DNA of 64,000 nucleotides from a bacterium (GTDB lineage Bacteria > SZUA-79 > Acidulodesulfobacterales > Acidulodesulfobacteraceae). The stretch spans positions 36,450 through 100,449 of the forward strand of contig JAJYJI010000003.1 in NCBI GenBank assembly GCA_021789605.1. The letters run 5' to 3'. Of this stretch, positions 1-64,000 are shown in pieces. How positions within the stretch are numbered: position 1 is the stretch's first letter; the number at the start of each line of letters is the position of its first letter. The notes beneath the pieces were generated by a model, which saw only the letters and a program-made list of their open reading frames with translations, had not been told where the DNA came from and ran no database searches. The translations under genes and the position numbers were made by a program.

Positions 1-282
1 AACAATAATTTTCTTGGCATGATTAGGCAGTGGCAGGAATTATTTTACAATAAAAGATACTCGTTCTCTGAAATGAACGTTAATCCCGATTTCGTTAAGC
101 TTGCCGAAGCTTACGGCGCCGTAGGCTTAAGGGCAAATACCCCTGATGAAGTGGGCCCCGTAATAGAAGAGGCGTTATCTATAAATAAGCCGGTTATAAT
201 GGATTTCGTAGTGGACAAAGAAGAGGGGGTTTATCCAATGGTAGCCCCCGGTTCTCCTATTACGGGGATGTTATTGGTATAA
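1..282 (+). CDS. ilvB: Acetolactate synthase large subunit, C-terminal fragment (5' end lies outside the window)
   Basis: The frame is open from nt 1 (NNNFLGMIRQWQELFY...), which is a typical TPP-enzyme C-terminus of AHAS. ilvN and ilvC follow directly. Confidence 0.85.
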   Translation, partial: NNNFLGMIRQWQELFYNKRYSFSEMNVNPDFVKLAEAYGAVGLRANTPDEVGPVIEEALSINKPVIMDFVVDKEEGVYPMVAPGSPITGMLLV

Positions 283-317
283 GCCAAGATTATAATATTT
301 AACAGGATTAAATTATT

Positions 318-809
318 ATGGAGAAAACCCACATTCTTTCCATTCTCGTAGAAAATGAAGCGGGAGTGCTTACCAGGGTTGCCGGGCTTTTTTCGGCTAG
401 AGGATTCAACATAGACAGCATTTGCGTCGCAAAAACGCTCGAAAAAAACGAATCAAAAATGATAATCGCCACATCGGGCGATACGCAGATTTTAGAACAG
501 ATTACAAAACAGCTGAACAGGCTCGTCAACGTAATAAAAGTGCAGGAGTTGTCTGATGAAGATTCGGTAGTCAGGCAGACCGTTTTAATAAAAGTAAACG
601 CGGACGAAACGACCAAGGGCGATATATTCAGGATAAAAGACATATTCGGCGGCCGCATTATAGACGTATCAAGAAATTCATATACGCTCGAGGTTACCGG
701 TTCGGAAAAAAAGATAGAATCGCTAATAGATATTTTAAGGCCGTTAGGCATGAAAGATATAGTCAAGACGGGAATAATAGCAATACAGAGGACAAGAAAG
801 TCAAGCTAA
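318..809 (+). CDS. ilvN: Acetolactate synthase small (regulatory) subunit
   Basis: The N-terminal ACT domain HILSILVENEAGVLTRVAGLFSARGFNIDSICV is characteristic of the AHAS small subunit. It sits between ilvB and ilvC. Confidence 0.92.
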   Translation: MEKTHILSILVENEAGVLTRVAGLFSARGFNIDSICVAKTLEKNESKMIIATSGDTQILEQITKQLNRLVNVIKVQELSDEDSVVRQTVLIKVNADETTKGDIFRIKDIFGGRIIDVSRNSYTLEVTGSEKKIESLIDILRPLGMKDIVKTGIIAIQRTRKSS

Positions 810-816
810 TAAATAA

Positions 817-1851
<1,035 letters not shown>

Positions 1852-1898
1852 TATAAACATATAAAACATTAAAAATTAAATGCGTAAGAATAGCGGGA

Positions 1899-2585
1899 AT
1901 GAAATATATTGCAAAAGAAGGAATTAAATTTGTATTGGCGGCGCTTTTTTTTTCCGCCGTTTTTTTATTTTTCTATGTTTATTCGACGGTTCCGCTTTTA
2001 AAATATCTTTTTTTAGCGCTATTTTTTTTGTTTTTTTTGTTTTTTGTTTTTAATATTTATTTCTTCAGGGACCCCGAACGTAAGCCCGACTCTATCTTAA
2101 GCGCGGACGAAATCGTTTCGCCCGCGGACGGCAGGATTATATTTTTGCAGGAGGTTGCGGACGAAAGATTTCTTAACGGCGAAGCCCTTAAGATAAGCAT
2201 TTTTATGTCGCTTTTTAACGTGCATATAAACAGGATTCCCGTTAGCGGACGCGTTGAAAAAATCATATACAATAAGGGAAAGTTTTTTTCCGCTAATTTA
2301 GACAAGGCGTCTTCGGAAAACGAGTTTAACGGCGTTATTCTGACTCTTTCAGGCACGGGCGGCCGAAAGTCTGAAAAAATTGCGTTTGTTCAGATTGCAG
2401 GACTTATCGCAAGAAGAATAGTATGCAAAATTAAAGAAGGGGACGAAGTCGGAACGGGAAACAGATACGGCCTGATAAAATTCGGTTCGAGACTGGACGT
2501 CTATCTCCCCTTAAGTTTTAAACCTAATGTTAAACTTAAAGACAAAGTCTATTCCGGAAAAACTGTTTTAGGAAAAATAGCATAA
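1899..2585 (+). CDS. psd: Phosphatidylserine decarboxylase proenzyme (short type)
   Basis: Has an N-terminal TM segment, the FMSLFNVHINRIPVSG motif, and a C-terminal FGSRLDVY self-cleavage (G-S) region. It is adjacent to pssA. Confidence 0.85.
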   Translation: MKYIAKEGIKFVLAALFFSAVFLFFYVYSTVPLLKYLFLALFFLFFLFFVFNIYFFRDPERKPDSILSADEIVSPADGRIIFLQEVADERFLNGEALKISIFMSLFNVHINRIPVSGRVEKIIYNKGKFFSANLDKASSENEFNGVILTLSGTGGRKSEKIAFVQIAGLIARRIVCKIKEGDEVGTGNRYGLIKFGSRLDVYLPLSFKPNVKLKDKVYSGKTVLGKIA

Positions 2586-2595
2586 CAATTATTAA

Positions 2596-3399
2596 ATGAT
2601 AACGTTAAATAAACAGAAAAAAACTTATCCGCCGATAAAAGCAGGTTTAGACACGGCAAATTTATATAGAAACAGCATGACGAAAGGAATTTTTCTTTTG
2701 CCGAATCTGATAACCAGCCTTTCCCTCCTGTCGGGATTTTATTCAATCATTAATTCTATCGAGGGCAGATACCAAATAGCCGGTTGGCTTATAATCGCTT
2801 CTATTTTTTTCGATGGAATAGACGGAAAAGTTGCAAGACTTACCAATTCAAGTTCTAAATTCGGCATAGAATACGACTCTCTTTCCGACTTGATTGCGTT
2901 CGGAGTCGCTCCTTCAATATTATTATTCAAATCTATCCTTATTGTTTACGGAAGGCTTGGATGGGCGTCGGTTTTCGTTTATCTTCTGGGAGCGGCGCTG
3001 AGGCTTGCAAGATTTAACGTACAGCGAAATTCCGTAGAGTATAACAAATTTACCGGACTTCCTTCTCCCGCCGCCGCGGGGACCGTAGTTTCGTTCCTTT
3101 TTTTTCTTACGGGAATTTCCTTAAAAATTGCCCTGCTCAGCAAAATCATACTAGCCTTAACCGTCGTTACCGGCCTTCTTATGATAAGCAACATAGGTTA
3201 TTTCGCGATGAAAGATTTAAGCATTTTTAAGCGGAGGCCTTTCGAATTACTTGCCCTGCTTTCTTTAGCCCTGATTATAATAATAATTAAACCGGTAGAA
3301 TCTCTATTTGCGATTTTCTTTCTGTATTCTTTCGTTTCCCCTCTATTGTATTTTTATTTTGTTGGTGCTAAGATAAAAAATAATAAGCAAACAGGCTAA
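2596..3399 (+). CDS. pssA: CDP-diacylglycerol--serine O-phosphatidyltransferase
   Basis: Carries the CDP-alcohol phosphatidyltransferase signature DGIDGKVARLTNSSSKFGIEYDSLSDLIAFG (D-G-x2-D-G-x2-A-R...G-x3-D-x3-D) and is a multi-TM protein. The true start may be the ATG at 2677 (MTKGIFLLPN). Confidence 0.85.
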   Translation: MITLNKQKKTYPPIKAGLDTANLYRNSMTKGIFLLPNLITSLSLLSGFYSIINSIEGRYQIAGWLIIASIFFDGIDGKVARLTNSSSKFGIEYDSLSDLIAFGVAPSILLFKSILIVYGRLGWASVFVYLLGAALRLARFNVQRNSVEYNKFTGLPSPAAAGTVVSFLFFLTGISLKIALLSKIILALTVVTGLLMISNIGYFAMKDLSIFKRRPFELLALLSLALIIIIIKPVESLFAIFFLYSFVSPLLYFYFVGAKIKNNKQTG

Positions 3400-3418
3400 A
3401 CGAAGCGCAAGAGGCTTT

Positions 3419-4975
3419 ATGAACGACAAACAATTAAAAAAAATTAAGATTTTCGATACGACCTTAAGGGACGGAGAACAATCCCCCGGCGCAAGCATGA
3501 ATATCGAGGAAAAATTAAATCTTGCGCGCCAGCTTGCAAGGCTCGGCGTCGATGTCATAGAAGCCGGTTTTCCCATCGCTTCCGAAGGAGATTTTGAGGC
3601 TGTAAAGGCGATAGCGCAGGAGATTAAAGGCATAGAGATTGCCGGACTTGCAAGGGCAAACGAAAAGGATATTTACAGGGCGTATTCCGCAGTTAAATTT
3701 GCGGAAAAACCGGTTATACACACTTTTATAGCGACGTCGGACATACACCTGAAATATAAGCTAAGGATGAGCCGCGACGAATTATACGAAAAAGCCGTAA
3801 ATATGGTAAAGTATGCTAAATCTTTAACCGAAAAAGTAGAATTTTCCGCCGAAGATGCCGCCAGGTCAGACTTTAATTTCTTATGCAGGGTGATAGAAGG
3901 CGTTATAGAGGCCGGAGCCACCTCCGTTAATATCCCGGATACCGTGGGCTACGCAACCCCTTTCGAATTTTTTGATTTTATAAAAAAAATAAAGGAAAAG
4001 GTTAAAGGCATAGGCGATATTACTTTAAGCGTCCATTGCCATAACGATTTAGGACTCGCCGTCGCCAATTCTCTTTCGGCGATACTTGCCGGGATAGGCC
4101 AGGTCGAATGTACCATTAACGGCATAGGAGAGAGGGCCGGGAATGCCGCGCTAGAAGAAATAGTCATGGCTTTAGAACTTAGAAAAGATATATATAACGC
4201 GGTTACCGGCGTTAATACGACCGAACTTTATAGGACGTCCCAGCTTTTAACTCATATAACGGGTATTTCCGTACAGCCAAATAAAGCGATTGTGGGTAAA
4301 AACGCTTTTTCCCACGAAGCCGGTATTCATCAGGACGGCGTATTAAAAGAAAAAGCCACGTATGAAATTATGACTCCGGAACGCGTGGGAAGACAGGCCA
4401 ACGAACTCGTTCTCGGCAAGCATTCCGGCATGCATGCATTTAAAGAAAAGATTATATCCTTAGGTTATCTATTAAAGGACGAAGAAATCGAAGCCGCTTT
4501 CGTAAAATTTAAAGGATTAGCCGATAGAAAAAAAGATATTTACGACGAGGATATCGACTCGCTTATAGCAAAATCTCATCCGGCGGAGAAGTATGAACTT
4601 AAATACTTAAACGTTGTCTGCGGCGATACGGTAACGCCTCTTTCTATGGTCAAAATTATGGTTGACGGAGAATTAAGGCAGGATTCTTCTTTCGGAAACG
4701 GCCCAGTAGATGCCGCCGTAAATGCGATAGAAAAGATTGTCGCTTCAAAATCCAAGGCGATAGCTTACGAAGTTAAATCCATAAGGGGAACGACGGAGGC
4801 GCAAGGCGACGTTTCCGTGACTATAGAAAACAGCGGAATCCAAATTACGGGAAGAAGCGCCCATACCGATATCGTGGTTGCCAGCGCAAAAGCTTACGTC
4901 AACGCTTTAAATAAACTTTACGTCCGCAATAACAGCGTCGATAAATCGGTTTGCGGCATGGAGATGCATTCGTAA
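3419..4975 (+). CDS. leuA: 2-isopropylmalate synthase
   Basis: Has IFDTTLRDGEQSPG and HCHNDLGLAVANSL motifs plus a C-terminal LeuA dimerisation/regulatory domain. Length is 518 aa. Confidence 0.95.
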   Translation: MNDKQLKKIKIFDTTLRDGEQSPGASMNIEEKLNLARQLARLGVDVIEAGFPIASEGDFEAVKAIAQEIKGIEIAGLARANEKDIYRAYSAVKFAEKPVIHTFIATSDIHLKYKLRMSRDELYEKAVNMVKYAKSLTEKVEFSAEDAARSDFNFLCRVIEGVIEAGATSVNIPDTVGYATPFEFFDFIKKIKEKVKGIGDITLSVHCHNDLGLAVANSLSAILAGIGQVECTINGIGERAGNAALEEIVMALELRKDIYNAVTGVNTTELYRTSQLLTHITGISVQPNKAIVGKNAFSHEAGIHQDGVLKEKATYEIMTPERVGRQANELVLGKHSGMHAFKEKIISLGYLLKDEEIEAAFVKFKGLADRKKDIYDEDIDSLIAKSHPAEKYELKYLNVVCGDTVTPLSMVKIMVDGELRQDSSFGNGPVDAAVNAIEKIVASKSKAIAYEVKSIRGTTEAQGDVSVTIENSGIQITGRSAHTDIVVASAKAYVNALNKLYVRNNSVDKSVCGMEMHS

Positions 4976-5093
4976 GCCGCATATTTCCCTAACACGCAAA
5001 AATAAGCGAATACAGATATCGGAGGACGATAATATAAATCGAATGCTTATTATGCATGGATAAAAACTCTTTTTAATTATAAATATTATTCGT

Positions 5094-5122
5094 TTGACTC
5101 ATGATTTGATAAATTTTATATT
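5094..5122 (+). promoter_or_regulatory. Candidate sigma-70 promoter upstream of leuC (TTGACT-17 nt-TATATT)
   Basis: TTGACT lies at 5094-5099 and TATATT at 5117-5122, with a counted 17-nt spacer. It sits inside the 212-bp AT-rich gap between leuA and leuC. Confidence 0.4.
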
Positions 5123-5187
5123 ATATCAGTTTCTGTTTAATTATCAGTTTTAATCGAAAATTTATTAAATAATCGGAGGTAAGTTTA

Positions 5188-6462
5188 GTGAAAAGGAAGT
5201 TAACCGTCACAGAAAAAATAATATTAAACCACACCGGTCTGGATACGGTATCGCCGGGCGATATAGTGAACGCAAAAGTGGATATCGCGCTCGGCAACGA
5301 CATTACCGCTCCTATTGCGATAAAAGAATTTGAAGCTATAGGCATAGACAGGATTTTCGATAGGAAGAAAATCGCCCTCGTTCCTGACCATTTTGTTCCG
5401 AACAAAGATATTTTAAGCGCAAAACAGGCAAAAATGCTGAGGGAATTTGCAAAAAAGCATGATATCGAATATTATTTTGAATGCGGTGAAGCAGGCGTCG
5501 AACATGCGCTTTTGCCCGAAAAAGGAATAGTTTTGCCCGGAGACCTCGTCGTAGGAGCGGATTCGCATACATGCACATACGGCGCATTAGGGGCTTTCGC
5601 TACCGGGGTAGGCTCGACGGACCTTGCATACGCCTTTGCATTCGGGGAATTATGGCTAAAAGTTCCCGAATCCATAAAAGTAGTTTTTGACGGCAAGCCC
5701 GGCAAATGGGTATCCGGCAAAGATTTAGTGCTGTACCTGATAGGGAAAATAGGAGTAGAAGGCGCAAACTATATGGCGCTTGAATTTTCGGGAAGCGCGT
5801 TTAAACATCTGGGAATGGCGGATAGATTTACCATATCGAACATGGCTATAGAGGCTGGAGCAAAAAGCGGTATATTCGAGCCGGACGAAATTACGGAAAA
5901 TTATGTTAAAGGAAGAGCGGGCAGGGCGTATACTTTTTATAAAAGCGACGAAGGCGCGGAATATTACAGGGTTTTAAATTTTAACGCCGAATCGATAAAA
6001 CCGCAGGTTGCTTTTCCGCATCTTCCAGAAAACAGCATAGATATCGACGAAGCTTCCGCTAAAAATATAAAAATAGACCAGTCCGTCATAGGTTCGTGCA
6101 CAAACGGTAGAATAGAGGATTTAAGGATTGCCGCCATGGTTTTAAAAGGAAAAAAAATAGCCAAATACACGAGGCTTATAGTCATTCCTGCGACGCCGGA
6201 AGTATACAGGGCGGCAGAAAAAGAAGGGCTTATAGATATATTTATGGATGCCGGAGCGGTAGTCAGCACTCCGACCTGCGGCCCTTGCCTAGGCGGATAT
6301 ATGGGAATACTTGCTGACGGCGAAAGGGCAATTTCTTCCACCAACAGGAACTTTAAAGGAAGAATGGGCGATGTTACGAGCGAAGTTTATCTTGCAAATC
6401 CAGCAGTTTGCGCCGCATCGGCGATACTCGGTAAAATTTCCGGTCCCGAAGAGTCCGTATGA
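5188..6462 (+). CDS. leuC: 3-isopropylmalate dehydratase large subunit (short, 424 aa type)
   Basis: GTG start preceded by a GGAGG Shine-Dalgarno. Aconitase-family motifs [23 protein letters not shown] and [11 protein letters not shown] are present. Confidence 0.93.
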
Positions 6463-6563
6463 ATGCCTAATATTAAATATTAAATGCGGCATCAGGGCGA
6501 AAGCATTAAAACCGGCAAAATATAAATCAATCGATATAAATTTTATAAAAGGAGCGATTATTT

Positions 6564-7061
6564 ATGATATTTAGCGGAAAAGTTTTTAAATTCGGAGACA
6601 ATATAGATACCGATGCCATTATACCTGCAAGGTACTTAAACGATTCTAACGACGATAACCTAAAAAAGCATTGCATGGAGGATGCAGATGCGGGATTTGC
6701 CTCCAATGTATCTAACGGCGACATAATCGTTGCCGGGAACAATTTCGGCTGCGGCTCTTCAAGAGAGCACGCTCCGAGAGCGATTAAGGCATGCGGAGTC
6801 CCCGTCGTAATCGCCAAGAGTTTCGCGAGGATTTTTTATAGGAATTCCTTCAATATAGGCTTGTTTATTTTGGAAGCGGATACCGCCGGCATAGATAGCG
6901 GGGATTTTTTGGAAGCGGATACCGATACGGGAGAGATTAAAAACAAAACAAAAAATACCGTTATCAAAGCGAAACCGATTCCAAAGTTTATGTCCGAGCT
7001 TGTTAACGCGGGCGGTTTAATTGCGTACGCCAAAAAAAAGATTAAGGAGGGCAGAATATAA
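6564..7061 (+). CDS. leuD: 3-isopropylmalate dehydratase small subunit
   Basis: Has the aconitase swivel-domain motif [14 protein letters not shown]. Length is 165 aa and it sits between leuC and leuB. Confidence 0.93.
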
Positions 7062-7064
7062 ATT

Positions 7065-8144
7065 ATGATAAAATTAGCGCTTTTTGCTGGAGACGGAATA
7101 GGAACGGAGGTTGCCGGAGAAGCGGTTAATGTCCTGAAATTTTTATTCGACGCAAACTCCGTGCGTTATGAAATAGAAGAAGACCTTGTCGGAGGCGCTT
7201 CCTACGACGAATATAAAAAGCCCATTACCGAAAAAGCCCTTAAGCTTGCGAAAGAGGCGGACGCCGTTATTTTTGGAGCAGTCGGCGGACCGAAATGGGA
7301 ATCCCTTCCCATAGAACTAAGGCCCGAAAAAGCCCTTTTAACTTTGCGGTACGACCTTGGACTTTATGCAAATTTAAGGCCGGCAAAGATTTACGACGAG
7401 CTCATAGATGCTTCCCCTTTAAAAAGAGAGGTTGTTAGCGGAACAGATATGATGATAGTCCGCGAGCTTACCGGCGGAATTTATTTCGGTCAGCCTAGAG
7501 GCGTTTTCAATATGGACGACGGACAAAAAAAGGGAGTCAATACTTTAGTTTACACTACGAAAGAAATAGAAAGAATCGCAAAAATAGCTTTTGAAATTGC
7601 AAGAAAAAGAAGGAAAAAAGTTTTATCGGTCGATAAGGCAAACGTCTTGGAATGCACGGAACTTTGGAGGGAGGTCGTTGCCGAAACTTCGAAGGGATAT
7701 CCCGACGTCGAATTAAGCAATATGTATGTAGATAACTGTTCGATGCAGCTCATAAGACAGCCTAAATCCTTTGACGTTATAGTTACCACAAATATGTTCG
7801 GAGATATATTGAGCGATGAATCTTCAATGGTTGCCGGATCTATCGGCATGCTTCCGTCGGCAAGCCTTAACGGAAAAAAAGGGATGTACGAACCAATTCA
7901 CGGCAGCGCGCCGGATATTGCGGGACAAAATAAAGCCAATCCGATTGCGGCTATTTTATCGGCCGCAATGATGTTAAAATATAGTTTCGATATGGATAAT
8001 ATTGCCGGAAAAATTGAAAACGCCGTAGAGAAAGTCATTAAAAACGGATACAGAACCGCCGATATTTATTCGAATGCCCCCGGAACCAAACTTGTCGGCA
8101 CAAAAGAAATGGGCAAAGCGGTTATAGATGAATTAAGAAAATAA
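7065..8144 (+). CDS. leuB: 3-isopropylmalate dehydrogenase
   Basis: Carries the isocitrate/isopropylmalate dehydrogenase signature [25 protein letters not shown]. Length is 359 aa. Confidence 0.96.
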
Positions 8145-8159
8145 AAAAACGGGAAAAAT

Positions 8160-9203
8160 ATGAAAAAAGAAAAATACAATATCGGCATTATGGGCGCGAC
8201 CGGACTTGTAGGCAGAGAATTTTTAGAAATATTAGAGGAAAGAAAATTTCCGACGGCGGAACTTTATCTTTTCGCCTCGGAAAATTCTCTCGGCGAAACC
8301 ATTAAGTTTAAGGGCGAAGATTATATCGTCGATGCCCTAAAGGAAGATTCTTTCGAGAAAAAAAAAATCGACATAGTTTTATCCAGCCCCGGAGGTTCCG
8401 TCAGTTCTAAGTTTGCCCCGATAGCCGCGAAAGAAGGAGCGGTAGTTATAGACAACACTTCTTATTTCAGAATGGACGAAGACGTTCCTTTAGTCGTTCC
8501 AGAGGTCAATCCGGAAGATATAAAATATTATTCTAATAAAAATATAATAGCAAATCCAAATTGTTCGACCATTCAAATGGTCGTGCCCCTTAAGCCGATT
8601 CACGACAGATATAAGATAAAAAGGATAATCGTTTCGACCTATCAGTCGACGTCCGGCGCAGGCAAAAGAGCTATGGACGAATTGTTTTATCAAACAACCG
8701 GCATAATAAACGCAAAAGGGGATATATATCCGGAAAAATTTCCCGTCCAGATAGCTTTTAACTGTATTCCTCAGATAGACGTTTTTAGCGAAGACGGATA
8801 TACGAAAGAAGAAATTAAAATGGTCAGGGAAACGCAAAAAATAATGCACGATAAGAACATAGCCGTATCCGCTACGACAGTGCGGGTGCCTGTATTTTTT
8901 TCTCACGGAGAGTCGGTAAATATCGAAACGGAAAAGAATTTCGATATAAAAGATATCAAAAGAATCTTATCGGAAACCGGCGGCGTAAAAATTATAGACA
9001 ACGTTTTAAGCGCCAATCCCGAAGAAAGATATCCCTACCAGACCTATGCCGCGGGAAAGGACGAAGTTTTTGTCGGCAGAATAAGAAAGGATTTTTCTAT
9101 ACCCAACGGTTTAAATCTTTGGATAGTAGCCGATAACGTGAGAAAAGGGGCGGCGCTCAATGCCGTACAGATCGCGGAAATACTTATTCAAAAGTTTTTA
9201 TAA
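8160..9203 (+). CDS. asd: Aspartate-semialdehyde dehydrogenase
   Basis: Has an N-terminal GATGLVG Rossmann fold and the active-site sequence IANPNCSTIQMV. Length is 347 aa. Confidence 0.95.
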   Translation: MKKEKYNIGIMGATGLVGREFLEILEERKFPTAELYLFASENSLGETIKFKGEDYIVDALKEDSFEKKKIDIVLSSPGGSVSSKFAPIAAKEGAVVIDNTSYFRMDEDVPLVVPEVNPEDIKYYSNKNIIANPNCSTIQMVVPLKPIHDRYKIKRIIVSTYQSTSGAGKRAMDELFYQTTGIINAKGDIYPEKFPVQIAFNCIPQIDVFSEDGYTKEEIKMVRETQKIMHDKNIAVSATTVRVPVFFSHGESVNIETEKNFDIKDIKRILSETGGVKIIDNVLSANPEERYPYQTYAAGKDEVFVGRIRKDFSIPNGLNLWIVADNVRKGAALNAVQIAEILIQKFL

Positions 9204-10760
9204 ATGCCTTCTCAATCCAAAAATCATGAGATAGTCAGGAATTTATCGGTCGTTTCTTTTTTTACCCTGATAAGCAGGATTTTAGGCTTATTAAGGGATA
9301 TCTGCATAGCATATTTTTTCGGCGCGGGAACTGCCACGGATGCTTTTTTCGTAGCTTTCAGGATACCCAATCTGTTCAGGAGGCTTTTCGGAGAAGGAGG
9401 TATTTCGTCTTCTTTTATTCCCGTGTATTCGGAAAGTCTGGCCAAAAATAACGAAAACGAATCGGCCGGCCTTTTTAAGACCGTTTTTACCGTATTATTT
9501 TTTATTCTTTTGATTCTTTCCGTTATCGGTTTCCTATTTTCTTTTGTTTTCGTGGCTGTAACAGCTCCCGGATTTTTGCACAAACCTGCTGAATTTCATC
9601 TTGCCGTATTTCTTACTAAAGTCATGTTCCCGTATATTTTTTTAATAGGGCTTGCCGCATTTTTTGCGGGGGTTCTTAACGTTCACGGCTCTTATGCTCC
9701 GGGAGCGATGTATCCTATAATCCTGAATGTTTTGTTAATAATCGCCGCCCTTTTTTTAAGGCCGTTTTTTCATCCGGGCATATATGCGCTTGCTGCGGGG
9801 GTCATGCTCGGCGGCGTTTTACAGCTTTTATCCCAAATTTATTATATCAGAAGAAAGAAAATTATTCTTGGATTCAAATTTAATTTTAGAAACAGAGAAG
9901 TGAAATCCGTCTTCAAACTGCTTGCCCCGTCTCTTCTGGGAATGGCCGTAATTCAACTTAATCTTATATTCGATACCTTTCTCGCATCATTTCTGCCGGC
10001 CGGCAGCATTTCCTATCTTTACTACGGCGACAGGCTTTATCAGTTTCCTTTGGGCGTTTTCGCCATTGCGATGCAGACGGCAATTTTCCCCGCCCTTTCG
10101 GCTTCGTTTGCTAAAAACGACCTCAAAGAAGTCGGAGGCGCTTTTAATTTTTCATCGTCCCTGATGTTTTTTATAATAATTCCTTCAAGCATAGGATTAA
10201 TACTTTTAAGAAACAGTCTTGCAAAATTAATATATATGCACGGAATATTCAATGCGGCGGATGCGCAAAAAACGGCGGGCGTTCTTATGTTTTTTATCGT
10301 CGGGCTGTGGGCGTCCGCGCTTTTAAAAACCGTAATTCCGGTTTTCTATTCGATGAAGGATACTAAAACGCCGGTAAAAGCTACAATAATTTCGCTGATT
10401 ATAAACATTATATTTGCGGTTCTGCTTATGCGGGTTATGGGCGTTTACGGGCTGGCCCTGGCTTCAAGCATTTCATTAATTTTTAATTATCTTTACCTTC
10501 TAAGAAAACTTCGGCTAAAAAAGGGCATCGGCTTGGACGCGGGTTTCTTTAAATCGTTTGTCAAAACCTTAATCGCTAGTCTTATTATGGGGTTAATAGT
10601 AGAATTTTTAATAGTTGCTTTAGGGAAGTTCGATTACGGTTCTTTAACGATAGTTTTAGCTTCTCTTGCCGCAGGCGTTTTAGTTTATATATTTGTTTCT
10701 CTTGTCTTAAAAAATGATTCCGCAAATATCGTAAAAAACGCAATAGTTAGGAAGCGGTAA
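9204..10760 (+). CDS. murJ: Lipid II flippase MurJ (MviN family)
   Basis: Polytopic 518 aa protein. The N-terminus SRILGLLRDICIAYFFGAGTATDAFFVAFRIPNLFRRLFGEG is typical of MurJ. Confidence 0.9.
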   Translation: MPSQSKNHEIVRNLSVVSFFTLISRILGLLRDICIAYFFGAGTATDAFFVAFRIPNLFRRLFGEGGISSSFIPVYSESLAKNNENESAGLFKTVFTVLFFILLILSVIGFLFSFVFVAVTAPGFLHKPAEFHLAVFLTKVMFPYIFLIGLAAFFAGVLNVHGSYAPGAMYPIILNVLLIIAALFLRPFFHPGIYALAAGVMLGGVLQLLSQIYYIRRKKIILGFKFNFRNREVKSVFKLLAPSLLGMAVIQLNLIFDTFLASFLPAGSISYLYYGDRLYQFPLGVFAIAMQTAIFPALSASFAKNDLKEVGGAFNFSSSLMFFIIIPSSIGLILLRNSLAKLIYMHGIFNAADAQKTAGVLMFFIVGLWASALLKTVIPVFYSMKDTKTPVKATIISLIINIIFAVLLMRVMGVYGLALASSISLIFNYLYLLRKLRLKKGIGLDAGFFKSFVKTLIASLIMGLIVEFLIVALGKFDYGSLTIVLASLAAGVLVYIFVSLVLKNDSANIVKNAIVRKR

Positions 10761-10960
10761 AAATATTCAGGAATAAATTTTAAATATAGTTTTATGTCCT
10801 ATGCCGGCAAAATGATTGTTTATAATACGGTATAATCGAAAAATAGGAAGAAAAATAGAAAAAGCTTATAAAGGCGAGGTAGATTATTCATTTTAAGAAA
10901 GGGATTTATCGTTAAGGATTTATTGGAAAAACGAGGCATAAAAATAAATCCGGGCCGTTT

Positions 10961-10989
10961 TTGACTTTTCTTCCAATAATAGTTATAAT
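10961..10989 (+). promoter_or_regulatory. Candidate sigma-70 promoter with both hexamers at consensus (TTGACT-17 nt-TATAAT), upstream of the phoH-like operon
   Basis: TTGACT lies at 10961-10966 and TATAAT at 10984-10989, with a counted 17-nt spacer. It would give a leader of roughly 105-155 nt before the phoH-like start. Confidence 0.5.
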
Positions 10990-11101
10990 CAAAATATTGG
11001 TTTGACGAGCCGCGACGGACATAGTCCTTTGCGCCGGCGACGGCAGGGCAATATTTTACCGATAACAATATATGCGGTTAAGGAGTTATTAAAAACAAAA
11101 T

Positions 11102-12202
11102 TTGGGAATAACTAATAAAACAAGGAAACGGGGTTCGTCTGCGGCGGTTAAAATGCGCGATACCTTTGGCGGCGTAAAAACAATCACTAAGGTTCCTAAA
11201 TCGCGGTTAATATCCGGCGGCGGGAAAGAAGCCGTCAGCATAGAAAAGATAGAACTGGAAGACATCGACCTTTTTAATAAATTTTCAAGCCCTTCCGCCA
11301 ATATAAAAGATATTATCGAAACCCAGTTTGAGGTGGATATATCCGTCAGAGGCAACGTATTGCTGATTAAGGGCAATGAAAATAATGCAAGGGCATGCGG
11401 CAGATTCATATATGACCTCTTAAGTTTATATAAAACAAACGTTCTTATTACGGATAGCGATTTAATCAGATTAGCCAAGCTGAAAATTGAGAATCCCGAA
11501 GCCAATATAGCCGCCCAGATTTATCCTTCCATCCTGGTAACTCCGCGAAAAAAGGTTATAGCTCCAAGAACTGCAAATCAAAAAAAATATACCGACGCAA
11601 TTTATAAAAACGATATAGTTATCGGCGTAGGGCCTGCCGGAACCGGCAAAACATACCTTGCCATGGCATGCGCCATTGCATTATTTCAAAGAAAACTGTT
11701 CGACAGGATAATTTTAACGCGTCCCGCCGTCGAAGCAGGCGAGAAATTAGGATTTCTTCCCGGAGACATTTCGCAGAAAATTAATCCTTATTTAAGGCCT
11801 CTGTACGACGCCCTTTACGAGATGTTCGAGTTCGAGAAAGCGCTTAAGCTTATAGAAACCGACGTTATAGAGGTCGCCCCTATAGCCTTTATGAGAGGCA
11901 GAACCCTTAATAATTCTTTTATTATATTGGACGAAGCGCAAAACGCCACAAACGAACAGATGAAGATGATGCTTACAAGAATAGGCGCCGGCTCCAAGAT
12001 TGTCGTAAACGGCGATATAACCCAGACAGATTTGCCTGCCGGCAAGGAATCCGGACTTGTTGCGGCAAGTAAAATCCTGAGGAATATTGAGGGAATAGAA
12101 ATCGTAAATTTTAAAGGAACGGACGTATTAAGGCATAAACTTGTCCAAAATATAATAAAAGCTTATGAAGCGAACGAAATTCCTAGAATTTCTAAAAAAT
12201 AA
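11102..12202 (+). CDS. phoH: PhoH-like ATPase with N-terminal KH-like extension
   Basis: Has Walker A GVGPAGTGKTYLAM, ILDEAQN, and the conserved FLPGD and AFMRGRTL PhoH motifs. The TTG start at 11102 is poorly spaced from the AAGGAG at 11080, and the ATG at 11153 is an alternative. Confidence 0.88.
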   Translation: MGITNKTRKRGSSAAVKMRDTFGGVKTITKVPKSRLISGGGKEAVSIEKIELEDIDLFNKFSSPSANIKDIIETQFEVDISVRGNVLLIKGNENNARACGRFIYDLLSLYKTNVLITDSDLIRLAKLKIENPEANIAAQIYPSILVTPRKKVIAPRTANQKKYTDAIYKNDIVIGVGPAGTGKTYLAMACAIALFQRKLFDRIILTRPAVEAGEKLGFLPGDISQKINPYLRPLYDALYEMFEFEKALKLIETDVIEVAPIAFMRGRTLNNSFIILDEAQNATNEQMKMMLTRIGAGSKIVVNGDITQTDLPAGKESGLVAASKILRNIEGIEIVNFKGTDVLRHKLVQNIIKAYEANEIPRISKK

Positions 12203-14483
12203 CACTTTAGAAATCAAAAGCCGATATTCTTCTCTTTTAGGACTGCTTTTAATATCCGCCGTATTTTTAACATTTTTGCTTTATAACGGGGTGGAGTTCA
12301 TAAAGAACAAATATAAAGCCGGAGAGATATCTACAAAAACCATAATAGCAAAAAAAGATTTCAGGTATATAAATACCAAGGCGACCGATGCCGTTTTAAA
12401 AAACAAAATTAGAAACAGCCCCGACGTTTATTTATATTATCCTGAAGTTAAAACGACGGTATCGAGAAGAATCATAAGAGCTTTTTCCCTTGCGAGGGCT
12501 TATAAGTCAAGCCATGCGCCGAACCTTAAAAATATGGAATTGTCCGAAAGTATTTTTGCTTCAAAACTGGGCATTGATTTGGGTAAGGCCGCTCAAGACG
12601 GGTTTTACTTCCTGAATTACAATAAAAATATCGAATCGTATGTTTTAAATATAGTTTCAAGTATTTATAAAAGAGGAGTTCTCTCTAAAACGCCTCCCGC
12701 CAATAAAAACATAGAAATAAACAATGTAATAACAAACAGGTTAAAGCTTATAGGTTATCCCCAGATATTTTTTACTTTGAAAAAAGAAAAAGGTTTTGCA
12801 TATTACTACACTAGAAAGTATCTCGGTTTTTTACCGCTTTATATGCAAAACGATATATACAAGCTGGTTTACCGCGTCATAAAACCCGATATCGTATATT
12901 CAAGGTATCTTACCCTAAAAAAAATAGAAAATATAAAGAAAGAAAATAAGCCTATTTATATCCATATAAACGAGGGAATGCTTTTGGCAAGTTCAGGGCA
13001 GCTTCTTACTAAATCAAAAGCTCTCGAATTAAATACGTATGAGGCCAAATTTAAACTAAAAAACAATATTCCTTCCCTCGTGGGATTATTTTTCCTTATA
13101 GTTATGCTTTTGTCCCTTTCTTACGTGTTCCCGTATAAATATATAAGAAAATTCAGGACGTCCGTGGATTTTAAAAATATCGTCTTTATTATCGCCGTTT
13201 TAGTGTCTTCCATTCTTATAATTAAAACCGGAATTATTTTTTCCAACGCGTTGTCTATGTATTTTCCGTTTATAAACAAAAACGATATTTACTATTTAAT
13301 CCCGTTTGCGTTCGGACCTATGCTGATAAGAATAATATTAAATTCAGAGGTTTCGGTAGTTTATATAGCGCTTTTTTCTATTTTAACCTCGATAATTTTT
13401 AAAAATTCTATTTTATTTATGATATATGCCTTCGGAGGCAGTTTTATAGCTTCTTACGAAGTTTTCGACTTTTCTTCATGGAGCCGCGTCGTTAAAGCGG
13501 GGGTCGTTACGGGGTTTTTAAATAGTTTTATGGTTCTGGCTTTTGCTCTGGTCGGGCTGAACCTTATAAATATACAGAATATTTACGGCGTTATTCTGGC
13601 GTTTTTATCCGGAATTATTTCGTCGATTATGGTTATAGGGTTGATACCCTTATTGGAAAGGATTTTCGGTTTTACCACCGATTTTAAACTTTTAGAACTT
13701 TCAGGTTCGAATCATCCGCTATTAAGGCAGTTTTCCATCGTTGCGCCAGGAACTTACCAGCATTCGGTAATGGTAGCGGCGTTAGCGGAATCGGCGGCTT
13801 CGTCGGTCGGCGCAAACCCCCTTCTTGCAAGAGTCGCAAGCCTTTATCACGATATAGGAAAAATCGCCAAGCCAAACTATTTTATAGAAAATATGGCAAA
13901 TTCCGAGAATCCCCACGATAAACTTGCTCCGACTATGAGCAGCCTCATTATAGCGTCTCACGTCAAAGACGGACAGGAGCTTGCAAGAAAATACAAATTG
14001 GGCGACAAGGTCGAAAGCATAATCGGCCAGCATCATGGAACGTCTATGATAGGGGCTTTTTACGAAAAAGCCTTTAAGGAGAATAAAGAAGGCAGTCTTT
14101 CCAAAGATACTTTCAGATATAACGGCAAAAAACCGCAGACTAAGGAAGCCGGCATAATTATGCTTGCGGATTCCGTCGAAGCTATATCCAGAACGATGAC
14201 CAATATTTCCCCTTCGAGGCTGGAACTAATGGTCAGAAAGACGATAAACAGAATTTACAGCGACGGACAGCTTGACGAATGCGAACTTACGTTAAAAGAC
14301 CTTCACTCCATAGGAGACGCTTTCGTGAAGGTTTTAAATTCGGTTTTTCACCAAAGAATTCCTTATGCCGGCAAATCTACCGAGGAAGATGATAGCGATG
14401 AAGGGAAAGAAATCTATAATAAATATAGCGAATATCCAAAGAAAGTCGAAAATAAACCAAAAGTCAGTCCGTTATATCGTTAA
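12165..14483 (+). CDS. 7TM-receptor / HDIG-domain phosphohydrolase (PgpH/YqfF family)
   Basis: Comprises a large extracytoplasmic N-domain, about 7 TM helices, and an HD domain (HSVMVAALAE ... LYHDIGK ... SHVKDG ... QHHG). It holds the conserved position between phoH and ybeY. Confidence 0.87.
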   Translation: MKRTKFLEFLKNNTLEIKSRYSSLLGLLLISAVFLTFLLYNGVEFIKNKYKAGEISTKTIIAKKDFRYINTKATDAVLKNKIRNSPDVYLYYPEVKTTVSRRIIRAFSLARAYKSSHAPNLKNMELSESIFASKLGIDLGKAAQDGFYFLNYNKNIESYVLNIVSSIYKRGVLSKTPPANKNIEINNVITNRLKLIGYPQIFFTLKKEKGFAYYYTRKYLGFLPLYMQNDIYKLVYRVIKPDIVYSRYLTLKKIENIKKENKPIYIHINEGMLLASSGQLLTKSKALELNTYEAKFKLKNNIPSLVGLFFLIVMLLSLSYVFPYKYIRKFRTSVDFKNIVFIIAVLVSSILIIKTGIIFSNALSMYFPFINKNDIYYLIPFAFGPMLIRIILNSEVSVVYIALFSILTSIIFKNSILFMIYAFGGSFIASYEVFDFSSWSRVVKAGVVTGFLNSFMVLAFALVGLNLINIQNIYGVILAFLSGIISSIMVIGLIPLLERIFGFTTDFKLLELSGSNHPLLRQFSIVAPGTYQHSVMVAALAESAASSVGANPLLARVASLYHDIGKIAKPNYFIENMANSENPHDKLAPTMSSLIIASHVKDGQELARKYKLGDKVESIIGQHHGTSMIGAFYEKAFKENKEGSLSKDTFRYNGKKPQTKEAGIIMLADSVEAISRTMTNISPSRLELMVRKTINRIYSDGQLDECELTLKDLHSIGDAFVKVLNSVFHQRIPYAGKSTEEDDSDEGKEIYNKYSEYPKKVENKPKVSPLYR

Positions 14484-14925
14484 GAAGTCCATAGAAAATC
14501 TTTATTGCGGCTCTTACGAAATCGGCATTGTTTTTTGCTCTCCCGCGTATATAAAAAAATTAAATAAGGCTTACAGAAATAAAGATAATCCGACCGACGT
14601 CCTGTCTTTTGAACTTAAAGAATGGACGGGAGATATTTTTCATATAGGGGAAATTTATATAGCCCCGTCCGTCGCCGGCGATAACTTTTTTAGATACGAA
14701 CATTTTTGGGAGAAGGACGAATGGGTCCTTCCCCAAAGCGAAAATAAGGCCAGAACTTATATAAACGGATTAAACAAAGAACTCTCGCTTTTAATAATAC
14801 ACGGTATTCTGCATCTTTTCGGATACATGCATGACGAAGAGCATAAAATTGGCATAGAAGACGCCGGCTACGACATAGATATGAAACGCATGCAGAATTT
14901 TATGTATAAAGAGTTATTAAGATAA
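14398..14925 (+). CDS. ybeY: Endoribonuclease YbeY (rRNA maturation factor)
   Basis: Has PTDVLSFE and the zinc motif HGILHLFGYMH. I chose the ATG at 14398 (MKGKKSIINIANIQ), which matches usual YbeY N-termini. The open frame extends back to 14365. Confidence 0.88.
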   Translation: MKGKKSIINIANIQRKSKINQKSVRYIVKKSIENLYCGSYEIGIVFCSPAYIKKLNKAYRNKDNPTDVLSFELKEWTGDIFHIGEIYIAPSVAGDNFFRYEHFWEKDEWVLPQSENKARTYINGLNKELSLLIIHGILHLFGYMHDEEHKIGIEDAGYDIDMKRMQNFMYKELLR

Positions 14926-14931
14926 TGCATT

Positions 14932-15639
14932 ATGAAACAAAGCCGCCAGAGCTTTTTGGAATCTTTTAACGCAGCTATCGAAGGCGTAATATTGGCAACA
15001 AAGACGGAAAAAAACATGAAAATCCACTTTGTTGCGGCCATTTGCGCAATCTTGCTCGCCCTTTTTTTAAGGATGCCCAAAATAGACGTTCTTCTCATAA
15101 TCGTTTCGGTATTTTCGGTCTTGTTTGCGGAGATTTTTAATACCTCGATAGAATATTTAGCGGATTTCGTATCTAAAGAATATTCCCCAAAAATTGCGGC
15201 AATAAAAAATTTAGCCGCGGGGGCGGTTCTTTTATCTTCTTTCGGTTCTTTTGCGGTAGGATATATAATATTTTCAAAATATCTTTATTATATGATATAC
15301 TATTTCTTGCTTATGATAAAAACCGCAGGTTCCGATATCGCAATAATAGTCGTTTCTGTCGTTTTCGTCTTCGTGATAATTATAAAGGCCGCATTTAATA
15401 AAGGAACCCCATTAAGGGGCGGGTTCCCCAGCGGGCATGCCGCAGTCGCTTTTTCTATATGGCTTATGGTTTCCCTGCTGACCTTAAATCCCGTGGCCTC
15501 GCTTCTTACCTTTATTCTGGCGTTTCTGGTCGCGTTGTCCAGAATAAACAGCGGTATTCATACAAGCTCTGAGGTCTTTGCCGGCGGCCTCGCGGGCATT
15601 CTGATAACGGCTTTAATATTTAAACTGTTTTATTTTTAA
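14932..15639 (+). CDS. dgkA: Fusion of DgkA-family lipid kinase (N-terminal) with a PAP2 acid-phosphatase-family domain (C-terminal)
   Basis: The N-terminal half matches prokaryotic diacylglycerol/undecaprenol kinase (FNAAIEGV..., AEIFNTSIE, IKNLAAGAVLL). The C-terminal half carries the PAP2 motifs PSGH (15427-15438) and SRINSGIHTSSE (15538-15573). Confidence 0.8.
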   Translation: MKQSRQSFLESFNAAIEGVILATKTEKNMKIHFVAAICAILLALFLRMPKIDVLLIIVSVFSVLFAEIFNTSIEYLADFVSKEYSPKIAAIKNLAAGAVLLSSFGSFAVGYIIFSKYLYYMIYYFLLMIKTAGSDIAIIVVSVVFVFVIIIKAAFNKGTPLRGGFPSGHAAVAFSIWLMVSLLTLNPVASLLTFILAFLVALSRINSGIHTSSEVFAGGLAGILITALIFKLFYF

Positions 15640-15662
15640 TTTCAAGATATAAAGGGAAATTT

Positions 15663-16490
15663 ATGCAGGATGAAAAAATTTTGGAACTTAAAGAATTAGT
15701 ATCTATAGTTAAAAAATTGCGCTCTAAAGAAGGATGCCCGTGGGACGGGAAGCAGACGGAAGAAACGCTCAAGCCTTATGTGATAGAAGAAGCTTACGAG
15801 GTGGTCGATGCGATAAGTTCCGGCAATAAATCCGAAATAATGGAAGAACTTGGGGATTTGCTGCTTCAGGTCGTTTTTTTATCCGATATTTATGAAGAAA
15901 AAAATGAGTTTGCTTTAAGCGACGTCATTAAAACCGTTAACGAAAAATTAATAAGGAGGCATCCGCACGTTTTCGATAAAAGTTTTTCTTTAAAAGAAGG
16001 GGAGTGTTTCGAGGACGCAATTCTTAAAAATTGGGAAAGAATCAAAGGGGAAGAAAAAAAAGAAAAACTTAAAAACGATTCCGGCACAGCCGAGAAGCCT
16101 TCCGTTTACGTATCGGGAAGCATGCCGGCGCTTCACAGGGCGTATATGGTACAAGAAAAGGCTAAAAGACAGGGTTTTGATTTTAAAAATACAGGCGGCG
16201 CCATAGCTAAAATCGACGAGGAAATTTACGAACTTAAATCCGAACTTGAAAAAAAATCGCCCGAAAAATTAAATGAAGATAAAATCAAAGAAGAATACGG
16301 CGATATTTTGTTTTCGCTGGTTAATCTCGGGAGGTTTTTAAATATACATCCCTGCGGTGCGCTAAACGAATCCTCCGATAAATTCATTAAAAGGTTCGGC
16401 TATATGGAAAGAAACGCCTCTTCTCCAATTTCGGAAGCAGGCGAAGGCAGCCTCGACGCTTTATGGGAAGAATCGAAAAAAGTTTTATAA
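15663..16490 (+). CDS. mazG: Nucleoside triphosphate pyrophosphohydrolase MazG
   Basis: Has LRSKEGCPWDGKQT, EEAYEV, EELGDLLLQV and RRHPHVF, followed by a second MazG repeat (EEYGDILFSLVNLGR). Confidence 0.9.
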   Translation: MQDEKILELKELVSIVKKLRSKEGCPWDGKQTEETLKPYVIEEAYEVVDAISSGNKSEIMEELGDLLLQVVFLSDIYEEKNEFALSDVIKTVNEKLIRRHPHVFDKSFSLKEGECFEDAILKNWERIKGEEKKEKLKNDSGTAEKPSVYVSGSMPALHRAYMVQEKAKRQGFDFKNTGGAIAKIDEEIYELKSELEKKSPEKLNEDKIKEEYGDILFSLVNLGRFLNIHPCGALNESSDKFIKRFGYMERNASSPISEAGEGSLDALWEESKKVL

Positions 16491-18055
16491 TTAAGATGCC
16501 GAAAATCTCCGAAGAAAAATTGGTCAATATCGCCTTGGCAATTTTAACGGGCATATTATACGCCTTTTTGTTTCCGGATTTCAATCTCGAATTTCTTGCA
16601 TGGTTTTTTTTGCTCCCTCTTTTGTATTCGGTAAACAGAGCCAAAAATTTCAAAGAGTCCTTTTTATACGGTTTTATATCCGGCGTTACCGCGTACGTCG
16701 TCATTTTATACTGGATAGCCTATACGGTTCGCGTTTACGGCAACCTTTCCTATTACGAGGCCGTTTTCGCCCTTTTACTGCTTTCTTCTTATTTAGCCGT
16801 TTATATCGGTCTTTTTGCCGGTTTCGTCAAAATTCTGCTTAATAATTATAAAAAGTCGGGCATAATTTTAATTCCATCCTGCTGGGTCTTTTTTGAATTT
16901 TTAAAATCCAACCTTTTAACGGGATTTCCTTGGGAAAATTTGGGTTTTTCCCAATTCTTAAATATTCCTTTTATACAGATTTCCGGCGTAATCGGAGTTC
17001 TTGGGCTATCTTTCGTCATAGTCCTCATAAATTACGCCTTATTCAGCTTTATTTTTTTAAAAAATCAAATTTCAAGAAAGCAGGCGTTATCCGAACTATT
17101 TTTAGTTTTATCCGTTTTTATTGCGGTAGCATTATACGGCTACTATAATATTTATTCCTTAAATACTTCGCTTAAAGGGAAAAAGCCTATAAGAATCGCA
17201 TTGATTCAGGGTAATATCGGCATGTTCCAGAAATGGAGAATCACCAAAAGAAGAACTACGCGCATATATTTAAATTTATCGGAAAAAGCATTAAAATATA
17301 AGCCTCAAATCGTTATATGGCCCGAAACCGCTCTTCCCTATCCCGTTTTTGCATATCCTTATTACGAGAAAAAGGTCGAGGATTTCGCTGTAAGAAATAA
17401 AATAGGCCTGATTTTCGGATGCATAGGATTAAGGTTTTTTAACGGGAAATATCGTTATTATAACAGGGACTATATGTTCAATCCCGACGGCAAATATTCT
17501 TATTACGACAAGCATCATCTTGTTCCGTTCGGCGAGTATATACCTTTGCGCCGCCAATTCCCCTTTTTGGCCCATATTTTAAGGGGAGCAGGAATAGGCG
17601 GTTTCACTGCCGGCAAAAAGTTTAGGATTTTAAAGGAAAAAAATATAAGGATAGGTTCTATGATATGTTATGAAGCATATTTCGACTCGCTGGTAAGAAA
17701 ATTTTCAAAATACGGAGAAAACCTATTGATTAGCATTACCGACGACGCATGGTACGGAAGAACCTCCGCGCCGGAACAGGATATGGCCATGACAGTTTTT
17801 TCCGCCGTAGAAAACGGCAGGTATATAGCAAGAGCCGGAAATTCCGGCATAAGCGGCATAATATCCCCGGAAGGGAAAATTTTAGCGGAAACCGCAATTT
17901 TTAAAAGGACATATATCATAGGTTACGTAAAATTAATTAATAAAAAGACATTTTTTGCATTATATGGTAATATATTTACTTATATAATTAACGCCGTTTT
18001 CATATTATCGCTGGTATATTTATTAACGCGCAGGTTATTTTCGAAAAATATTTGA
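16463..18055 (+). CDS. lnt: Apolipoprotein N-acyltransferase
   Basis: Has a multi-TM N-terminus plus a CN-hydrolase domain (IVIWPETA, HLVPFGEYIP, ICYEAYF). An alternative non-overlapping start exists at 16496 (MPKISEE). Confidence 0.9.
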   Translation: MGRIEKSFIIKMPKISEEKLVNIALAILTGILYAFLFPDFNLEFLAWFFLLPLLYSVNRAKNFKESFLYGFISGVTAYVVILYWIAYTVRVYGNLSYYEAVFALLLLSSYLAVYIGLFAGFVKILLNNYKKSGIILIPSCWVFFEFLKSNLLTGFPWENLGFSQFLNIPFIQISGVIGVLGLSFVIVLINYALFSFIFLKNQISRKQALSELFLVLSVFIAVALYGYYNIYSLNTSLKGKKPIRIALIQGNIGMFQKWRITKRRTTRIYLNLSEKALKYKPQIVIWPETALPYPVFAYPYYEKKVEDFAVRNKIGLIFGCIGLRFFNGKYRYYNRDYMFNPDGKYSYYDKHHLVPFGEYIPLRRQFPFLAHILRGAGIGGFTAGKKFRILKEKNIRIGSMICYEAYFDSLVRKFSKYGENLLISITDDAWYGRTSAPEQDMAMTVFSAVENGRYIARAGNSGISGIISPEGKILAETAIFKRTYIIGYVKLINKKTFFALYGNIFTYIINAVFILSLVYLLTRRLFSKNI

Positions 18056-18076
18056 CGGAATAAAGGGGGTTTTCAG

Positions 18077-19220
18077 ATGCCTGATTCGCCGGCCGATGCC
18101 GTTTTGAACATCAGTCTTTTAGACAGAAGCATAAAGGGACTGAATGATAAATTAGAAAAAATACGGAGGATGCTTTGAAGTCTCCAAATTAGAAAACAGG
18201 CTGAAAGAAATAGACGAAATTTCCAAGGAAGAAGATTTTTATAAAAATATTTCTTATTCTAAGGAGATATTAATAGAAAAGTCAGGGATATCCAACAGGT
18301 TAAAGCCTTTTTACAACATATACGAAGAATTTAAAAATATTAAAGATTTATACGATATTTCTTTGGCGGAAAACGACGGAAAAATGCTGTCCGACATTTC
18401 GGATAACGTCAAATCGTTGGAAAAGGACGTTTTAGGCTTGGAAATGGGACTTACGCTTTCCGGTAAAGACGATAAGCTCAATTCAATCGTCGAAATTCAC
18501 GCAGGGTCCGGCGGAACAGAGTCTATGGATTTCGCCGGCATGCTTCTAAGAATGTATTTAAGATGGGCGGAACGAAAAAAATTTAAAACTACAATAATGG
18601 ATTATAACGCAGGCGAAGAAGCCGGCGTTAAAAGCGTTACTTTCGTAGTGCAGGGAAAATTTGCTTACGGTTATCTCAAAGCCGAAAGCGGGGTGCACAG
18701 GCTTGTAAGGATTTCGCCTTTCGATGCCAACAAAAGAAGGCATACGTCTTTCGCTTCGGTTTTTGTTTATCCGGAAATCGACGATTCCATCGATGTCGTT
18801 ATAGACGAAAAAGATTTAAAGATAGATACGTACAGGTCTAGCGGGGCGGGCGGACAGCATGTCAACACCACGGATTCGGCGGTAAGAATCACCCATATCC
18901 CTACAAACATTGTGGTCGCCTGCCAAAATGAAAGGTCTCAGCATAAAAATAAGGATTCCGCCTATAAACTTTTAAGAGCCAGGCTTTACGATTATTATAA
19001 AAAGAAAAAAGAAGAAGAAGAAGACAAGGTAAATAAAACTAAAAAAGAAATATCGTGGGGTTCTCAAATAAGGTCCTATACGCTAAATCCCAACCGCGTC
19101 ATAAAGGACCATAGAACGGGAGTAACCGTTTACGACGATAAGAGCGTTTTCGACGGGGACATAGACGAGTTTATAGGCGCATATCTGCTCGGAGCCGGCG
19201 CTAAAGGGCAAAGAGAATAG
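18077..19220 (+). CDS. prfB: Peptide chain release factor 2, needing a programmed +1 frameshift (frame 0 is 18077-18175, then the +1 frame is 18177-19220)
   Basis: A 33-codon frame-0 ORF ends in CTT TGA at 18173-18178. The +1 frame then continues as EVSKLENRLKEIDE... and is contiguous with the tracked ORF 18363-19220. The RF2 SPF motif (RISPFD) and GGQ motif (SGAGGQHVN) are both present. Confidence 0.93.
18165..18179 (+). promoter_or_regulatory. prfB +1 frameshift site: internal Shine-Dalgarno-like GGAGG, then ATG CTT TGA A
   Basis: The sequence cGGAGGatgCTTTGAa has the same architecture as the classical RF2 autoregulatory site, with a Shine-Dalgarno-like element 3 nt upstream of the CTT-TGA slippery/stop context. 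Confidence 0.88.
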
Positions 19221-19287
19221 CAAAATACGGCAAAATGTAAAGAGCGGCATCCGTTTTAAACCGGGCGCCGGCTCACGGGAGGATGTT

Positions 19288-20778
19288 TTGGAACAGGAAT
19301 TAAACATTATAGAAAAAAACCGTTTGGATAAATTAAAGAAATTAAAAGAAAACGGCATCGAACCTTTTTCCAACGGTTTTAAAAAAAAGGAAAATATAAA
19401 AGATATTTTATCCAAATACGGAAATAACGATAAAGAATTTTTTGAAAACAATATAATCCCGGCCGAAACGGCGGGCAGGATAATCATCGTAAGGAGTTTC
19501 GGAAAAGCGTCTTTTTTCAGGCTGAGGGACGGGTCGGGAGAAATTCAGTGCTATATACAGAAAAGCGAGGTTTCGGCGGAAGATTTCGAACTCTTTAACG
19601 AATATATCGATGCCGGCGATATCTGCGCGGTAAGCGGGCATCTTTTCAGGACAAAAACGAACGAACTGACCATAAAAACAGAACATATATCAATTCTTAC
19701 CAAATCTGTTCTGCCTCTGCCGGAAAAGTGGCACGGGCTTAAAGATATAGAAGCCAGATTCAGAAAAAGATACGTAGATTTAATCGCGAACGGAGAAGTA
19801 AGGGAAATTTTCAGAAAAAGAGCCGAAGCCGTTAATTTTATCAGGTCTTTTCTGGATTCCTACGGTTTCTTAGAAGTAGAAACCCCGATTATGCAGTCTA
19901 ATCCCGGAGGCGCGACTGCAAGGCCGTTCAAAACGCATCATAACGCCCTGAATTTAGAACTTTATATGCGGATAGCGCCGGAACTATATTTAAAAAGGCT
20001 GGTCGTCGGCGGATTCGACAGAGTTTACGAAATTGGAAGAAATTTCAGAAACGAAGGCATATCGCTAAAACATAATCCCGAATTTACCATGCTTGAGTTT
20101 TACTCGGCATATTCCACTTACGAAGATTTAATGGTTTTTGTTGAAACAATGCTGTCGGAATTGACAAACCGCATCCGCGGTTCGTTTGAAATAGACTACG
20201 GCAGCGAAAGGCTTAATTTTAAACCTCCCTTTAAAAGAATAAAGCTAATCGACAGCCTTTACGCCGTAGCCGGATTTAAACCCGAAGAGATAGACTCTCC
20301 CTCTAAGGTTTATACCATTCTCAGAAGGAGAAATACTTCCGGCGTTAGCGAAACAGACAGCCTCGGCGAATTGTTGACCATTTTATTCGACGAAACCGTA
20401 GAGCCAAAACTTATTGACCCCACTTTTATAACGGAATACCCGATAGAAAGTTCGCCTTTGGCCAGAAGAAACGATAAGGACGGGTCCGTCGCCGACAGGT
20501 TCGAGCTGTTCATAGCGGGCAGGGAAATAGGCAACGCGTTTTCAGAACTTAACGACCCTTTCGACCAGGAAGAAAGGTTTAAACTACAGATAGACTCAAA
20601 AATTAAAGAAGGGCTTCCGGCGGATATGGACGAAGATTACGTCGAGGCGCTTAAATACGGCCTTCCGCCTACCGCGGGATGCGGCATTGGCATAGACAGA
20701 ATCGTCATGCTTCTTACAAATTCACATTCCATCAGAGACGTCGTATTGTTTCCGCTCCTTAAACCTTTAAACAGATGA
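19288..20778 (+). CDS. lysS: Lysine--tRNA ligase (class II)
   Basis: TTG start 5 nt after a GGGAGGA Shine-Dalgarno. Has an OB-fold N-domain and class II motifs (GGFDRVYEIGRNFRNEG, GCGIGIDRIVM). The prfB-lysS linkage is conserved. Confidence 0.95.
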   Translation: MEQELNIIEKNRLDKLKKLKENGIEPFSNGFKKKENIKDILSKYGNNDKEFFENNIIPAETAGRIIIVRSFGKASFFRLRDGSGEIQCYIQKSEVSAEDFELFNEYIDAGDICAVSGHLFRTKTNELTIKTEHISILTKSVLPLPEKWHGLKDIEARFRKRYVDLIANGEVREIFRKRAEAVNFIRSFLDSYGFLEVETPIMQSNPGGATARPFKTHHNALNLELYMRIAPELYLKRLVVGGFDRVYEIGRNFRNEGISLKHNPEFTMLEFYSAYSTYEDLMVFVETMLSELTNRIRGSFEIDYGSERLNFKPPFKRIKLIDSLYAVAGFKPEEIDSPSKVYTILRRRNTSGVSETDSLGELLTILFDETVEPKLIDPTFITEYPIESSPLARRNDKDGSVADRFELFIAGREIGNAFSELNDPFDQEERFKLQIDSKIKEGLPADMDEDYVEALKYGLPPTAGCGIGIDRIVMLLTNSHSIRDVVLFPLLKPLNR

Positions 20779-22010
20779 ATTTTCATACGAATATAGCCTT
20801 ACATTATTTAAAGCCTAAAAATAATTCGTTTATATCTTTATTGAGTTTTATATCCGTTATGGGTATAATGATAGGCGTAATGGCGCTGATAGTCGTTATC
20901 TCGGTAATGAACGGATTCAGCCATGCACTGGAAAAAAGAGTAATTGGGATAGAATCTCAGATTATAGTATTAAATTATAACGGTTTCATAAACAACTATA
21001 AAAAGACTGTCGGCAAGATATCTTCTGTTAAAGGCGTAAAGAGCGTTTCGCCGTTTATTTATACCGATATAATGATATCTTCGGCTTCTACTTCTACCGG
21101 AAGCGTCCTAAGGGGAATAGACGTTAAAACCGAAGAAAAGGTTACAAATCTTAAAAAATATCTTGTCGAGGGAAATTTATCAGGATTAGACAATAAAAGC
21201 AAAAATGAGATAGTTATCGGCAAAGTTCTTGCCCAAAACCTCGGCGTTTCCATAGGGGGCAGAGTAAAAATAATTTCTCCGGAAGGACAGGTTACCCCGT
21301 TCGGGGTTATTCCCAAAACGGAAAATTTTACCGTTTGCGGCATTATAAACAGCGGAATGTATAATTACGACTCTACGTTTTCTTTTATTTCGGTTAAAAA
21401 CGCGCAGGAGTTTATCGGATTAGGCGCAAATACCGTTACCGGATTGGAGGTCAAGCTTAACAAATTAAGTTTTGCCGGCGCGTTTGCAAAAAAAATAGAA
21501 AATATACTTAATAAAAATAAAACATCTTCTTCTTTTTATGCTTTAAGCTGGGAAGAGCTTAATAAAAATTTATTTTCCGCAATAAAATTAGAAAAACTTA
21601 CTATGTTCGTTATCCTGTTCCTAATCGTGCTGGTCGCGGCGTTTAATATTATTTCGACTCTCATAATGGTCGTTATGGAAAAAAGAAAAGATATAGCCAT
21701 ATTAAAATCCATAGGCGCAAGTTCTAAGGATATAATGTTTATCTTTATGGCGCAGGGCGTAATAATAGGCGTAATAGGGACCTCGCTGGGCCTTTTGTCG
21801 GGATTTTTAATCGGTTATTTAGAAAAAACATATCATATAATAAGCCTTCCGCCGTCGGTTTATTATATAACGACCCTCCCCGTAAGAATGACGCTTGCCG
21901 AATTCATAATTATAGGTTCGTGCGCTCTTTTTTTAAGTTTTGCCGCTACGCTTTATCCGTCTTATAAAGCCGGTAAAATAGACCCCGCGGAAGGCGTAAG
22001 GCATGAATAA
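20775..22010 (+). CDS. lolC: Lipoprotein-release ABC transporter permease (single LolC/E/F-type gene)
   Basis: Has the MacB-like periplasmic domain between TM1 and TM2 and a C-terminal FtsX domain. Its start overlaps the lysS stop in an ATGA arrangement, and lolD follows. Confidence 0.85.
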   Translation: MNFHTNIALHYLKPKNNSFISLLSFISVMGIMIGVMALIVVISVMNGFSHALEKRVIGIESQIIVLNYNGFINNYKKTVGKISSVKGVKSVSPFIYTDIMISSASTSTGSVLRGIDVKTEEKVTNLKKYLVEGNLSGLDNKSKNEIVIGKVLAQNLGVSIGGRVKIISPEGQVTPFGVIPKTENFTVCGIINSGMYNYDSTFSFISVKNAQEFIGLGANTVTGLEVKLNKLSFAGAFAKKIENILNKNKTSSSFYALSWEELNKNLFSAIKLEKLTMFVILFLIVLVAAFNIISTLIMVVMEKRKDIAILKSIGASSKDIMFIFMAQGVIIGVIGTSLGLLSGFLIGYLEKTYHIISLPPSVYYITTLPVRMTLAEFIIIGSCALFLSFAATLYPSYKAGKIDPAEGVRHE

Positions 22011-22719
22011 AGAAGCAACTGAAACAGGCGAAAAGAGCGGTTTTGCCGTATCTTTAAAAAAAGTAAGCAAAACGTTCAGGGCGGGGAACGAAACGGTCAA
22101 TATTCTTAACGAAGCCGATTTGGAGATAAAAGAAGGAGATACTTTTGCCATAACGGGCGAATCGGGAACGGGCAAAAGCACCCTTCTCCATATAATAGGG
22201 ACCCTTTTAAAGCCTGATTCCGGAGAAGTCGGATATTTCGATAATTCCAATATATACGATTTGCCGGACGCAAATCTTTCAAGATTCAGAAACAAAAACA
22301 TAGGCTTCGTTTTTCAGTTCCATTATCTTTTAAACGAGTTCAGCTGTCTGGAAAATGTCGCCATGCCGTTATATATAATGAAAAAAACCAAAAGCGACGC
22401 CCTTAAGATAGCAAAGGATTATTTGTGCGAAATGGGACTTGCCGGCAGGCTTAACTTTAAGCCTTATATGCTTTCGGGCGGGGAACAGCAAAGAGCCGCC
22501 GTGGCAAGGGCACTGGCATGTTCTCCCAGAGTTATATTAATGGATGAACCTACGGGAAATTTGGACCCGCGCCATGCGGAAAAATTACATAACATAATAA
22601 TCGACCTTAATAAAAAATACGGTAAAACGCTGGCGGTCGTTACCCACGACAGGGAGTTTTCCAATATGATGAACCATAAAATTAGAATTGCCGGCGGAAT
22701 AATCGAACATATAAATTGA
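22003..22719 (+). CDS. lolD: Lipoprotein-release ABC transporter ATP-binding protein
   Basis: Has Walker A GESGTGKST, ABC signature LSGGEQQR and Walker B ILMDEPTGNLD. It overlaps lolC by 8 nt. Confidence 0.88.
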   Translation: MNKEATETGEKSGFAVSLKKVSKTFRAGNETVNILNEADLEIKEGDTFAITGESGTGKSTLLHIIGTLLKPDSGEVGYFDNSNIYDLPDANLSRFRNKNIGFVFQFHYLLNEFSCLENVAMPLYIMKKTKSDALKIAKDYLCEMGLAGRLNFKPYMLSGGEQQRAAVARALACSPRVILMDEPTGNLDPRHAEKLHNIIIDLNKKYGKTLAVVTHDREFSNMMNHKIRIAGGIIEHIN

Positions 22720-22750
22720 CATAAAATCCAATATTTGATAGTTTATTAAG

Positions 22751-25501
22751 ATGAAATTTTTTAAATCCGTTTTCTTAAATGCTTTTATTTTTATTGTTTT
22801 AGCTTTAAATGCGTCTAATGTTTATGCAGCTTTAAACAACAGAAATGTTTTTACGGGATTTTTTCATCAAAAAGGCGCTCCTTCGTCCTCAAACGTCAAG
22901 AATGCTTTTGCCGCAGCCTTCAAAGGCTATTTAAATTCGGGGAAGCCCTACTTTGTTATCGCATATACTTTTTTGAAGAAGCCCCCGTATTTTAATTTCG
23001 ATAAAAAAATAAATCTTGTAAGGATAAGAAAACTGGGCTTAGCCTATAGGTCCAATTATATAATTACAGGAAGCATTTCAAGCGCAGGCTCTAATTTTAC
23101 GATTCATGCAATGCTCGTAGATATTTCGGACATTTATAATTCTAAAACGCTCGAATATTCCGGCGCAGGCGCTGCCGCTTTTAAAAAAGACCTGAATTTA
23201 TTATCCGGCAAGGCGTCGGATTTCATATACGGACATATAAGGAAAAATGCCGCAGGCAGGCATAATTCCGCGTTAAATAAAAAGGTGTACGCCGTCAGAA
23301 TAAAAGGCAATATAAGAGTGGGGGCGGGTTTTATAGCGAACCGCATTAAATTAAAAAAAGGAAGCCGGTATTCCATTAAGAAAATAAACGAAAGCGTCAA
23401 GGCGCTTTACGGAACCGGATATTTTAAGAATATATTAGTCAACGCATCTTCGTCCGGCGGCAGGCTTATTATTACTTTTATAGTTTCCGAAAGGCCTTAT
23501 ATAAAGTCCATTAAATATACTGGAAACGGTTCCGTTTCCGTTAAAAAAATAAAAAAGGCGATAAACATTAAAGCGGGAAAGCCTTTTAGCTCCTACGACC
23601 TCGACAGGGCTGTTAAAATGCTGAAATTTATATATTCCGTCGAAGGTTATTATAATGCAAAAATAAAAGTAAAAAAGAAAATCGTGCCGGGAAATTATAT
23701 AAAATTGCATTTCGTTATAAACGAAAATACGCCTGTAATGGTTAAAAAAGTGGAATTCAGAGGCAATAATTCTTTCTCTTCGCCTAAGCTCGAGTCCGTT
23801 ATGGGCATTAAAACCATAAATCTTTTAACATGGATAACCGGAGCGGGAAAGTTCAAGAAAGCCAAGCTGAATTCCCAGATAATTAAATTATTGGGCTTTT
23901 ATTATAACCACGGCTATATAAACGTCAGCGTAAAAAAACCTAAATATATATTTTCTAAAGATAAAAAATACGTTACGATTATCATAAGGATAGTTCAGGG
24001 CACCCAATACAGAATATCCAAGGTCAATCTCGCCATAAAGGGCGAAAAAAACAATTCTAAAGAATATAAAGAAGCCGATAAGTTGGTCATAACTAAAGTC
24101 GGCGATATTTTTAACAGAAAAAACATAGAAAAAGAAATTCTCGGCATAACCGAATATTTTACGAATAAAGGCTACGCTTTCGCAAACGTCGAGCCTTCTA
24201 TTAAAATCGCCAGCAAGACCAGCTCCGTTATCGTAACGCTTATTGTCCATAAAGGCGGTATAGCTAAGTTCGGCAAAATTACCATTACGGGAAATAGCGT
24301 TACTTACAGTTACGTCATACTCAGGGCGCTCGTTCTGCATCCGGGCGAAAAATACAATCCGAAACTTATAAAAATATCGAGGCAGAATTTAAAAAATCTT
24401 AATTATTTTAAGCACGTTACCATAACCACCGAAAAGGTCACCGGCAAAAGCATATTGAACGTCAAAGTGCACGTTCAGGAGCAAAATACCGGCAAGTTTA
24501 CCATCGGCGGCGGTTATAGCTCCGCGACGTCCTTTATGGCGATAACTTCCATTTCCGAATCCAATCTTTTCGGAACGGGGGTTACGGCTTCTTTCAACGT
24601 TCAAGCGGGCGGCCCGTATCAATCTTACAGCATTAATATCCTACAGCCTTATCTTACTTATGTTTTTGCAAGGCCCGTATCGTTTAACTTATCGCTGTAC
24701 GACACGTTTAACAGCCTTTATTATGAATTCGCCTATCGTTCCGTCGGCGGTTCGGTTACCTTAGGCTATCCTATTTACGGAAATATACTTACGGAATACG
24801 TAAGGTATCTTCTGGAGGAGGATAATTCCGTTATAATTTCCGGCCTTTCGAATATTTTGCCGCAAGGAGAGGTAACGACGAGCGAAGTTTCGCTTACCAC
24901 GGTTTATAATACGCTAAATAATCCGATAGTCCCTACGGCCGGAGACATGGACAGTTTTAGAATTAGCTATGCCGGACGTCCGATAGGGGGCAACGACGAT
25001 TTCGTTAAATACGTCGTTCAGGGCAACCATTATATTCCGTTATGGTGGGGAACGTCCCTTATGGGCGGAGCTCAGTTAGGCTATATAACTACGACTACGA
25101 CTTCCGAACCGCTGCCGATTTATCAAAGATTTTTTGTAGGCGGCATAATGAATACATATCCTCTTCTGGGATTTATGTACGACTCCGTAGGCCCGAACGA
25201 CGGAAGCGGCAATCTTATAGGCGGAACGAAGATATTTACGGTTCAGGCGAAATATTTTATACCGATACTTAAAAGAATGAAATTTTACGGATTTTTATGG
25301 TGGAACGCCGGCAACGACTGGGAGCAGAGCGATTCCGTGTTTCCTTTAGGCCTCGTTCAGGCGGCAGGAATAGGTTTTAACTGGTATTCCCCTTTCGGCC
25401 CTATTACTATTACCTACGGCGAGATTCTAGGAACCGCGATAAACGGAAACAACCAGACGAGAGTGCAGTTCAGCCTCGGCGAAGGTCTGCCCGGATTATA
25501 G
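22751..25501 (+). CDS. bamA: Outer membrane protein assembly factor BamA, with an N-terminal extension of about 175 aa
   Basis: Has a signal peptide, repeated POTRA-like units starting near residue 178 (VYAVRIKGNIRV...), and a C-terminal Omp85 barrel ending in an aromatic-rich beta signal. skp-lpxD-fabZ-lpxA lie downstream. Confidence 0.9.
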   Translation: MKFFKSVFLNAFIFIVLALNASNVYAALNNRNVFTGFFHQKGAPSSSNVKNAFAAAFKGYLNSGKPYFVIAYTFLKKPPYFNFDKKINLVRIRKLGLAYRSNYIITGSISSAGSNFTIHAMLVDISDIYNSKTLEYSGAGAAAFKKDLNLLSGKASDFIYGHIRKNAAGRHNSALNKKVYAVRIKGNIRVGAGFIANRIKLKKGSRYSIKKINESVKALYGTGYFKNILVNASSSGGRLIITFIVSERPYIKSIKYTGNGSVSVKKIKKAINIKAGKPFSSYDLDRAVKMLKFIYSVEGYYNAKIKVKKKIVPGNYIKLHFVINENTPVMVKKVEFRGNNSFSSPKLESVMGIKTINLLTWITGAGKFKKAKLNSQIIKLLGFYYNHGYINVSVKKPKYIFSKDKKYVTIIIRIVQGTQYRISKVNLAIKGEKNNSKEYKEADKLVITKVGDIFNRKNIEKEILGITEYFTNKGYAFANVEPSIKIASKTSSVIVTLIVHKGGIAKFGKITITGNSVTYSYVILRALVLHPGEKYNPKLIKISRQNLKNLNYFKHVTITTEKVTGKSILNVKVHVQEQNTGKFTIGGGYSSATSFMAITSISESNLFGTGVTASFNVQAGGPYQSYSINILQPYLTYVFARPVSFNLSLYDTFNSLYYEFAYRSVGGSVTLGYPIYGNILTEYVRYLLEEDNSVIISGLSNILPQGEVTTSEVSLTTVYNTLNNPIVPTAGDMDSFRISYAGRPIGGNDDFVKYVVQGNHYIPLWWGTSLMGGAQLGYITTTTTSEPLPIYQRFFVGGIMNTYPLLGFMYDSVGPNDGSGNLIGGTKIFTVQAKYFIPILKRMKFYGFLWWNAGNDWEQSDSVFPLGLVQAAGIGFNWYSPFGPITITYGEILGTAINGNNQTRVQFSLGEGLPGL

Positions 25502-25559
25502 CCTAAAATACGAAGGAATATTGTTGCATAAAAAAATAAAAAAATAAGGAGATTAATTT

Positions 25560-26087
25560 ATGAAAAGAACTATTTTAAATTTAAGCATTGCCGCAGGTTT
25601 GATTTTAACCGCCATGGCGGTATTTATTCCCGGAAACGTCCTTGCCGCAGGTTCGGATATAGCCGTAGTGAATATGCAGAGGGTAATTTCCGCGTCCAAT
25701 CAAGGAAAAGCGGCTCAGAGCGAATTAAAATCTTTAATCGAAAAGTATAACGCAAAATTGCTTGCTATGAAGAAAAAAATTATGCAGGTTCAGGCAGACC
25801 TTAAAAACAACGGCTCTATAATGTCCGCGGACGAAAAGGCCAAGAAAACTAAAGAATTCGAAACCGAAATATCTAATTTTTCTTCGGAAGAAAAACATGT
25901 TCAGGGCGTTATGTCACAAAAAAGGTTTGAACTTTTAAAAGGAATAGTAAATAAAGCCACGTCTATCGTGAGTTCAATCGCCAAGAAAGACGGCTATATA
26001 ATAGTTATAGACAGCCGCGGCGTCGTTTACAAAACCGGTTCCATAAATATTACGGACAAAGTCTTAAGCGAGATGAATTCAAAATGA
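25560..26087 (+). CDS. skp: Periplasmic chaperone Skp (OmpH family)
   Basis: Has a signal peptide and a coiled-coil-rich 175 aa body, and occupies the conserved position between bamA and lpxD. Confidence 0.8.
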   Translation: MKRTILNLSIAAGLILTAMAVFIPGNVLAAGSDIAVVNMQRVISASNQGKAAQSELKSLIEKYNAKLLAMKKKIMQVQADLKNNGSIMSADEKAKKTKEFETEISNFSSEEKHVQGVMSQKRFELLKGIVNKATSIVSSIAKKDGYIIVIDSRGVVYKTGSINITDKVLSEMNSK

Positions 26088-27112
26088 TACCCCTTAAAGA
26101 AATTGTTTCAAAACTTTCTTTGAATGTCATAGGGAATTTTCCCGATAGCCTGTCCGTTTCGGGAATAGGTTCGCTGGAAGCGGCAAAAGCCGACCAGATT
26201 TCTTTTGTCGCCGGTTCCAAATACATTAAGTTTCTTGCGGGAACCAAAGCCTGCGCCGTAATAATGGACTACGCAAACTTAAAACCGGAATTGCCGCAGG
26301 ACTTTAAATTCATCGTATTAGACTCTAAAAACCCTTATTTGGCATTTGCCCATGCAACCCAGCTGTTCCGCAAGCCTTACGGCGACGGCGAATTTAGCGG
26401 GCGGTTTTTTATGGACGAAACTTCGTCCGTGGGTAAGAATACGGTTCTTTTCCCCGGCGTTTTCATAGGCGAAGGCGCAAGAATAGGAGATAACTGCAGG
26501 ATAATGAGCAATTCCGTTATCGGAAAAAACGTCTCGGTGGGAAACAATGTTACCGTTTATCCAAACGTTACCATTTACGACGATTCGGAAATAGGAAACA
26601 ACTGCGTTATTCATGCCGGCGCTGTTATAGGAAGCGACGGATTCGGATACGCGAAGGATAAAAGCGGATACGTAAAAATAATTCATTCCGGTTACGCGAT
26701 ACTCGAAGATAATGTCGAAATAGGAGCAAACACTACGGTAGACAGGGGCGCCGTCGATTTTACCAAAATAGGCGCGGGAACGAAAATAGACAATTTAGTG
26801 CAGGTCGCCCATAACGTAATAATAGGGAAAAATTGCGCTATAGCGGCGGGGTCGGGTATAGCGGGCAGTTCGACGGTGGGCGACGGTGTTACTATTGGCG
26901 GACAGGTCGGCATATCGGGGCATATTTCCATAGGAAACAACGTTATGATAGCCGCGCAGTCCGGAGTGGCCAACAGCGTAAAAGACAACGAGATAATATC
27001 CGGTTCTCCAGCATTTTCCATAAAAGATTGGCGCAATTCCGTCATACTCTTTAAAAAACTCCCCGAGTTGTTTAAAAAAATGAAAGAAATTTCAAAAATC
27101 AAGGATTCGTAA
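26084..27112 (+). CDS. lpxD: UDP-3-O-acylglucosamine N-acyltransferase
   Basis: Has the LpxD N-terminal domain followed by hexapeptide left-handed beta-helix repeats, including GSDGFGYA. Length is 342 aa. Confidence 0.93.
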   Translation: MIPLKEIVSKLSLNVIGNFPDSLSVSGIGSLEAAKADQISFVAGSKYIKFLAGTKACAVIMDYANLKPELPQDFKFIVLDSKNPYLAFAHATQLFRKPYGDGEFSGRFFMDETSSVGKNTVLFPGVFIGEGARIGDNCRIMSNSVIGKNVSVGNNVTVYPNVTIYDDSEIGNNCVIHAGAVIGSDGFGYAKDKSGYVKIIHSGYAILEDNVEIGANTTVDRGAVDFTKIGAGTKIDNLVQVAHNVIIGKNCAIAAGSGIAGSSTVGDGVTIGGQVGISGHISIGNNVMIAAQSGVANSVKDNEIISGSPAFSIKDWRNSVILFKKLPELFKKMKEISKIKDS

Positions 27113-27113
27113 A

Positions 27114-27605
27114 ATGAGTAAAGAAGAAAATGCAGGTAAAGAAGGCAATGCAGTAATGGGAATAAGAGAAATATTAAATCTGCTTCCGCACAGATACCCT
27201 TTTCTTATGGTAGATAAAGTAATAGCTTTAGAGAAAGGAAAATCTATAGTGGCGGTCAAAAATACCACGATGAATGAACAGTATTTTCAAGGGCATTTCC
27301 CTTCCTACCCGGTTATGCCCGGGGTTCTTATCCTTGAAGCGCTTGCGCAGGCAGGCGGCATTCTTGCTTACAAAACCGAAGAAGACGACGATCTAAAAAA
27401 TAGGCTGACCTATTTTATGGGCATAGACAAAGCAAGATTCAGAAAGCCTATATTTCCGGGAAGCACAGTAATGCTTTACGCGGAACTCGTGAAAAGAAAA
27501 CAGTTCGTGTGGGTTTTTCACGGCAGAGCAGAGGTGGAAGGAAAGTTATGCGCCGAGGCGGAGCTTATGGCGTCTTTTCTGCCTAAACAGGATAACGGAA
27601 ACTGA
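27114..27605 (+). CDS. fabZ: 3-hydroxyacyl-ACP dehydratase FabZ
   Basis: Has LPHRYPFLMVDKV and the hot-dog motif FQGHFPSYPVMPGVLILEALAQ. Confidence 0.95.
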   Translation: MSKEENAGKEGNAVMGIREILNLLPHRYPFLMVDKVIALEKGKSIVAVKNTTMNEQYFQGHFPSYPVMPGVLILEALAQAGGILAYKTEEDDDLKNRLTYFMGIDKARFRKPIFPGSTVMLYAELVKRKQFVWVFHGRAEVEGKLCAEAELMASFLPKQDNGN

Positions 27606-27651
27606 GTCCGCTTTTTATATATAAAATTTTATAAGGAAGCAAAGAAAGGCT

Positions 27652-28422
27652 ATGATTGATAAAACAGCGATAATTTACGGCGGCGCCGCGATTGACCCTT
27701 CTACGGATATCGGACCCTTCAGCGTTATAAAAGACGGGGTAAGAATAGGCAAAGACAATAAAATTGCATCCCATGTAGTTATCGAAGGAAACACGGAAAT
27801 AGGCGACGGCAATAAAATATTTCAGTTCGCATCGTTAGGCTCCGCTCCACAGGACCTTAAGTATAAAGGAGAGGATACGAAGCTGGTAATCGGAAATAAT
27901 AATATAATAAGGGAATACGTTACTATGAATCCCGGAACGGTAACCGGAAACGGCATCACAACGGTCGGGGATTACAACCTGTTTATGATGCACGTCCATA
28001 TAGCCCACGACTGCGTTATAGGAAGCCGCACCGTTCTGGCAAATAACGCCACGCTGGCGGGCCACATAGAAATACAGGATTACGTTATATTGGGCGGTTT
28101 ATGCGCAATCCACCAGTTTGTAAGAATCGGGGAATCGGCGCTTATCGCCGGAGGTTCCATGGTCGTTCAGGATATCCCCCCATATCTTGTAGCTTCCGGA
28201 GACAGGGCAAAAATTTACGGCATCAACAGAATAGGACTTGAAAGAAGGGGCTTTCCCAAAGAAGAAATAGAAAAGATAAAAAACGCTTTTAAGATTTTAT
28301 ACAGGTCTAAGGTTACGGTAAAAATAGCCGTAGAAAAAATATTTCAGGAAATAGGCGGCGGCGCTCAAATCGAAAAATTTACCGACTTTATTATTAATTC
28401 TAAAAGAGGCATCACCAGATAA
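27652..28422 (+). CDS. lpxA: Acyl-ACP--UDP-N-acetylglucosamine O-acyltransferase
   Basis: Has hexapeptide repeats and the LpxA C-terminal helical domain (YGINRIGLERRGF). Length is 256 aa. Confidence 0.93.
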   Translation: MIDKTAIIYGGAAIDPSTDIGPFSVIKDGVRIGKDNKIASHVVIEGNTEIGDGNKIFQFASLGSAPQDLKYKGEDTKLVIGNNNIIREYVTMNPGTVTGNGITTVGDYNLFMMHVHIAHDCVIGSRTVLANNATLAGHIEIQDYVILGGLCAIHQFVRIGESALIAGGSMVVQDIPPYLVASGDRAKIYGINRIGLERRGFPKEEIEKIKNAFKILYRSKVTVKIAVEKIFQEIGGGAQIEKFTDFIINSKRGITR

Positions 28423-28531
28423 GATATACCTGGCGGATAATTTATTATTATAATTGCAAATTTTACAGCGGCCGGTCCTGCAACGCGGACGTAAGGGGCG
28501 CAGCGGATACAATAAATCGGACTTCTAATTT

Positions 28532-29335
28532 ATGGAAAATAAAAATATAGGGATAATAGCCGGTTACGGCGATTTTCCTTTAATATATGCAGGCGAATTG
28601 AAAGCCGCCGGTTATTCCGTAAAAGTTTGCGCTATCGAAGAGGAAGCGGACAAAGCTCTTTCCGAAATCGCCGATTCAATAACATATATTAGCGTGGGAC
28701 AGCTCGGAAAGTTAGTTAAATTTTTTAAATCCGAGGGCGTCGGAGAGGTAATAATGGCGGGAAAGGTCCCCAAAACCCTTATGTTTAAAAAAATTAAGCC
28801 AGATTTAAAAGCCATTACCCTTTTTTTATCGTTAAAAGACAAAAAGGACGACACAATTCTAAACGCTATCTGTAATTTTCTTGAAAAGGAAGGGATAGTC
28901 GTAGTTCCGCAGACAAAATATATTGCGTCCGTTTTTTTGCCTAAAGGTGTCGCTTCCAAAAGAGCGCCCAACAAAAAAGAGCTCGAAGATATCGAATTCG
29001 GCGTTAGCGCCGCAAGGTTAATCGCAGGTGCGGATATAGGACAGACTGCGGTCGTAAAAGATAAATCCGTTATGGCGCTTGAAGCCATAGAAGGAACCGA
29101 CGAAGCCATAATAAGAGGAGGCAGGCTTGCATTCGGGGGCGCCGTGATAGTCAAAGTGAACAAGCCCGGACAGGATTTAAGATTCGACGTTCCTGCGGTC
29201 GGGCTAGATACCTTAGATGCGATTATTTCCGTAAACGCGACCTGTATAGCTTTTGAATCCAACACCATAGTCCTGCATAAAGAAAGATTTATCGAAAAGG
29301 CTAACCTTAATTCCATCTCCGTATATGTTTTTTAA
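28532..29335 (+). CDS. lpxI: UDP-2,3-diacylglucosamine pyrophosphatase LpxI (DUF1009 family)
   Basis: Has IGIIAGYGDFPL at the N-terminus, IGQTAVVKDKSVMALEAIEGTDEAI, and FDVPAVGLDT. It sits between lpxA and lpxB, the usual LpxI position. Confidence 0.8.
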   Translation: MENKNIGIIAGYGDFPLIYAGELKAAGYSVKVCAIEEEADKALSEIADSITYISVGQLGKLVKFFKSEGVGEVIMAGKVPKTLMFKKIKPDLKAITLFLSLKDKKDDTILNAICNFLEKEGIVVVPQTKYIASVFLPKGVASKRAPNKKELEDIEFGVSAARLIAGADIGQTAVVKDKSVMALEAIEGTDEAIIRGGRLAFGGAVIVKVNKPGQDLRFDVPAVGLDTLDAIISVNATCIAFESNTIVLHKERFIEKANLNSISVYVF

Positions 29336-29356
29336 TATAATTTTAATTTTCGGAAA

Positions 29357-30514
29357 GTGGCTAAAGTACTCATAATTTCGGGAGAGCCTTCCGGAGACCT
29401 ATATGCTTCCGGCCTGATTAAATCCTTAAAAAGTCATAACGGAGCCGTCGATTTTTTTGCGGTGGGAGGAGAAAATTCAGGTTCTGCGGGGGCGGAATTG
29501 ATTGCGGATATAGCGGGATTATCCGTTATGGGCTTTACGGAAGTCGTCTGCAAATTGAAAGCTATCAGAAAGATTTTAAATAGAGTATCCGGCTGGATAA
29601 CGGCCAATAAGCCGGACGCAGTCATATTGGTAGATTTCCCCTCTTTCAATTTTAAAATAGCGAAGTTGTCTAATAGGCTGAAGATTCCAGTAATTTATTT
29701 TATCCCTCCTAAAATATGGGCATCGAGATATAAAAGAATTAATTTCATAAAACGATACGTAAAGTTTGTGATAGTGATTTTTCCCTTTGAACTAGATATT
29801 TACAGAAACGCGGGAATAGAAGCGTATTATTTCGGCAATCCTTTATACGGGCTATTCGGCAAGGAACAAAAGGAGGCCGAAACAGGAGGCATAAAAAACT
29901 ATTTAAGCGGCAGGCATCCGGTGGTTTCATTCCTGCCGGGTTCCAGAAAGGCCGAGCTTAAATATCATGCGGACCGCATAGCGCGGTCGTTGATTTTAAT
30001 AAAAGCCTCCCATAAAAATGCTTTTTTTATTTTTCCTTTCAGGAAAGGAATAGATTTTTCATATTTTTTATCGGTTATAGAAGATAAAAATATACCCAAA
30101 GAATGGTATGCAGTTACCGATTCGGTCAGAGATGCGCTGCATTATTGCGATATTGCGGTAGTCGCCAGCGGAACGGCTTCGCTGGAAGCCTGTTTTTATA
30201 ATAAACCGGTAATAATCGTTTATTATTTGAATTATTTAACCTATATTTTAGCTAAAATTTTAGTAAAAGTAAAATACATAGGCCTTATCAATATACTGGC
30301 AAACGATTTAATCGTACCGGAACTTATAGAATCGAAATTTACCCCCGAAAATGTTTATGAAGAAATAGATAAATTTTTAAAAGACGATATCTATAAAAAA
30401 TCAGTTCTGGATAAAATATCCGGCGCGGTTTCCACTCTTAAAACCGGCGACGACCCATTTGAAGCGTCGGCGGGAATTATATACGATAAGATATTGAAAA
30501 ATATAGCAATTTAA
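29357..30514 (+). CDS. lpxB: Lipid-A-disaccharide synthase
   Basis: GTG start, an ISGEPSGDLYAS N-terminus, and a GT-B fold length of 385 aa. Confidence 0.9.
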   Translation: MAKVLIISGEPSGDLYASGLIKSLKSHNGAVDFFAVGGENSGSAGAELIADIAGLSVMGFTEVVCKLKAIRKILNRVSGWITANKPDAVILVDFPSFNFKIAKLSNRLKIPVIYFIPPKIWASRYKRINFIKRYVKFVIVIFPFELDIYRNAGIEAYYFGNPLYGLFGKEQKEAETGGIKNYLSGRHPVVSFLPGSRKAELKYHADRIARSLILIKASHKNAFFIFPFRKGIDFSYFLSVIEDKNIPKEWYAVTDSVRDALHYCDIAVVASGTASLEACFYNKPVIIVYYLNYLTYILAKILVKVKYIGLINILANDLIVPELIESKFTPENVYEEIDKFLKDDIYKKSVLDKISGAVSTLKTGDDPFEASAGIIYDKILKNIAI

Positions 30515-30530
30515 AACGATATTCATTTTC

Positions 30531-32303
30531 ATGAAAGAAAAATACGATAAAAAAAAAGATATAGCCGTTTTAAAAAGATTGCTGCCGTATATATATCCTT
30601 ACAAAAAAAGGCTGATAATGGCGGTAATAAGCATGACGGTCGTTTCGGTTCTGACTGGAGCGCTAGCCTATATAGTAAGGCCGCTGATAAATAATATATT
30701 CATAACTAAAAGCTATAACGAGCTTATGCTAATCCCGTTTCTCGTCATATTGCTATTTCTCGTAAAAAATATTTTCTATTATGCTGAATTTTATTATATC
30801 GGTTCGGTAGGACAGAATATCATAAGAACGCTAAGGGACGAAGTTTACTCGGCCATAGTGAAATTTCCGGTTCAAAAGCTTAATAAAATTCCCACCGGCG
30901 TCCTTATTGCAAGAATTACATACGATATAAGCATTATTCAGAAAACGGTATCCGATTCCGTAAGCGCGGTAATGAAGGATATTTTGACTATTATAGTGCT
31001 TGCCGCTGTAATATTTTATATGGATTTTGAACTTGCAGCAGCCGTTTTAATATTGTTTCCTATCGCAGTTTTTCCCGTTTCCGTTCTCGGTAAAAAGGCA
31101 AGAAAAACAAGCACCGATACCCAGACCGAAATGGGGAACGTTACTAAATTTTTAGACGAAACCGTTTCCAATCTTAGAATGGTCAAGGCTTACAATATGG
31201 AAGAACTCGAGATAAGCCGTTTTAGAAAATTATCGGACAATCTTTATAAATTTTTCATGAGAATGACAAAAATAAGGGGATTGACGGTTCCTTTCGTCGA
31301 ATTAATCGGAGGAATATCCGTTGCGATAATTATATTTATCGGAGGATTGCAGGTAATAAAATTCGGCTATACTCCCGGCAGTTTTTTTTCTTTTTTAACG
31401 GCGGTTCTTTTGCTTTACGAACCGGTTAAAAGTTTATCGCGCCTGAACAACAGCCTTCAGGAAGGCATTGCCGCAGGCTCCAGAATTTTCGATATATTAG
31501 ACGAAGAGCCGGAAGAAGCCGGCGGCGGAACGCCGGTGCCCGCGGAAATTCAAAGCCTCGAAATAAATAAACTTTATTTTTCCTACGATAAAGGCAAGGG
31601 TGAAAATTACGATTTAAAAAATATAAATATAAAAATTAAAAAAGGGGAAATTGCCGCCATAGTCGGTTATTCCGGCGCAGGTAAAACCACGATTTCTATG
31701 CTGATACCGCGGTTTTATAAGCCGGATGCCGGCGAAATAAAGCTTAACGGAATCGACATTAACGAATTTAATTTAAAAGAGTTAAGAAACTCCGTTTCTT
31801 ACGTATCGCAAAATGTTATTTTATTCAACGAATCCATAAGATTCAATATAGAATACGGAAGTCCCGGCAAAAGTTTAGACGACGTTGTAAGCGCTGCGAA
31901 ATTGGCTTTTGCCCACGATTTTATATCCGCTCTTCCTTCCGGATACGATACCATAGTCGACGAGGCTGGCTTAAGGCTTTCCGGCGGCGAAAAGCAAAGG
32001 ATTTTGATAGCCAGGGCTTTTTTAAAGAATTCCGGAGTGCTGATTCTCGACGAGGCTACATCTTCGTTAGACAGCGAATCCGAAAAAGAAATTCAAAACG
32101 CCTTATTCGGTTCCGATAAAAATCCCAGCGGATTATGCAAAAATAAAATTGCGGTAATAATCGCTCACAGGCTTTCTACGGTAAAAAAAGCCGACGCTAT
32201 TTACGTTCTGGAAAAAGGCGAAATCGTCGAAAGCGGAAGCCACGAAGAACTTATAAAGAAAGCCGGAATTTATAAAACTCTTCTTGCAAAGCAGATGGAA
32301 TGA
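30531..32303 (+). CDS. msbA: ABC exporter (TMD-NBD half transporter), probable lipid A flippase MsbA
   Basis: Has a six-TM ABC_membrane domain plus an NBD (GYSGAGKTT, LSGGEKQR, LILDEATS). It lies between lpxB and waaA. Confidence 0.82.
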   Translation: MKEKYDKKKDIAVLKRLLPYIYPYKKRLIMAVISMTVVSVLTGALAYIVRPLINNIFITKSYNELMLIPFLVILLFLVKNIFYYAEFYYIGSVGQNIIRTLRDEVYSAIVKFPVQKLNKIPTGVLIARITYDISIIQKTVSDSVSAVMKDILTIIVLAAVIFYMDFELAAAVLILFPIAVFPVSVLGKKARKTSTDTQTEMGNVTKFLDETVSNLRMVKAYNMEELEISRFRKLSDNLYKFFMRMTKIRGLTVPFVELIGGISVAIIIFIGGLQVIKFGYTPGSFFSFLTAVLLLYEPVKSLSRLNNSLQEGIAAGSRIFDILDEEPEEAGGGTPVPAEIQSLEINKLYFSYDKGKGENYDLKNINIKIKKGEIAAIVGYSGAGKTTISMLIPRFYKPDAGEIKLNGIDINEFNLKELRNSVSYVSQNVILFNESIRFNIEYGSPGKSLDDVVSAAKLAFAHDFISALPSGYDTIVDEAGLRLSGGEKQRILIARAFLKNSGVLILDEATSSLDSESEKEIQNALFGSDKNPSGLCKNKIAVIIAHRLSTVKKADAIYVLEKGEIVESGSHEELIKKAGIYKTLLAKQME

Positions 32304-32315
32304 ACTATTTTATTT

Positions 32316-33665
32316 ATGAAAAAAATCTTGTTTTCCTTTTATAATATTATATTATTAGTGTTTTCCCCGTTTTTTTTTATAATTTTATTATTTCTGGGTT
32401 TAATAAAAAATAATAAAAGCGCAGGTTTTTTCTATAAGTTTTTTCCTTTTGCGTATAAGCCTTTGAGAAGCGCCGGCAATAGAGCCGTATGGATTCACGC
32501 CGTATCGTTGGGAGAATTAAGGGCGTCCGTTAATTTCATCGGATTAATCAAAGAAAGAACCGGCAAAAATATTTATCTGTCCGTTACGACCAGGACCGGA
32601 TACGATTCTGCAAAAGAACTTTATAAAAATAATAAATATGTCTCGGTATTTTATTTTCCCTACGATTTTAATTTTTCCGTCAAAAGTGTTTTAAAATTAC
32701 TCGAACCGGTGCTGTTTATTTCCGTAGAAACAGAGATATGGCCGAATTTATTTAATATGCTTAAGGAAAGGAATATTCCGGTCGCGGTAATAAACGCAAG
32801 GATATCCGATTCATCCTATAAAAATTATTTGAACTTTGCTTTTTTTTTCAAGCACGTTTTCGGTAAAATAGATTTAGTTTTATGCATTTCAGGGGCTTAT
32901 TGCGAAAAATTTTCCGCTCTCGGCGTTAAGCGGGAAAATATGCACGCTACCGGCAATATGAAATTTGATTTAGATATTTCCTCAGTCGCAAAAGACCTCG
33001 AAGAAAAAAGCCGCAATTTAAAAAATATATTTAAAGCCGGCAAAATAATAGCGGCGGGCAGTACGCATAAAGGAGAAGAAAGATTGATAATAGATGCGGC
33101 CGCGAAACTGAACGAAAGCGAAAGAAACGAAAAAATATTTCTTTTTATCGCGCCGAGGCATCCCGAAAGATTTGCGGAAGTCGAAGGCCTGCTAAAAGAT
33201 ATGGGCGCCGAATATTATAAACTTTCATATATATATTCGCAGGGTTGCGGCGCGGATATTTTAAAATCCGGCGCACAAACGCCGGCAGTCATTTTAGTGG
33301 ATATAATCGGAGAACTGCTTGCCGTTTATAATATATGCTGCGTCGCTTTTGTGGGCGGAAGCATGGTAAGCGCGGGCGGCCATAATCTGTTGGAGCCTTT
33401 ATTTTTTGGCAAACCGGTAATTTTCGGCAGTTATATAGAAAATTTTAGGGAAATTGCAGACGAAATCATAAAAAACAGAGCCGGCAGAAAAGTCCGTACC
33501 CCCATGGAATTGCGCGATGCGCTATACGAGTATTTATACGACGAGAAATCGTCGGACGCCGCTTCTAAAAACGGCTTAAGCCTTATAGCCCGCAATAAAG
33601 GTTCGTCGATTCTAAACTTAGATTATTTATCGGGATTAATAGAATCTTTTAACGTGAATTCTTAG
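32316..33665 (+). CDS. waaA: 3-deoxy-D-manno-octulosonic acid (Kdo) transferase
   Basis: Has an N-terminal TM anchor, VWIHAVSLGELRAS, and a C-terminal GGSMVSAGGHNLLEP motif typical of WaaA/KdtA. Confidence 0.88.
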   Translation: MKKILFSFYNIILLVFSPFFFIILLFLGLIKNNKSAGFFYKFFPFAYKPLRSAGNRAVWIHAVSLGELRASVNFIGLIKERTGKNIYLSVTTRTGYDSAKELYKNNKYVSVFYFPYDFNFSVKSVLKLLEPVLFISVETEIWPNLFNMLKERNIPVAVINARISDSSYKNYLNFAFFFKHVFGKIDLVLCISGAYCEKFSALGVKRENMHATGNMKFDLDISSVAKDLEEKSRNLKNIFKAGKIIAAGSTHKGEERLIIDAAAKLNESERNEKIFLFIAPRHPERFAEVEGLLKDMGAEYYKLSYIYSQGCGADILKSGAQTPAVILVDIIGELLAVYNICCVAFVGGSMVSAGGHNLLEPLFFGKPVIFGSYIENFREIADEIIKNRAGRKVRTPMELRDALYEYLYDEKSSDAASKNGLSLIARNKGSSILNLDYLSGLIESFNVNS

Positions 33666-33754
33666 CCTTCCGATATTTCTGCGTTATCTCGCGGAGAGGA
33701 AGCAATAGGAAAGAGTTCGGTTTTAAAATTTAAATGACAGGGAAAAAATAATTG

Positions 33755-33783
33755 TTGACAATATGGGCGAAACCCATTAAAAT
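33755..33783 (+). promoter_or_regulatory. Candidate sigma-70 promoter upstream of rplU (TTGACA-17 nt-TAAAAT)
   Basis: TTGACA lies at 33755-33760 and TAAAAT at 33778-33783, with a counted 17-nt spacer. This is about 80 nt upstream of the rplU start. Confidence 0.5.
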
Positions 33784-33861
33784 TAAATATTCATATTTGG
33801 GCGTGAATTCGGCTTAACGTTTTGTCGGCAGATATTTAATTTTAAGCAAAGAGGGGTATTA

Positions 33862-34173
33862 ATGAACAGTTATGCGGTTATAATTTCCGGTTCCAAGCAA
33901 TACACGGTTGCCGCCGGAGACGTCATAAGAATAGAAAGCGCGGGCAAAGAAAAAGGCGACGAGATGACTTTCAGGCTTTTAATGTTAAAAAACGGCGATG
34001 AACTATTAATAGGAGAAGAAGTTTTAAAAGATAAAAACGTTAAAGGCGTCGTGGTAAGAAACGGAAGGGCTAAAAAAATAATAGTATTTAAAATGAAACG
34101 CCGTAAAGACGAAAGAAAAAAAAGAGGACACAGGCAGAACTTTACGGAAATTAAAATAACGGATATCCCATAG
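33862..34173 (+). CDS. rplU: 50S ribosomal protein L21
   Basis: Begins MNSYAVIISGSKQYTV and ends in a basic tail with GHRQNFTEIKI. Length is 103 aa. Confidence 0.95.
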   Translation: MNSYAVIISGSKQYTVAAGDVIRIESAGKEKGDEMTFRLLMLKNGDELLIGEEVLKDKNVKGVVVRNGRAKKIIVFKMKRRKDERKKRGHRQNFTEIKITDIP

Positions 34174-34245
34174 CCGTTTTCTTAACAAGCTGTTTTTAAA
34201 ATTTCAATATTAAAAATCTATTATATAAAATATTAGGGTGATATC

Positions 34246-34503
34246 ATGGCGCACAAAAAAGCCGGAGGCAGTTCAAGAAACGGAAGAGACAGTCAAGGAC
34301 AGAGAAGGGGCGTTAAAAGGTTCGGCGGTCAATTAGTCAAACCGGGAGAAATTATCGTCCGCCAGGTAGGTTCTTCTTTTCATCCGGGAAAATTCGTTAA
34401 AGAAGGAAAGGATTACACCCTTTATTCCATTATAAAGGGATTCGTTAAATTTCATGCGGGTAAAAACAACAGAAAATTTGTCAGTATTATTCCTGCCGAA
34501 TAA
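34246..34503 (+). CDS. rpmA: 50S ribosomal protein L27
   Basis: Begins with the canonical [25 protein letters not shown]-terminus. Length is 85 aa. Confidence 0.97.
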
Positions 34504-34594
34504 GGTGAAGCCTATTTTTTAATTCTTCGGAATTCCCGCCCCTTGTCCATATTAACGGAGCATCAATTTTAATCGTTTAATCGCAAACAGTTTT

Positions 34595-35599
34595 ATGAAA
34601 TTCGTCGATAATGCCGTAATCACCATAGCTTCCGGTAACGGAGGCAGAGGCGCCGTAAGTTTCAGAAGGGAAAAGTTTATTCCTAAAGGCGGACCCGACG
34701 GCGGAGACGGCGGAGACGGCGGAGACGTTATATTTAAAGCATCCCATAATATAGCGAGTCTTCTCGATTTCAGATATAAGCCAAGATATATCGCCGGGAA
34801 CGGAGGCAGCGGACAGGGCAACAACAAAAAAGGAAAGGACGGCAAAGATATCGTTATCGCCGTTCCGGCCGGCACTGCGGTAATGGATTGCGATTCCGAA
34901 GAAATTATCGCCGACCTTAAAAAAGACGGCGAAAAAGTCGTTTTGTTAAGGGGCGGAACCGGCGGCAAGGGCAATTCCTTTTTTAAAACATCCACAAACA
35001 GAAGGCCGCGTTTTGCCCAGCCCGGGCTCTTCGGACATGCGCGGAAAGTCCGCCTTGTGCTGAAAAGCATAGGAGATATCGGCATAGTAGGCCTTCCTAA
35101 CGCCGGCAAATCCACTCTTATTTCTAAATTGACGGGGTCGCGGCCGAAAATTGCCCCTTATCCTTTTACTACGAAAACACCCAACCTTGGCGTTTTTCGC
35201 GATGAAAATTCAGGCAGGACTTTTACCTTGGTGGATATACCCGGAATAATAGCCGGAGCGTCCGAAGGCATCGGACTGGGATTAAAGTTTTTAAATCATG
35301 TAGAAAGGTCTGATATGCTGCTCCATTTAATAGAAATAGGGGACGCGGAAGAAATTAAGGAAAGATACGAAGCGGTTGCAAAAGAAATATCGGCATATAA
35401 AGAAGAAATATTTAAAAAAGAACATATAGCCGTAATAAATAAAATAGATTTGATACCGGATGCGAAAAAACTAAATAAAATTAAAAATAAAATTAAAAAA
35501 TTTTTTGCCGGAATAAACGTTCCCGTGTTTTTTATTTCCGCTTACGACAATACAGGCGTGGAAGAGCTAAAGGAATATTTAAGCGGCCGGTCGATTTAA
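34595..35599 (+). CDS. obg: GTPase Obg/CgtA
   Basis: Begins MKFVDNAVI and has the glycine-rich Obg fold (GGPDGGDGGDGGD). The G domain carries GLPNAGKST and DIPG. It occupies the conserved rplU-rpmA-obg position. Confidence 0.95.
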   Translation: MKFVDNAVITIASGNGGRGAVSFRREKFIPKGGPDGGDGGDGGDVIFKASHNIASLLDFRYKPRYIAGNGGSGQGNNKKGKDGKDIVIAVPAGTAVMDCDSEEIIADLKKDGEKVVLLRGGTGGKGNSFFKTSTNRRPRFAQPGLFGHARKVRLVLKSIGDIGIVGLPNAGKSTLISKLTGSRPKIAPYPFTTKTPNLGVFRDENSGRTFTLVDIPGIIAGASEGIGLGLKFLNHVERSDMLLHLIEIGDAEEIKERYEAVAKEISAYKEEIFKKEHIAVINKIDLIPDAKKLNKIKNKIKKFFAGINVPVFFISAYDNTGVEELKEYLSGRSI

Positions 35600-35786
35600 A
35601 AAACGTTAATTTTTTTTTTACGCTGCGGAGATAATCTCTGCGGATAACATCAAAGATAGAAATGTCTATACACTAAAAAGCACCTTGTCAAAGAATCAAG
35701 AAGCCTCGTACGAAAGGGCGGGGCAGTTCGCAAGTCGAGTTATAATTAGCAAATATAAAATAAATGCAAGGCGTTCGGAAAAATAA

Positions 35787-36935
35787 GTGGACGATAACAA
35801 TTTTAAAAAATATCTTAGCGGAAAAAGAAGAATCGTTATAAAAATAGGCTCTCAAGTTCTTTTAGACAAAAACGGGAAGCCTTCGGCAGGCGCATTTAAA
35901 AAAATCTGCGAATTTTCTTTTTCTTTAATCAAGCAAAAAAAAGAAGTAATATTGGTTTCGTCCGGCGCAATCGCCGCCGGAAAAGATTTGCTAAAAATAA
36001 ATTCGGACACGGACAGCGGCTTTACTATGCCTCAAAAGCAGGCCTTTGCGGCTTGCGGCCAGGCTGTTCTTATGCGCAATTATAATGCCTGTTTTAAAAA
36101 ATACGGGATTAAAACCGCGCAGATTCTCTTAACCAAAGAGGACATATCCATTAGAAAAAGATTTACCAATGCCAGAAATACTATCTTTGAATTGCTGAAC
36201 AGGGAAGTGGTTCCGGTTATCAACGAAAACGACACCGTTTCGTATGAGGAGATTAAATTCTCGGATAACGACCATTTGTCCGCCCTTGTTTTAAATCTGG
36301 TATGCGCCGACCTCCTCATAATACTTTCGAACGTAAACGGCGTTTACGATAAAAATCCAAACGTATTCAAGGGCGCAAAGCGCATTCAAATTATCGACGA
36401 TATAAAAGATTATATTAAAAATTTTAAAGAAACTTCAAAAAGCCGGCACGGCACCGGAGGAATGAAATCTAAGCTATACGCGGCTTTCATAGCCTCCAGC
36501 GCAGGAGTGGACACGATTATCGCTTCGGGGAAAGATAAAAAAAGCCTTAACTCTTTAATTTCGGGAAATTTAACCGGCACTTTAATTGCCTCTTCTCAGG
36601 ATAAAATAAATAAAAAAAAGCATTGGCTGCTGTTCGGCATGGAAAAAGCCGGAGAAATAGTCGTGGACGATGGGGCGATAACGGCGATTACGGCCTGCAA
36701 CAAAAGCCTTCTTGCAAGCGGCGTTATTAAAATAAAAGGCGATTTCAAAAAAGGAGACGGGGTTTTTATAGTAAACGGCAAAGGCGCGGTCTTTTCCAAA
36801 GGGGTCTCAAATTTAGATTCTAATGATATAAAAAAAATTAAGGGTTTAAGTTCCGGAGAAATAAAAGCAAAATTCGGCAAAGAAGGCATTTCCGCCTTAG
36901 TCGTCCATAAAGACAAAATGGTTGCGTCGATATAA
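35787..36935 (+). CDS. proB: Glutamate 5-kinase (with C-terminal PUA domain)
   Basis: GTG start. Has an amino-acid kinase fold (VIKIGSQVL, VPVINENDTV, FSDNDHLSA) and a PUA-like C-terminus. proA follows. Confidence 0.92.
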   Translation: MDDNNFKKYLSGKRRIVIKIGSQVLLDKNGKPSAGAFKKICEFSFSLIKQKKEVILVSSGAIAAGKDLLKINSDTDSGFTMPQKQAFAACGQAVLMRNYNACFKKYGIKTAQILLTKEDISIRKRFTNARNTIFELLNREVVPVINENDTVSYEEIKFSDNDHLSALVLNLVCADLLIILSNVNGVYDKNPNVFKGAKRIQIIDDIKDYIKNFKETSKSRHGTGGMKSKLYAAFIASSAGVDTIIASGKDKKSLNSLISGNLTGTLIASSQDKINKKKHWLLFGMEKAGEIVVDDGAITAITACNKSLLASGVIKIKGDFKKGDGVFIVNGKGAVFSKGVSNLDSNDIKKIKGLSSGEIKAKFGKEGISALVVHKDKMVASI

Positions 36936-37005
36936 TAAATAATTAAAATATATTTTACGCGTTATAAATAAAAAAATAAAAAAGAAAAAGGGAAAGGCAG
37001 GCTAT

Positions 37006-38283
37006 ATGAAACATATTGATGAAACGTTATCCGTAAAGGAAATCGCAAAAAAGGCATATGAAGCAAGCGGTTTCATAGCGAACGCGGGTTCGCGGACAAA
37101 ACTGAATATATTTAAAACGCTTCGCGGGCTTTTAATAGAAAATAAGAAAATTATTGCGTCCGAAAACGCCAAAGACGTCGAAGAAGCAAAATCACGCGGT
37201 TTAAGCAAGCCTATGCTTGACAGATTGGTTATCTCCGATAAAACATTCGATTCTATAATAGAATCGATAGAAGACGTTATGAAAATAGACGACCCGGTCG
37301 GAGAAATAGAGAGAATAGGAACGAGGCCCAACGGGCTTATGGTCGGCAAGATGCGGATACCGCTGGGCGTAATAGGAATAATTTACGAATCGAGGCCAAA
37401 TGTTACCATCGATGCGTCGATACTGTGCCTGCTGTCGGGAAACGCCGTAATCCTTAGGGGCGGCTCAGAAGCGATTAATTCCAATAAAATACTCGCGTCT
37501 TTTGTGTCGAAAAGCCTTGAAATAAACGGACTTCCCTCCGAAACGGTTTCGATAGTTCCTTATACCGACAGGTCTGCAGTAAAAGAACTAATTTCCCAGA
37601 ATAAATATATAGACCTCATAATACCCCGGGGAGGAGAGGGGCTTATATCATTTGTAACCGAAAATTCTAAAATTCCGGTAATAAAGCACGATAAGGGAAT
37701 TTGCCATATATACGTTGATAAATATGCCGATATCGAAAAATCTTTAGGAGTAATTATCAACGCAAAAGCGCAAAGGCCGTCGGTATGCAACGCCCTGGAA
37801 ACCCTTCTGGTGCATTCGGCGGTATCGGAAAAATTTATGCCGGAGATGCTAAGAGAGCTTAAAAAAAACAACGTGGAAGTAAGGGCGGACGGAGAAATTT
37901 GGCATATTTTCAAAGATAAATTTAACTTTATCGTCCCGGCAAGCGACGCCGACTGGGACACGGAATATTTAAACCTTACCTTATCGGTAAAATCTGTTAA
38001 AAATATGGACGAAGCGATAAAGCATATAAAATTGCACGGCTCAAACCATACCGAAGCAATACTTACCGAAAATTATACGCGAGCCCTGGAGTTTATCAGG
38101 AAGGTAAATTCTTCCTGCGTTTTAATAAACGCATCCACCAGATTCAACGACGGTTTTGAGCTGGGGTTGGGCGCCGAAATAGGCATATCTACTTCAAAAA
38201 TACACGCATTCGGGCCTATGGGGGCAAAAGAACTTACCTCGTCAAAATTTATCGTCTTTGGAAATTATCAAGAAAGATTATGA
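37006..38283 (+). CDS. proA: Gamma-glutamyl phosphate reductase
   Basis: Aldehyde dehydrogenase family member with GIIYESRPNVT and the active-site sequence RPSVCNALETLLVH. Length is 425 aa. Confidence 0.95.
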   Translation: MKHIDETLSVKEIAKKAYEASGFIANAGSRTKLNIFKTLRGLLIENKKIIASENAKDVEEAKSRGLSKPMLDRLVISDKTFDSIIESIEDVMKIDDPVGEIERIGTRPNGLMVGKMRIPLGVIGIIYESRPNVTIDASILCLLSGNAVILRGGSEAINSNKILASFVSKSLEINGLPSETVSIVPYTDRSAVKELISQNKYIDLIIPRGGEGLISFVTENSKIPVIKHDKGICHIYVDKYADIEKSLGVIINAKAQRPSVCNALETLLVHSAVSEKFMPEMLRELKKNNVEVRADGEIWHIFKDKFNFIVPASDADWDTEYLNLTLSVKSVKNMDEAIKHIKLHGSNHTEAILTENYTRALEFIRKVNSSCVLINASTRFNDGFELGLGAEIGISTSKIHAFGPMGAKELTSSKFIVFGNYQERL

Positions 38284-38939
38284 AAATCGGAATTTTCGGA
38301 GGTTCTTTTAATCCTCTGCATTACGGACACTTAAGGGCGGCCGAAGAGGTTGAACAAAAATTTATGCTGGATAAAATCATCTTTATTCCGGCAAACGCTG
38401 TATCAAATAAAAACGAAATTCTGCTTGCTCCGGAAAAAAGATTGGAGATGATAAATATTGCAATAAAGAACAATAAAAAATTCGAATCTTCCGATATCGA
38501 AATAAAAAGGGGCGGTTTTTCTTACTCTTATGATACCGCTATTCAACTGCAAAAAATATATCCTGGGGGCGAATTATATTTTATCGTAGGAACAGATGCG
38601 TTTTGCGATATAAAAAATTGGAAAAAAGGCGATGAAATATTCGATATAATTAATTTTATCGTCGTAAGCAGAAACGATGCCCGCGCCGGTGCGGACATTA
38701 AAAATTTAATAAAGTTTGCAGGATTTTTACCCGATAAATTTAAAGAAGCCATCGGCATGGATTATTCGCAAAATAAAATTATTACACTGAAAAATAAATT
38801 TATCTATTTTCTAAAAATTACAAGATTAGATATTTCATCGACGTCTTTAAGAAATAATTTTAAAAATAATATTTCGAATCTCTTTTTGTTGCCAAACGAA
38901 GTTATTAATTATATAATTAATAATAAGCTTTACAAATAA
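38280..38939 (+). CDS. nadD: Nicotinate-nucleotide adenylyltransferase
   Basis: Has the nucleotidyltransferase motif GIFGGSFNPLHYGHL and ISSTSLR near the C-terminus. Its start overlaps the proA stop in an ATGA arrangement. Confidence 0.9.
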   Translation: MKIGIFGGSFNPLHYGHLRAAEEVEQKFMLDKIIFIPANAVSNKNEILLAPEKRLEMINIAIKNNKKFESSDIEIKRGGFSYSYDTAIQLQKIYPGGELYFIVGTDAFCDIKNWKKGDEIFDIINFIVVSRNDARAGADIKNLIKFAGFLPDKFKEAIGMDYSQNKIITLKNKFIYFLKITRLDISSTSLRNNFKNNISNLFLLPNEVINYIINNKLYK

Positions 38940-38958
38940 TTTATCGTTAAACGTCCCG

Positions 38959-39366
38959 GTGATAAAAACAATCGATACCTTAAAAACAGGAAGAAAACCG
39001 CTTAAAAGAACCAACAAAAATATCAGATTAATTATCGGGGCCCTTTTAGACAAAAGAGCTCACGATATTATAGTTCTGGACGTAAGAAAGATTTCTGGAA
39101 TTACCGATTTTATAATCGTGGCTGGCGGCTCGTCCGACCGCCAGCTGAAAACCATAGCGGATAATGTCATAAGCTCTTTCAAACCGCGCCCTCTTGGACA
39201 GGAGGGTCTAACCGCGCCGAGCTCCAGATGGATAGTTATAGATTACGGCGATATGATTATCCACTTAATCCACGACGATTTAAGGCTTTATTATAATATC
39301 GAAGGTTTATGGCCGGACGCAAAAGAACTGCTGGTCGAATCGTCTTTTGAAAAAAAATCTTTTTAG
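38959..39366 (+). CDS. rsfS: Ribosomal silencing factor RsfS (Iojap family)
   Basis: Has DIIVLDVRKISGITDFIIVAGGSSDRQLKTIADNV and WIVIDYGDMIIHL. The nadD-rsfS linkage is conserved. The GTG start is uncertain. Confidence 0.85.
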   Translation: MIKTIDTLKTGRKPLKRTNKNIRLIIGALLDKRAHDIIVLDVRKISGITDFIIVAGGSSDRQLKTIADNVISSFKPRPLGQEGLTAPSSRWIVIDYGDMIIHLIHDDLRLYYNIEGLWPDAKELLVESSFEKKSF

Positions 39367-39405
39367 TTGCGATTCTATTTTTAACATTTTAATATCATAT
39401 AATAT

Positions 39406-40779
39406 ATGTATATAATTACTATAATTATAGCGATACTTATATTAGTAGCTTTTTTCGAGTATCTTTACGCGTTGAACCCCGCTAGAGTTCCGCTGCATTA
39501 TGCGCCCGGACACCATCATATAATAACGAGCTACCTTATAATTTATATTTTTTCTGCATTCTTTGCGGGAATAGGCATAATATTAATTATAAACATATTG
39601 AAAGATTCCGTTTCCCAGATAAAAAACCTTATATATAAAAGAAAACAATATATAAAAACCGAGCTGGACAACTCCGTCGGCAAGGCATACGAATCATATA
39701 TTAAAGGTCAATACGACGACGGTATAGACTTAATAAAAAAATATTTGTCGAACTATCCCGATAATCTCGGCGCCTATCTTCTTCTGGCAAAAATATATAA
39801 GCACAAGGGCAAGTTCAAGGAATCCGAAACCGCATTAAATAAAGCGTTGGAAATAGAAGCGGGCAATATACACGTTCTTAACGAAGCCGGAAATCTTTAC
39901 GAATTTAATAAGGATTACGATAAAGCCGTTTTTTATTTCGGCAGGGCGCTGGATTTTTCGCACGAGAACCTTTACGCGATAACGCGGCTCAAAGATATAT
40001 ATATAAAAAAAGGGGAATGGAAAAACGCTTACAAAATGGCGAAACTTTTTCTTTCCGAATCCAAAGATAAAGAAATAAATAAAAAAGAAGAAGAAGTTAT
40101 GCTCGGCCTTAAATATGAATTCGGGAAATATCTTCTGGAATCCGAAAACGATACCGAGAGGTCGGCTAAAAGGTTTAATCAGGTCCTAAGCCAGAATAAA
40201 AATTTCGTACCGGCATATATATCGCTGGGAGACGTTTTTATAAAAAAAGGAAAATTTCAGGAAGCTTTCGATTTGTGGAAGAAGGCGTTCTTAAAGACCG
40301 GCAATCTTGCCTTAATTATTAAGATAGAAGATACGTCCATAAAAACAAGTCATCCGGAAAACATAATCAAGCTTTATCAAGAGCTGATATACGAAAATCC
40401 GGAAAGATGGGAATACAGGCTTTTCCTCGGAAAATTATACATAAGGCTGGAAATGATAGACGAAGCTCTTTCGAATCTCTCCGCAATACCATCGTCCATA
40501 TTTAAAGACAACTCTCTAAATATGCTGCTGGCGGAATGTTATCTTAAAAGAGAAAAATATTACGACGCCTCAATAAATTTCAGAAAAGCCCTTAAAAGCC
40601 AATTTCCTGTTAAACTGCCGTTTGCTTGTTCAAACTGCGGGTTTGTTTCGTATAGCTATTTTTCCATATGTCCTTCATGCAATTTCTGGAACACATCCAA
40701 TATAAAAACGTCCGGGACTCTTTATGAAACTGGTTCCAAAGACGAATTTAAAAATATATCCTCTTTCATTTCCGAATAA
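39406..40779 (+). CDS. Membrane-anchored TPR protein with C-terminal C4 zinc ribbon (LapB/YciM-like)
   Basis: Has N-terminal TM helices, multiple TPR-like repeats, and a terminal CSNC-x11-CPSC motif (40627-40680). This is the same architecture as LapB, the LPS assembly regulator. Confidence 0.65.
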   Translation: MYIITIIIAILILVAFFEYLYALNPARVPLHYAPGHHHIITSYLIIYIFSAFFAGIGIILIINILKDSVSQIKNLIYKRKQYIKTELDNSVGKAYESYIKGQYDDGIDLIKKYLSNYPDNLGAYLLLAKIYKHKGKFKESETALNKALEIEAGNIHVLNEAGNLYEFNKDYDKAVFYFGRALDFSHENLYAITRLKDIYIKKGEWKNAYKMAKLFLSESKDKEINKKEEEVMLGLKYEFGKYLLESENDTERSAKRFNQVLSQNKNFVPAYISLGDVFIKKGKFQEAFDLWKKAFLKTGNLALIIKIEDTSIKTSHPENIIKLYQELIYENPERWEYRLFLGKLYIRLEMIDEALSNLSAIPSSIFKDNSLNMLLAECYLKREKYYDASINFRKALKSQFPVKLPFACSNCGFVSYSYFSICPSCNFWNTSNIKTSGTLYETGSKDEFKNISSFISE

Positions 40780-40811
40780 AACGAAACGGCAAGAAAAATC
40801 TAAGAAAATTT

Positions 40812-42356
40812 ATGAAAAAATTTAAAAAAGCTATATTGATTATTCTGGACGGGTTTGGAATATCGGAAGAAATCAGCGGCAATGCAGTTATAAACTCTAA
40901 GCCGGAATTTATAAATTCTCTTTTTAAAAATTATCCGTTTACTACTCTGGCGGCCCACGGCCTCGACGTAGGTTTGCCGGAAAATACCATGGGCAATTCG
41001 GAAGTCGGCCATTCCAATATAGGTGCGGGGCGCGTGGTAATGCAGGATTTGACTAAAATAGATTTGCTCATAAAAAACGATGCCTTAAAAAACAATAAAG
41101 TTTTAAAGGAATTTCTGGAAAAGATTAAAAACGGCAATTCAAGGGTCCATCTTATGGGATTATTATCGGAAAGCGGGGTGCATTCCGAATTGTCCCATTT
41201 ATTATATTTAATCGATTTTTTTTATAATAACGGGGCAAAAGAGATTTATATACATCCGTTTTTGGACGGCAGGGATTCTCCGCCTCAAAGTTCCGGTATT
41301 TTCTTAAATAAACTGAACACCCATATAAAGCCTTTTTACGGCAGGGTATTTATATCGACCGTTTGCGGAAGATTTTACGCAATGGACAGGGATACCAGAT
41401 GGGATAGAATTGAAACCGCTTTTAACGCGCTGACCCGCTTAAAAGGCGAAAAATTCGACGACCCTTTGAGCGCCGTAAAAAAATTTTATGCAGACAATAT
41501 AACGGATGAGTTTATGCCGCCCATAACCCTCGGCGGCTTTGGAAAAAACTTCGGCGGAATAAAAACGGACGACGGAGTTCTGTTTTTTAATTTCAGGGCC
41601 GACAGGGCAAAGCAGTTGACCATGTCGCTTACCTTCAAAGATTTCGATTATTTTCCGAGAGGAGATTTTGAGCCCGTCAAAAATTTTATAACAATGACAA
41701 AATACGACGATTCGTTCGAAAACAAATATATTATAGAACCTGAAAACTATAAAAATATTTTAGGAGAGGTTATTTCCGAATCGGGCTTAAACCAGCTGAG
41801 AATAGCCGAAACCGAAAAATATGCCCATGTAACTTATTTTTTTAATTGCGGAAGGCAGGAGCCTTTTAAGAACGAGGACAGGATATTGATACCTTCCCCT
41901 AGAGATTTTAAAACATACGATTTAATACCGGAAATGAGCGCATTCGGGATTAAAGACGCTCTTATAGAAAAAATAAAAACATGCAGATATCAATTAATAG
42001 TCTGCAATTTTGCAAACTGCGATATGGTGGGGCACACCGGAAATTACGCCGCCGCCGTAAAAGCCGTTAAGGCGGTTAATTCCGTTATAAGCGAGATAAT
42101 TCCGGCCGCTTTAAATTTTAATTACGCGTGCATAATAACGGCTGACCACGGAAATGCAGAAACTATGACGGACGCGGACGGAAAACCTATGACCAACCAC
42201 ACCTTAAATCCCGTGCCGTTTGCCATAATTTCAAACGGCGCAAAAGAAATTCCGCCTCTAAAATCCGGCAGGCTTGCGGACATTGCCCCGACGATACTTA
42301 AACTGTTAAATTTAAGCCTGCCGGAGGAGATGACCGGACGCGTTTTATGGGAATAA
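40812..42356 (+). CDS. gpmI: 2,3-bisphosphoglycerate-independent phosphoglycerate mutase
   Basis: Has ILDGFG, MGNSEVGHSNIGAGR and ITADHGNAE motifs. Length is 514 aa. Confidence 0.95.
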   Translation: MKKFKKAILIILDGFGISEEISGNAVINSKPEFINSLFKNYPFTTLAAHGLDVGLPENTMGNSEVGHSNIGAGRVVMQDLTKIDLLIKNDALKNNKVLKEFLEKIKNGNSRVHLMGLLSESGVHSELSHLLYLIDFFYNNGAKEIYIHPFLDGRDSPPQSSGIFLNKLNTHIKPFYGRVFISTVCGRFYAMDRDTRWDRIETAFNALTRLKGEKFDDPLSAVKKFYADNITDEFMPPITLGGFGKNFGGIKTDDGVLFFNFRADRAKQLTMSLTFKDFDYFPRGDFEPVKNFITMTKYDDSFENKYIIEPENYKNILGEVISESGLNQLRIAETEKYAHVTYFFNCGRQEPFKNEDRILIPSPRDFKTYDLIPEMSAFGIKDALIEKIKTCRYQLIVCNFANCDMVGHTGNYAAAVKAVKAVNSVISEIIPAALNFNYACIITADHGNAETMTDADGKPMTNHTLNPVPFAIISNGAKEIPPLKSGRLADIAPTILKLLNLSLPEEMTGRVLWE

Positions 42357-43285
42357 TTTCCATGATATCTTCTGACGGCGGCATCAGGCTTGACGTATTT
42401 TTAGCGGAACGCTTCAAAAGCGGCACGAGGTCGTATATTAAAAAATTAATATTAAGCGGAAATGCCAAGGTTAACGGGCTCACCGTAAAAAAACCGGCTT
42501 ATATGCTTAAAGGAGGCAGTTCGGTAACCTTGGAAGAGCCGGAAATAATTAAGTCAGGCTTAAAAGAGCTAGACCGCGATATAGAAATTATTTACGAAGA
42601 CGATTATATTGCGGCGGTAAATAAACCGGCGGGTATTGCGACGCACCCGGGAAAAGGAAATTACGACAATACGCTGGCAAATATTTTGGTTGGGAAAATA
42701 TCGAATCTTTCGGGCATAGGCGGCGTGGAAAGGCCGGGAATAGTCCACAGGCTGGATAAAGATACGTCCGGCATCATGCTTGTGGCAAAAAACGATTTTT
42801 CGCATAACGCTCTTATGCATAACTTTAAAGAACACCAGATACAAAAAACATATCTTGCCGTATGCTACGGACTTATTCATCAAAAAAGCGGATGCGTCGA
42901 GGGATTCATTAAAAGGAGCCCTAACAGCAGGCTCAGAATGGAAATGACGGCAGAAACGGGAAAATATTGTTTTACCGGCTTTGAAACCTTAAGCCATATA
43001 AGGGGCGCGGCGACATTGCTTAAAGTGATGCCCAGAACGGGGAGGACGCATCAAATCAGGGTATCGCTTTTAGAAAAAGGCTGTCCTATAGTCGGAGATA
43101 AAGTTTATAAAAGAAAAGACATTGCCGATAAATATAAAAGCCTGAATTCCGTAAAAAGGCAGATGCTTCATGCCTACATGCTTGAGTTCGTTCACCCGAA
43201 AACTAAAGAAAACATGCTTTTAAAGGCAAACGTTCCAGAAGATATGGAATGGGCAATCGACGCGGACGCCAGATTAAAATTATAG
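42347..43285 (+). CDS. rluD: 23S rRNA pseudouridine synthase, RluD family
   Basis: Has an S4-like N-domain, the catalytic motif GIVHRLDKDTSGIML, and GRTHQIR. Confidence 0.9.
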   Translation: MGIISMISSDGGIRLDVFLAERFKSGTRSYIKKLILSGNAKVNGLTVKKPAYMLKGGSSVTLEEPEIIKSGLKELDRDIEIIYEDDYIAAVNKPAGIATHPGKGNYDNTLANILVGKISNLSGIGGVERPGIVHRLDKDTSGIMLVAKNDFSHNALMHNFKEHQIQKTYLAVCYGLIHQKSGCVEGFIKRSPNSRLRMEMTAETGKYCFTGFETLSHIRGAATLLKVMPRTGRTHQIRVSLLEKGCPIVGDKVYKRKDIADKYKSLNSVKRQMLHAYMLEFVHPKTKENMLLKANVPEDMEWAIDADARLKL

Positions 43286-43355
43286 GCATGGGCAATGGGC
43301 AATGGCTTCGGCTTGCCGGCGCTGAACTTATAATAAGCTAAAGAGGCTGTATAAA

Positions 43356-43979
43356 ATGGTAAAAATAGGCCTGACCGGCTCAATAGGTTCGGGGAAAACC
43401 ACAGTTCTCGGTTTATTTAAAAATCGCGGGCTTTTTACCATCAACCTTGACGAAGAAGCAAAAAAAATAATAAAAAAAAATGGCGCAGGGTATAAAAAAA
43501 TTGTTGATTTTTTTGGAGAAAACATTTTAAATAATAATTATGAGATAGATAGTAAAATTCTTGCCGGTATTATTTTTTCCGATTTATCAAAAAAAAGGGC
43601 ATTAGAAAACATAATCTATCCCGTTTTAAGGGCAAATATCGACCGTATGCTTAAAATAAGCAGGGAACCCGTTGTAATAATCGAAGGCGCAGTTATTATC
43701 GAATCCGGATATTATCTTAATCTAGATAAAACCGTCCTTGTTACCTGCGATTCCTCCAAGAGAATTAAAAGAGCGCATAAAAAATTCAATCTCGACGATT
43801 TCATGAGGAGAAACAAAAATCAATTAAGCGAAAAAGAAAAAATTAAGAAATCGGACTTTATTATAAATAATAATTACGGTTTAAATTTCTTAATCCCACA
43901 GGTCAATCTTTTTCTGTATTTTTTAAATAACGTATGCAATGTTAACTTTCCCGCTCAAAACAGCTTAAATAATGCCTAA
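43356..43979 (+). CDS. coaE: Dephospho-CoA kinase
   Basis: Has the P-loop IGLTGSIGSGKTTV at the N-terminus. Length is 207 aa. Confidence 0.88.
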   Translation: MVKIGLTGSIGSGKTTVLGLFKNRGLFTINLDEEAKKIIKKNGAGYKKIVDFFGENILNNNYEIDSKILAGIIFSDLSKKRALENIIYPVLRANIDRMLKISREPVVIIEGAVIIESGYYLNLDKTVLVTCDSSKRIKRAHKKFNLDDFMRRNKNQLSEKEKIKKSDFIINNNYGLNFLIPQVNLFLYFLNNVCNVNFPAQNSLNNA

Positions 43980-44012
43980 ATAATAAAAAAAATCAATGGA
44001 GGCGCGTCGCTT

Positions 44013-44999
44013 ATGGAATCATCATACCTTAAATTTATAAAAGAGTTTTTGGATTTCGTACGCCAAAAAAAATCGATAGAAGAATCTATGCATTTTATCG
44101 ATATCGGTTTCGAATACACGTTCGGTGCAACGGCAATAATGTTTATTCGTAAAGAAAAAAATTCTGAAACGGAGGTGGAAATTTCCAGAGGGTTGTCCCA
44201 AAAATATATAACGAAAACGAACGGAACCCCCCCGTCCTCCTTATTGGCCGATATAGCGTCCATGAAAAGCGGATTATATATCGATTTTAGAAAAGACGGC
44301 GGAAAATATCCGGAATACGCTTACTTATTCGAGCATGACGGCGTATCCGAATTTTATGCGTACGAATTAAAAACCGGCTATTCCGATTCTTATTCCGTAA
44401 TAATGTATTCCGTGCCGGGATTTAAGAATTGCGGCGATAACAAAACGGAAGTCTTCGACACTATTTTTTCCATATTAGCTTACGTCTTAGGTTTTAAAAG
44501 GTGCATGCGGTCTACGAGCGACAGCTTGCAGGCAGATTCAGTATCGGGACTGAATAATTTTAAATATTTCCATGAAAAACTTTTTCAGGAAATACAAAAA
44601 GCGGTTAATGAAAAAGGACGGCTGTCCGTATCCTTAATCTCCATAAATCAATTAAACAAGTTAAACGCCATAAACGGACACGGCGCGGGAGATAAAAATA
44701 TCGCTTTGATAGGAGAAATCATCAGGAAAAATACGAGGATGTTCGATATAGCCGCAAGATACGGCAACAAATTTATAATCCTGTTTCCGGATGCGGACGG
44801 CGATAAGGCGAAGGGCATCTTAAAAGCAATCTTTTCCGAAGTGGAATCGGAGTTTAAAAAAAGCGGTCAGGATATTTTATCTTTAAATTCCGGCGTTTCG
44901 ACGTTTCCCTCCGACGGCGTTAACGAACGGGATATTTTAGACGCCGCCGAAGGCCGCCGCATCGAAGCAAAGAGGCATGATAAATGGGCTATACGGTAA
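44013..44999 (+). CDS. GGDEF-domain protein with a degenerate active site (YGNKF) and a retained RxxD I-site; N-terminal GAF-like sensor region
   Basis: The C-terminal half aligns by eye to a GGDEF domain (DSVSGLNNFKYF ... NGHGAGDKNI ... RMFDIAARYGNKFIILFPD). The signature position reads YGNKF (44760-44774), and RMFD lies five residues upstream (44736-44747). Confidence 0.75.
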   Translation: MESSYLKFIKEFLDFVRQKKSIEESMHFIDIGFEYTFGATAIMFIRKEKNSETEVEISRGLSQKYITKTNGTPPSSLLADIASMKSGLYIDFRKDGGKYPEYAYLFEHDGVSEFYAYELKTGYSDSYSVIMYSVPGFKNCGDNKTEVFDTIFSILAYVLGFKRCMRSTSDSLQADSVSGLNNFKYFHEKLFQEIQKAVNEKGRLSVSLISINQLNKLNAINGHGAGDKNIALIGEIIRKNTRMFDIAARYGNKFIILFPDADGDKAKGILKAIFSEVESEFKKSGQDILSLNSGVSTFPSDGVNERDILDAAEGRRIEAKRHDKWAIR

Positions 45000-45053
45000 A
45001 AAGGCGCGTATAAAATATTACGCTAAATTAATTAAAATTTTAAAGGAATATTT

Positions 45054-46319
45054 ATGAACATTAAGGAATTATCCGTAAAAAAGATTAACGAGCTGTTGCA
45101 GATAGCAAAAGACTACAATATCGAGGGAGCTTCGGGGATGCGCAAGCAAGACCTAATATATGCGCTGCTTCAGGCCGAAACCGAAAAGAATCAGCAGGCC
45201 GAAAAAAACGGGTTGATTTCGGGAGAAGGCGTGCTTGAAATCTTACCCGACCAGTATGGATTTCTAAGGTCGCTGGAGGCAAATTATCTTCACGGTCCGG
45301 ACGATATTTACGTATCTCCGTCCCAGATTAGAAAATTTGGGCTGAGAACGGGCGACACGATTCGCGGAGTCATAAGGCCGCCTAAGGACAGCGAAAGATT
45401 TTACGCTCTTTTAAAAGTCGAAAGCATAAATTTTGAAGACCCCGAAATCGCAAAGGAAAAGATTTTATTCGATAATCTGACGCCTTTATATCCCGAAGAA
45501 AGGATAAAACTTGAGTTCGACTCAAAAAATTTATCGACGAGGCTTATGGACCTTCTTATTCCCATTGGAAAAGGGCAGAGAGGACTGATAGTCGCCCCTC
45601 CGAGAACCGGAAAAACCATGCTCTTAAAAGATATAGCCCATGCCATTAATACCAACCATAAGGAAATTTTCCTCATGGTTCTCCTCATAGACGAAAGGCC
45701 TGAAGAAGTTACGGATATGCAAAGGTCGGTCAACGGAGAAGTAATCAGTTCGACTTTCGACGAACCGCCTCAAAGGCATATCCAGATTGCGGAAATAGTC
45801 ATAGAAAAGGCAAAAAGATTGGTGGAAACCGGAAAAGACGTCGTTATTTTGCTTGATTCCATAACGAGGCTCGCAAGGGCTTACAACGTGACCATCCCCT
45901 CTTCAGGAAAGGTTCTGTCCGGCGGCGTCGATTCCAATGCCCTGCACAAGCCCAAAAGATTTTTCGGAGCGGCGAGAAACATAGAAGAAGGAGGCAGTCT
46001 CACCATAATAGCTACCGCTTTAATCGACACCGGTTCCAGGATGGACGAGGTAATTTTTGAAGAGTTTAAAGGCACCGGCAATCTGGAGGTAAATTTAGAC
46101 AGAAAACTTTCCGAAAAAAGAATATTCCCCGCCATAGACATTAATAAATCGGGCACTCGAAAAGAAGAGCTTCTCGTCGATAAAGACCATTTAAAAAAGA
46201 TATGGATATTAAGAAAAGTTTTGTCCAATATGGACACCCCCGAAGCAATGGAATTCCTGATAGACAAAATAAAAAATACCAAATCCAACGCGGATTTCTT
46301 AAACATGATGAACCAGTAA
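45054..46319 (+). CDS. rho: Transcription termination factor Rho
   Basis: Has a Rho N-terminal domain, a cold-shock-like RNA-binding domain (GFLR ... [19 protein letters not shown]), Walker A PPRTGKT, and the Q and R loops. Length is 421 aa. Confidence 0.97.
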
Positions 46320-46328
46320 CAGCCTTCC

Positions 46329-46378
46329 GGCAATATTATTATTGCCTTAAAAGCCGTCGGATATCTTAATCCGGCGGC
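46329..46378 (+). terminator. Two stem-loops immediately downstream of rho (possible terminator or processing signals; neither has a clear U-tract)
   Basis: The first is GGCAAT-attatt-ATTGCC at 46329-46346. The second is GCCGTCGGA-tatcttaa-TCCGGCGGC at 46353-46378 with one G-U pair. Both were identified by hand complementarity only. Confidence 0.3.
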
Positions 46379-46516
46379 GGCCCCGTCTAAAATCCGGCTT
46401 AACCGCCAACCTCTTTTTATAAAATCTTTTTATAAAAAATAAAAATATGTAAATTTATGGTATATTATTAAAGATATACAAAAAAATTTATTTCATTTTT
46501 TATACTAAATAAAAAT

Positions 46517-47680
46517 ATGGATTTGCCTTTTAACAGGGACGACATACTCGATGCGATTAACGACGGGATAATCGTCATAGACGAAAATTATAAAATAGTT
46601 TATGCAAACAGGCGTTTTTTGCAAGATACCGGCATGTCCGCATCGGAAGTTATCGGCAATTATTGTTATAAGGTAGCCCATTTCAGGGACGACCCCTGCG
46701 ACCCTTTGCTAGAATCGTGTTCCGTGGAAGAGGTTATCAAAAAGGGCAAGACGGTAAAAGTTATTCACGGCCACTACGGCTCCGAAAAAAAAGAATTTGC
46801 CGTAGAAATTAATTCCGCGCCGCTTTGCGACGATTTAACGGGTAAAAAATATGCCGTTGAGATATTAAGGCGTCTCGGCAGCGGTTCTAACGCCCAGTTA
46901 AAATTTAATCTTTCGCAGAGGCTTTCCGAAGTGGGCCTTTTGGCGGAGGGGGTAGCGCATGAGATAAATAATCCGCTCAATAATATTATCGCTTCCATAG
47001 ATATGATAAAGATGTGCGCGGACGGCGGTTTAACGCGGAACGGCGATATCGAGGATATCGAGAAAAAAGGCGGCTGCGATTTAAAAAAATACTTTGAATT
47101 AATGAAGCAGGAAATCGAAAGATGCAAGGATATAACAAAAAAACTTCTCATTTTATCGAGGCCGGTGTCAAATCTTTCCGATATAGTAAACGTAAATAAT
47201 TCGGTGGAAGAAAGCCTTTCGCTGCTGTCTTTTACTGCAAATAAAAAAAATATAATGATAAAAAAAAATCTTGCGCCGGATATTCCGCTGACGGGTTTTT
47301 CGGAAGCCGGGTTAAGGCAGGTTTTATTAAATATAGGGCTCAACGCCATACAGGCCGTTCAAAACGATTCGGGAATAATTTATTTTATCACCAAAAAGAT
47401 AAAGGAATATATTTATATCCTCATAATTGACAACGGCCGCGGCATAGAACAGGAAGACATCAAGAAAATTTTCGACCCATTTTTTTCAAAAAACAAAAAT
47501 TCGGCAAGCACCGGACTCGGCCTTTCTATATCTATGAGCATTATGAAATCCTTGGGCGGTTCGATAGAAGTCAGGTCAAAACACGACCTCGGCACTAAAT
47601 TTGTCGTAAAAATTCCTATATCAAAAAATTTTTCGGAAAGTAAAAAAAATAAAACGGGAATAGAACTTGCTGTAAATTAG
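46517..47680 (+). CDS. Cytoplasmic PAS-domain sensor histidine kinase
   Basis: Has an N-terminal PAS domain (GIIVIDENYKIVYANRRF), the H-box GVAHEINNPLNNI, and an HATPase_c domain (N box LNAIQA, DNGRGI, GLGLSIS). No TM segment is visible. Confidence 0.87.
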   Translation: MDLPFNRDDILDAINDGIIVIDENYKIVYANRRFLQDTGMSASEVIGNYCYKVAHFRDDPCDPLLESCSVEEVIKKGKTVKVIHGHYGSEKKEFAVEINSAPLCDDLTGKKYAVEILRRLGSGSNAQLKFNLSQRLSEVGLLAEGVAHEINNPLNNIIASIDMIKMCADGGLTRNGDIEDIEKKGGCDLKKYFELMKQEIERCKDITKKLLILSRPVSNLSDIVNVNNSVEESLSLLSFTANKKNIMIKKNLAPDIPLTGFSEAGLRQVLLNIGLNAIQAVQNDSGIIYFITKKIKEYIYILIIDNGRGIEQEDIKKIFDPFFSKNKNSASTGLGLSISMSIMKSLGGSIEVRSKHDLGTKFVVKIPISKNFSESKKNKTGIELAVN

Positions 47681-47711
47681 CCAAAAATTATTAATTAATT
47701 ATACATTATAT

Positions 47712-49058
47712 ATGGACAACAATTCGATTTCGATACTTATCGTTGACGACGATATAAATTACAGAAACATTCTTTCCGATTATTTAAAAAACTTAGGCTA
47801 CGACGTGGCGACGGTTAATTCCGCAGAAGATGCCGTAAACAGGCTGGAAAAGGATTTTTTTAATATTATAGTATCGGATTTGAAACTTCCAGGAAAATCG
47901 GGGATAGAGCTGTTAAAAACCGTAAAATCAAGGTCCAAAGACGTCGAAATGATTATTTTAACGGCTTTCGGAAGCGTGGATTCCGCAGTCGAGGCTTTAA
48001 AGATGGGAGCCTGCGACTATTTAGTCAAGCCGTTAAGTCTGGAAGAGCTGAGCCTAACCATAAAAAGGCTTATAGAAAAAATAAATTTAAAAAATTACGC
48101 CTCTTATTTTAAAAGGGAAATATTCAGAAGATTTTTTATAGGAAAATCGAAAGCCGCGGCAAAGGTGATAGACGATATTACAGTCGCGGCAAAATCAAAT
48201 TTGAACGTGCTTATTACCGGAGAATCCGGCACCGGCAAAGAACTTAGCGCAAATCTTCTGCACAGGCTTTCGCCAAAAAAGGACAACCCCTTTATTATCG
48301 TAGATTCCTGCAATCTTTCGGAAAATTTATTCGAATCTGAGCTGTTCGGCCACGAGAGAGGTTCTTTTACTGGAGCAGACGTCCTCAAAAAAGGGCTTCT
48401 CGAATATGCCGACAAGGGAACCCTTTTTATAGACGAAATAGGCGAAGTGAGCGGGATAATACAGGCGAAGCTCTTAAGAATAATAGACACTAAGAGCTTC
48501 AGGCGGGTGGGGTCGTCCAAGAACCTTTCCATAGATACTAGAATTATAACGGCTACAAATAAAAATCTTAAAAAAATGGTAGAAGACGGCAGGTTCAGGG
48601 GGGATTTATTTTACAGGATAAGCGGATTTATTATCGAACTTCCTCCCTTAAGGGAAAGAAAAGAAGATATCCCGTATCTGGCCCATTATTTTATGACAAA
48701 GGAAAATAAAGTCCAGTTCTCAAAACACCTTTCTGCTTCCGCCGTAGATAAACTTTTAAATTACGGCTGGCCCGGAAACGTCAGGGAATTAAAAAACGTA
48801 ATAGAAAGGTCTATCGTTTTATCGGAAGGCATGGAGGAAATCTCTCCGGAAGCCATACAGCTCGAAGTTTCCGATTCGCAAAATTCTTACGGCGGGAAAG
48901 AGTTTGAAATTTTCGATAAAAAATTGTCTTTAAAGGAAATTGAAGAAAAATATATAGGATATCTTCTTTCCAAAGGGCATACCAAACTTGAAATTGCCCA
49001 GATTATAGGAGAAAGCGAAAGGTCGGTTTACAGGAAACTGTCCGGAATAAAAATTTAA
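47712..49058 (+). CDS. Sigma-54-dependent response regulator (NtrC family)
   Basis: Has a REC domain (ILIVDDD ... IVSDLKLPG), an AAA+ sigma-54 interaction domain (GESGTGKE, the GAFTGA-type loop as ERGSFTGA, FRGDLFYR), and a C-terminal Fis-type HTH. Confidence 0.92.
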   Translation: MDNNSISILIVDDDINYRNILSDYLKNLGYDVATVNSAEDAVNRLEKDFFNIIVSDLKLPGKSGIELLKTVKSRSKDVEMIILTAFGSVDSAVEALKMGACDYLVKPLSLEELSLTIKRLIEKINLKNYASYFKREIFRRFFIGKSKAAAKVIDDITVAAKSNLNVLITGESGTGKELSANLLHRLSPKKDNPFIIVDSCNLSENLFESELFGHERGSFTGADVLKKGLLEYADKGTLFIDEIGEVSGIIQAKLLRIIDTKSFRRVGSSKNLSIDTRIITATNKNLKKMVEDGRFRGDLFYRISGFIIELPPLRERKEDIPYLAHYFMTKENKVQFSKHLSASAVDKLLNYGWPGNVRELKNVIERSIVLSEGMEEISPEAIQLEVSDSQNSYGGKEFEIFDKKLSLKEIEEKYIGYLLSKGHTKLEIAQIIGESERSVYRKLSGIKI

Positions 49059-49239
49059 TTATTTCTATTTGTTATTTATATTCATTTTATTTTTTTAATA
49101 GATAATTGTAATATATTTTTTTTTCTTGGTTTAAAATTAAAAATATTTAGCATATTATAATATATATCGCCGTTCTTTAATTTTAAGGAAATAATTTGTT
49201 TTTTAATTAAAACCTTTATGCGACAAGGAGGATTATTTT

Positions 49240-51018
49240 ATGAATCTATTTTCCATAAAAAAGCTGTCAATTAAAATTAAACTGCTTTTTACTATTTTTA
49301 CTATTTTAATCTTAGCGCTTTTATTTTTGGACTATTATTCTTTAAGTTCCCAAAACAAAATGTCCGTCAAAATGGCCGAACTTGATGCCGTTATTACCGC
49401 TAAAACAATGCTTTCGAGCTTAAACGCCATGATGCTTAACGGAACTATAACCAGCAAATCCAGCAGAAGACAGTTATTAAGCATATACGGCAAAATCCGG
49501 GGCATCAAACATTTCAAAATAGTGCGGGGCGGCACTTTCGGCCCCGGCCTTAAGCGGGAAGTCCCGACCACGAAATTCGACCAAGAAATACTGTCTTCCA
49601 ATAAAGAAATAGTCAGTGTTTACGAAGAAAACGGGCAAAAATATTTAAAAATAGGAGTTCCTTTCGTAGCGGAAAAGATGTCAAGAGGCGTAAACTGCCT
49701 TATGTGCCATAACAACGTTAAAGAAGGAACCACTTTAGGGGGCGTCGAACTTGTTTATTCGCTTAAAAACGCCGTGAACGCTTCGGATATCTTCATGAGA
49801 AATATAATCTTTTTTTCTATCCTGCTTATCATTTTATTAATCGCCGTCATATATGCCCTGTTAAGGCAGACCTTTATAAAGCCTATAAATATTTTTTACG
49901 AGAAAGTCAAGGATATATCCAGAGGCGAAGGAGATTTAAGCAAGTTAATCCCGATGAGCCGGTTAGACAAGACCTCCATAATCGCCGTCCGCCATAAAAA
50001 CTGCATGCTGAAGGAAGACGAACTCGGCGAGAGATGCTGGGACGCCCAGATAGAACAATTCGGCGAAAAAGGGGAAAAAATCTGCCGGCAGTGCAAAGTT
50101 TATAAAAATTCGGTTTACGATGAAATCACCGCGGTGGTTAACGAATTCAACAAATTTATCATAGATATAAGAGAAATAGTAAAATCCATTCTAGAAGAGG
50201 CTATGACTATCGTGGACGTCAGCACGTCTATCGAAGGGCACGTGGACGAAATCAGCGGAAAGGCAAAAGAACAGGCGGAGCTTACGACTCACGTCGCGGC
50301 GGCTTCCGAAGAAATGTCCCAGACAATAAAAGAAATCGCCAAAAATGCCCATAACGTCAGCTTTATCGCGAAAGAGGCTTCCGGCAACGCCAAGGAAGGC
50401 TTCGACATAGTAGAAAAATCTATTTCCGGAATTAAAAACGTCGCCGCCCTTACACAGCAGTTGGGCGCTCTCATAAACGGGCTGGAAAAAAGCTCTTTCG
50501 AAATAGGCGAAATAATTTCCGTCATAAACGATATAGCCGACCAGACAAACCTGCTCGCCCTTAACGCCGCGATAGAAGCCGCGCGCGCCGGGGAATCCGG
50601 ACGAGGATTCGCGGTAGTGGCGGACGAGGTAAGAAAGCTGGCGGAAAGGACGGTTAAGGCCACCAAGGAAATCGTTTCCAAGGTTCAAACTATTCAGCAA
50701 AACACTCAGGATACCAAGAAATCTATGGATTCCACTTTGCAGGAGGTCAATTTATCCGTTAATTATGCGTCTAAGGCTGGAGAATCGCTTGACAGCATAG
50801 AAAAAAATATAATAAGTTTAACCGACCAGATAGGCTCCATAGCCGCCGCGTCCGAAGAGCAAACCGCCGCCACCAACGAGATATCGCAGAACATAGAAAT
50901 GGTTTCCAATCTTTCGGTGTCTAATTCCGAAAAATCTTCCGATACGGCTAAAGAGGCCGGCTCAATTTATGCCGAATTGGAAAAACTCGTAAACGTCGTT
51001 AAGAAATTTAAATATTAA
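49240..51018 (+). CDS. Methyl-accepting chemotaxis protein with a periplasmic CxxCH (heme-c) sensor domain and a Cys-rich insertion in the HAMP domain
   Basis: Has TM1, a periplasmic domain of about 150 aa containing CLMCH (49696-49710), TM2, a HAMP domain, and a conserved MCP signalling domain ([38 protein letters not shown]). Confidence 0.9.
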
Positions 51019-51048
51019 ACATTAATCGTTAATATTGAGGGCAGGCCA

Positions 51049-52953
51049 GTGGAAACTTTTAACAGTTTAGCATGCGAAAAAGACGTATATGCGCCTTCCA
51101 AGGAAACTTTAAAAAACAGCTATCTTACCGACTATGACAAGCTTTACGAATATTCGTTAAGGGAAAACGATAAGTTCTGGGACGAAATTGCGAAACAATT
51201 AGAATGGTTCAAACATTACGATAAAGTTGCAGACTCTTCCAATCCCCCGTTCTATAAATGGTTTACGGGAGGAAAAACCAATATAGCGCATAACGCGTTA
51301 GACAGGCACATAACCACTTTCCGTAAAAATAAGCTTGCGATTATATGGGAGGGAGAAGACGGAAGCGAAAGGGTTTATACGTATTTTTCCCTCTATAAGG
51401 AAGTAAATAAATTTGCCAACGTGCTTAAAAGTTTTGGAATAAAAAAAGGAGATACGGTTACGATATATCTTCCCAATATTCCCGAAATCGCGATAAGCAT
51501 GCTCGCCTGCGCTAAAATCGGCGCGATTCACAGCGTCGTATATGCCGGCTTTTCCGCCATGGCGTTAAAGGACAGGATATTGGACGCGCAGAGCAAGCTT
51601 CTTATCACCTCCGACGGGGCATACAGGGGAGGCAGGGTTATAGAGCTTAAAAAAATAGCGGACGAGGCGGTTACGAAAGCTCCCGTTGTCCAGACCGTAA
51701 TAGTCGTTAAAAGAACGGGCAGGGAAATCGCCATGGACACTTCGCGCGATTTTTATTACGACGAGCTTATGAAACTGCCCATAGCGAATCCTTACATAAA
51801 AACCGAAGAAATGGATTCGGAAGACCCACTTTTTATACTTTACACATCGGGAACTACCGGCAAACCCAAAGGTATTCTTCACGTCCACGGAGGATATTCC
51901 GTCGGAACCTACATAACGGCGAAATACGTATTTAATATTAAAGACAACGATACTTACTGGTGCGCCGCAGACCCCGGGTGGATTACGGGACATTCCTACA
52001 TTATATACGGGCCTTTAATTAACGGCGCTACGACGCTTATGGCCGAAGGTTCGCCTTACTATCCTTATCCCGACAGATGGTGGAAGATAGTCGAAAAGCA
52101 CGGCGTTAATATATTTTATACGTCGCCTACGGCAATAAGGGGCGTCATGAGATTCGGCGAAAACTGGCCCAACAGGCATAACCTCAGTTCGCTTAAAATT
52201 TTGGGCAGCGTGGGCGAACCCATAAATCCTGAGGTTTGGCGCTGGTATTACAAGCATATAGGCAAGGAAAGATGCCCCATAATGGATACATGGTGGCAGA
52301 CCGAATCCGGCATGTTTTTAATAACGCCCGTTCCGTCGCTTTCTTTAAAGCCGGGTTCGTGCGGAAAGCCGTTTTTCGGGATAGACGCCGATATTTTTGA
52401 CGAGAAGGGCAATAGCGTAGAAGCGAACAAAGGCGGCTATCTTGTCGTAAAAAAACCTTGGCCCGCGATGATGAGAACTATCTATAAAGATGAAAACAGG
52501 TATAAGGAAACGTATTTTTCCAAATTTAACGGCGCATATCTTGCCGGAGACACGGCTAAGCGCGACGAAGACGGATATTTTTACGTTATGGGCAGAATCG
52601 ACGACGTGATAAAGGTTTCGGGATACAGGCTGGGAACCGCGGAGATAGAAAGCGCGATAATTACCCATGAATCCGTAGCGGAATCCGCCGTTATAGGAAA
52701 GCCCCACGACATAAAAGGCAATTCAATAAAAGCATTCGTGGTTTTAAAGCCCGCCGCCGAAAAAGGCGATGCGCTGGCGGAAGATATTAAAGCCGCCGTG
52801 GGGAAAACATTAGGCCCTATCGCAAAACCCGACGAAATTGAATTTGTAGATTCCCTGCCCAAGACCAGAAGCGGCAAAATCATGAGAAGGGTTTTAAAAG
52901 CGCGGGAAATGGGCATAGACGAGGGCGATTTATCGACCATCGAAGAGGATTAG
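51049..52953 (+). CDS. acs: Acetyl-coenzyme A synthetase (AMP-forming)
   Basis: GTG start. Has the AMP-binding motif YTSGTTGKPKG, WWQTE, and the C-terminal PKTRSGKIMRR with the conserved regulatory or catalytic Lys. Confidence 0.95.
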   Translation: METFNSLACEKDVYAPSKETLKNSYLTDYDKLYEYSLRENDKFWDEIAKQLEWFKHYDKVADSSNPPFYKWFTGGKTNIAHNALDRHITTFRKNKLAIIWEGEDGSERVYTYFSLYKEVNKFANVLKSFGIKKGDTVTIYLPNIPEIAISMLACAKIGAIHSVVYAGFSAMALKDRILDAQSKLLITSDGAYRGGRVIELKKIADEAVTKAPVVQTVIVVKRTGREIAMDTSRDFYYDELMKLPIANPYIKTEEMDSEDPLFILYTSGTTGKPKGILHVHGGYSVGTYITAKYVFNIKDNDTYWCAADPGWITGHSYIIYGPLINGATTLMAEGSPYYPYPDRWWKIVEKHGVNIFYTSPTAIRGVMRFGENWPNRHNLSSLKILGSVGEPINPEVWRWYYKHIGKERCPIMDTWWQTESGMFLITPVPSLSLKPGSCGKPFFGIDADIFDEKGNSVEANKGGYLVVKKPWPAMMRTIYKDENRYKETYFSKFNGAYLAGDTAKRDEDGYFYVMGRIDDVIKVSGYRLGTAEIESAIITHESVAESAVIGKPHDIKGNSIKAFVVLKPAAEKGDALAEDIKAAVGKTLGPIAKPDEIEFVDSLPKTRSGKIMRRVLKAREMGIDEGDLSTIEED

Positions 52954-52974
52954 ATTGGCAAAACGCGCGTTGCG

Positions 52975-52998
52975 GCAAGGCTCTATAAGCAGCCTTGC
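52975..52998 (+). other. Stem-loop between acs and pepA (GCAAGGCT-ctataagc-AGCCTTGC)
   Basis: A perfect 8-bp inverted repeat with an 8-nt loop, with no U-tract after it. It is intergenic only if pepA starts at the ATG at 53021. Confidence 0.3.
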
Positions 52999-53020
52999 GG
53001 CGGCGCATAATAAAATTAAT

Positions 53021-54586
53021 ATGGAGGATTTTAATTTGAAGTTCAAACTAACAGATTCTATAGAAAAAACTTTGAAAGAGAAAAGCGTTAAAGAACACAG
53101 CCGTATTTTTGTTTTCGGAGTTTTTCAGGGAGACGAAGATAATTTTTTGCAAAATAAAAATCTTAAAGAATTCTCTTTTATTTACAAAAGAATTAAACGG
53201 CTTGATTTCAAAGCAAAAAAGGGGAAAAATATAGCCGTCGAATATCCCATACATTCCTTAGTTTACGGGCTCGATAAAAAAGATAAGTTTAATTACGACG
53301 CCTTAAGAAATTTTATATCCGGCTCTTTAAAAATAAGCAGGACGAATAAAATAAAAGAGGTTATTTTTATAATTCCGGAGTTGCCGGCGGAATATTATAT
53401 AAAGGGCGGGTTGTTTTATTTATCGGCTTCCGTCGTTGAAGGAGCCGAATTAGGCATGTACGAATTTAAAAAATATATTACTAAAGATAAAGAGAAGAAC
53501 GACGATAAGATTATCTGTCCCGAAACCGCGGGCATATATTTTAACGGCTTAAAAATAACAAAAAATATAATAAGCGAGACGGATAAAGGCTTCGATTTCG
53601 GCAGAAAAACGTCTATGGCGGTCAATTTTGCAAGAAATATCGCAAACGAACCCGGCAACGTCGTTACGCCGGAATATTTGGCTAATATCGCCGTAGAGAT
53701 ATCGGCCTCGGAAAATATGGAATGCGAAATATTCGACGAAAAAGTGATAAAAAAGAAAGGAATGAACGCTTTTTACGGAGTAGGACAGGGGTCTAAAAAT
53801 CCCCCAAGATTTATTCATTTGACCTATAAGCCTAAAATTAAGACAAAAAACGGAAAAACCAAAAAAATTGCCGTGATTGGAAAAGGCATAACATTCGACA
53901 GCGGCGGACTTTCTTTAAAGCCGGCCGATTTTATGACCACCATGAAATCCGATAAATCCGGAGCGTGCGCAATCCTCGGCATAATGAAATATATAAAAGA
54001 TTTCGAAGTAGATTCGGAAATTCACGGAATTATAGCCGCATGCGAGAATATGCCCGACGGAGGCGCCCAGAGGCCGGACGATATAGTCAAAGCTCTTAAC
54101 GGGAAAACCATCGAAATAGAAAATACCGACGCCGAAGGCAGGCTGACCTTAGCCGACGCATTGACATTCGCCTCCAATCTCGGAGCCGACGAAATAATAG
54201 ACCTTGCGACGCTAACTGGCGCGTGCGTCGTGGCTCTCGGAGAATATACCTCTGGAGTTATGGGCAACGATAAAGAATTGATAGGCGATATAATAAAATA
54301 CAGCCGGATTACGGGCGAAAGAATGTGGGAACTGCCTTTCGACGACAATATGAGGGAAAAACTGTCTAGTCCGGTAGCGGATATAAAAAACGTCGGCAAC
54401 AGATACGGCGGCGCCATTACGGCGGGAATGTTCCTGGAAGAATTCGTATCCGCTAAAATTAAATGGTGCCATATAGATATCGCCGGACCGGCTTTTACGA
54501 AAACGGGATTTGCGTATAATTCCAAAGGGGCTACCGGGGTCGGAGCAAGAACCTTGCTGTATTATTTAAGCCGGCGCAAAAATTAA
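53021..54586 (+). CDS. pepA: Leucyl aminopeptidase (M17 family)
   Basis: Has M17 catalytic-domain motifs VGKGITFDSGG and NTDAEGRL. I chose the ATG at 53021 (MEDFNLKF), although the open frame extends to a TTG at 52955. Confidence 0.9.
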   Translation: MEDFNLKFKLTDSIEKTLKEKSVKEHSRIFVFGVFQGDEDNFLQNKNLKEFSFIYKRIKRLDFKAKKGKNIAVEYPIHSLVYGLDKKDKFNYDALRNFISGSLKISRTNKIKEVIFIIPELPAEYYIKGGLFYLSASVVEGAELGMYEFKKYITKDKEKNDDKIICPETAGIYFNGLKITKNIISETDKGFDFGRKTSMAVNFARNIANEPGNVVTPEYLANIAVEISASENMECEIFDEKVIKKKGMNAFYGVGQGSKNPPRFIHLTYKPKIKTKNGKTKKIAVIGKGITFDSGGLSLKPADFMTTMKSDKSGACAILGIMKYIKDFEVDSEIHGIIAACENMPDGGAQRPDDIVKALNGKTIEIENTDAEGRLTLADALTFASNLGADEIIDLATLTGACVVALGEYTSGVMGNDKELIGDIIKYSRITGERMWELPFDDNMREKLSSPVADIKNVGNRYGGAITAGMFLEEFVSAKIKWCHIDIAGPAFTKTGFAYNSKGATGVGARTLLYYLSRRKN

Positions 54587-54608
54587 AATTATTTTTAAAT
54601 TATTTTTG

Positions 54609-54636
54609 TTGATTAAGTAAATTTCTATGTTATAAT
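54609..54636 (+). promoter_or_regulatory. Candidate sigma-70 promoter upstream of nuoA (TTGATT-16 nt-TATAAT, with a TGn extended -10)
   Basis: TTGATT lies at 54609-54614 and tgtTATAAT ends at 54636. It sits in the 118-bp gap before nuoA. Confidence 0.45.
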
Positions 54637-54704
54637 TTAAAATAATCCGACGGTAAATCCGCTCAAATTATATTGAAATTAAGCACAGAAATTAAAAAAT
54701 TTCT

Positions 54705-55058
54705 ATGAATTCTTTTCTGCCCATTCTGATAATGCTTGCGGTATCTATTTTATTTGCCGTTATTACCATAACAGCGTCAAATTTTATAGGAAAAAAGACT
54801 TACGAGCCGGGAAAGCTTAAGCCTTACGAATGCGGCGTAGAACCTACGGGCGAGCCCCACATAAGGTTCGATATCAAATTTTATCTTATAGCTATTTTTT
54901 TTCTCCTTTTCGATATCGAAGCCTTTTTTTTATTTCCGTGGGCCGTAATTTTTTCTAAATTAGGTTTTTTAGGTTTTATCGAAATGCTTCCGTTTATCGT
55001 AATATTAGTTTTAGGGTTATTGTATGTCTGGCTTAAGGGAGCGCTTAAATGGGAATAG
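54705..55058 (+). CDS. nuoA: NADH-quinone oxidoreductase subunit A
   Basis: A three-TM protein of 117 aa with YECG and the [18 protein letters not shown] motif. Confidence 0.9.
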
Positions 55059-55543
55059 AAGAGCATTTCGGCGACAATTTTATCGCCGAATCTTTGGATA
55101 AAATAGTTTCGTGGGGCAGAAAGTGGTCTTTATGGCCGGCTACATTCGGATTGGCGTGCTGCGCCATCGAAATGATGTCGACCGCTTCCTCGAGATACGA
55201 TTTCGACAGGCTGGGATTAATATTCAGGTCCAGTCCAAGGCAGGCCGACCTCCTAATAGTATCCGGCAGGGTTTCCTATAAAATGGCTCCCATGGTAAAA
55301 AGAATTTACGACCAGATGCCGAATCCGAAATGGGTAATCGCTATGGGTGATTGCGCTTCGTCCGGAGGGCTTTTTAACGTTTACAGCATAGTTCAGGGAG
55401 TTGACAGGATAATTCCCGTCGACGTTTACGTTCCCGGCTGTCCGCCAAGACCGGAAGCCCTTATATACGGCATAGTCAAACTTCAGGAAAAAATAGAAAA
55501 AGGAACGCTTAAGAATGAAGAGCCTCCGATGGTTCTAAAATAA
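55049..55543 (+). CDS. nuoB: NADH-quinone oxidoreductase subunit B
   Basis: Has the N2 cluster ligands [15 protein letters not shown] and VPGCPPRPE. Confidence 0.95.
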
Positions 55544-55592
55544 AACGGGTAATATTTGCATATAAATTTATATATAATAATCTGAAAACTTT

Positions 55593-56108
55593 ATGGATAC
55601 AGCATCTTTGTCGGCAATTATAAAAGAATCCAAAGAAACTTCCGTAGTTTCGGCCGATACGATTAACGGCGATTTGCACCTGCTTATCCGAAGGGAAGAT
55701 TTGAGCGAATTCGCAAAATTTTTAAAGACGCATCCGAGGTTGGAGTTCGACATGCTTAGCGACTTATTTGCCGTGGATTATCCGAAAAGGCCCGAAAGAA
55801 TCGAAGTAATCTACAATTTTTATTCCGTAAAAAATAATTTAAGGGTTTTTGTGAAGGTCAGAAGTAAAATAGACGAAACCAAACATTACAGCCTGACCCC
55901 TATCTTTAATTCCGCTAACTGGTTTGAAAGAGAAGTTTACGATATGTTCGGCCTGAAATTTAAAAATCATCCCGATTTAAAAAGAATATTAAATCCCGAC
56001 GATTGGGAAGGGCACCCTCTTCTTAAAGATTATCCTTTAAGAAAAAGACCGGAGCCGGACGAAATTAATCTTGAAGCGCCGGGGTATATAGATTTAGAAA
56101 AAATATAA
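55593..56108 (+). CDS. nuoC: NADH-quinone oxidoreductase subunit C
   Basis: Has the 30-kDa subunit motif ANWFEREVYDMFGLKFKNHPDLKRIL. Confidence 0.92.
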   Translation: MDTASLSAIIKESKETSVVSADTINGDLHLLIRREDLSEFAKFLKTHPRLEFDMLSDLFAVDYPKRPERIEVIYNFYSVKNNLRVFVKVRSKIDETKHYSLTPIFNSANWFEREVYDMFGLKFKNHPDLKRILNPDDWEGHPLLKDYPLRKRPEPDEINLEAPGYIDLEKI

Positions 56109-56130
56109 CAACTTAAAAACCATTTCGACG

Positions 56131-57330
56131 ATGTTTGAATATAAAGATTTTCTTATAGAAGTAGATAAATTTGCCCTGAACATCGGCCCTTCCCACCCCG
56201 CCACTCACGGCGTTTTAAGAGTCTTAGTCCAACTGGACGGCGAAACCGTTATCCACGCCGAGCCTATAATAGGCTACCTGCATACAAGCATGGAAAAATA
56301 TGCGGAGTTCAAAACTTATCATCAGGCCGAAGTCATTACCGACAGAATGGATTACGTTGCCGGAGCGTCGAATAATCTCGGTTATATCCTTGCGGCGGAA
56401 AAACTTTGCGGAGTTAAAGCGCCCAAAAGAGCCGAATATATAAGGGTTATTCTTGCCGAGTTCACGAGGATAAGTTCGCATCTCGTATGGCTGGCGACGC
56501 ATGCCGTGGATATAGGGGCGTTGACCGAGTTTTTATACTGTTTCCGCGAAAGAGAGCTGATATTGGACATCATAGAAACCGTTACGGGCGCCAGGATGAC
56601 CCCTTCGTTTTACCGCGTCGGCGGCCTCGCTATGGACGCGCATAAAGATTTTTTCGATAAAACAAGGGATTTCATTAAAATTTTTCCAGAAAAAATTAAC
56701 GAATACGAAGCGCTGCTTACAAAAAATAAAATATGGCTGGAAAGAACCAAAAACCTGGGCATAATTTCTGCTGAAGACGCCGTTAACTGGGCATTAACCG
56801 GACCGTCCCTCAGGGGCAGCGGAGTAAAATACGACGTAAGAAAGGCAAATCCATATTCAAGCTACGAGGATTTCGATTTTGAAATTCCCATAGGCGACGC
56901 CGGAGACGTTTACGACAGATATTTAGTCAGGATAGAAGAAATGAGGCAAAGCCTTAAGATAATAAATCAGGCGGTCGAAAATGTTCCGGCTGGGGAATAT
57001 TTAAGCTACGACGAATATCCCCAATACGTTATTCCTCCCAAAAAACGCGCGCTGACCTCTATGGAAGGCATGATATCGCTTTTTAAATACGGCATGGAAG
57101 GCGTAAAACCACCTAAAGGCGAAGCATACCAGTCCATAGAAAATCCCAGGGGAGAGCTGGGTTTTTACTTGGTATCCGACGGTTCGGCTTATCCGTACAG
57201 GATGAGGGTAAGGCCGCCTTCTTTCTGCAATATCAGCGCCTTAAATAAAATGGCCGCGGGACATTTAATCGCCGATTTGATTGCTATCATGGGAAGCGTC
57301 GATATACTGCTGGGAGAGGTTGACAGGTAA
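56131..57330 (+). CDS. nuoD: NADH-quinone oxidoreductase subunit D
   Basis: Has the 49-kDa subunit motifs NIGPSHPATHGVLR and GYLHTSMEK, and a C-terminal LGEVDR. Confidence 0.96.
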   Translation: MFEYKDFLIEVDKFALNIGPSHPATHGVLRVLVQLDGETVIHAEPIIGYLHTSMEKYAEFKTYHQAEVITDRMDYVAGASNNLGYILAAEKLCGVKAPKRAEYIRVILAEFTRISSHLVWLATHAVDIGALTEFLYCFRERELILDIIETVTGARMTPSFYRVGGLAMDAHKDFFDKTRDFIKIFPEKINEYEALLTKNKIWLERTKNLGIISAEDAVNWALTGPSLRGSGVKYDVRKANPYSSYEDFDFEIPIGDAGDVYDRYLVRIEEMRQSLKIINQAVENVPAGEYLSYDEYPQYVIPPKKRALTSMEGMISLFKYGMEGVKPPKGEAYQSIENPRGELGFYLVSDGSAYPYRMRVRPPSFCNISALNKMAAGHLIADLIAIMGSVDILLGEVDR

Positions 57331-57340
57331 AACAATAAAA

Positions 57341-59248
57341 ATGAAAATCATTGACAAAATTGGTCCAAAATTAGACGTAAATGCTTTTGAACGCAGCGGA
57401 CGAAAAAAAATAACGTCCGTATTAAACTGGAGCGGCGTCGCTTTATTGGACGACGGCGACAACAAAGTCGACCTGGCAAGATGCTATATGCGCGAGCTCC
57501 AAAAACTTTCCTGCGGAGTTTGCATACCTTGCAGGATAGGAACGTCCGTCGCAGGAGAAATACTCGAAAATATGTGCACAGGCAAGGCCGGCGACTATGA
57601 CATAGACAGGCTTAAAAATCAGTGCGAATGGATTTTATCGGCCTCTAAATGCACCGTGGGAAGCATAGGTCCAAAGGCCGTATTGGAACTTATCGAAAAT
57701 TTCAGGGACGATTTTATTAAAGCCGTATCAGACAAGGAAATAATACCGGAAGGCGAGTATATCGTTAAAACGACGGCCCCTTGCATAAACGGCTGTCCTT
57801 CAAAATTGGACATTCCAAACTGGATAGAAAGGGTAAGGGACGGCCGTTACGAAGACGCTTTGGAATCCGCCAGAAGAAACACCCCTCTTGCGGCCATTCT
57901 GGGCAGAAGCTGTTTCCATCCGTGTCAGGATAACTGCAGGAGGGCAAACGTCGATGAGCCGATTCAGATTTGCCTCATAAGAAGGTTTGCCGCCGATAAC
58001 GAATTTTACTCCCAAGTAAGACCTGTTTTCGACATAAAAGATAACGGAATTAAAGTTGCGATAATAGGTTCGGGACCGGCAGGTTTAAGCTGCGCCTATT
58101 ATCTGCGTTTAATGGGTTATAAGCCGGTTATTTTTGAAGCTCTTCAGGTTTTAGGCGGAATGATGACGGTAGGCATTCCAAGATACCGTCTTCCTCAGGA
58201 AATTTTAGACAAAGAAATAGGCTATATACTTTCAACGGGCATTGATTATGAACTGAACAAAAGGCTCGGGACCGATTTTAACGTTAAAGATTTGTTTGAA
58301 CGAGGATTTAAAGCAGTTTATCTTGCGGTAGGCGCGCATAAAGGCCAGAACATAGGCCTGCCTGGGGAAAAAGACAACCTTAAAGGCTGTTACGAAGGCG
58401 TCAAATTTTTAAGGGATTCCGCTCTGGGAAATAAAATAGAAGTAAGCAATAAAGTCGTCATTGAAGGCGGCGGCAATGTGGCTATGGACTGCTGCAGGAC
58501 GGCCGTAAGGTTGGGATATAAAGAAGTAATAGTCGCGTACCGCAGGGCAAGGGAACAGATGCCCGCCGCGCCGTATGAAATAGATACCGCTATCAGCGAA
58601 GGCGTAAAGTTCGAATTTTTAACAAACCCCATAGCCATAATTCATGAGAACGGGAAAGTCAAAGGATTAAGGTGCGTCAGAATGGAGCTTGGAGAACCCG
58701 ATGCAAGCGGCAGGAGGAGTCCGGTCGAAATAAAAGGAAGCGAATTCGATATGGATTGCGATTCTTTTATTATGGCGGTGGGACAGGTGTCGGAGCTGGA
58801 TTTTCTTAAAGACGCGCCGGAAATTAAAACCTATAAGGGCAAAACGATAGCCGTGGACGATTATACGCATATGACGGATATGCCCGGAGTTTTTGCCGGA
58901 GGAGACGCCATGACGGGACCGATTAGCATCGTGGATTCCAACAGGGACGGCAAAAACGCGGCGAGAAGAATAGACGAGTATATCAGGACGGGTTCTTTCG
59001 ATATTACCGACGAAGATATTTTTGAAAAATTGCTTATGAAAATCGGCGTGTACGATAAAAATGAAATAATAGATTACCCCGATTTTCCCGCAGGAAACTA
59101 TGCGCCAAAGCAGGTTGAAGAACCGGTAGGCAAAAGGATAAACAATTTTTCCGAAGCCGAAAAAGGTTTTACTTCCGGCGACGCCGCTTACGAAGCCCTA
59201 AGGTGTATGCGGTGCTATATGCTTATGCTTCTTAAATTTGAGGATTAA
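57341..59248 (+). CDS. Fusion protein: NuoF C-terminal 4Fe-4S domain joined to a GltD/NfnB-like FAD- and NAD(P)H-binding iron-sulfur oxidoreductase (occupies the nuoE/nuoF position)
   Basis: The N-terminal part has SCGVCIPCRIG ... SKCTVG ... FRDDF (the NuoF N3-cluster region, 57512-57532). The remainder has CINGCP ... CFHPCQDNCRR, VAIIGSGPAGLSCAYYL, VVIEGGGNVAMDCCRTAVRLG and FAGGDA, as in glutamate synthase small-subunit-like proteins. I chose the ATG at 57341, although the open frame extends to 57281. Confidence 0.8.
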   Translation: MKIIDKIGPKLDVNAFERSGRKKITSVLNWSGVALLDDGDNKVDLARCYMRELQKLSCGVCIPCRIGTSVAGEILENMCTGKAGDYDIDRLKNQCEWILSASKCTVGSIGPKAVLELIENFRDDFIKAVSDKEIIPEGEYIVKTTAPCINGCPSKLDIPNWIERVRDGRYEDALESARRNTPLAAILGRSCFHPCQDNCRRANVDEPIQICLIRRFAADNEFYSQVRPVFDIKDNGIKVAIIGSGPAGLSCAYYLRLMGYKPVIFEALQVLGGMMTVGIPRYRLPQEILDKEIGYILSTGIDYELNKRLGTDFNVKDLFERGFKAVYLAVGAHKGQNIGLPGEKDNLKGCYEGVKFLRDSALGNKIEVSNKVVIEGGGNVAMDCCRTAVRLGYKEVIVAYRRAREQMPAAPYEIDTAISEGVKFEFLTNPIAIIHENGKVKGLRCVRMELGEPDASGRRSPVEIKGSEFDMDCDSFIMAVGQVSELDFLKDAPEIKTYKGKTIAVDDYTHMTDMPGVFAGGDAMTGPISIVDSNRDGKNAARRIDEYIRTGSFDITDEDIFEKLLMKIGVYDKNEIIDYPDFPAGNYAPKQVEEPVGKRINNFSEAEKGFTSGDAAYEALRCMRCYMLMLLKFED

Positions 59249-59254
59249 GATAAA

Positions 59255-61357
59255 TTGGACGTAGAAATAACAATAAACGATAAAAAGCTGATAACGCAGG
59301 ACAGCCTGACCATTTTGGAAGCCGCTTCGCAGGCGGGCATAAAAATTCCTACGCTCTGCTACCTAAAAAGATTGATACCCATAGGCTCATGCAGAATCTG
59401 TTCGGTCGAAGTTAAAGGAATAGAGCGTCCCGTACCTTCCTGCGTCGCAAAGGTAAAAGAAGGATACGAGATTTATACGGATACCGAAAAAGTCTGGCGC
59501 GTAAGGAAAGAAGCCCTATCCCATCTCCTGTTGGACCATCCGCTCGACTGTCCCGTTTGCGATAAATCGGGATTATGCTTATTGCAGGATTTAACGTTTG
59601 AGTTCGGACTTACCAAGCAGGAAAATAAAAAATTATATCCCGACAGAACGCATATTTTTGAAAGCGAATATATCGAATATATGGCGACGAGATGCGTTAT
59701 GTGTTCCAGATGCATAAGGGTATGCTCCGACATGTACGGAAACCCTTTTTACGAAATTAAAGGGAGCGGCTACGACAGTTACATAGGATTAAGGCACGAG
59801 GACAAAAAACAATACGGCGGCAGTCCCGCGGGCAGTTCCTTTAAAGAGGTTAAAAAGGAAACTAATATTTTAAAATGCTATTATTGCGGAAACTGCATAG
59901 AAGTCTGTCCGGTGGGGGCCCTTATTTCCAAACCGTCTAAATTTAAAGAAAGATACTGGCAGGAGTCTCCTTTTTCATCCGTGTGCGATAAATGTTCGGC
60001 CGCTTGCAGAACCGAATATTACAGATATGCCAACGAGGAATCTTTGGTCAGGACGGAATCTTTATTCGGCGGATATTTATGCAAATCAGGTTTTTTTTAC
60101 GAAGGCATAGGAAAAAATAACGGCTATTACATTTCGGCGTCTTATATTAAAAAGAAATCCGTTTCCGAAGAAACAGCCCCCGAAAACGCAATTAACGAAT
60201 TTGCCTTAAGAATTAAAAAAATTTCCGAAAAAGGCGAAATGGAAAATACCGCGGTTTTAGTTTCTTCCGCCGTTTCCGAAAACGACGGTTTTGCCGTATC
60301 TAAATTCGCAAAAGATATTTTAAAACCCGGATATTTCGATATTGCCGAACCGGAATTATACAGGTCTAATTTTCTTAAGTTCAGGGAGCTGTTTAAAGGC
60401 GAGGATTATTTCGATATTAAGGCCGTCAGGAATTCCGAGGCCATGCTCTACATAGGAGACATCGAGAACGAAATTCCCTATGTTTCGTATAATATTATGA
60501 AAACGCATAGAGAACAAGGCGGCAAACTTTTGTCGGTGAATATAAAAAAAGAATTAAACCGGCCGCTCTCGAGATTCGAAGATATCGCGTCCGAAACCAT
60601 AGTTTCCGATATTTCTTCGGCGCCGGGTTTTCTAAACGGATTAAAGGAATCTATTTTCGGAACAGGACGCGGCGGCGGCGGCGAAATAGCGAAAAATATT
60701 CTCGAAGCAGATTCAATTTCTATTATATTAGGCGATTATTTTATGTCTTCTCGCGCTCTGGACGAGGAATTTTTAATATTAAAGGAAATAGCGGGATTTT
60801 TAAGAAACGAGCAAAAAACCTTATATATTTTTCCGCTTATAAAACCCTTTAATTACAGAGGGTTGATGAATGCCGGCGTTAATCCCGCCGCCGGTTCCGG
60901 ATTTAATTCAATCTGTTCCGGTTTAAGTTCCGGTAAAATTAAAAATCTCATATATATAGGCGACGTTTCCAAAACGGACTCTTCCAAAGAGTTCATTAAG
61001 CACGCCTCGGACATGGAATTTTTAGCCGTTTTTTCCTCCAAGTCAAGCATTGTGTCTTCCATGGCCGACGTCGTTATTCCCGTTAAGGATTTTCTTGAAA
61101 ATAATAATTCTTTTTATGAAAATTTCGAGGGTAAAACGATAAGCTTAAACAACGAATTTAATTTAGGCGGATACAGATACGGCATTTTACCGCTTCTCGC
61201 CGAAATTTCCGGCAGGCTCGGATATTCTTTTAATTATATAAATAATGAATTATCCGGTTTTATTGATTCATTAAAAAATAAAGATGTGATATATTATAAT
61301 AAAATTAAAGGCAGAAGCAGGTTTTATTATAACGATAGAACCAAAAATTTTTATTAA
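59255..61357 (+). CDS. nuoG: NuoG-like iron-sulfur subunit (75-kDa homologue) with an eight-Cys 2x[4Fe-4S] ferredoxin motif
   Basis: TTG start. Has a 2Fe-2S motif (C-x10-C-x2-C-x13-C), the His-ligated cluster HPLDCPVCDKSGLC, CVMCSRCIRVC plus CYYCGNCIEVCP, and CDKCSAAC-x26-C (an N7/Mop-type 4Fe-4S motif). The C-terminal 400 aa or so are divergent. Confidence 0.85.
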   Translation: MDVEITINDKKLITQDSLTILEAASQAGIKIPTLCYLKRLIPIGSCRICSVEVKGIERPVPSCVAKVKEGYEIYTDTEKVWRVRKEALSHLLLDHPLDCPVCDKSGLCLLQDLTFEFGLTKQENKKLYPDRTHIFESEYIEYMATRCVMCSRCIRVCSDMYGNPFYEIKGSGYDSYIGLRHEDKKQYGGSPAGSSFKEVKKETNILKCYYCGNCIEVCPVGALISKPSKFKERYWQESPFSSVCDKCSAACRTEYYRYANEESLVRTESLFGGYLCKSGFFYEGIGKNNGYYISASYIKKKSVSEETAPENAINEFALRIKKISEKGEMENTAVLVSSAVSENDGFAVSKFAKDILKPGYFDIAEPELYRSNFLKFRELFKGEDYFDIKAVRNSEAMLYIGDIENEIPYVSYNIMKTHREQGGKLLSVNIKKELNRPLSRFEDIASETIVSDISSAPGFLNGLKESIFGTGRGGGGEIAKNILEADSISIILGDYFMSSRALDEEFLILKEIAGFLRNEQKTLYIFPLIKPFNYRGLMNAGVNPAAGSGFNSICSGLSSGKIKNLIYIGDVSKTDSSKEFIKHASDMEFLAVFSSKSSIVSSMADVVIPVKDFLENNNSFYENFEGKTISLNNEFNLGGYRYGILPLLAEISGRLGYSFNYINNELSGFIDSLKNKDVIYYNKIKGRSRFYYNDRTKNFY

Positions 61358-61379
61358 AAATTTAAGGTAGCTTAAGATT

Positions 61380-62366
61380 ATGATATTCTGGCTTATAGCG
61401 GAAATTATAAAAATAATCGTCGTTTTTGTCTGCCTGCTGCTTTCCGCGGCTTATCTGACGCTTTTAGAGCGCAAAATAGCCGCCAGGATACAAAACAGGA
61501 TGGGACCTATGGAAGCGGGTTTCCACGGATTGCTGCAGCCGATAGCCGACGGAATCAAGCTATTTTTTAAAGAAGATATAATACCCGGAAACGCCGACAA
61601 GCTTTTATTTCTTTTGGCGCCGATAATAGTCGTTATTCCTGCGTTAACGACCTTTGCCGTTATTCCTTTCGGCGCTCCCGTAAAAATTATGGGGCATACC
61701 GTTCCCCTCCAGATAACCGACGTAAATATAGGCGTACTCTTTATACTGGCATTGACTTCGCTGGGCGTTTACGGAGTCGTGCTGGGCGGATGGGCATCCA
61801 ACAGCAAGTATTCTTTGCTTGGCGCGATAAGAACCGCGGCGCAAATGATAAGCTACGAAATCTCCTTGGTTCTTTCTATCGTAGGCATAATAATGCTCGC
61901 GGGAGATTTAAGCTTGGCTAAAATAGTTTCCGAGCAGTCGCATATGTGGTTTATAGTATATCAGCCCGTAGGGTTTATAATCTATCTTATAGCATCTACC
62001 GCCGAAATGAACAGGGTTCCTTTCGATTTGGGAGAAGCGGAAGGAGAAATAGTCGGGGGTTTTCATACGGAATATTCCAGCATGGAGTTTGCGTTCTATT
62101 TTATCGGCGAATATGCACAGATGGTCGTAAACAGCGCTATAATAGTCACGTTGTTTCTGGGAGGCTGGCAGGGCCCGTTTCTTCCGTCCGTTTTATGGTT
62201 TTTAATAAAAGTATTTTTTGTTATACTCGTCTATCTTTGGCTGAGATGGACGTATCCAAGGTTAAGATACGACGAGCTTATGGACCTGGGATGGAAATTC
62301 CTGTTGCCGCTGGCTTTAGCCAACATTATAGTTACCGGTTTTATAATGATTTTATTAAACAGGTAA
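61380..62366 (+). CDS. nuoH: NADH-quinone oxidoreductase subunit H
   Basis: Has LLERKIAARIQNRMGP, GLLQPIADGIKLF, and NRVPFDLGEAEGEIVGGFHTEYS. Confidence 0.95.
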   Translation: MIFWLIAEIIKIIVVFVCLLLSAAYLTLLERKIAARIQNRMGPMEAGFHGLLQPIADGIKLFFKEDIIPGNADKLLFLLAPIIVVIPALTTFAVIPFGAPVKIMGHTVPLQITDVNIGVLFILALTSLGVYGVVLGGWASNSKYSLLGAIRTAAQMISYEISLVLSIVGIIMLAGDLSLAKIVSEQSHMWFIVYQPVGFIIYLIASTAEMNRVPFDLGEAEGEIVGGFHTEYSSMEFAFYFIGEYAQMVVNSAIIVTLFLGGWQGPFLPSVLWFLIKVFFVILVYLWLRWTYPRLRYDELMDLGWKFLLPLALANIIVTGFIMILLNR

Positions 62367-62379
62367 AAACGAAAAAGAT

Positions 62380-62895
62380 ATGAATACCGAAAAACAGGAA
62401 AACTCAATTATAGAAATTTCCAGGAATTTCTTAATAGGGTTAAAGACTACTATAAAAACATTTTTTAGCAAGCCTGTAACGTTTCAATATCCTAAGGAAA
62501 GGCTCAGAATAGCCGAAAGATTCAGGGCGTTTCCGCATCTTAACGTTAACGGAGACGGCTCGTTAAGATGCGTAGCCTGTTTTTTATGCCAGACGGTTTG
62601 TCCTTCGGAAGCTATTAAAATAAAAAGCGGCTATGTGGATTACGGATTCGAGCACGAACTTACCGAAAGGCAAAAACATAATCACAGCTTAGATAAATTA
62701 GGCGGCGGAATGTTTAGCGACGGAAGGCGGCACCCCTCTTCGTTCGAAATAGATTTATTAAGATGCATCTGCTGCGGATACTGCGAAGAAATTTGCCCCG
62801 AAGAAGCGATAAGTTTGGGCAGCGATTACGAAGTGGCTTTTTATTCGCGGGACGAAGGAATTTACGGAATAGAAAAATTAATAAAATCAAGGTAA
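62380..62895 (+). CDS. nuoI: NADH-quinone oxidoreductase subunit I (with an insertion between the two ferredoxin motifs)
   Basis: Has CVACFLCQTVCP and CICCGYCEEICP, plus the N-terminal TFQYPKER motif. Confidence 0.9.
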   Translation: MNTEKQENSIIEISRNFLIGLKTTIKTFFSKPVTFQYPKERLRIAERFRAFPHLNVNGDGSLRCVACFLCQTVCPSEAIKIKSGYVDYGFEHELTERQKHNHSLDKLGGGMFSDGRRHPSSFEIDLLRCICCGYCEEICPEEAISLGSDYEVAFYSRDEGIYGIEKLIKSR

Positions 62896-62936
62896 ATATA
62901 AAATTTTAAAAAATATTAAATAATAAGAGGATTATT

Positions 62937-63440
62937 TTGGAAACGCTTTTTTATATTTTTTCGTTTATCGCAATCTTTTCTGCCGTAATGGTCATAACGA
63001 TGAAAAATCCTTTAACCTCCGCCCTCTATTTAGTATTGTGTTTTTTTGCGCTTGCCGGCTTTTACGTAATGCTTGATATGCAATTTCTTGCCGCCATGCA
63101 GATTATTATATATGCGGGCGCGATAATGGTTCTCGTGGTTCTGGTCATAATGCTGTTAAACTTATCGAAAATAAGGCATATTAAGGCGGGGCTTCATCAG
63201 ATACTTATCGGAATATTTATTTCCGCCGTTTTATTTGTCGAAATAGTTTTATATATTTTTAACGGAGAAAGTAGAAATTCTTCGGGAATATTTACGCGCG
63301 CGTTAATTAAAAAAATAGGGAATACTCAGGTTATCGGAGAATTTTTATTTACCAGGTATATGCTGCCTTTCGAGATGGCGTCGGCTCTTCTATTCGTCGC
63401 CATAGTAGGGGCGTACCTGTTCGCCAAAAAGAAATTATAA
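62937..63440 (+). CDS. nuoJ: NADH-quinone oxidoreductase subunit J
   Basis: TTG start after a GAGGA Shine-Dalgarno. It is a hydrophobic 167 aa protein with ITMKNPLTSALYLVL and IIYAGAIMVL motifs. Confidence 0.88.
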   Translation: METLFYIFSFIAIFSAVMVITMKNPLTSALYLVLCFFALAGFYVMLDMQFLAAMQIIIYAGAIMVLVVLVIMLLNLSKIRHIKAGLHQILIGIFISAVLFVEIVLYIFNGESRNSSGIFTRALIKKIGNTQVIGEFLFTRYMLPFEMASALLFVAIVGAYLFAKKKL

Positions 63441-63463
63441 CAATCAGGCAGGGTGATATATAT

Positions 63464-63775
63464 ATGAACGGCTGGATAGATATGAACAGTTACTTAATAG
63501 TCGCAAGCGTGATTTTTTGCATAGGAGTTCTCGGGGTAATTATCCGTAAAAATTTAATAATAGTATTTATGAGCTTAGAGCTTATGTTCAATTCGGCCAA
63601 TTTGGGGTTCGTAGCTGTTTCCAATTATCTTAATCTCATATCCGGCGATATATTCGTTATTTTCGTGATGGTAGTCGCCGCCGCCGAGGCGGCAATAGCT
63701 TTAGGAATCGCCATAGCTTTCTACAGGGAAAAGGGAACGGTCGATATAGATGCGGCAAATGAATTAAAAAATTAA
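63464..63775 (+). CDS. nuoK: NADH-quinone oxidoreductase subunit K
   Basis: A three-TM protein with SLELMFNSANL and VVAAAEAAIALGI. An alternative start lies at 63482 (MNSYLIV). Confidence 0.9.
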   Translation: MNGWIDMNSYLIVASVIFCIGVLGVIIRKNLIIVFMSLELMFNSANLGFVAVSNYLNLISGDIFVIFVMVVAAAEAAIALGIAIAFYREKGTVDIDAANELKN

Positions 63776-63789
63776 AGGATAATATTTAT

Positions 63790-64000
63790 ATGGATTTAAA
63801 AATATTAATAACATGGCTGATACCGTTATTTCCTTTATCCGGCTGGATTATCTGGGGGTTATTGGGAAAATATTTCAAAGGTTATTCAGGGTATCTTGCC
63901 TCGGCTTTCGTGTCCGCGTCTTTTATCTTATCCGTCGTTCTTTTATTTATCGTAGCTAATTCTCACGGATATACCGATACTATTTATCCGTGGATTCGCG
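63790..64000 (+). CDS. nuoL: NADH-quinone oxidoreductase subunit L, N-terminal fragment (runs off the window)
   Basis: ATG at 63790. The hydrophobic N-terminus MDLKILITWLIPLFPLSGWIIWG is typical of NuoL, and its position after nuoK fits. Confidence 0.8.
   Translation, partial: MDLKILITWLIPLFPLSGWIIWGLLGKYFKGYSGYLASAFVSASFILSVVLLFIVANSHGYTDTIYPWIR

Follow-up and report, generated by a model that had tools for sequence, protein, structure and literature searches.

Complex I is usually viewed as an NADH/FMN enzyme, in which the N3 domain of NuoF is, in canonical structures, the contact to NuoG, and the NuoG clusters link NuoF to NuoI; the exceptions are, to our knowledge, forms that use F420, ferredoxin, or flavodoxin. 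Flavodoxin is the donor in Campylobacter jejuni and Helicobacter pylori, where NuoX and NuoY are two proteins not known to be related to GltD. As cited in 10.1101/717884, these proteins replace NuoE and NuoF, and the canonical NADH/FMN site is not used. The same preprint describes Suden_1824 of Sulfurimonas denitrificans, an NfnB-like protein with a conserved YRR that stands in the place of NuoF in the nuo operon of an rTCA autotroph; NuoE has a replacement of its own in that operon, NuoG is present in two copies, and bifurcation was proposed by the authors (10.1101/717884). A flavoprotein module of similar type occurs in StnC of the Sporomusa StnABC transhydrogenase (8OH5), where it is a non-bifurcating unit with bound FAD and NADPH, from which electrons pass linearly via two [4Fe-4S] clusters to a chain like that of NuoG (PMC10482914). 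In a study of the Acidulodesulfobacterales, nuoEFG were listed as missing, and four related MAGs, 92–94% complete and described as rTCA autotrophs, are without annotated nuoE, nuoF, or nuoG (PMC6776010).

The locus considered here lies in a window of 64 kb (the whole stretch of DNA analyzed, 64,000 nt) and is a nuo operon in which NuoE and the NADH/FMN part of NuoF are replaced by a single gene, here called X, that precedes the gene for a NuoG-like partner, here called G. The gene calls are as follows (positions in the window):

54705-55058, + strand: nuoA (Pfam Oxidored_q4, E=1.4e-36)
55049-55543, + strand: nuoB (Pfam Oxidored_q6, E=9.4e-32); N2 ligands C37, C38, C102, and C131, with the tandem Cys in GLACCAIEM
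55593-56108, + strand: nuoC (Pfam Complex1_30kDa, E=3.6e-45)
56131-57330, + strand: nuoD (Pfam Complex1_49kDa, E=6.2e-116)
57341-59248, + strand: X, 635 aa, in the nuoE-nuoF position; a NuoF tail joined to an FAD-NADPH iron-sulfur flavoprotein of the StnC/NfnB/GltD type (Pfam, NCBIfam, AF2, Foldseek)
59255-61357, + strand: G, NuoG-like, 700 aa (Pfam Fer2_4, NADH-G_4Fe-4S_3, Fer4_Nqo3)
61380-62366, + strand: nuoH (92% identity to the NADHdh, PF00146, gene of operon L081)
62380-62895, + strand: nuoI (Pfam 4Fe-4S dicluster); two CxxCxxCxxxC motifs, at residues 64 and 129
62937-63440, + strand: nuoJ (77% identity to the Oxidored_q3 gene of L081)
63464-63775, + strand: nuoK (90% identity to the Oxidored_q2 gene of L081)

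The genes nuoA–D and nuoI were named by Pfam, and nuoH, nuoJ, and nuoK through homology to the Pfam-annotated operon L081. X begins 10 nt after the end of nuoD and ends 6 nt before G, embedded in nuoABCD-X-G-HIJK; a longer ORF would start from a TTG at 57281 and overlap nuoD, but homologues start at the ATG at 57341 (MKIIDK). Genes of the Q-module and P-module are present together with the ligands of N2 and N6a/b. The window ends at nuoK; nuoL, nuoM, and nuoN are seen in relatives only, and come next in one that is 75% identical. The order nuoA-B-C-D-X-G-H-I-J-K-L given in the earlier note stands from A to K, and the window stops short of its nuoL. The one suggestive promoter-like site is TTGATT-16-TATAAT (54609-54636), upstream of nuoA, and the promoter and terminator scan over the operon scored no better than shuffled sequence. 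Ten other genes of the window have ordinary housekeeping functions (Pfam).

The gaps of 10 nt and 6 nt on either side of X leave no room for a NuoE gene, and apart from X the nuoD-G interval holds a single ORF of 80 aa or more, which is 82 aa long and lies antisense within X. When all six frames of the 64-kb window were scanned by regex, neither the NuoF FMN motif (GG[AS]GF) nor the NADH motif (CGE[EA]T) nor the NuoE-type motif (C-x4-C-x30-40-C-x3-C) turned up, and the sole N3 motif in these frames is that of X. Pfam gave no match in X to Complex1_51K (PF01512) or SLBB (PF10531), and the NCBIfam NuoF model (TIGR01959) aligns to X at positions 303-409 of 410 only, with 47 bits against a cutoff of 559. 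The earlier note had proposed that no NuoE ORF lies between nuoD and G and that X retains the NuoF tail without the 51-kDa FMN/NADH domain, and both proposals are borne out. X is composed of the following segments:

57470-57718, + strand: N3 [4Fe-4S] helical domain of the NuoF type, residues 44-126 (NADH_4Fe-4S, PF10589, 65.7 bits); ligands C58, C61, C64, and C104
57728-58006, + strand: Fer4_20 domain, residues 130-222 (PF14691, 72.7 bits); C148, C152, C191, C195, and C199; two predicted [4Fe-4S] clusters
58052-58927, + strand: FAD and NAD(P)H Rossmann folds, residues 238-529 (Pyr_redox_2, PF07992, 98.1 bits); G243-S-G-P-A-G, G376-G-G-N, and Y400-R401-R402
58988-59248, + strand: C-terminal extension, residues 550-635, ending with an invariant R621-C622-x-R624-C625

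Residue conservation in X was scored across 57 homologues. Of the N3 ligands, C58, C61, and C104 show no variation and C64 has a conservation of at least 90%; seven further Cys (C148, C152, C191, C195, C199, C622, and C625) are invariant as well. The glycine motifs for FAD and for NADPH are conserved, as is R283, and Y400-R401-R402 is invariant. The N3 region, whose motifs are present as the earlier note had quoted them, resembles the C-termini of HydB, HoxF, and NuoF in a PDB sequence search. Y400-R401-R402 aligns with Y310-R311-R312 of Thermotoga maritima NfnB (4ylf_B), the residues that bind the 2′-phosphate of NADPH (10.1101/717884), and StnC has YRR at the matching position of the alignment. 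With G243-x-G-x-x-G, GGGN at 376, and this YRR, the GltD/NfnB-type module is complete, as had been claimed, and the motif together with the homologues suggests specificity for NADPH rather than NADH. The C-terminal extension can be aligned as far as residue 568 with 9bov_A and as far as 565 with StnC, and it probably provides the two cluster ligands still to be accounted for (C622 and C625). One cluster of the GltD domain of StnC is held by three Cys and one Lys (PMC10482914), and the seven Cys available for two clusters in X would fit such a pattern by analogy.

Among solved structures, those nearest to X (residues 145-627, the CxxC extension included) are StnC and the large subunits of NfnABC (chain A of 9BOV and 9N5U). 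A sequence search against the PDB returned 9bov_A (E=5e-109), 9n5u_A (E=8e-107), and 8oh5_C (E=1e-93), and the same three were the top Foldseek matches of the X model (TMq 0.67-0.70 over ~550 columns); against NfnB and GltD, TMt was 0.80-0.82. The AF2 model (pLDDT 92.2, pTM 0.90) predicts the tail and the flavoprotein as one rigid body. X is predicted to share with StnC and NfnABC the FAD, a YRR-bearing NADPH site, and two [4Fe-4S] clusters that supply a chain of NuoG-like clusters. Unlike X, StnC has its GltD module inserted in the NuoG-like protein and delivers electrons to a separate and complete NuoF/NuoE pair (StnB/StnA), whereas X is fused to a NuoF tail and encoded in a membrane Nuo operon. 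Relative to the canonical N-module (NuoE/NuoF/NuoG; Nqo2/Nqo1/Nqo3), the pair X-G occupies the same slot between nuoD and nuoH and has the NuoF N3 signature (CxxCxxC...C), but it is without NuoE (N1a), the FMN/NADH 51-kDa domain, and SLBB, in place of which it has an FAD/NAD(P)H two-Rossmann module and two extra [4Fe-4S] clusters. The earlier note had called the solution found in Campylobacter and Helicobacter a different one; this is correct for C. jejuni and H. pylori, which are set apart by description (two replacement proteins vs. a single gene whose product has FAD and NAD(P)H folds), and does not extend to Sulfurimonas, a chemoautotrophic genus also of the Campylobacterota, where an NfnB-like replacement of NuoF embodies a similar idea (10.1101/717884).

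G retains all ligands of the N1b, N5, N4, and N7 types, as in the canonical subunit. By motif position these are C35/46/49/63 for N1b and H95/C99/102/108 for N5, followed by two CxxCxxCxxxC motifs (C147-157 and C208-218) and an N7-like set (C244/247/251/276). Presumably G has one [4Fe-4S] motif more than Thermus-type NuoG, and this additional cluster could give electrons a second path outside the linear chain proposed below. The NCBIfam NuoG model (TIGR01973) matches G at 263 bits, below its cutoff, and among PDB entries 7q5y_A, whose deposited name is “NADH dehydrogenase I chain G,” matches best. The molybdopterin domain is degenerate, with no PF00384 match at E<0.01 and only E=0.2-0.9 for chains of the formate dehydrogenase (FDH) type; the column of the FDH active site reads ...EPELYRSNF... 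and contains no Cys, Sec, or His. G was accordingly rejected as a formate dehydrogenase. An additional [4Fe-4S] cluster is also described for NuoG2 of the NUO-2 complexes of Nitrospina gracilis and Kuenenia stuttgartiensis, in which the F subunit reportedly has extra Fe-S clusters and no FMN site (Lücker et al., 2013); the extra CxxCxxCxxxC motif of G is a point of likeness. Identity of N. gracilis NuoF2 with X was considered and rejected, as Table S1 gives it 608 aa, matching Rhizobium NuoF over 70% of its length; we read it as a HydB/HoxF-type NuoF, of another family than X. Other Nitrospinota MAGs have X-G-nuoABCD.

Homologues of X (39-75% identical) lie within nuo operons in 10 of the 12 look-ups of genomic context, and at the additional locus L002, in at least three gene orders. 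The arrangement nuoABCD-X-G-HIJK(LMN) is found at L081-83, L002, L084, L085, L088, L089, and L091, and nuoABCD-X at L093, on a contig that ends shortly past X; X-G-nuoABCD-HIJ occurs at L086 and L087, and X-nuoABCD-I-H, without G in the operon, at L090, whereas X at P0107 has no nuo neighbor at all. The linkage of X homologues to nuo genes, on which the earlier note had made its claim depend, is thus conserved, and the occurrence of X without G (L090) or without nuo neighbors (P0107) indicates that X need not be a subunit of Nuo. The nuo operons of L081-91, L093, and L002 list no gene of the NuoE type, and neither nuoE nor nuoF occurs in the sampled X-type operons. Nuo-linked X was found in Nitrospinota MAGs, in Dadabacteria MAGs, and in the cultured Desulfovermiculus halophilus (DSM 18834, locus L089). 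When genome contigs were scanned with a profile of the X family alignment, the matches listed were distant relatives (33-42% identity), among which only L002 was nuo-linked. Outside nuo operons, X-like genes are paired with [FeFe] hydrogenases that share a NuoG-type N-terminus: many partners of the X-like genes in the contig scan resemble the NuoG N-terminus, and all four of those checked by Pfam are [FeFe] hydrogenases.

A further relationship, absent from the earlier note, is the homology of X-G with the two subunits, beta and alpha, of NADP-type formate dehydrogenases. FdhB of Moorella thermoacetica, the beta subunit of an NADP-dependent FDH (KEGG K15022 type), shares the architecture of X, and the JGI name for X homologues is “formate dehydrogenase (NADP+) beta subunit.” The G genes of L088, L089, and L091 contain an in-frame TGA within NNVDHCARL-U-HS(S/A)TVAGLA, which we take to match the Sec-His active-site motif of formate dehydrogenases, and by this signature their product is the predicted catalytic subunit of a selenocysteine FDH (Sec-FDH). 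The window differs from the NADP-type enzymes in that its G is without the FDH active site and the pair stands inside a nuo operon. Since X-like proteins accompany hydrogenases with a NuoG-type N-terminus, and G is a predicted Sec-FDH in some nuo operons, the N3 tail is consistently found with a partner of the NuoG type. The Sec-FDH form of G in three related operons points to derivation of X-G from a module of the FdhB/FdhA type; such a beta/alpha pair of an NADP-type FDH would have joined a Nuo of 11 subunits, and the FDH active site would then have been lost from G in the lineage of the window.

On this evidence we consider it rather probable that X and G jointly make up a non-canonical electron-input (N) module in a reversible NADPH:quinone 13-gene complex I. 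We infer that electrons enter through the FAD and NAD(P)H sites of X. X would bind NADPH at a GltD/NfnB/StnC-type FAD site, from which one-electron steps would lead through the two [4Fe-4S] clusters of X to its NuoF-type N3 cluster, and onward via G (N1b, N4, N5), NuoI (N6a/b), and NuoB (N2) to quinone, with proton pumping by NuoH and NuoJ-N coupled to this flow. With its flavin site exchanged, the complex would need neither NuoE nor the FMN domain. The complex would thereby act as a reversible NADPH:quinone oxidoreductase, and the reverse mode, in which the proton-motive force drives NADP+ reduction from quinol, appears probable in a host related to iron- and sulfur-oxidizing rTCA autotrophs. 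The docking of X on G, the distances between clusters, and the direction of operation are predictions of this scheme, and the conserved synteny is indirect evidence for the binding of X to G and the peripheral arm.

The flavoprotein half of X is homologous to NfnB, whose FAD bifurcates, and X-G might then be a flavin-based bifurcating or confurcating module, reducing NADP+ and ferredoxin together in reverse, or oxidizing NADPH and reduced ferredoxin together in the forward direction. Both reductants are needed by rTCA autotrophs, the arginine near FAD N5 is kept (NfnB R201, StnC R239, X R283), the extra [4Fe-4S] motif of G is a possible start of a branch, and this is the mechanism proposed for Suden_1824 (10.1101/717884). 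We regard it as fairly unlikely here, given that the second branch of NfnAB requires the [2Fe-2S]/FAD subunit NfnA, for which there is no gene in the operon, that no ferredoxin-binding element was identified, and that the nearest relatives of X are of the StnC/NfnABC type, in which the FAD was shown to be non-bifurcating despite the conserved Arg (PMC10482914). It is unlikely, too, that X, with or without G, stays outside the membrane complex as a soluble, co-transcribed NADPH oxidoreductase (for example, an FDH relic) beside an 11-subunit Nuo served by ferredoxin or another donor. The exact E-F slot, or a place at the operon head with G, is kept in three gene orders and in distant lineages, the N3 domain and all cluster ligands are kept under selection, and G has the full NuoG cluster set; these points weigh against the solitary occurrence at P0107, the pairing of N3-tailed X-like proteins with soluble [FeFe] hydrogenases, the FDH name assigned by JGI, and the fact that many Nuo complexes function without NuoEFG (PMC5736913).

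If the genome had a canonical NuoE/NuoF pair at another locus, that pair could provide the NADH input, and X would be an extra or alternative input under certain conditions; this would be compatible with the 64 kb over which the genome was inspected and with the separately encoded nuoEFG modules of other organisms (PMC5736913). Because X has its own N3 domain in that operon position, two F-type subunits would compete for one site; the four related MAGs, at 92-94% completeness, are reported without nuoE/F/G (PMC6776010), and the sampled X-type operons are without E or F, such that we hold this arrangement to be quite improbable. A further reading, in which the complex is a formate:quinone oxidoreductase whose catalytic formate dehydrogenase would be G and whose NADP-linked beta subunit would be X, is suggested by the putative Sec-His motif around the in-frame TGA of L088, L089, and L091, and by the annotation of a Nuo-like complex of Kuenenia as a formate:quinone oxidoreductase (PMC3578206). 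It is already contradicted for the window and highly improbable there, as G has only 700 aa, a barely detectable molybdopterin domain, and an active-site column without Cys, Sec, or His.

The exchange of NuoE and NuoF for X occurs in several bacterial phyla and is almost unmentioned in searchable papers: in the searchable literature, whose scope does not include Pereira et al. (2011), no earlier description of an X-type fusion in nuo operons was found other than the Sulfurimonas preprint (10.1101/717884). More tentatively than for the NADPH:quinone complex itself, we suggest that X-type Nuo may be a widespread, uncharacterized class of complex I, with an input module captured from NADP-dependent FDH and with forms that range from formate/NADPH:quinone complexes with Sec-FDH (Desulfovermiculus, a Dadabacteria MAG) to a decayed NuoG-like wire, as in the window; it would be a dedicated proton-pumping NADPH:quinone oxidoreductase, run in reverse for NADPH by rTCA chemolithoautotrophs. 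If so, the X-G series would replay in living genomes the proposed origin of NuoG from a formate-dehydrogenase-like ancestor, and the presence of Sec-FDH-bearing and degenerate G in one operon type offers a concrete test system for a modular origin of the N-module. Desulfovermiculus halophilus is in culture, and the prediction is therefore directly testable. Direct exchange with NADPH via an FAD site would likewise change models of redox balance and reverse electron transport in sulfate reducers, Nitrospinota, Dadabacteria, and acid-mine-drainage autotrophs, groups in which present annotations label these genes “FAD-dependent oxidoreductase” or “formate dehydrogenase beta subunit” and record the complex as “lacking NuoEFG.”

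The nuo genes of the window form a compact row on one strand, in which X, a 635-aa gene product, occupies the nuoE–nuoF slot and is followed by the 700-aa NuoG-like subunit G. Pfam assigned nuoA–D, X, G, and nuoI, and 77–92% identity to the Pfam-annotated operon of a relative (L081) assigned nuoH, nuoJ, and nuoK:

54705–55058, same strand as row, nuoA (Pfam)
55049–55543, same strand, nuoB (Pfam)
55593–56108, same strand, nuoC (Pfam)
56131–57330, same strand, nuoD (Pfam)
57341–59248, same strand, X (Pfam)
59255–61357, same strand, G, NuoG-like (Pfam)
61380–62366, same strand, nuoH (homology to L081)
62380–62895, same strand, nuoI (Pfam)
62937–63440, same strand, nuoJ (homology to L081)
63464–63775, same strand, nuoK (homology to L081)

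The spacers flanking X are only 10 and 6 nt, and thus a NuoE gene cannot fit there; motif scans of the 64-kb window in all six frames yielded neither a NuoE-type 2Fe-2S motif nor the FMN and NADH motifs of NuoF. The ORF holding X reaches upstream to a TTG at 57281 (57281–57340), overlapping the end of nuoD; X probably starts at the ATG at 57341, because homologues begin MKIIDK. The genes next upstream of nuoA (51049–54586) encode acetyl-CoA synthetase and an M17 leucyl aminopeptidase. This synteny is kept in the 75%-identical relative (L081, 3750–7274), which farther upstream encodes a PAS histidine kinase, a sigma-54 response regulator, and an MCP.

X comprises NADH_4Fe-4S (residues 44–126), Fer4_20 (130–222), and Pyr_redox_2 (238–529) domains; Pfam detected neither Complex1_51K nor SLBB, and X matches only the last ~107 positions of the NCBIfam NuoF model. 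Every NCBIfam model stays below its cutoff for X (best PRK12771, 468 bits vs. 516), which fits the generic NCBI name of homologues, "FAD-dependent oxidoreductase"; JGI names them "formate dehydrogenase (NADP+) beta subunit." Across an alignment of 57 homologues, three of the N3 ligands (C58, C61, and C104) never vary, nor do seven other cysteines (148, 152, 191, 195, 199, 622, and 625); the fourth ligand, C64, shows at least 90% conservation. Also conserved are the FAD motif G243-x-G-x-x-G, the G376-G-G of a second Rossmann motif, R283, and Y400-R401-R402. This last triplet aligns exactly with Y310-R311-R312 of Thermotoga maritima NfnB, residues named as contacts of the NADPH 2′-phosphate in preprint 10.1101/717884. 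By sequence, the solved proteins closest to X 145–627 are the NfnABC large subunits of Caldicellulosiruptor (9bov_A, E = 5e-109) and Thermococcus sibiricus (9n5u_A, E = 8e-107), then Sporomusa StnC (8oh5_C, E = 1e-93), with matches covering the C-terminal extension and its RCxRC motif, while X 22–134 resembles the C-terminal N3 domains of HydB, HoxF, and NuoF. AlphaFold2 gave a confident model of X (pLDDT 92.2, pTM 0.90), and Foldseek places the same three chains on top (TMq 0.67–0.70 over ~550 columns), with NfnB, GltD, and DPD next. The earlier note's interpretation, that NuoE and the FMN/NADH-binding 51-kDa domain are missing and that an N3-bearing NuoF tail fused to a GltD/NfnB-type module takes their place, holds.

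Genomic context was checked for 12 homologues taken from the 120 best matches to X, and the linkage to nuo on which that interpretation depended is borne out. The order nuoABCD-X-G-HIJK(LMN) occurs in L081–83 (X 75% identical), L084, L085, L088 (Dadabacteria MAG), L089 (Desulfovermiculus halophilus), and L091, and a genome scan found the window's order in L002 (Syntrophobacterales MAG); L093 has nuoABCD-X before the contig ends. X-G-nuoABCD-HIJ is found in L086 (Nitrospinota MAG) and L087, and in L090 (Clostridia MAG, 7001–15908) X directly precedes nuoA-B-C-D-I-H-J-K-L in an operon lacking G. X stands alone in L092 (from P0107), with no nuo gene beside it, and the contig of P0103 is too short to decide. 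No NuoE-like gene is listed in any of these X-type nuo operons, L002 included. Persistence of the association across three gene orders at 39–45% protein identity argues strongly that X and nuo would form a functional unit. In L091 (1–4462), three antiporter-like genes of nuoL/M/N type lie immediately upstream of nuoA, and further nuoL and nuoM genes follow nuoK; the operon thus has either surplus antiporter-like subunits or two gene sets side by side. Genes for methylene-THF reductase (MTHFR) and DUF5981 proteins lie close to X in L092 (1–8923) and L093 (1968–8959), which hints at a tie to Wood–Ljungdahl redox metabolism in some lineages; the MTHFR genes of L093 are just upstream of nuoABCD-X, and FlpD and a large Fer4_20/Pyr_redox_2 multidomain gene neighbor the stand-alone X of L092.

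G carries ligands for N1b (C35, C46, C49, and C63) and N5 (H95, C99, C102, and C108), two full CxxCxxCxxxC motifs (residues 147–157 and 208–218), and an N7-like set (C244, C247, C251, and C276). The two CxxCxxCxxxC motifs, with the N7-like motif in addition, would be one [4Fe-4S] site more than in Thermus-type NuoG, and the additional site is similar to the extra cluster in "NuoG2" of Nitrospina and Kuenenia (Lücker et al.). In the PDB, G best matches 7q5y_A, whose deposited name is "NADH dehydrogenase I chain G." The molybdopterin domain that forms the C-terminal region of G is degenerate and gives only a barely detectable match to formate dehydrogenase (FDH)-type chains. The G genes of L088 (9067–11739), the cultured D. 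halophilus (L089, 9061–11730), and L091 (an ENA metagenome contig, 8932–11616) contain an in-frame TGA within NNVDHCARL-U-HS(S/A)TVAGLA, a match to the Sec-His active-site motif of FDHs, which makes these "nuoG" genes selenocysteine FDH catalytic subunits inside a complex I operon. The active-site position is degenerate in G of the window, L081, L002, L084, L086, and L087, and partly so in L085. Given the Sec-type G of relatives, the alignment of the window's G (residues 3–665) with that of L091 (27.5% identity, 231 bits), and the JGI naming, we read X-G as a putative module of the FdhB/FdhA type attached to a Nuo of 11 subunits, with the FDH site lost in the window's lineage. A neighbor-joining tree of X pairs the window's clade with the X-G-nuoA clade as sisters and distributes the Sec-type operons over three other clades, a placement that weakly suggests that the FDH-active state is older.

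The junction (X residues 20–240, tail plus Fer4_20) was searched against a set with a single representative for each 50%-identity cluster; E ≤ 1e-30 was reached by 46 proteins and E ≤ 1e-10 by 1174, and most of the best 150 span both domains. By these counts, the fusion is a sizeable family. Distant X-like genes with the NuoF tail precede [FeFe] hydrogenases with a NuoG-type N-terminus in Collinsella, gut Firmicutes, and others (L045 9803–13485; L033 9839–13473; L008 8729–13517; L025 2268–6340), which suggests NADPH-linked hydrogenases using the X-type input module. L003 (2430–5537) encodes a ~1035-aa fusion of a complete NuoF (Complex1_51K plus N3) with the Fer4_20/Pyr_redox_2 module, a polypeptide that would hold both FMN and FAD nucleotide sites. 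ORFs of similar length occur in L004–L008, L010, L011, L013, L014, L017, L029, and L030, and among the matches listed this type is common in Dehalococcoidia MAGs (domains confirmed by Pfam for L003 only).

We infer that electrons would pass from NADPH to the FAD of X, through two [4Fe-4S] clusters to its N3-type cluster, and via N1b/N4/N5 of G, N6a/b, and N2 to quinone, in a reversible chain coupled to proton pumping. A rival is that X-G is a bifurcating module using NADPH and ferredoxin, as proposed for Sulfurimonas; in the StnABC cryo-EM structure, the GltD-like domain of StnC binds FAD and NADPH, is non-bifurcating, and passes electrons along a linear path of two [4Fe-4S] clusters to a NuoG-like chain (PMC10482914). 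X could instead be soluble and merely co-transcribed with nuo, to be weighed against its conserved nuo linkage, or a canonical NuoEF pair could be encoded elsewhere in the genome, beyond the 64 kb scanned. A formate-linked enzyme is contradicted for the window's G, where the FDH active-site column lacks Cys/Sec-His.

In Campylobacter jejuni, NuoE/F are replaced and flavodoxin is used. Among the nearest precedents for the X-type arrangement are Sulfurimonas Suden_1824, an NfnB-like protein in the place of NuoF (preprint 10.1101/717884), and NUO-2 of Nitrospina gracilis and Kuenenia, which differs from X-type Nuo: its NuoF2 has 608 aa, matches NuoF over 70% of its length, and is, as we read it, HydB-like. 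In the literature searched there is no description of the fusion in nuo operons; an earlier mention is possible. Four MAGs of related Ca. Acidulodesulfobacterales (92–94% complete) were reported without nuoE, nuoF, and nuoG (PMC6776010); the NuoG-like gene in the window and in L081–83 contradicts the last absence, and X and G evidently went unrecognized. These relatives are described as reverse TCA cycle autotrophs with cytochrome bd (PMC6776010), and it is plausible that in organisms of this kind the complex runs in reverse to make NADPH. X-type Nuo, widespread and essentially unannotated, is a complex I whose electron-input module has been exchanged. Its predicted NADPH specificity can be tested, and its members form an instructive evolutionary series.
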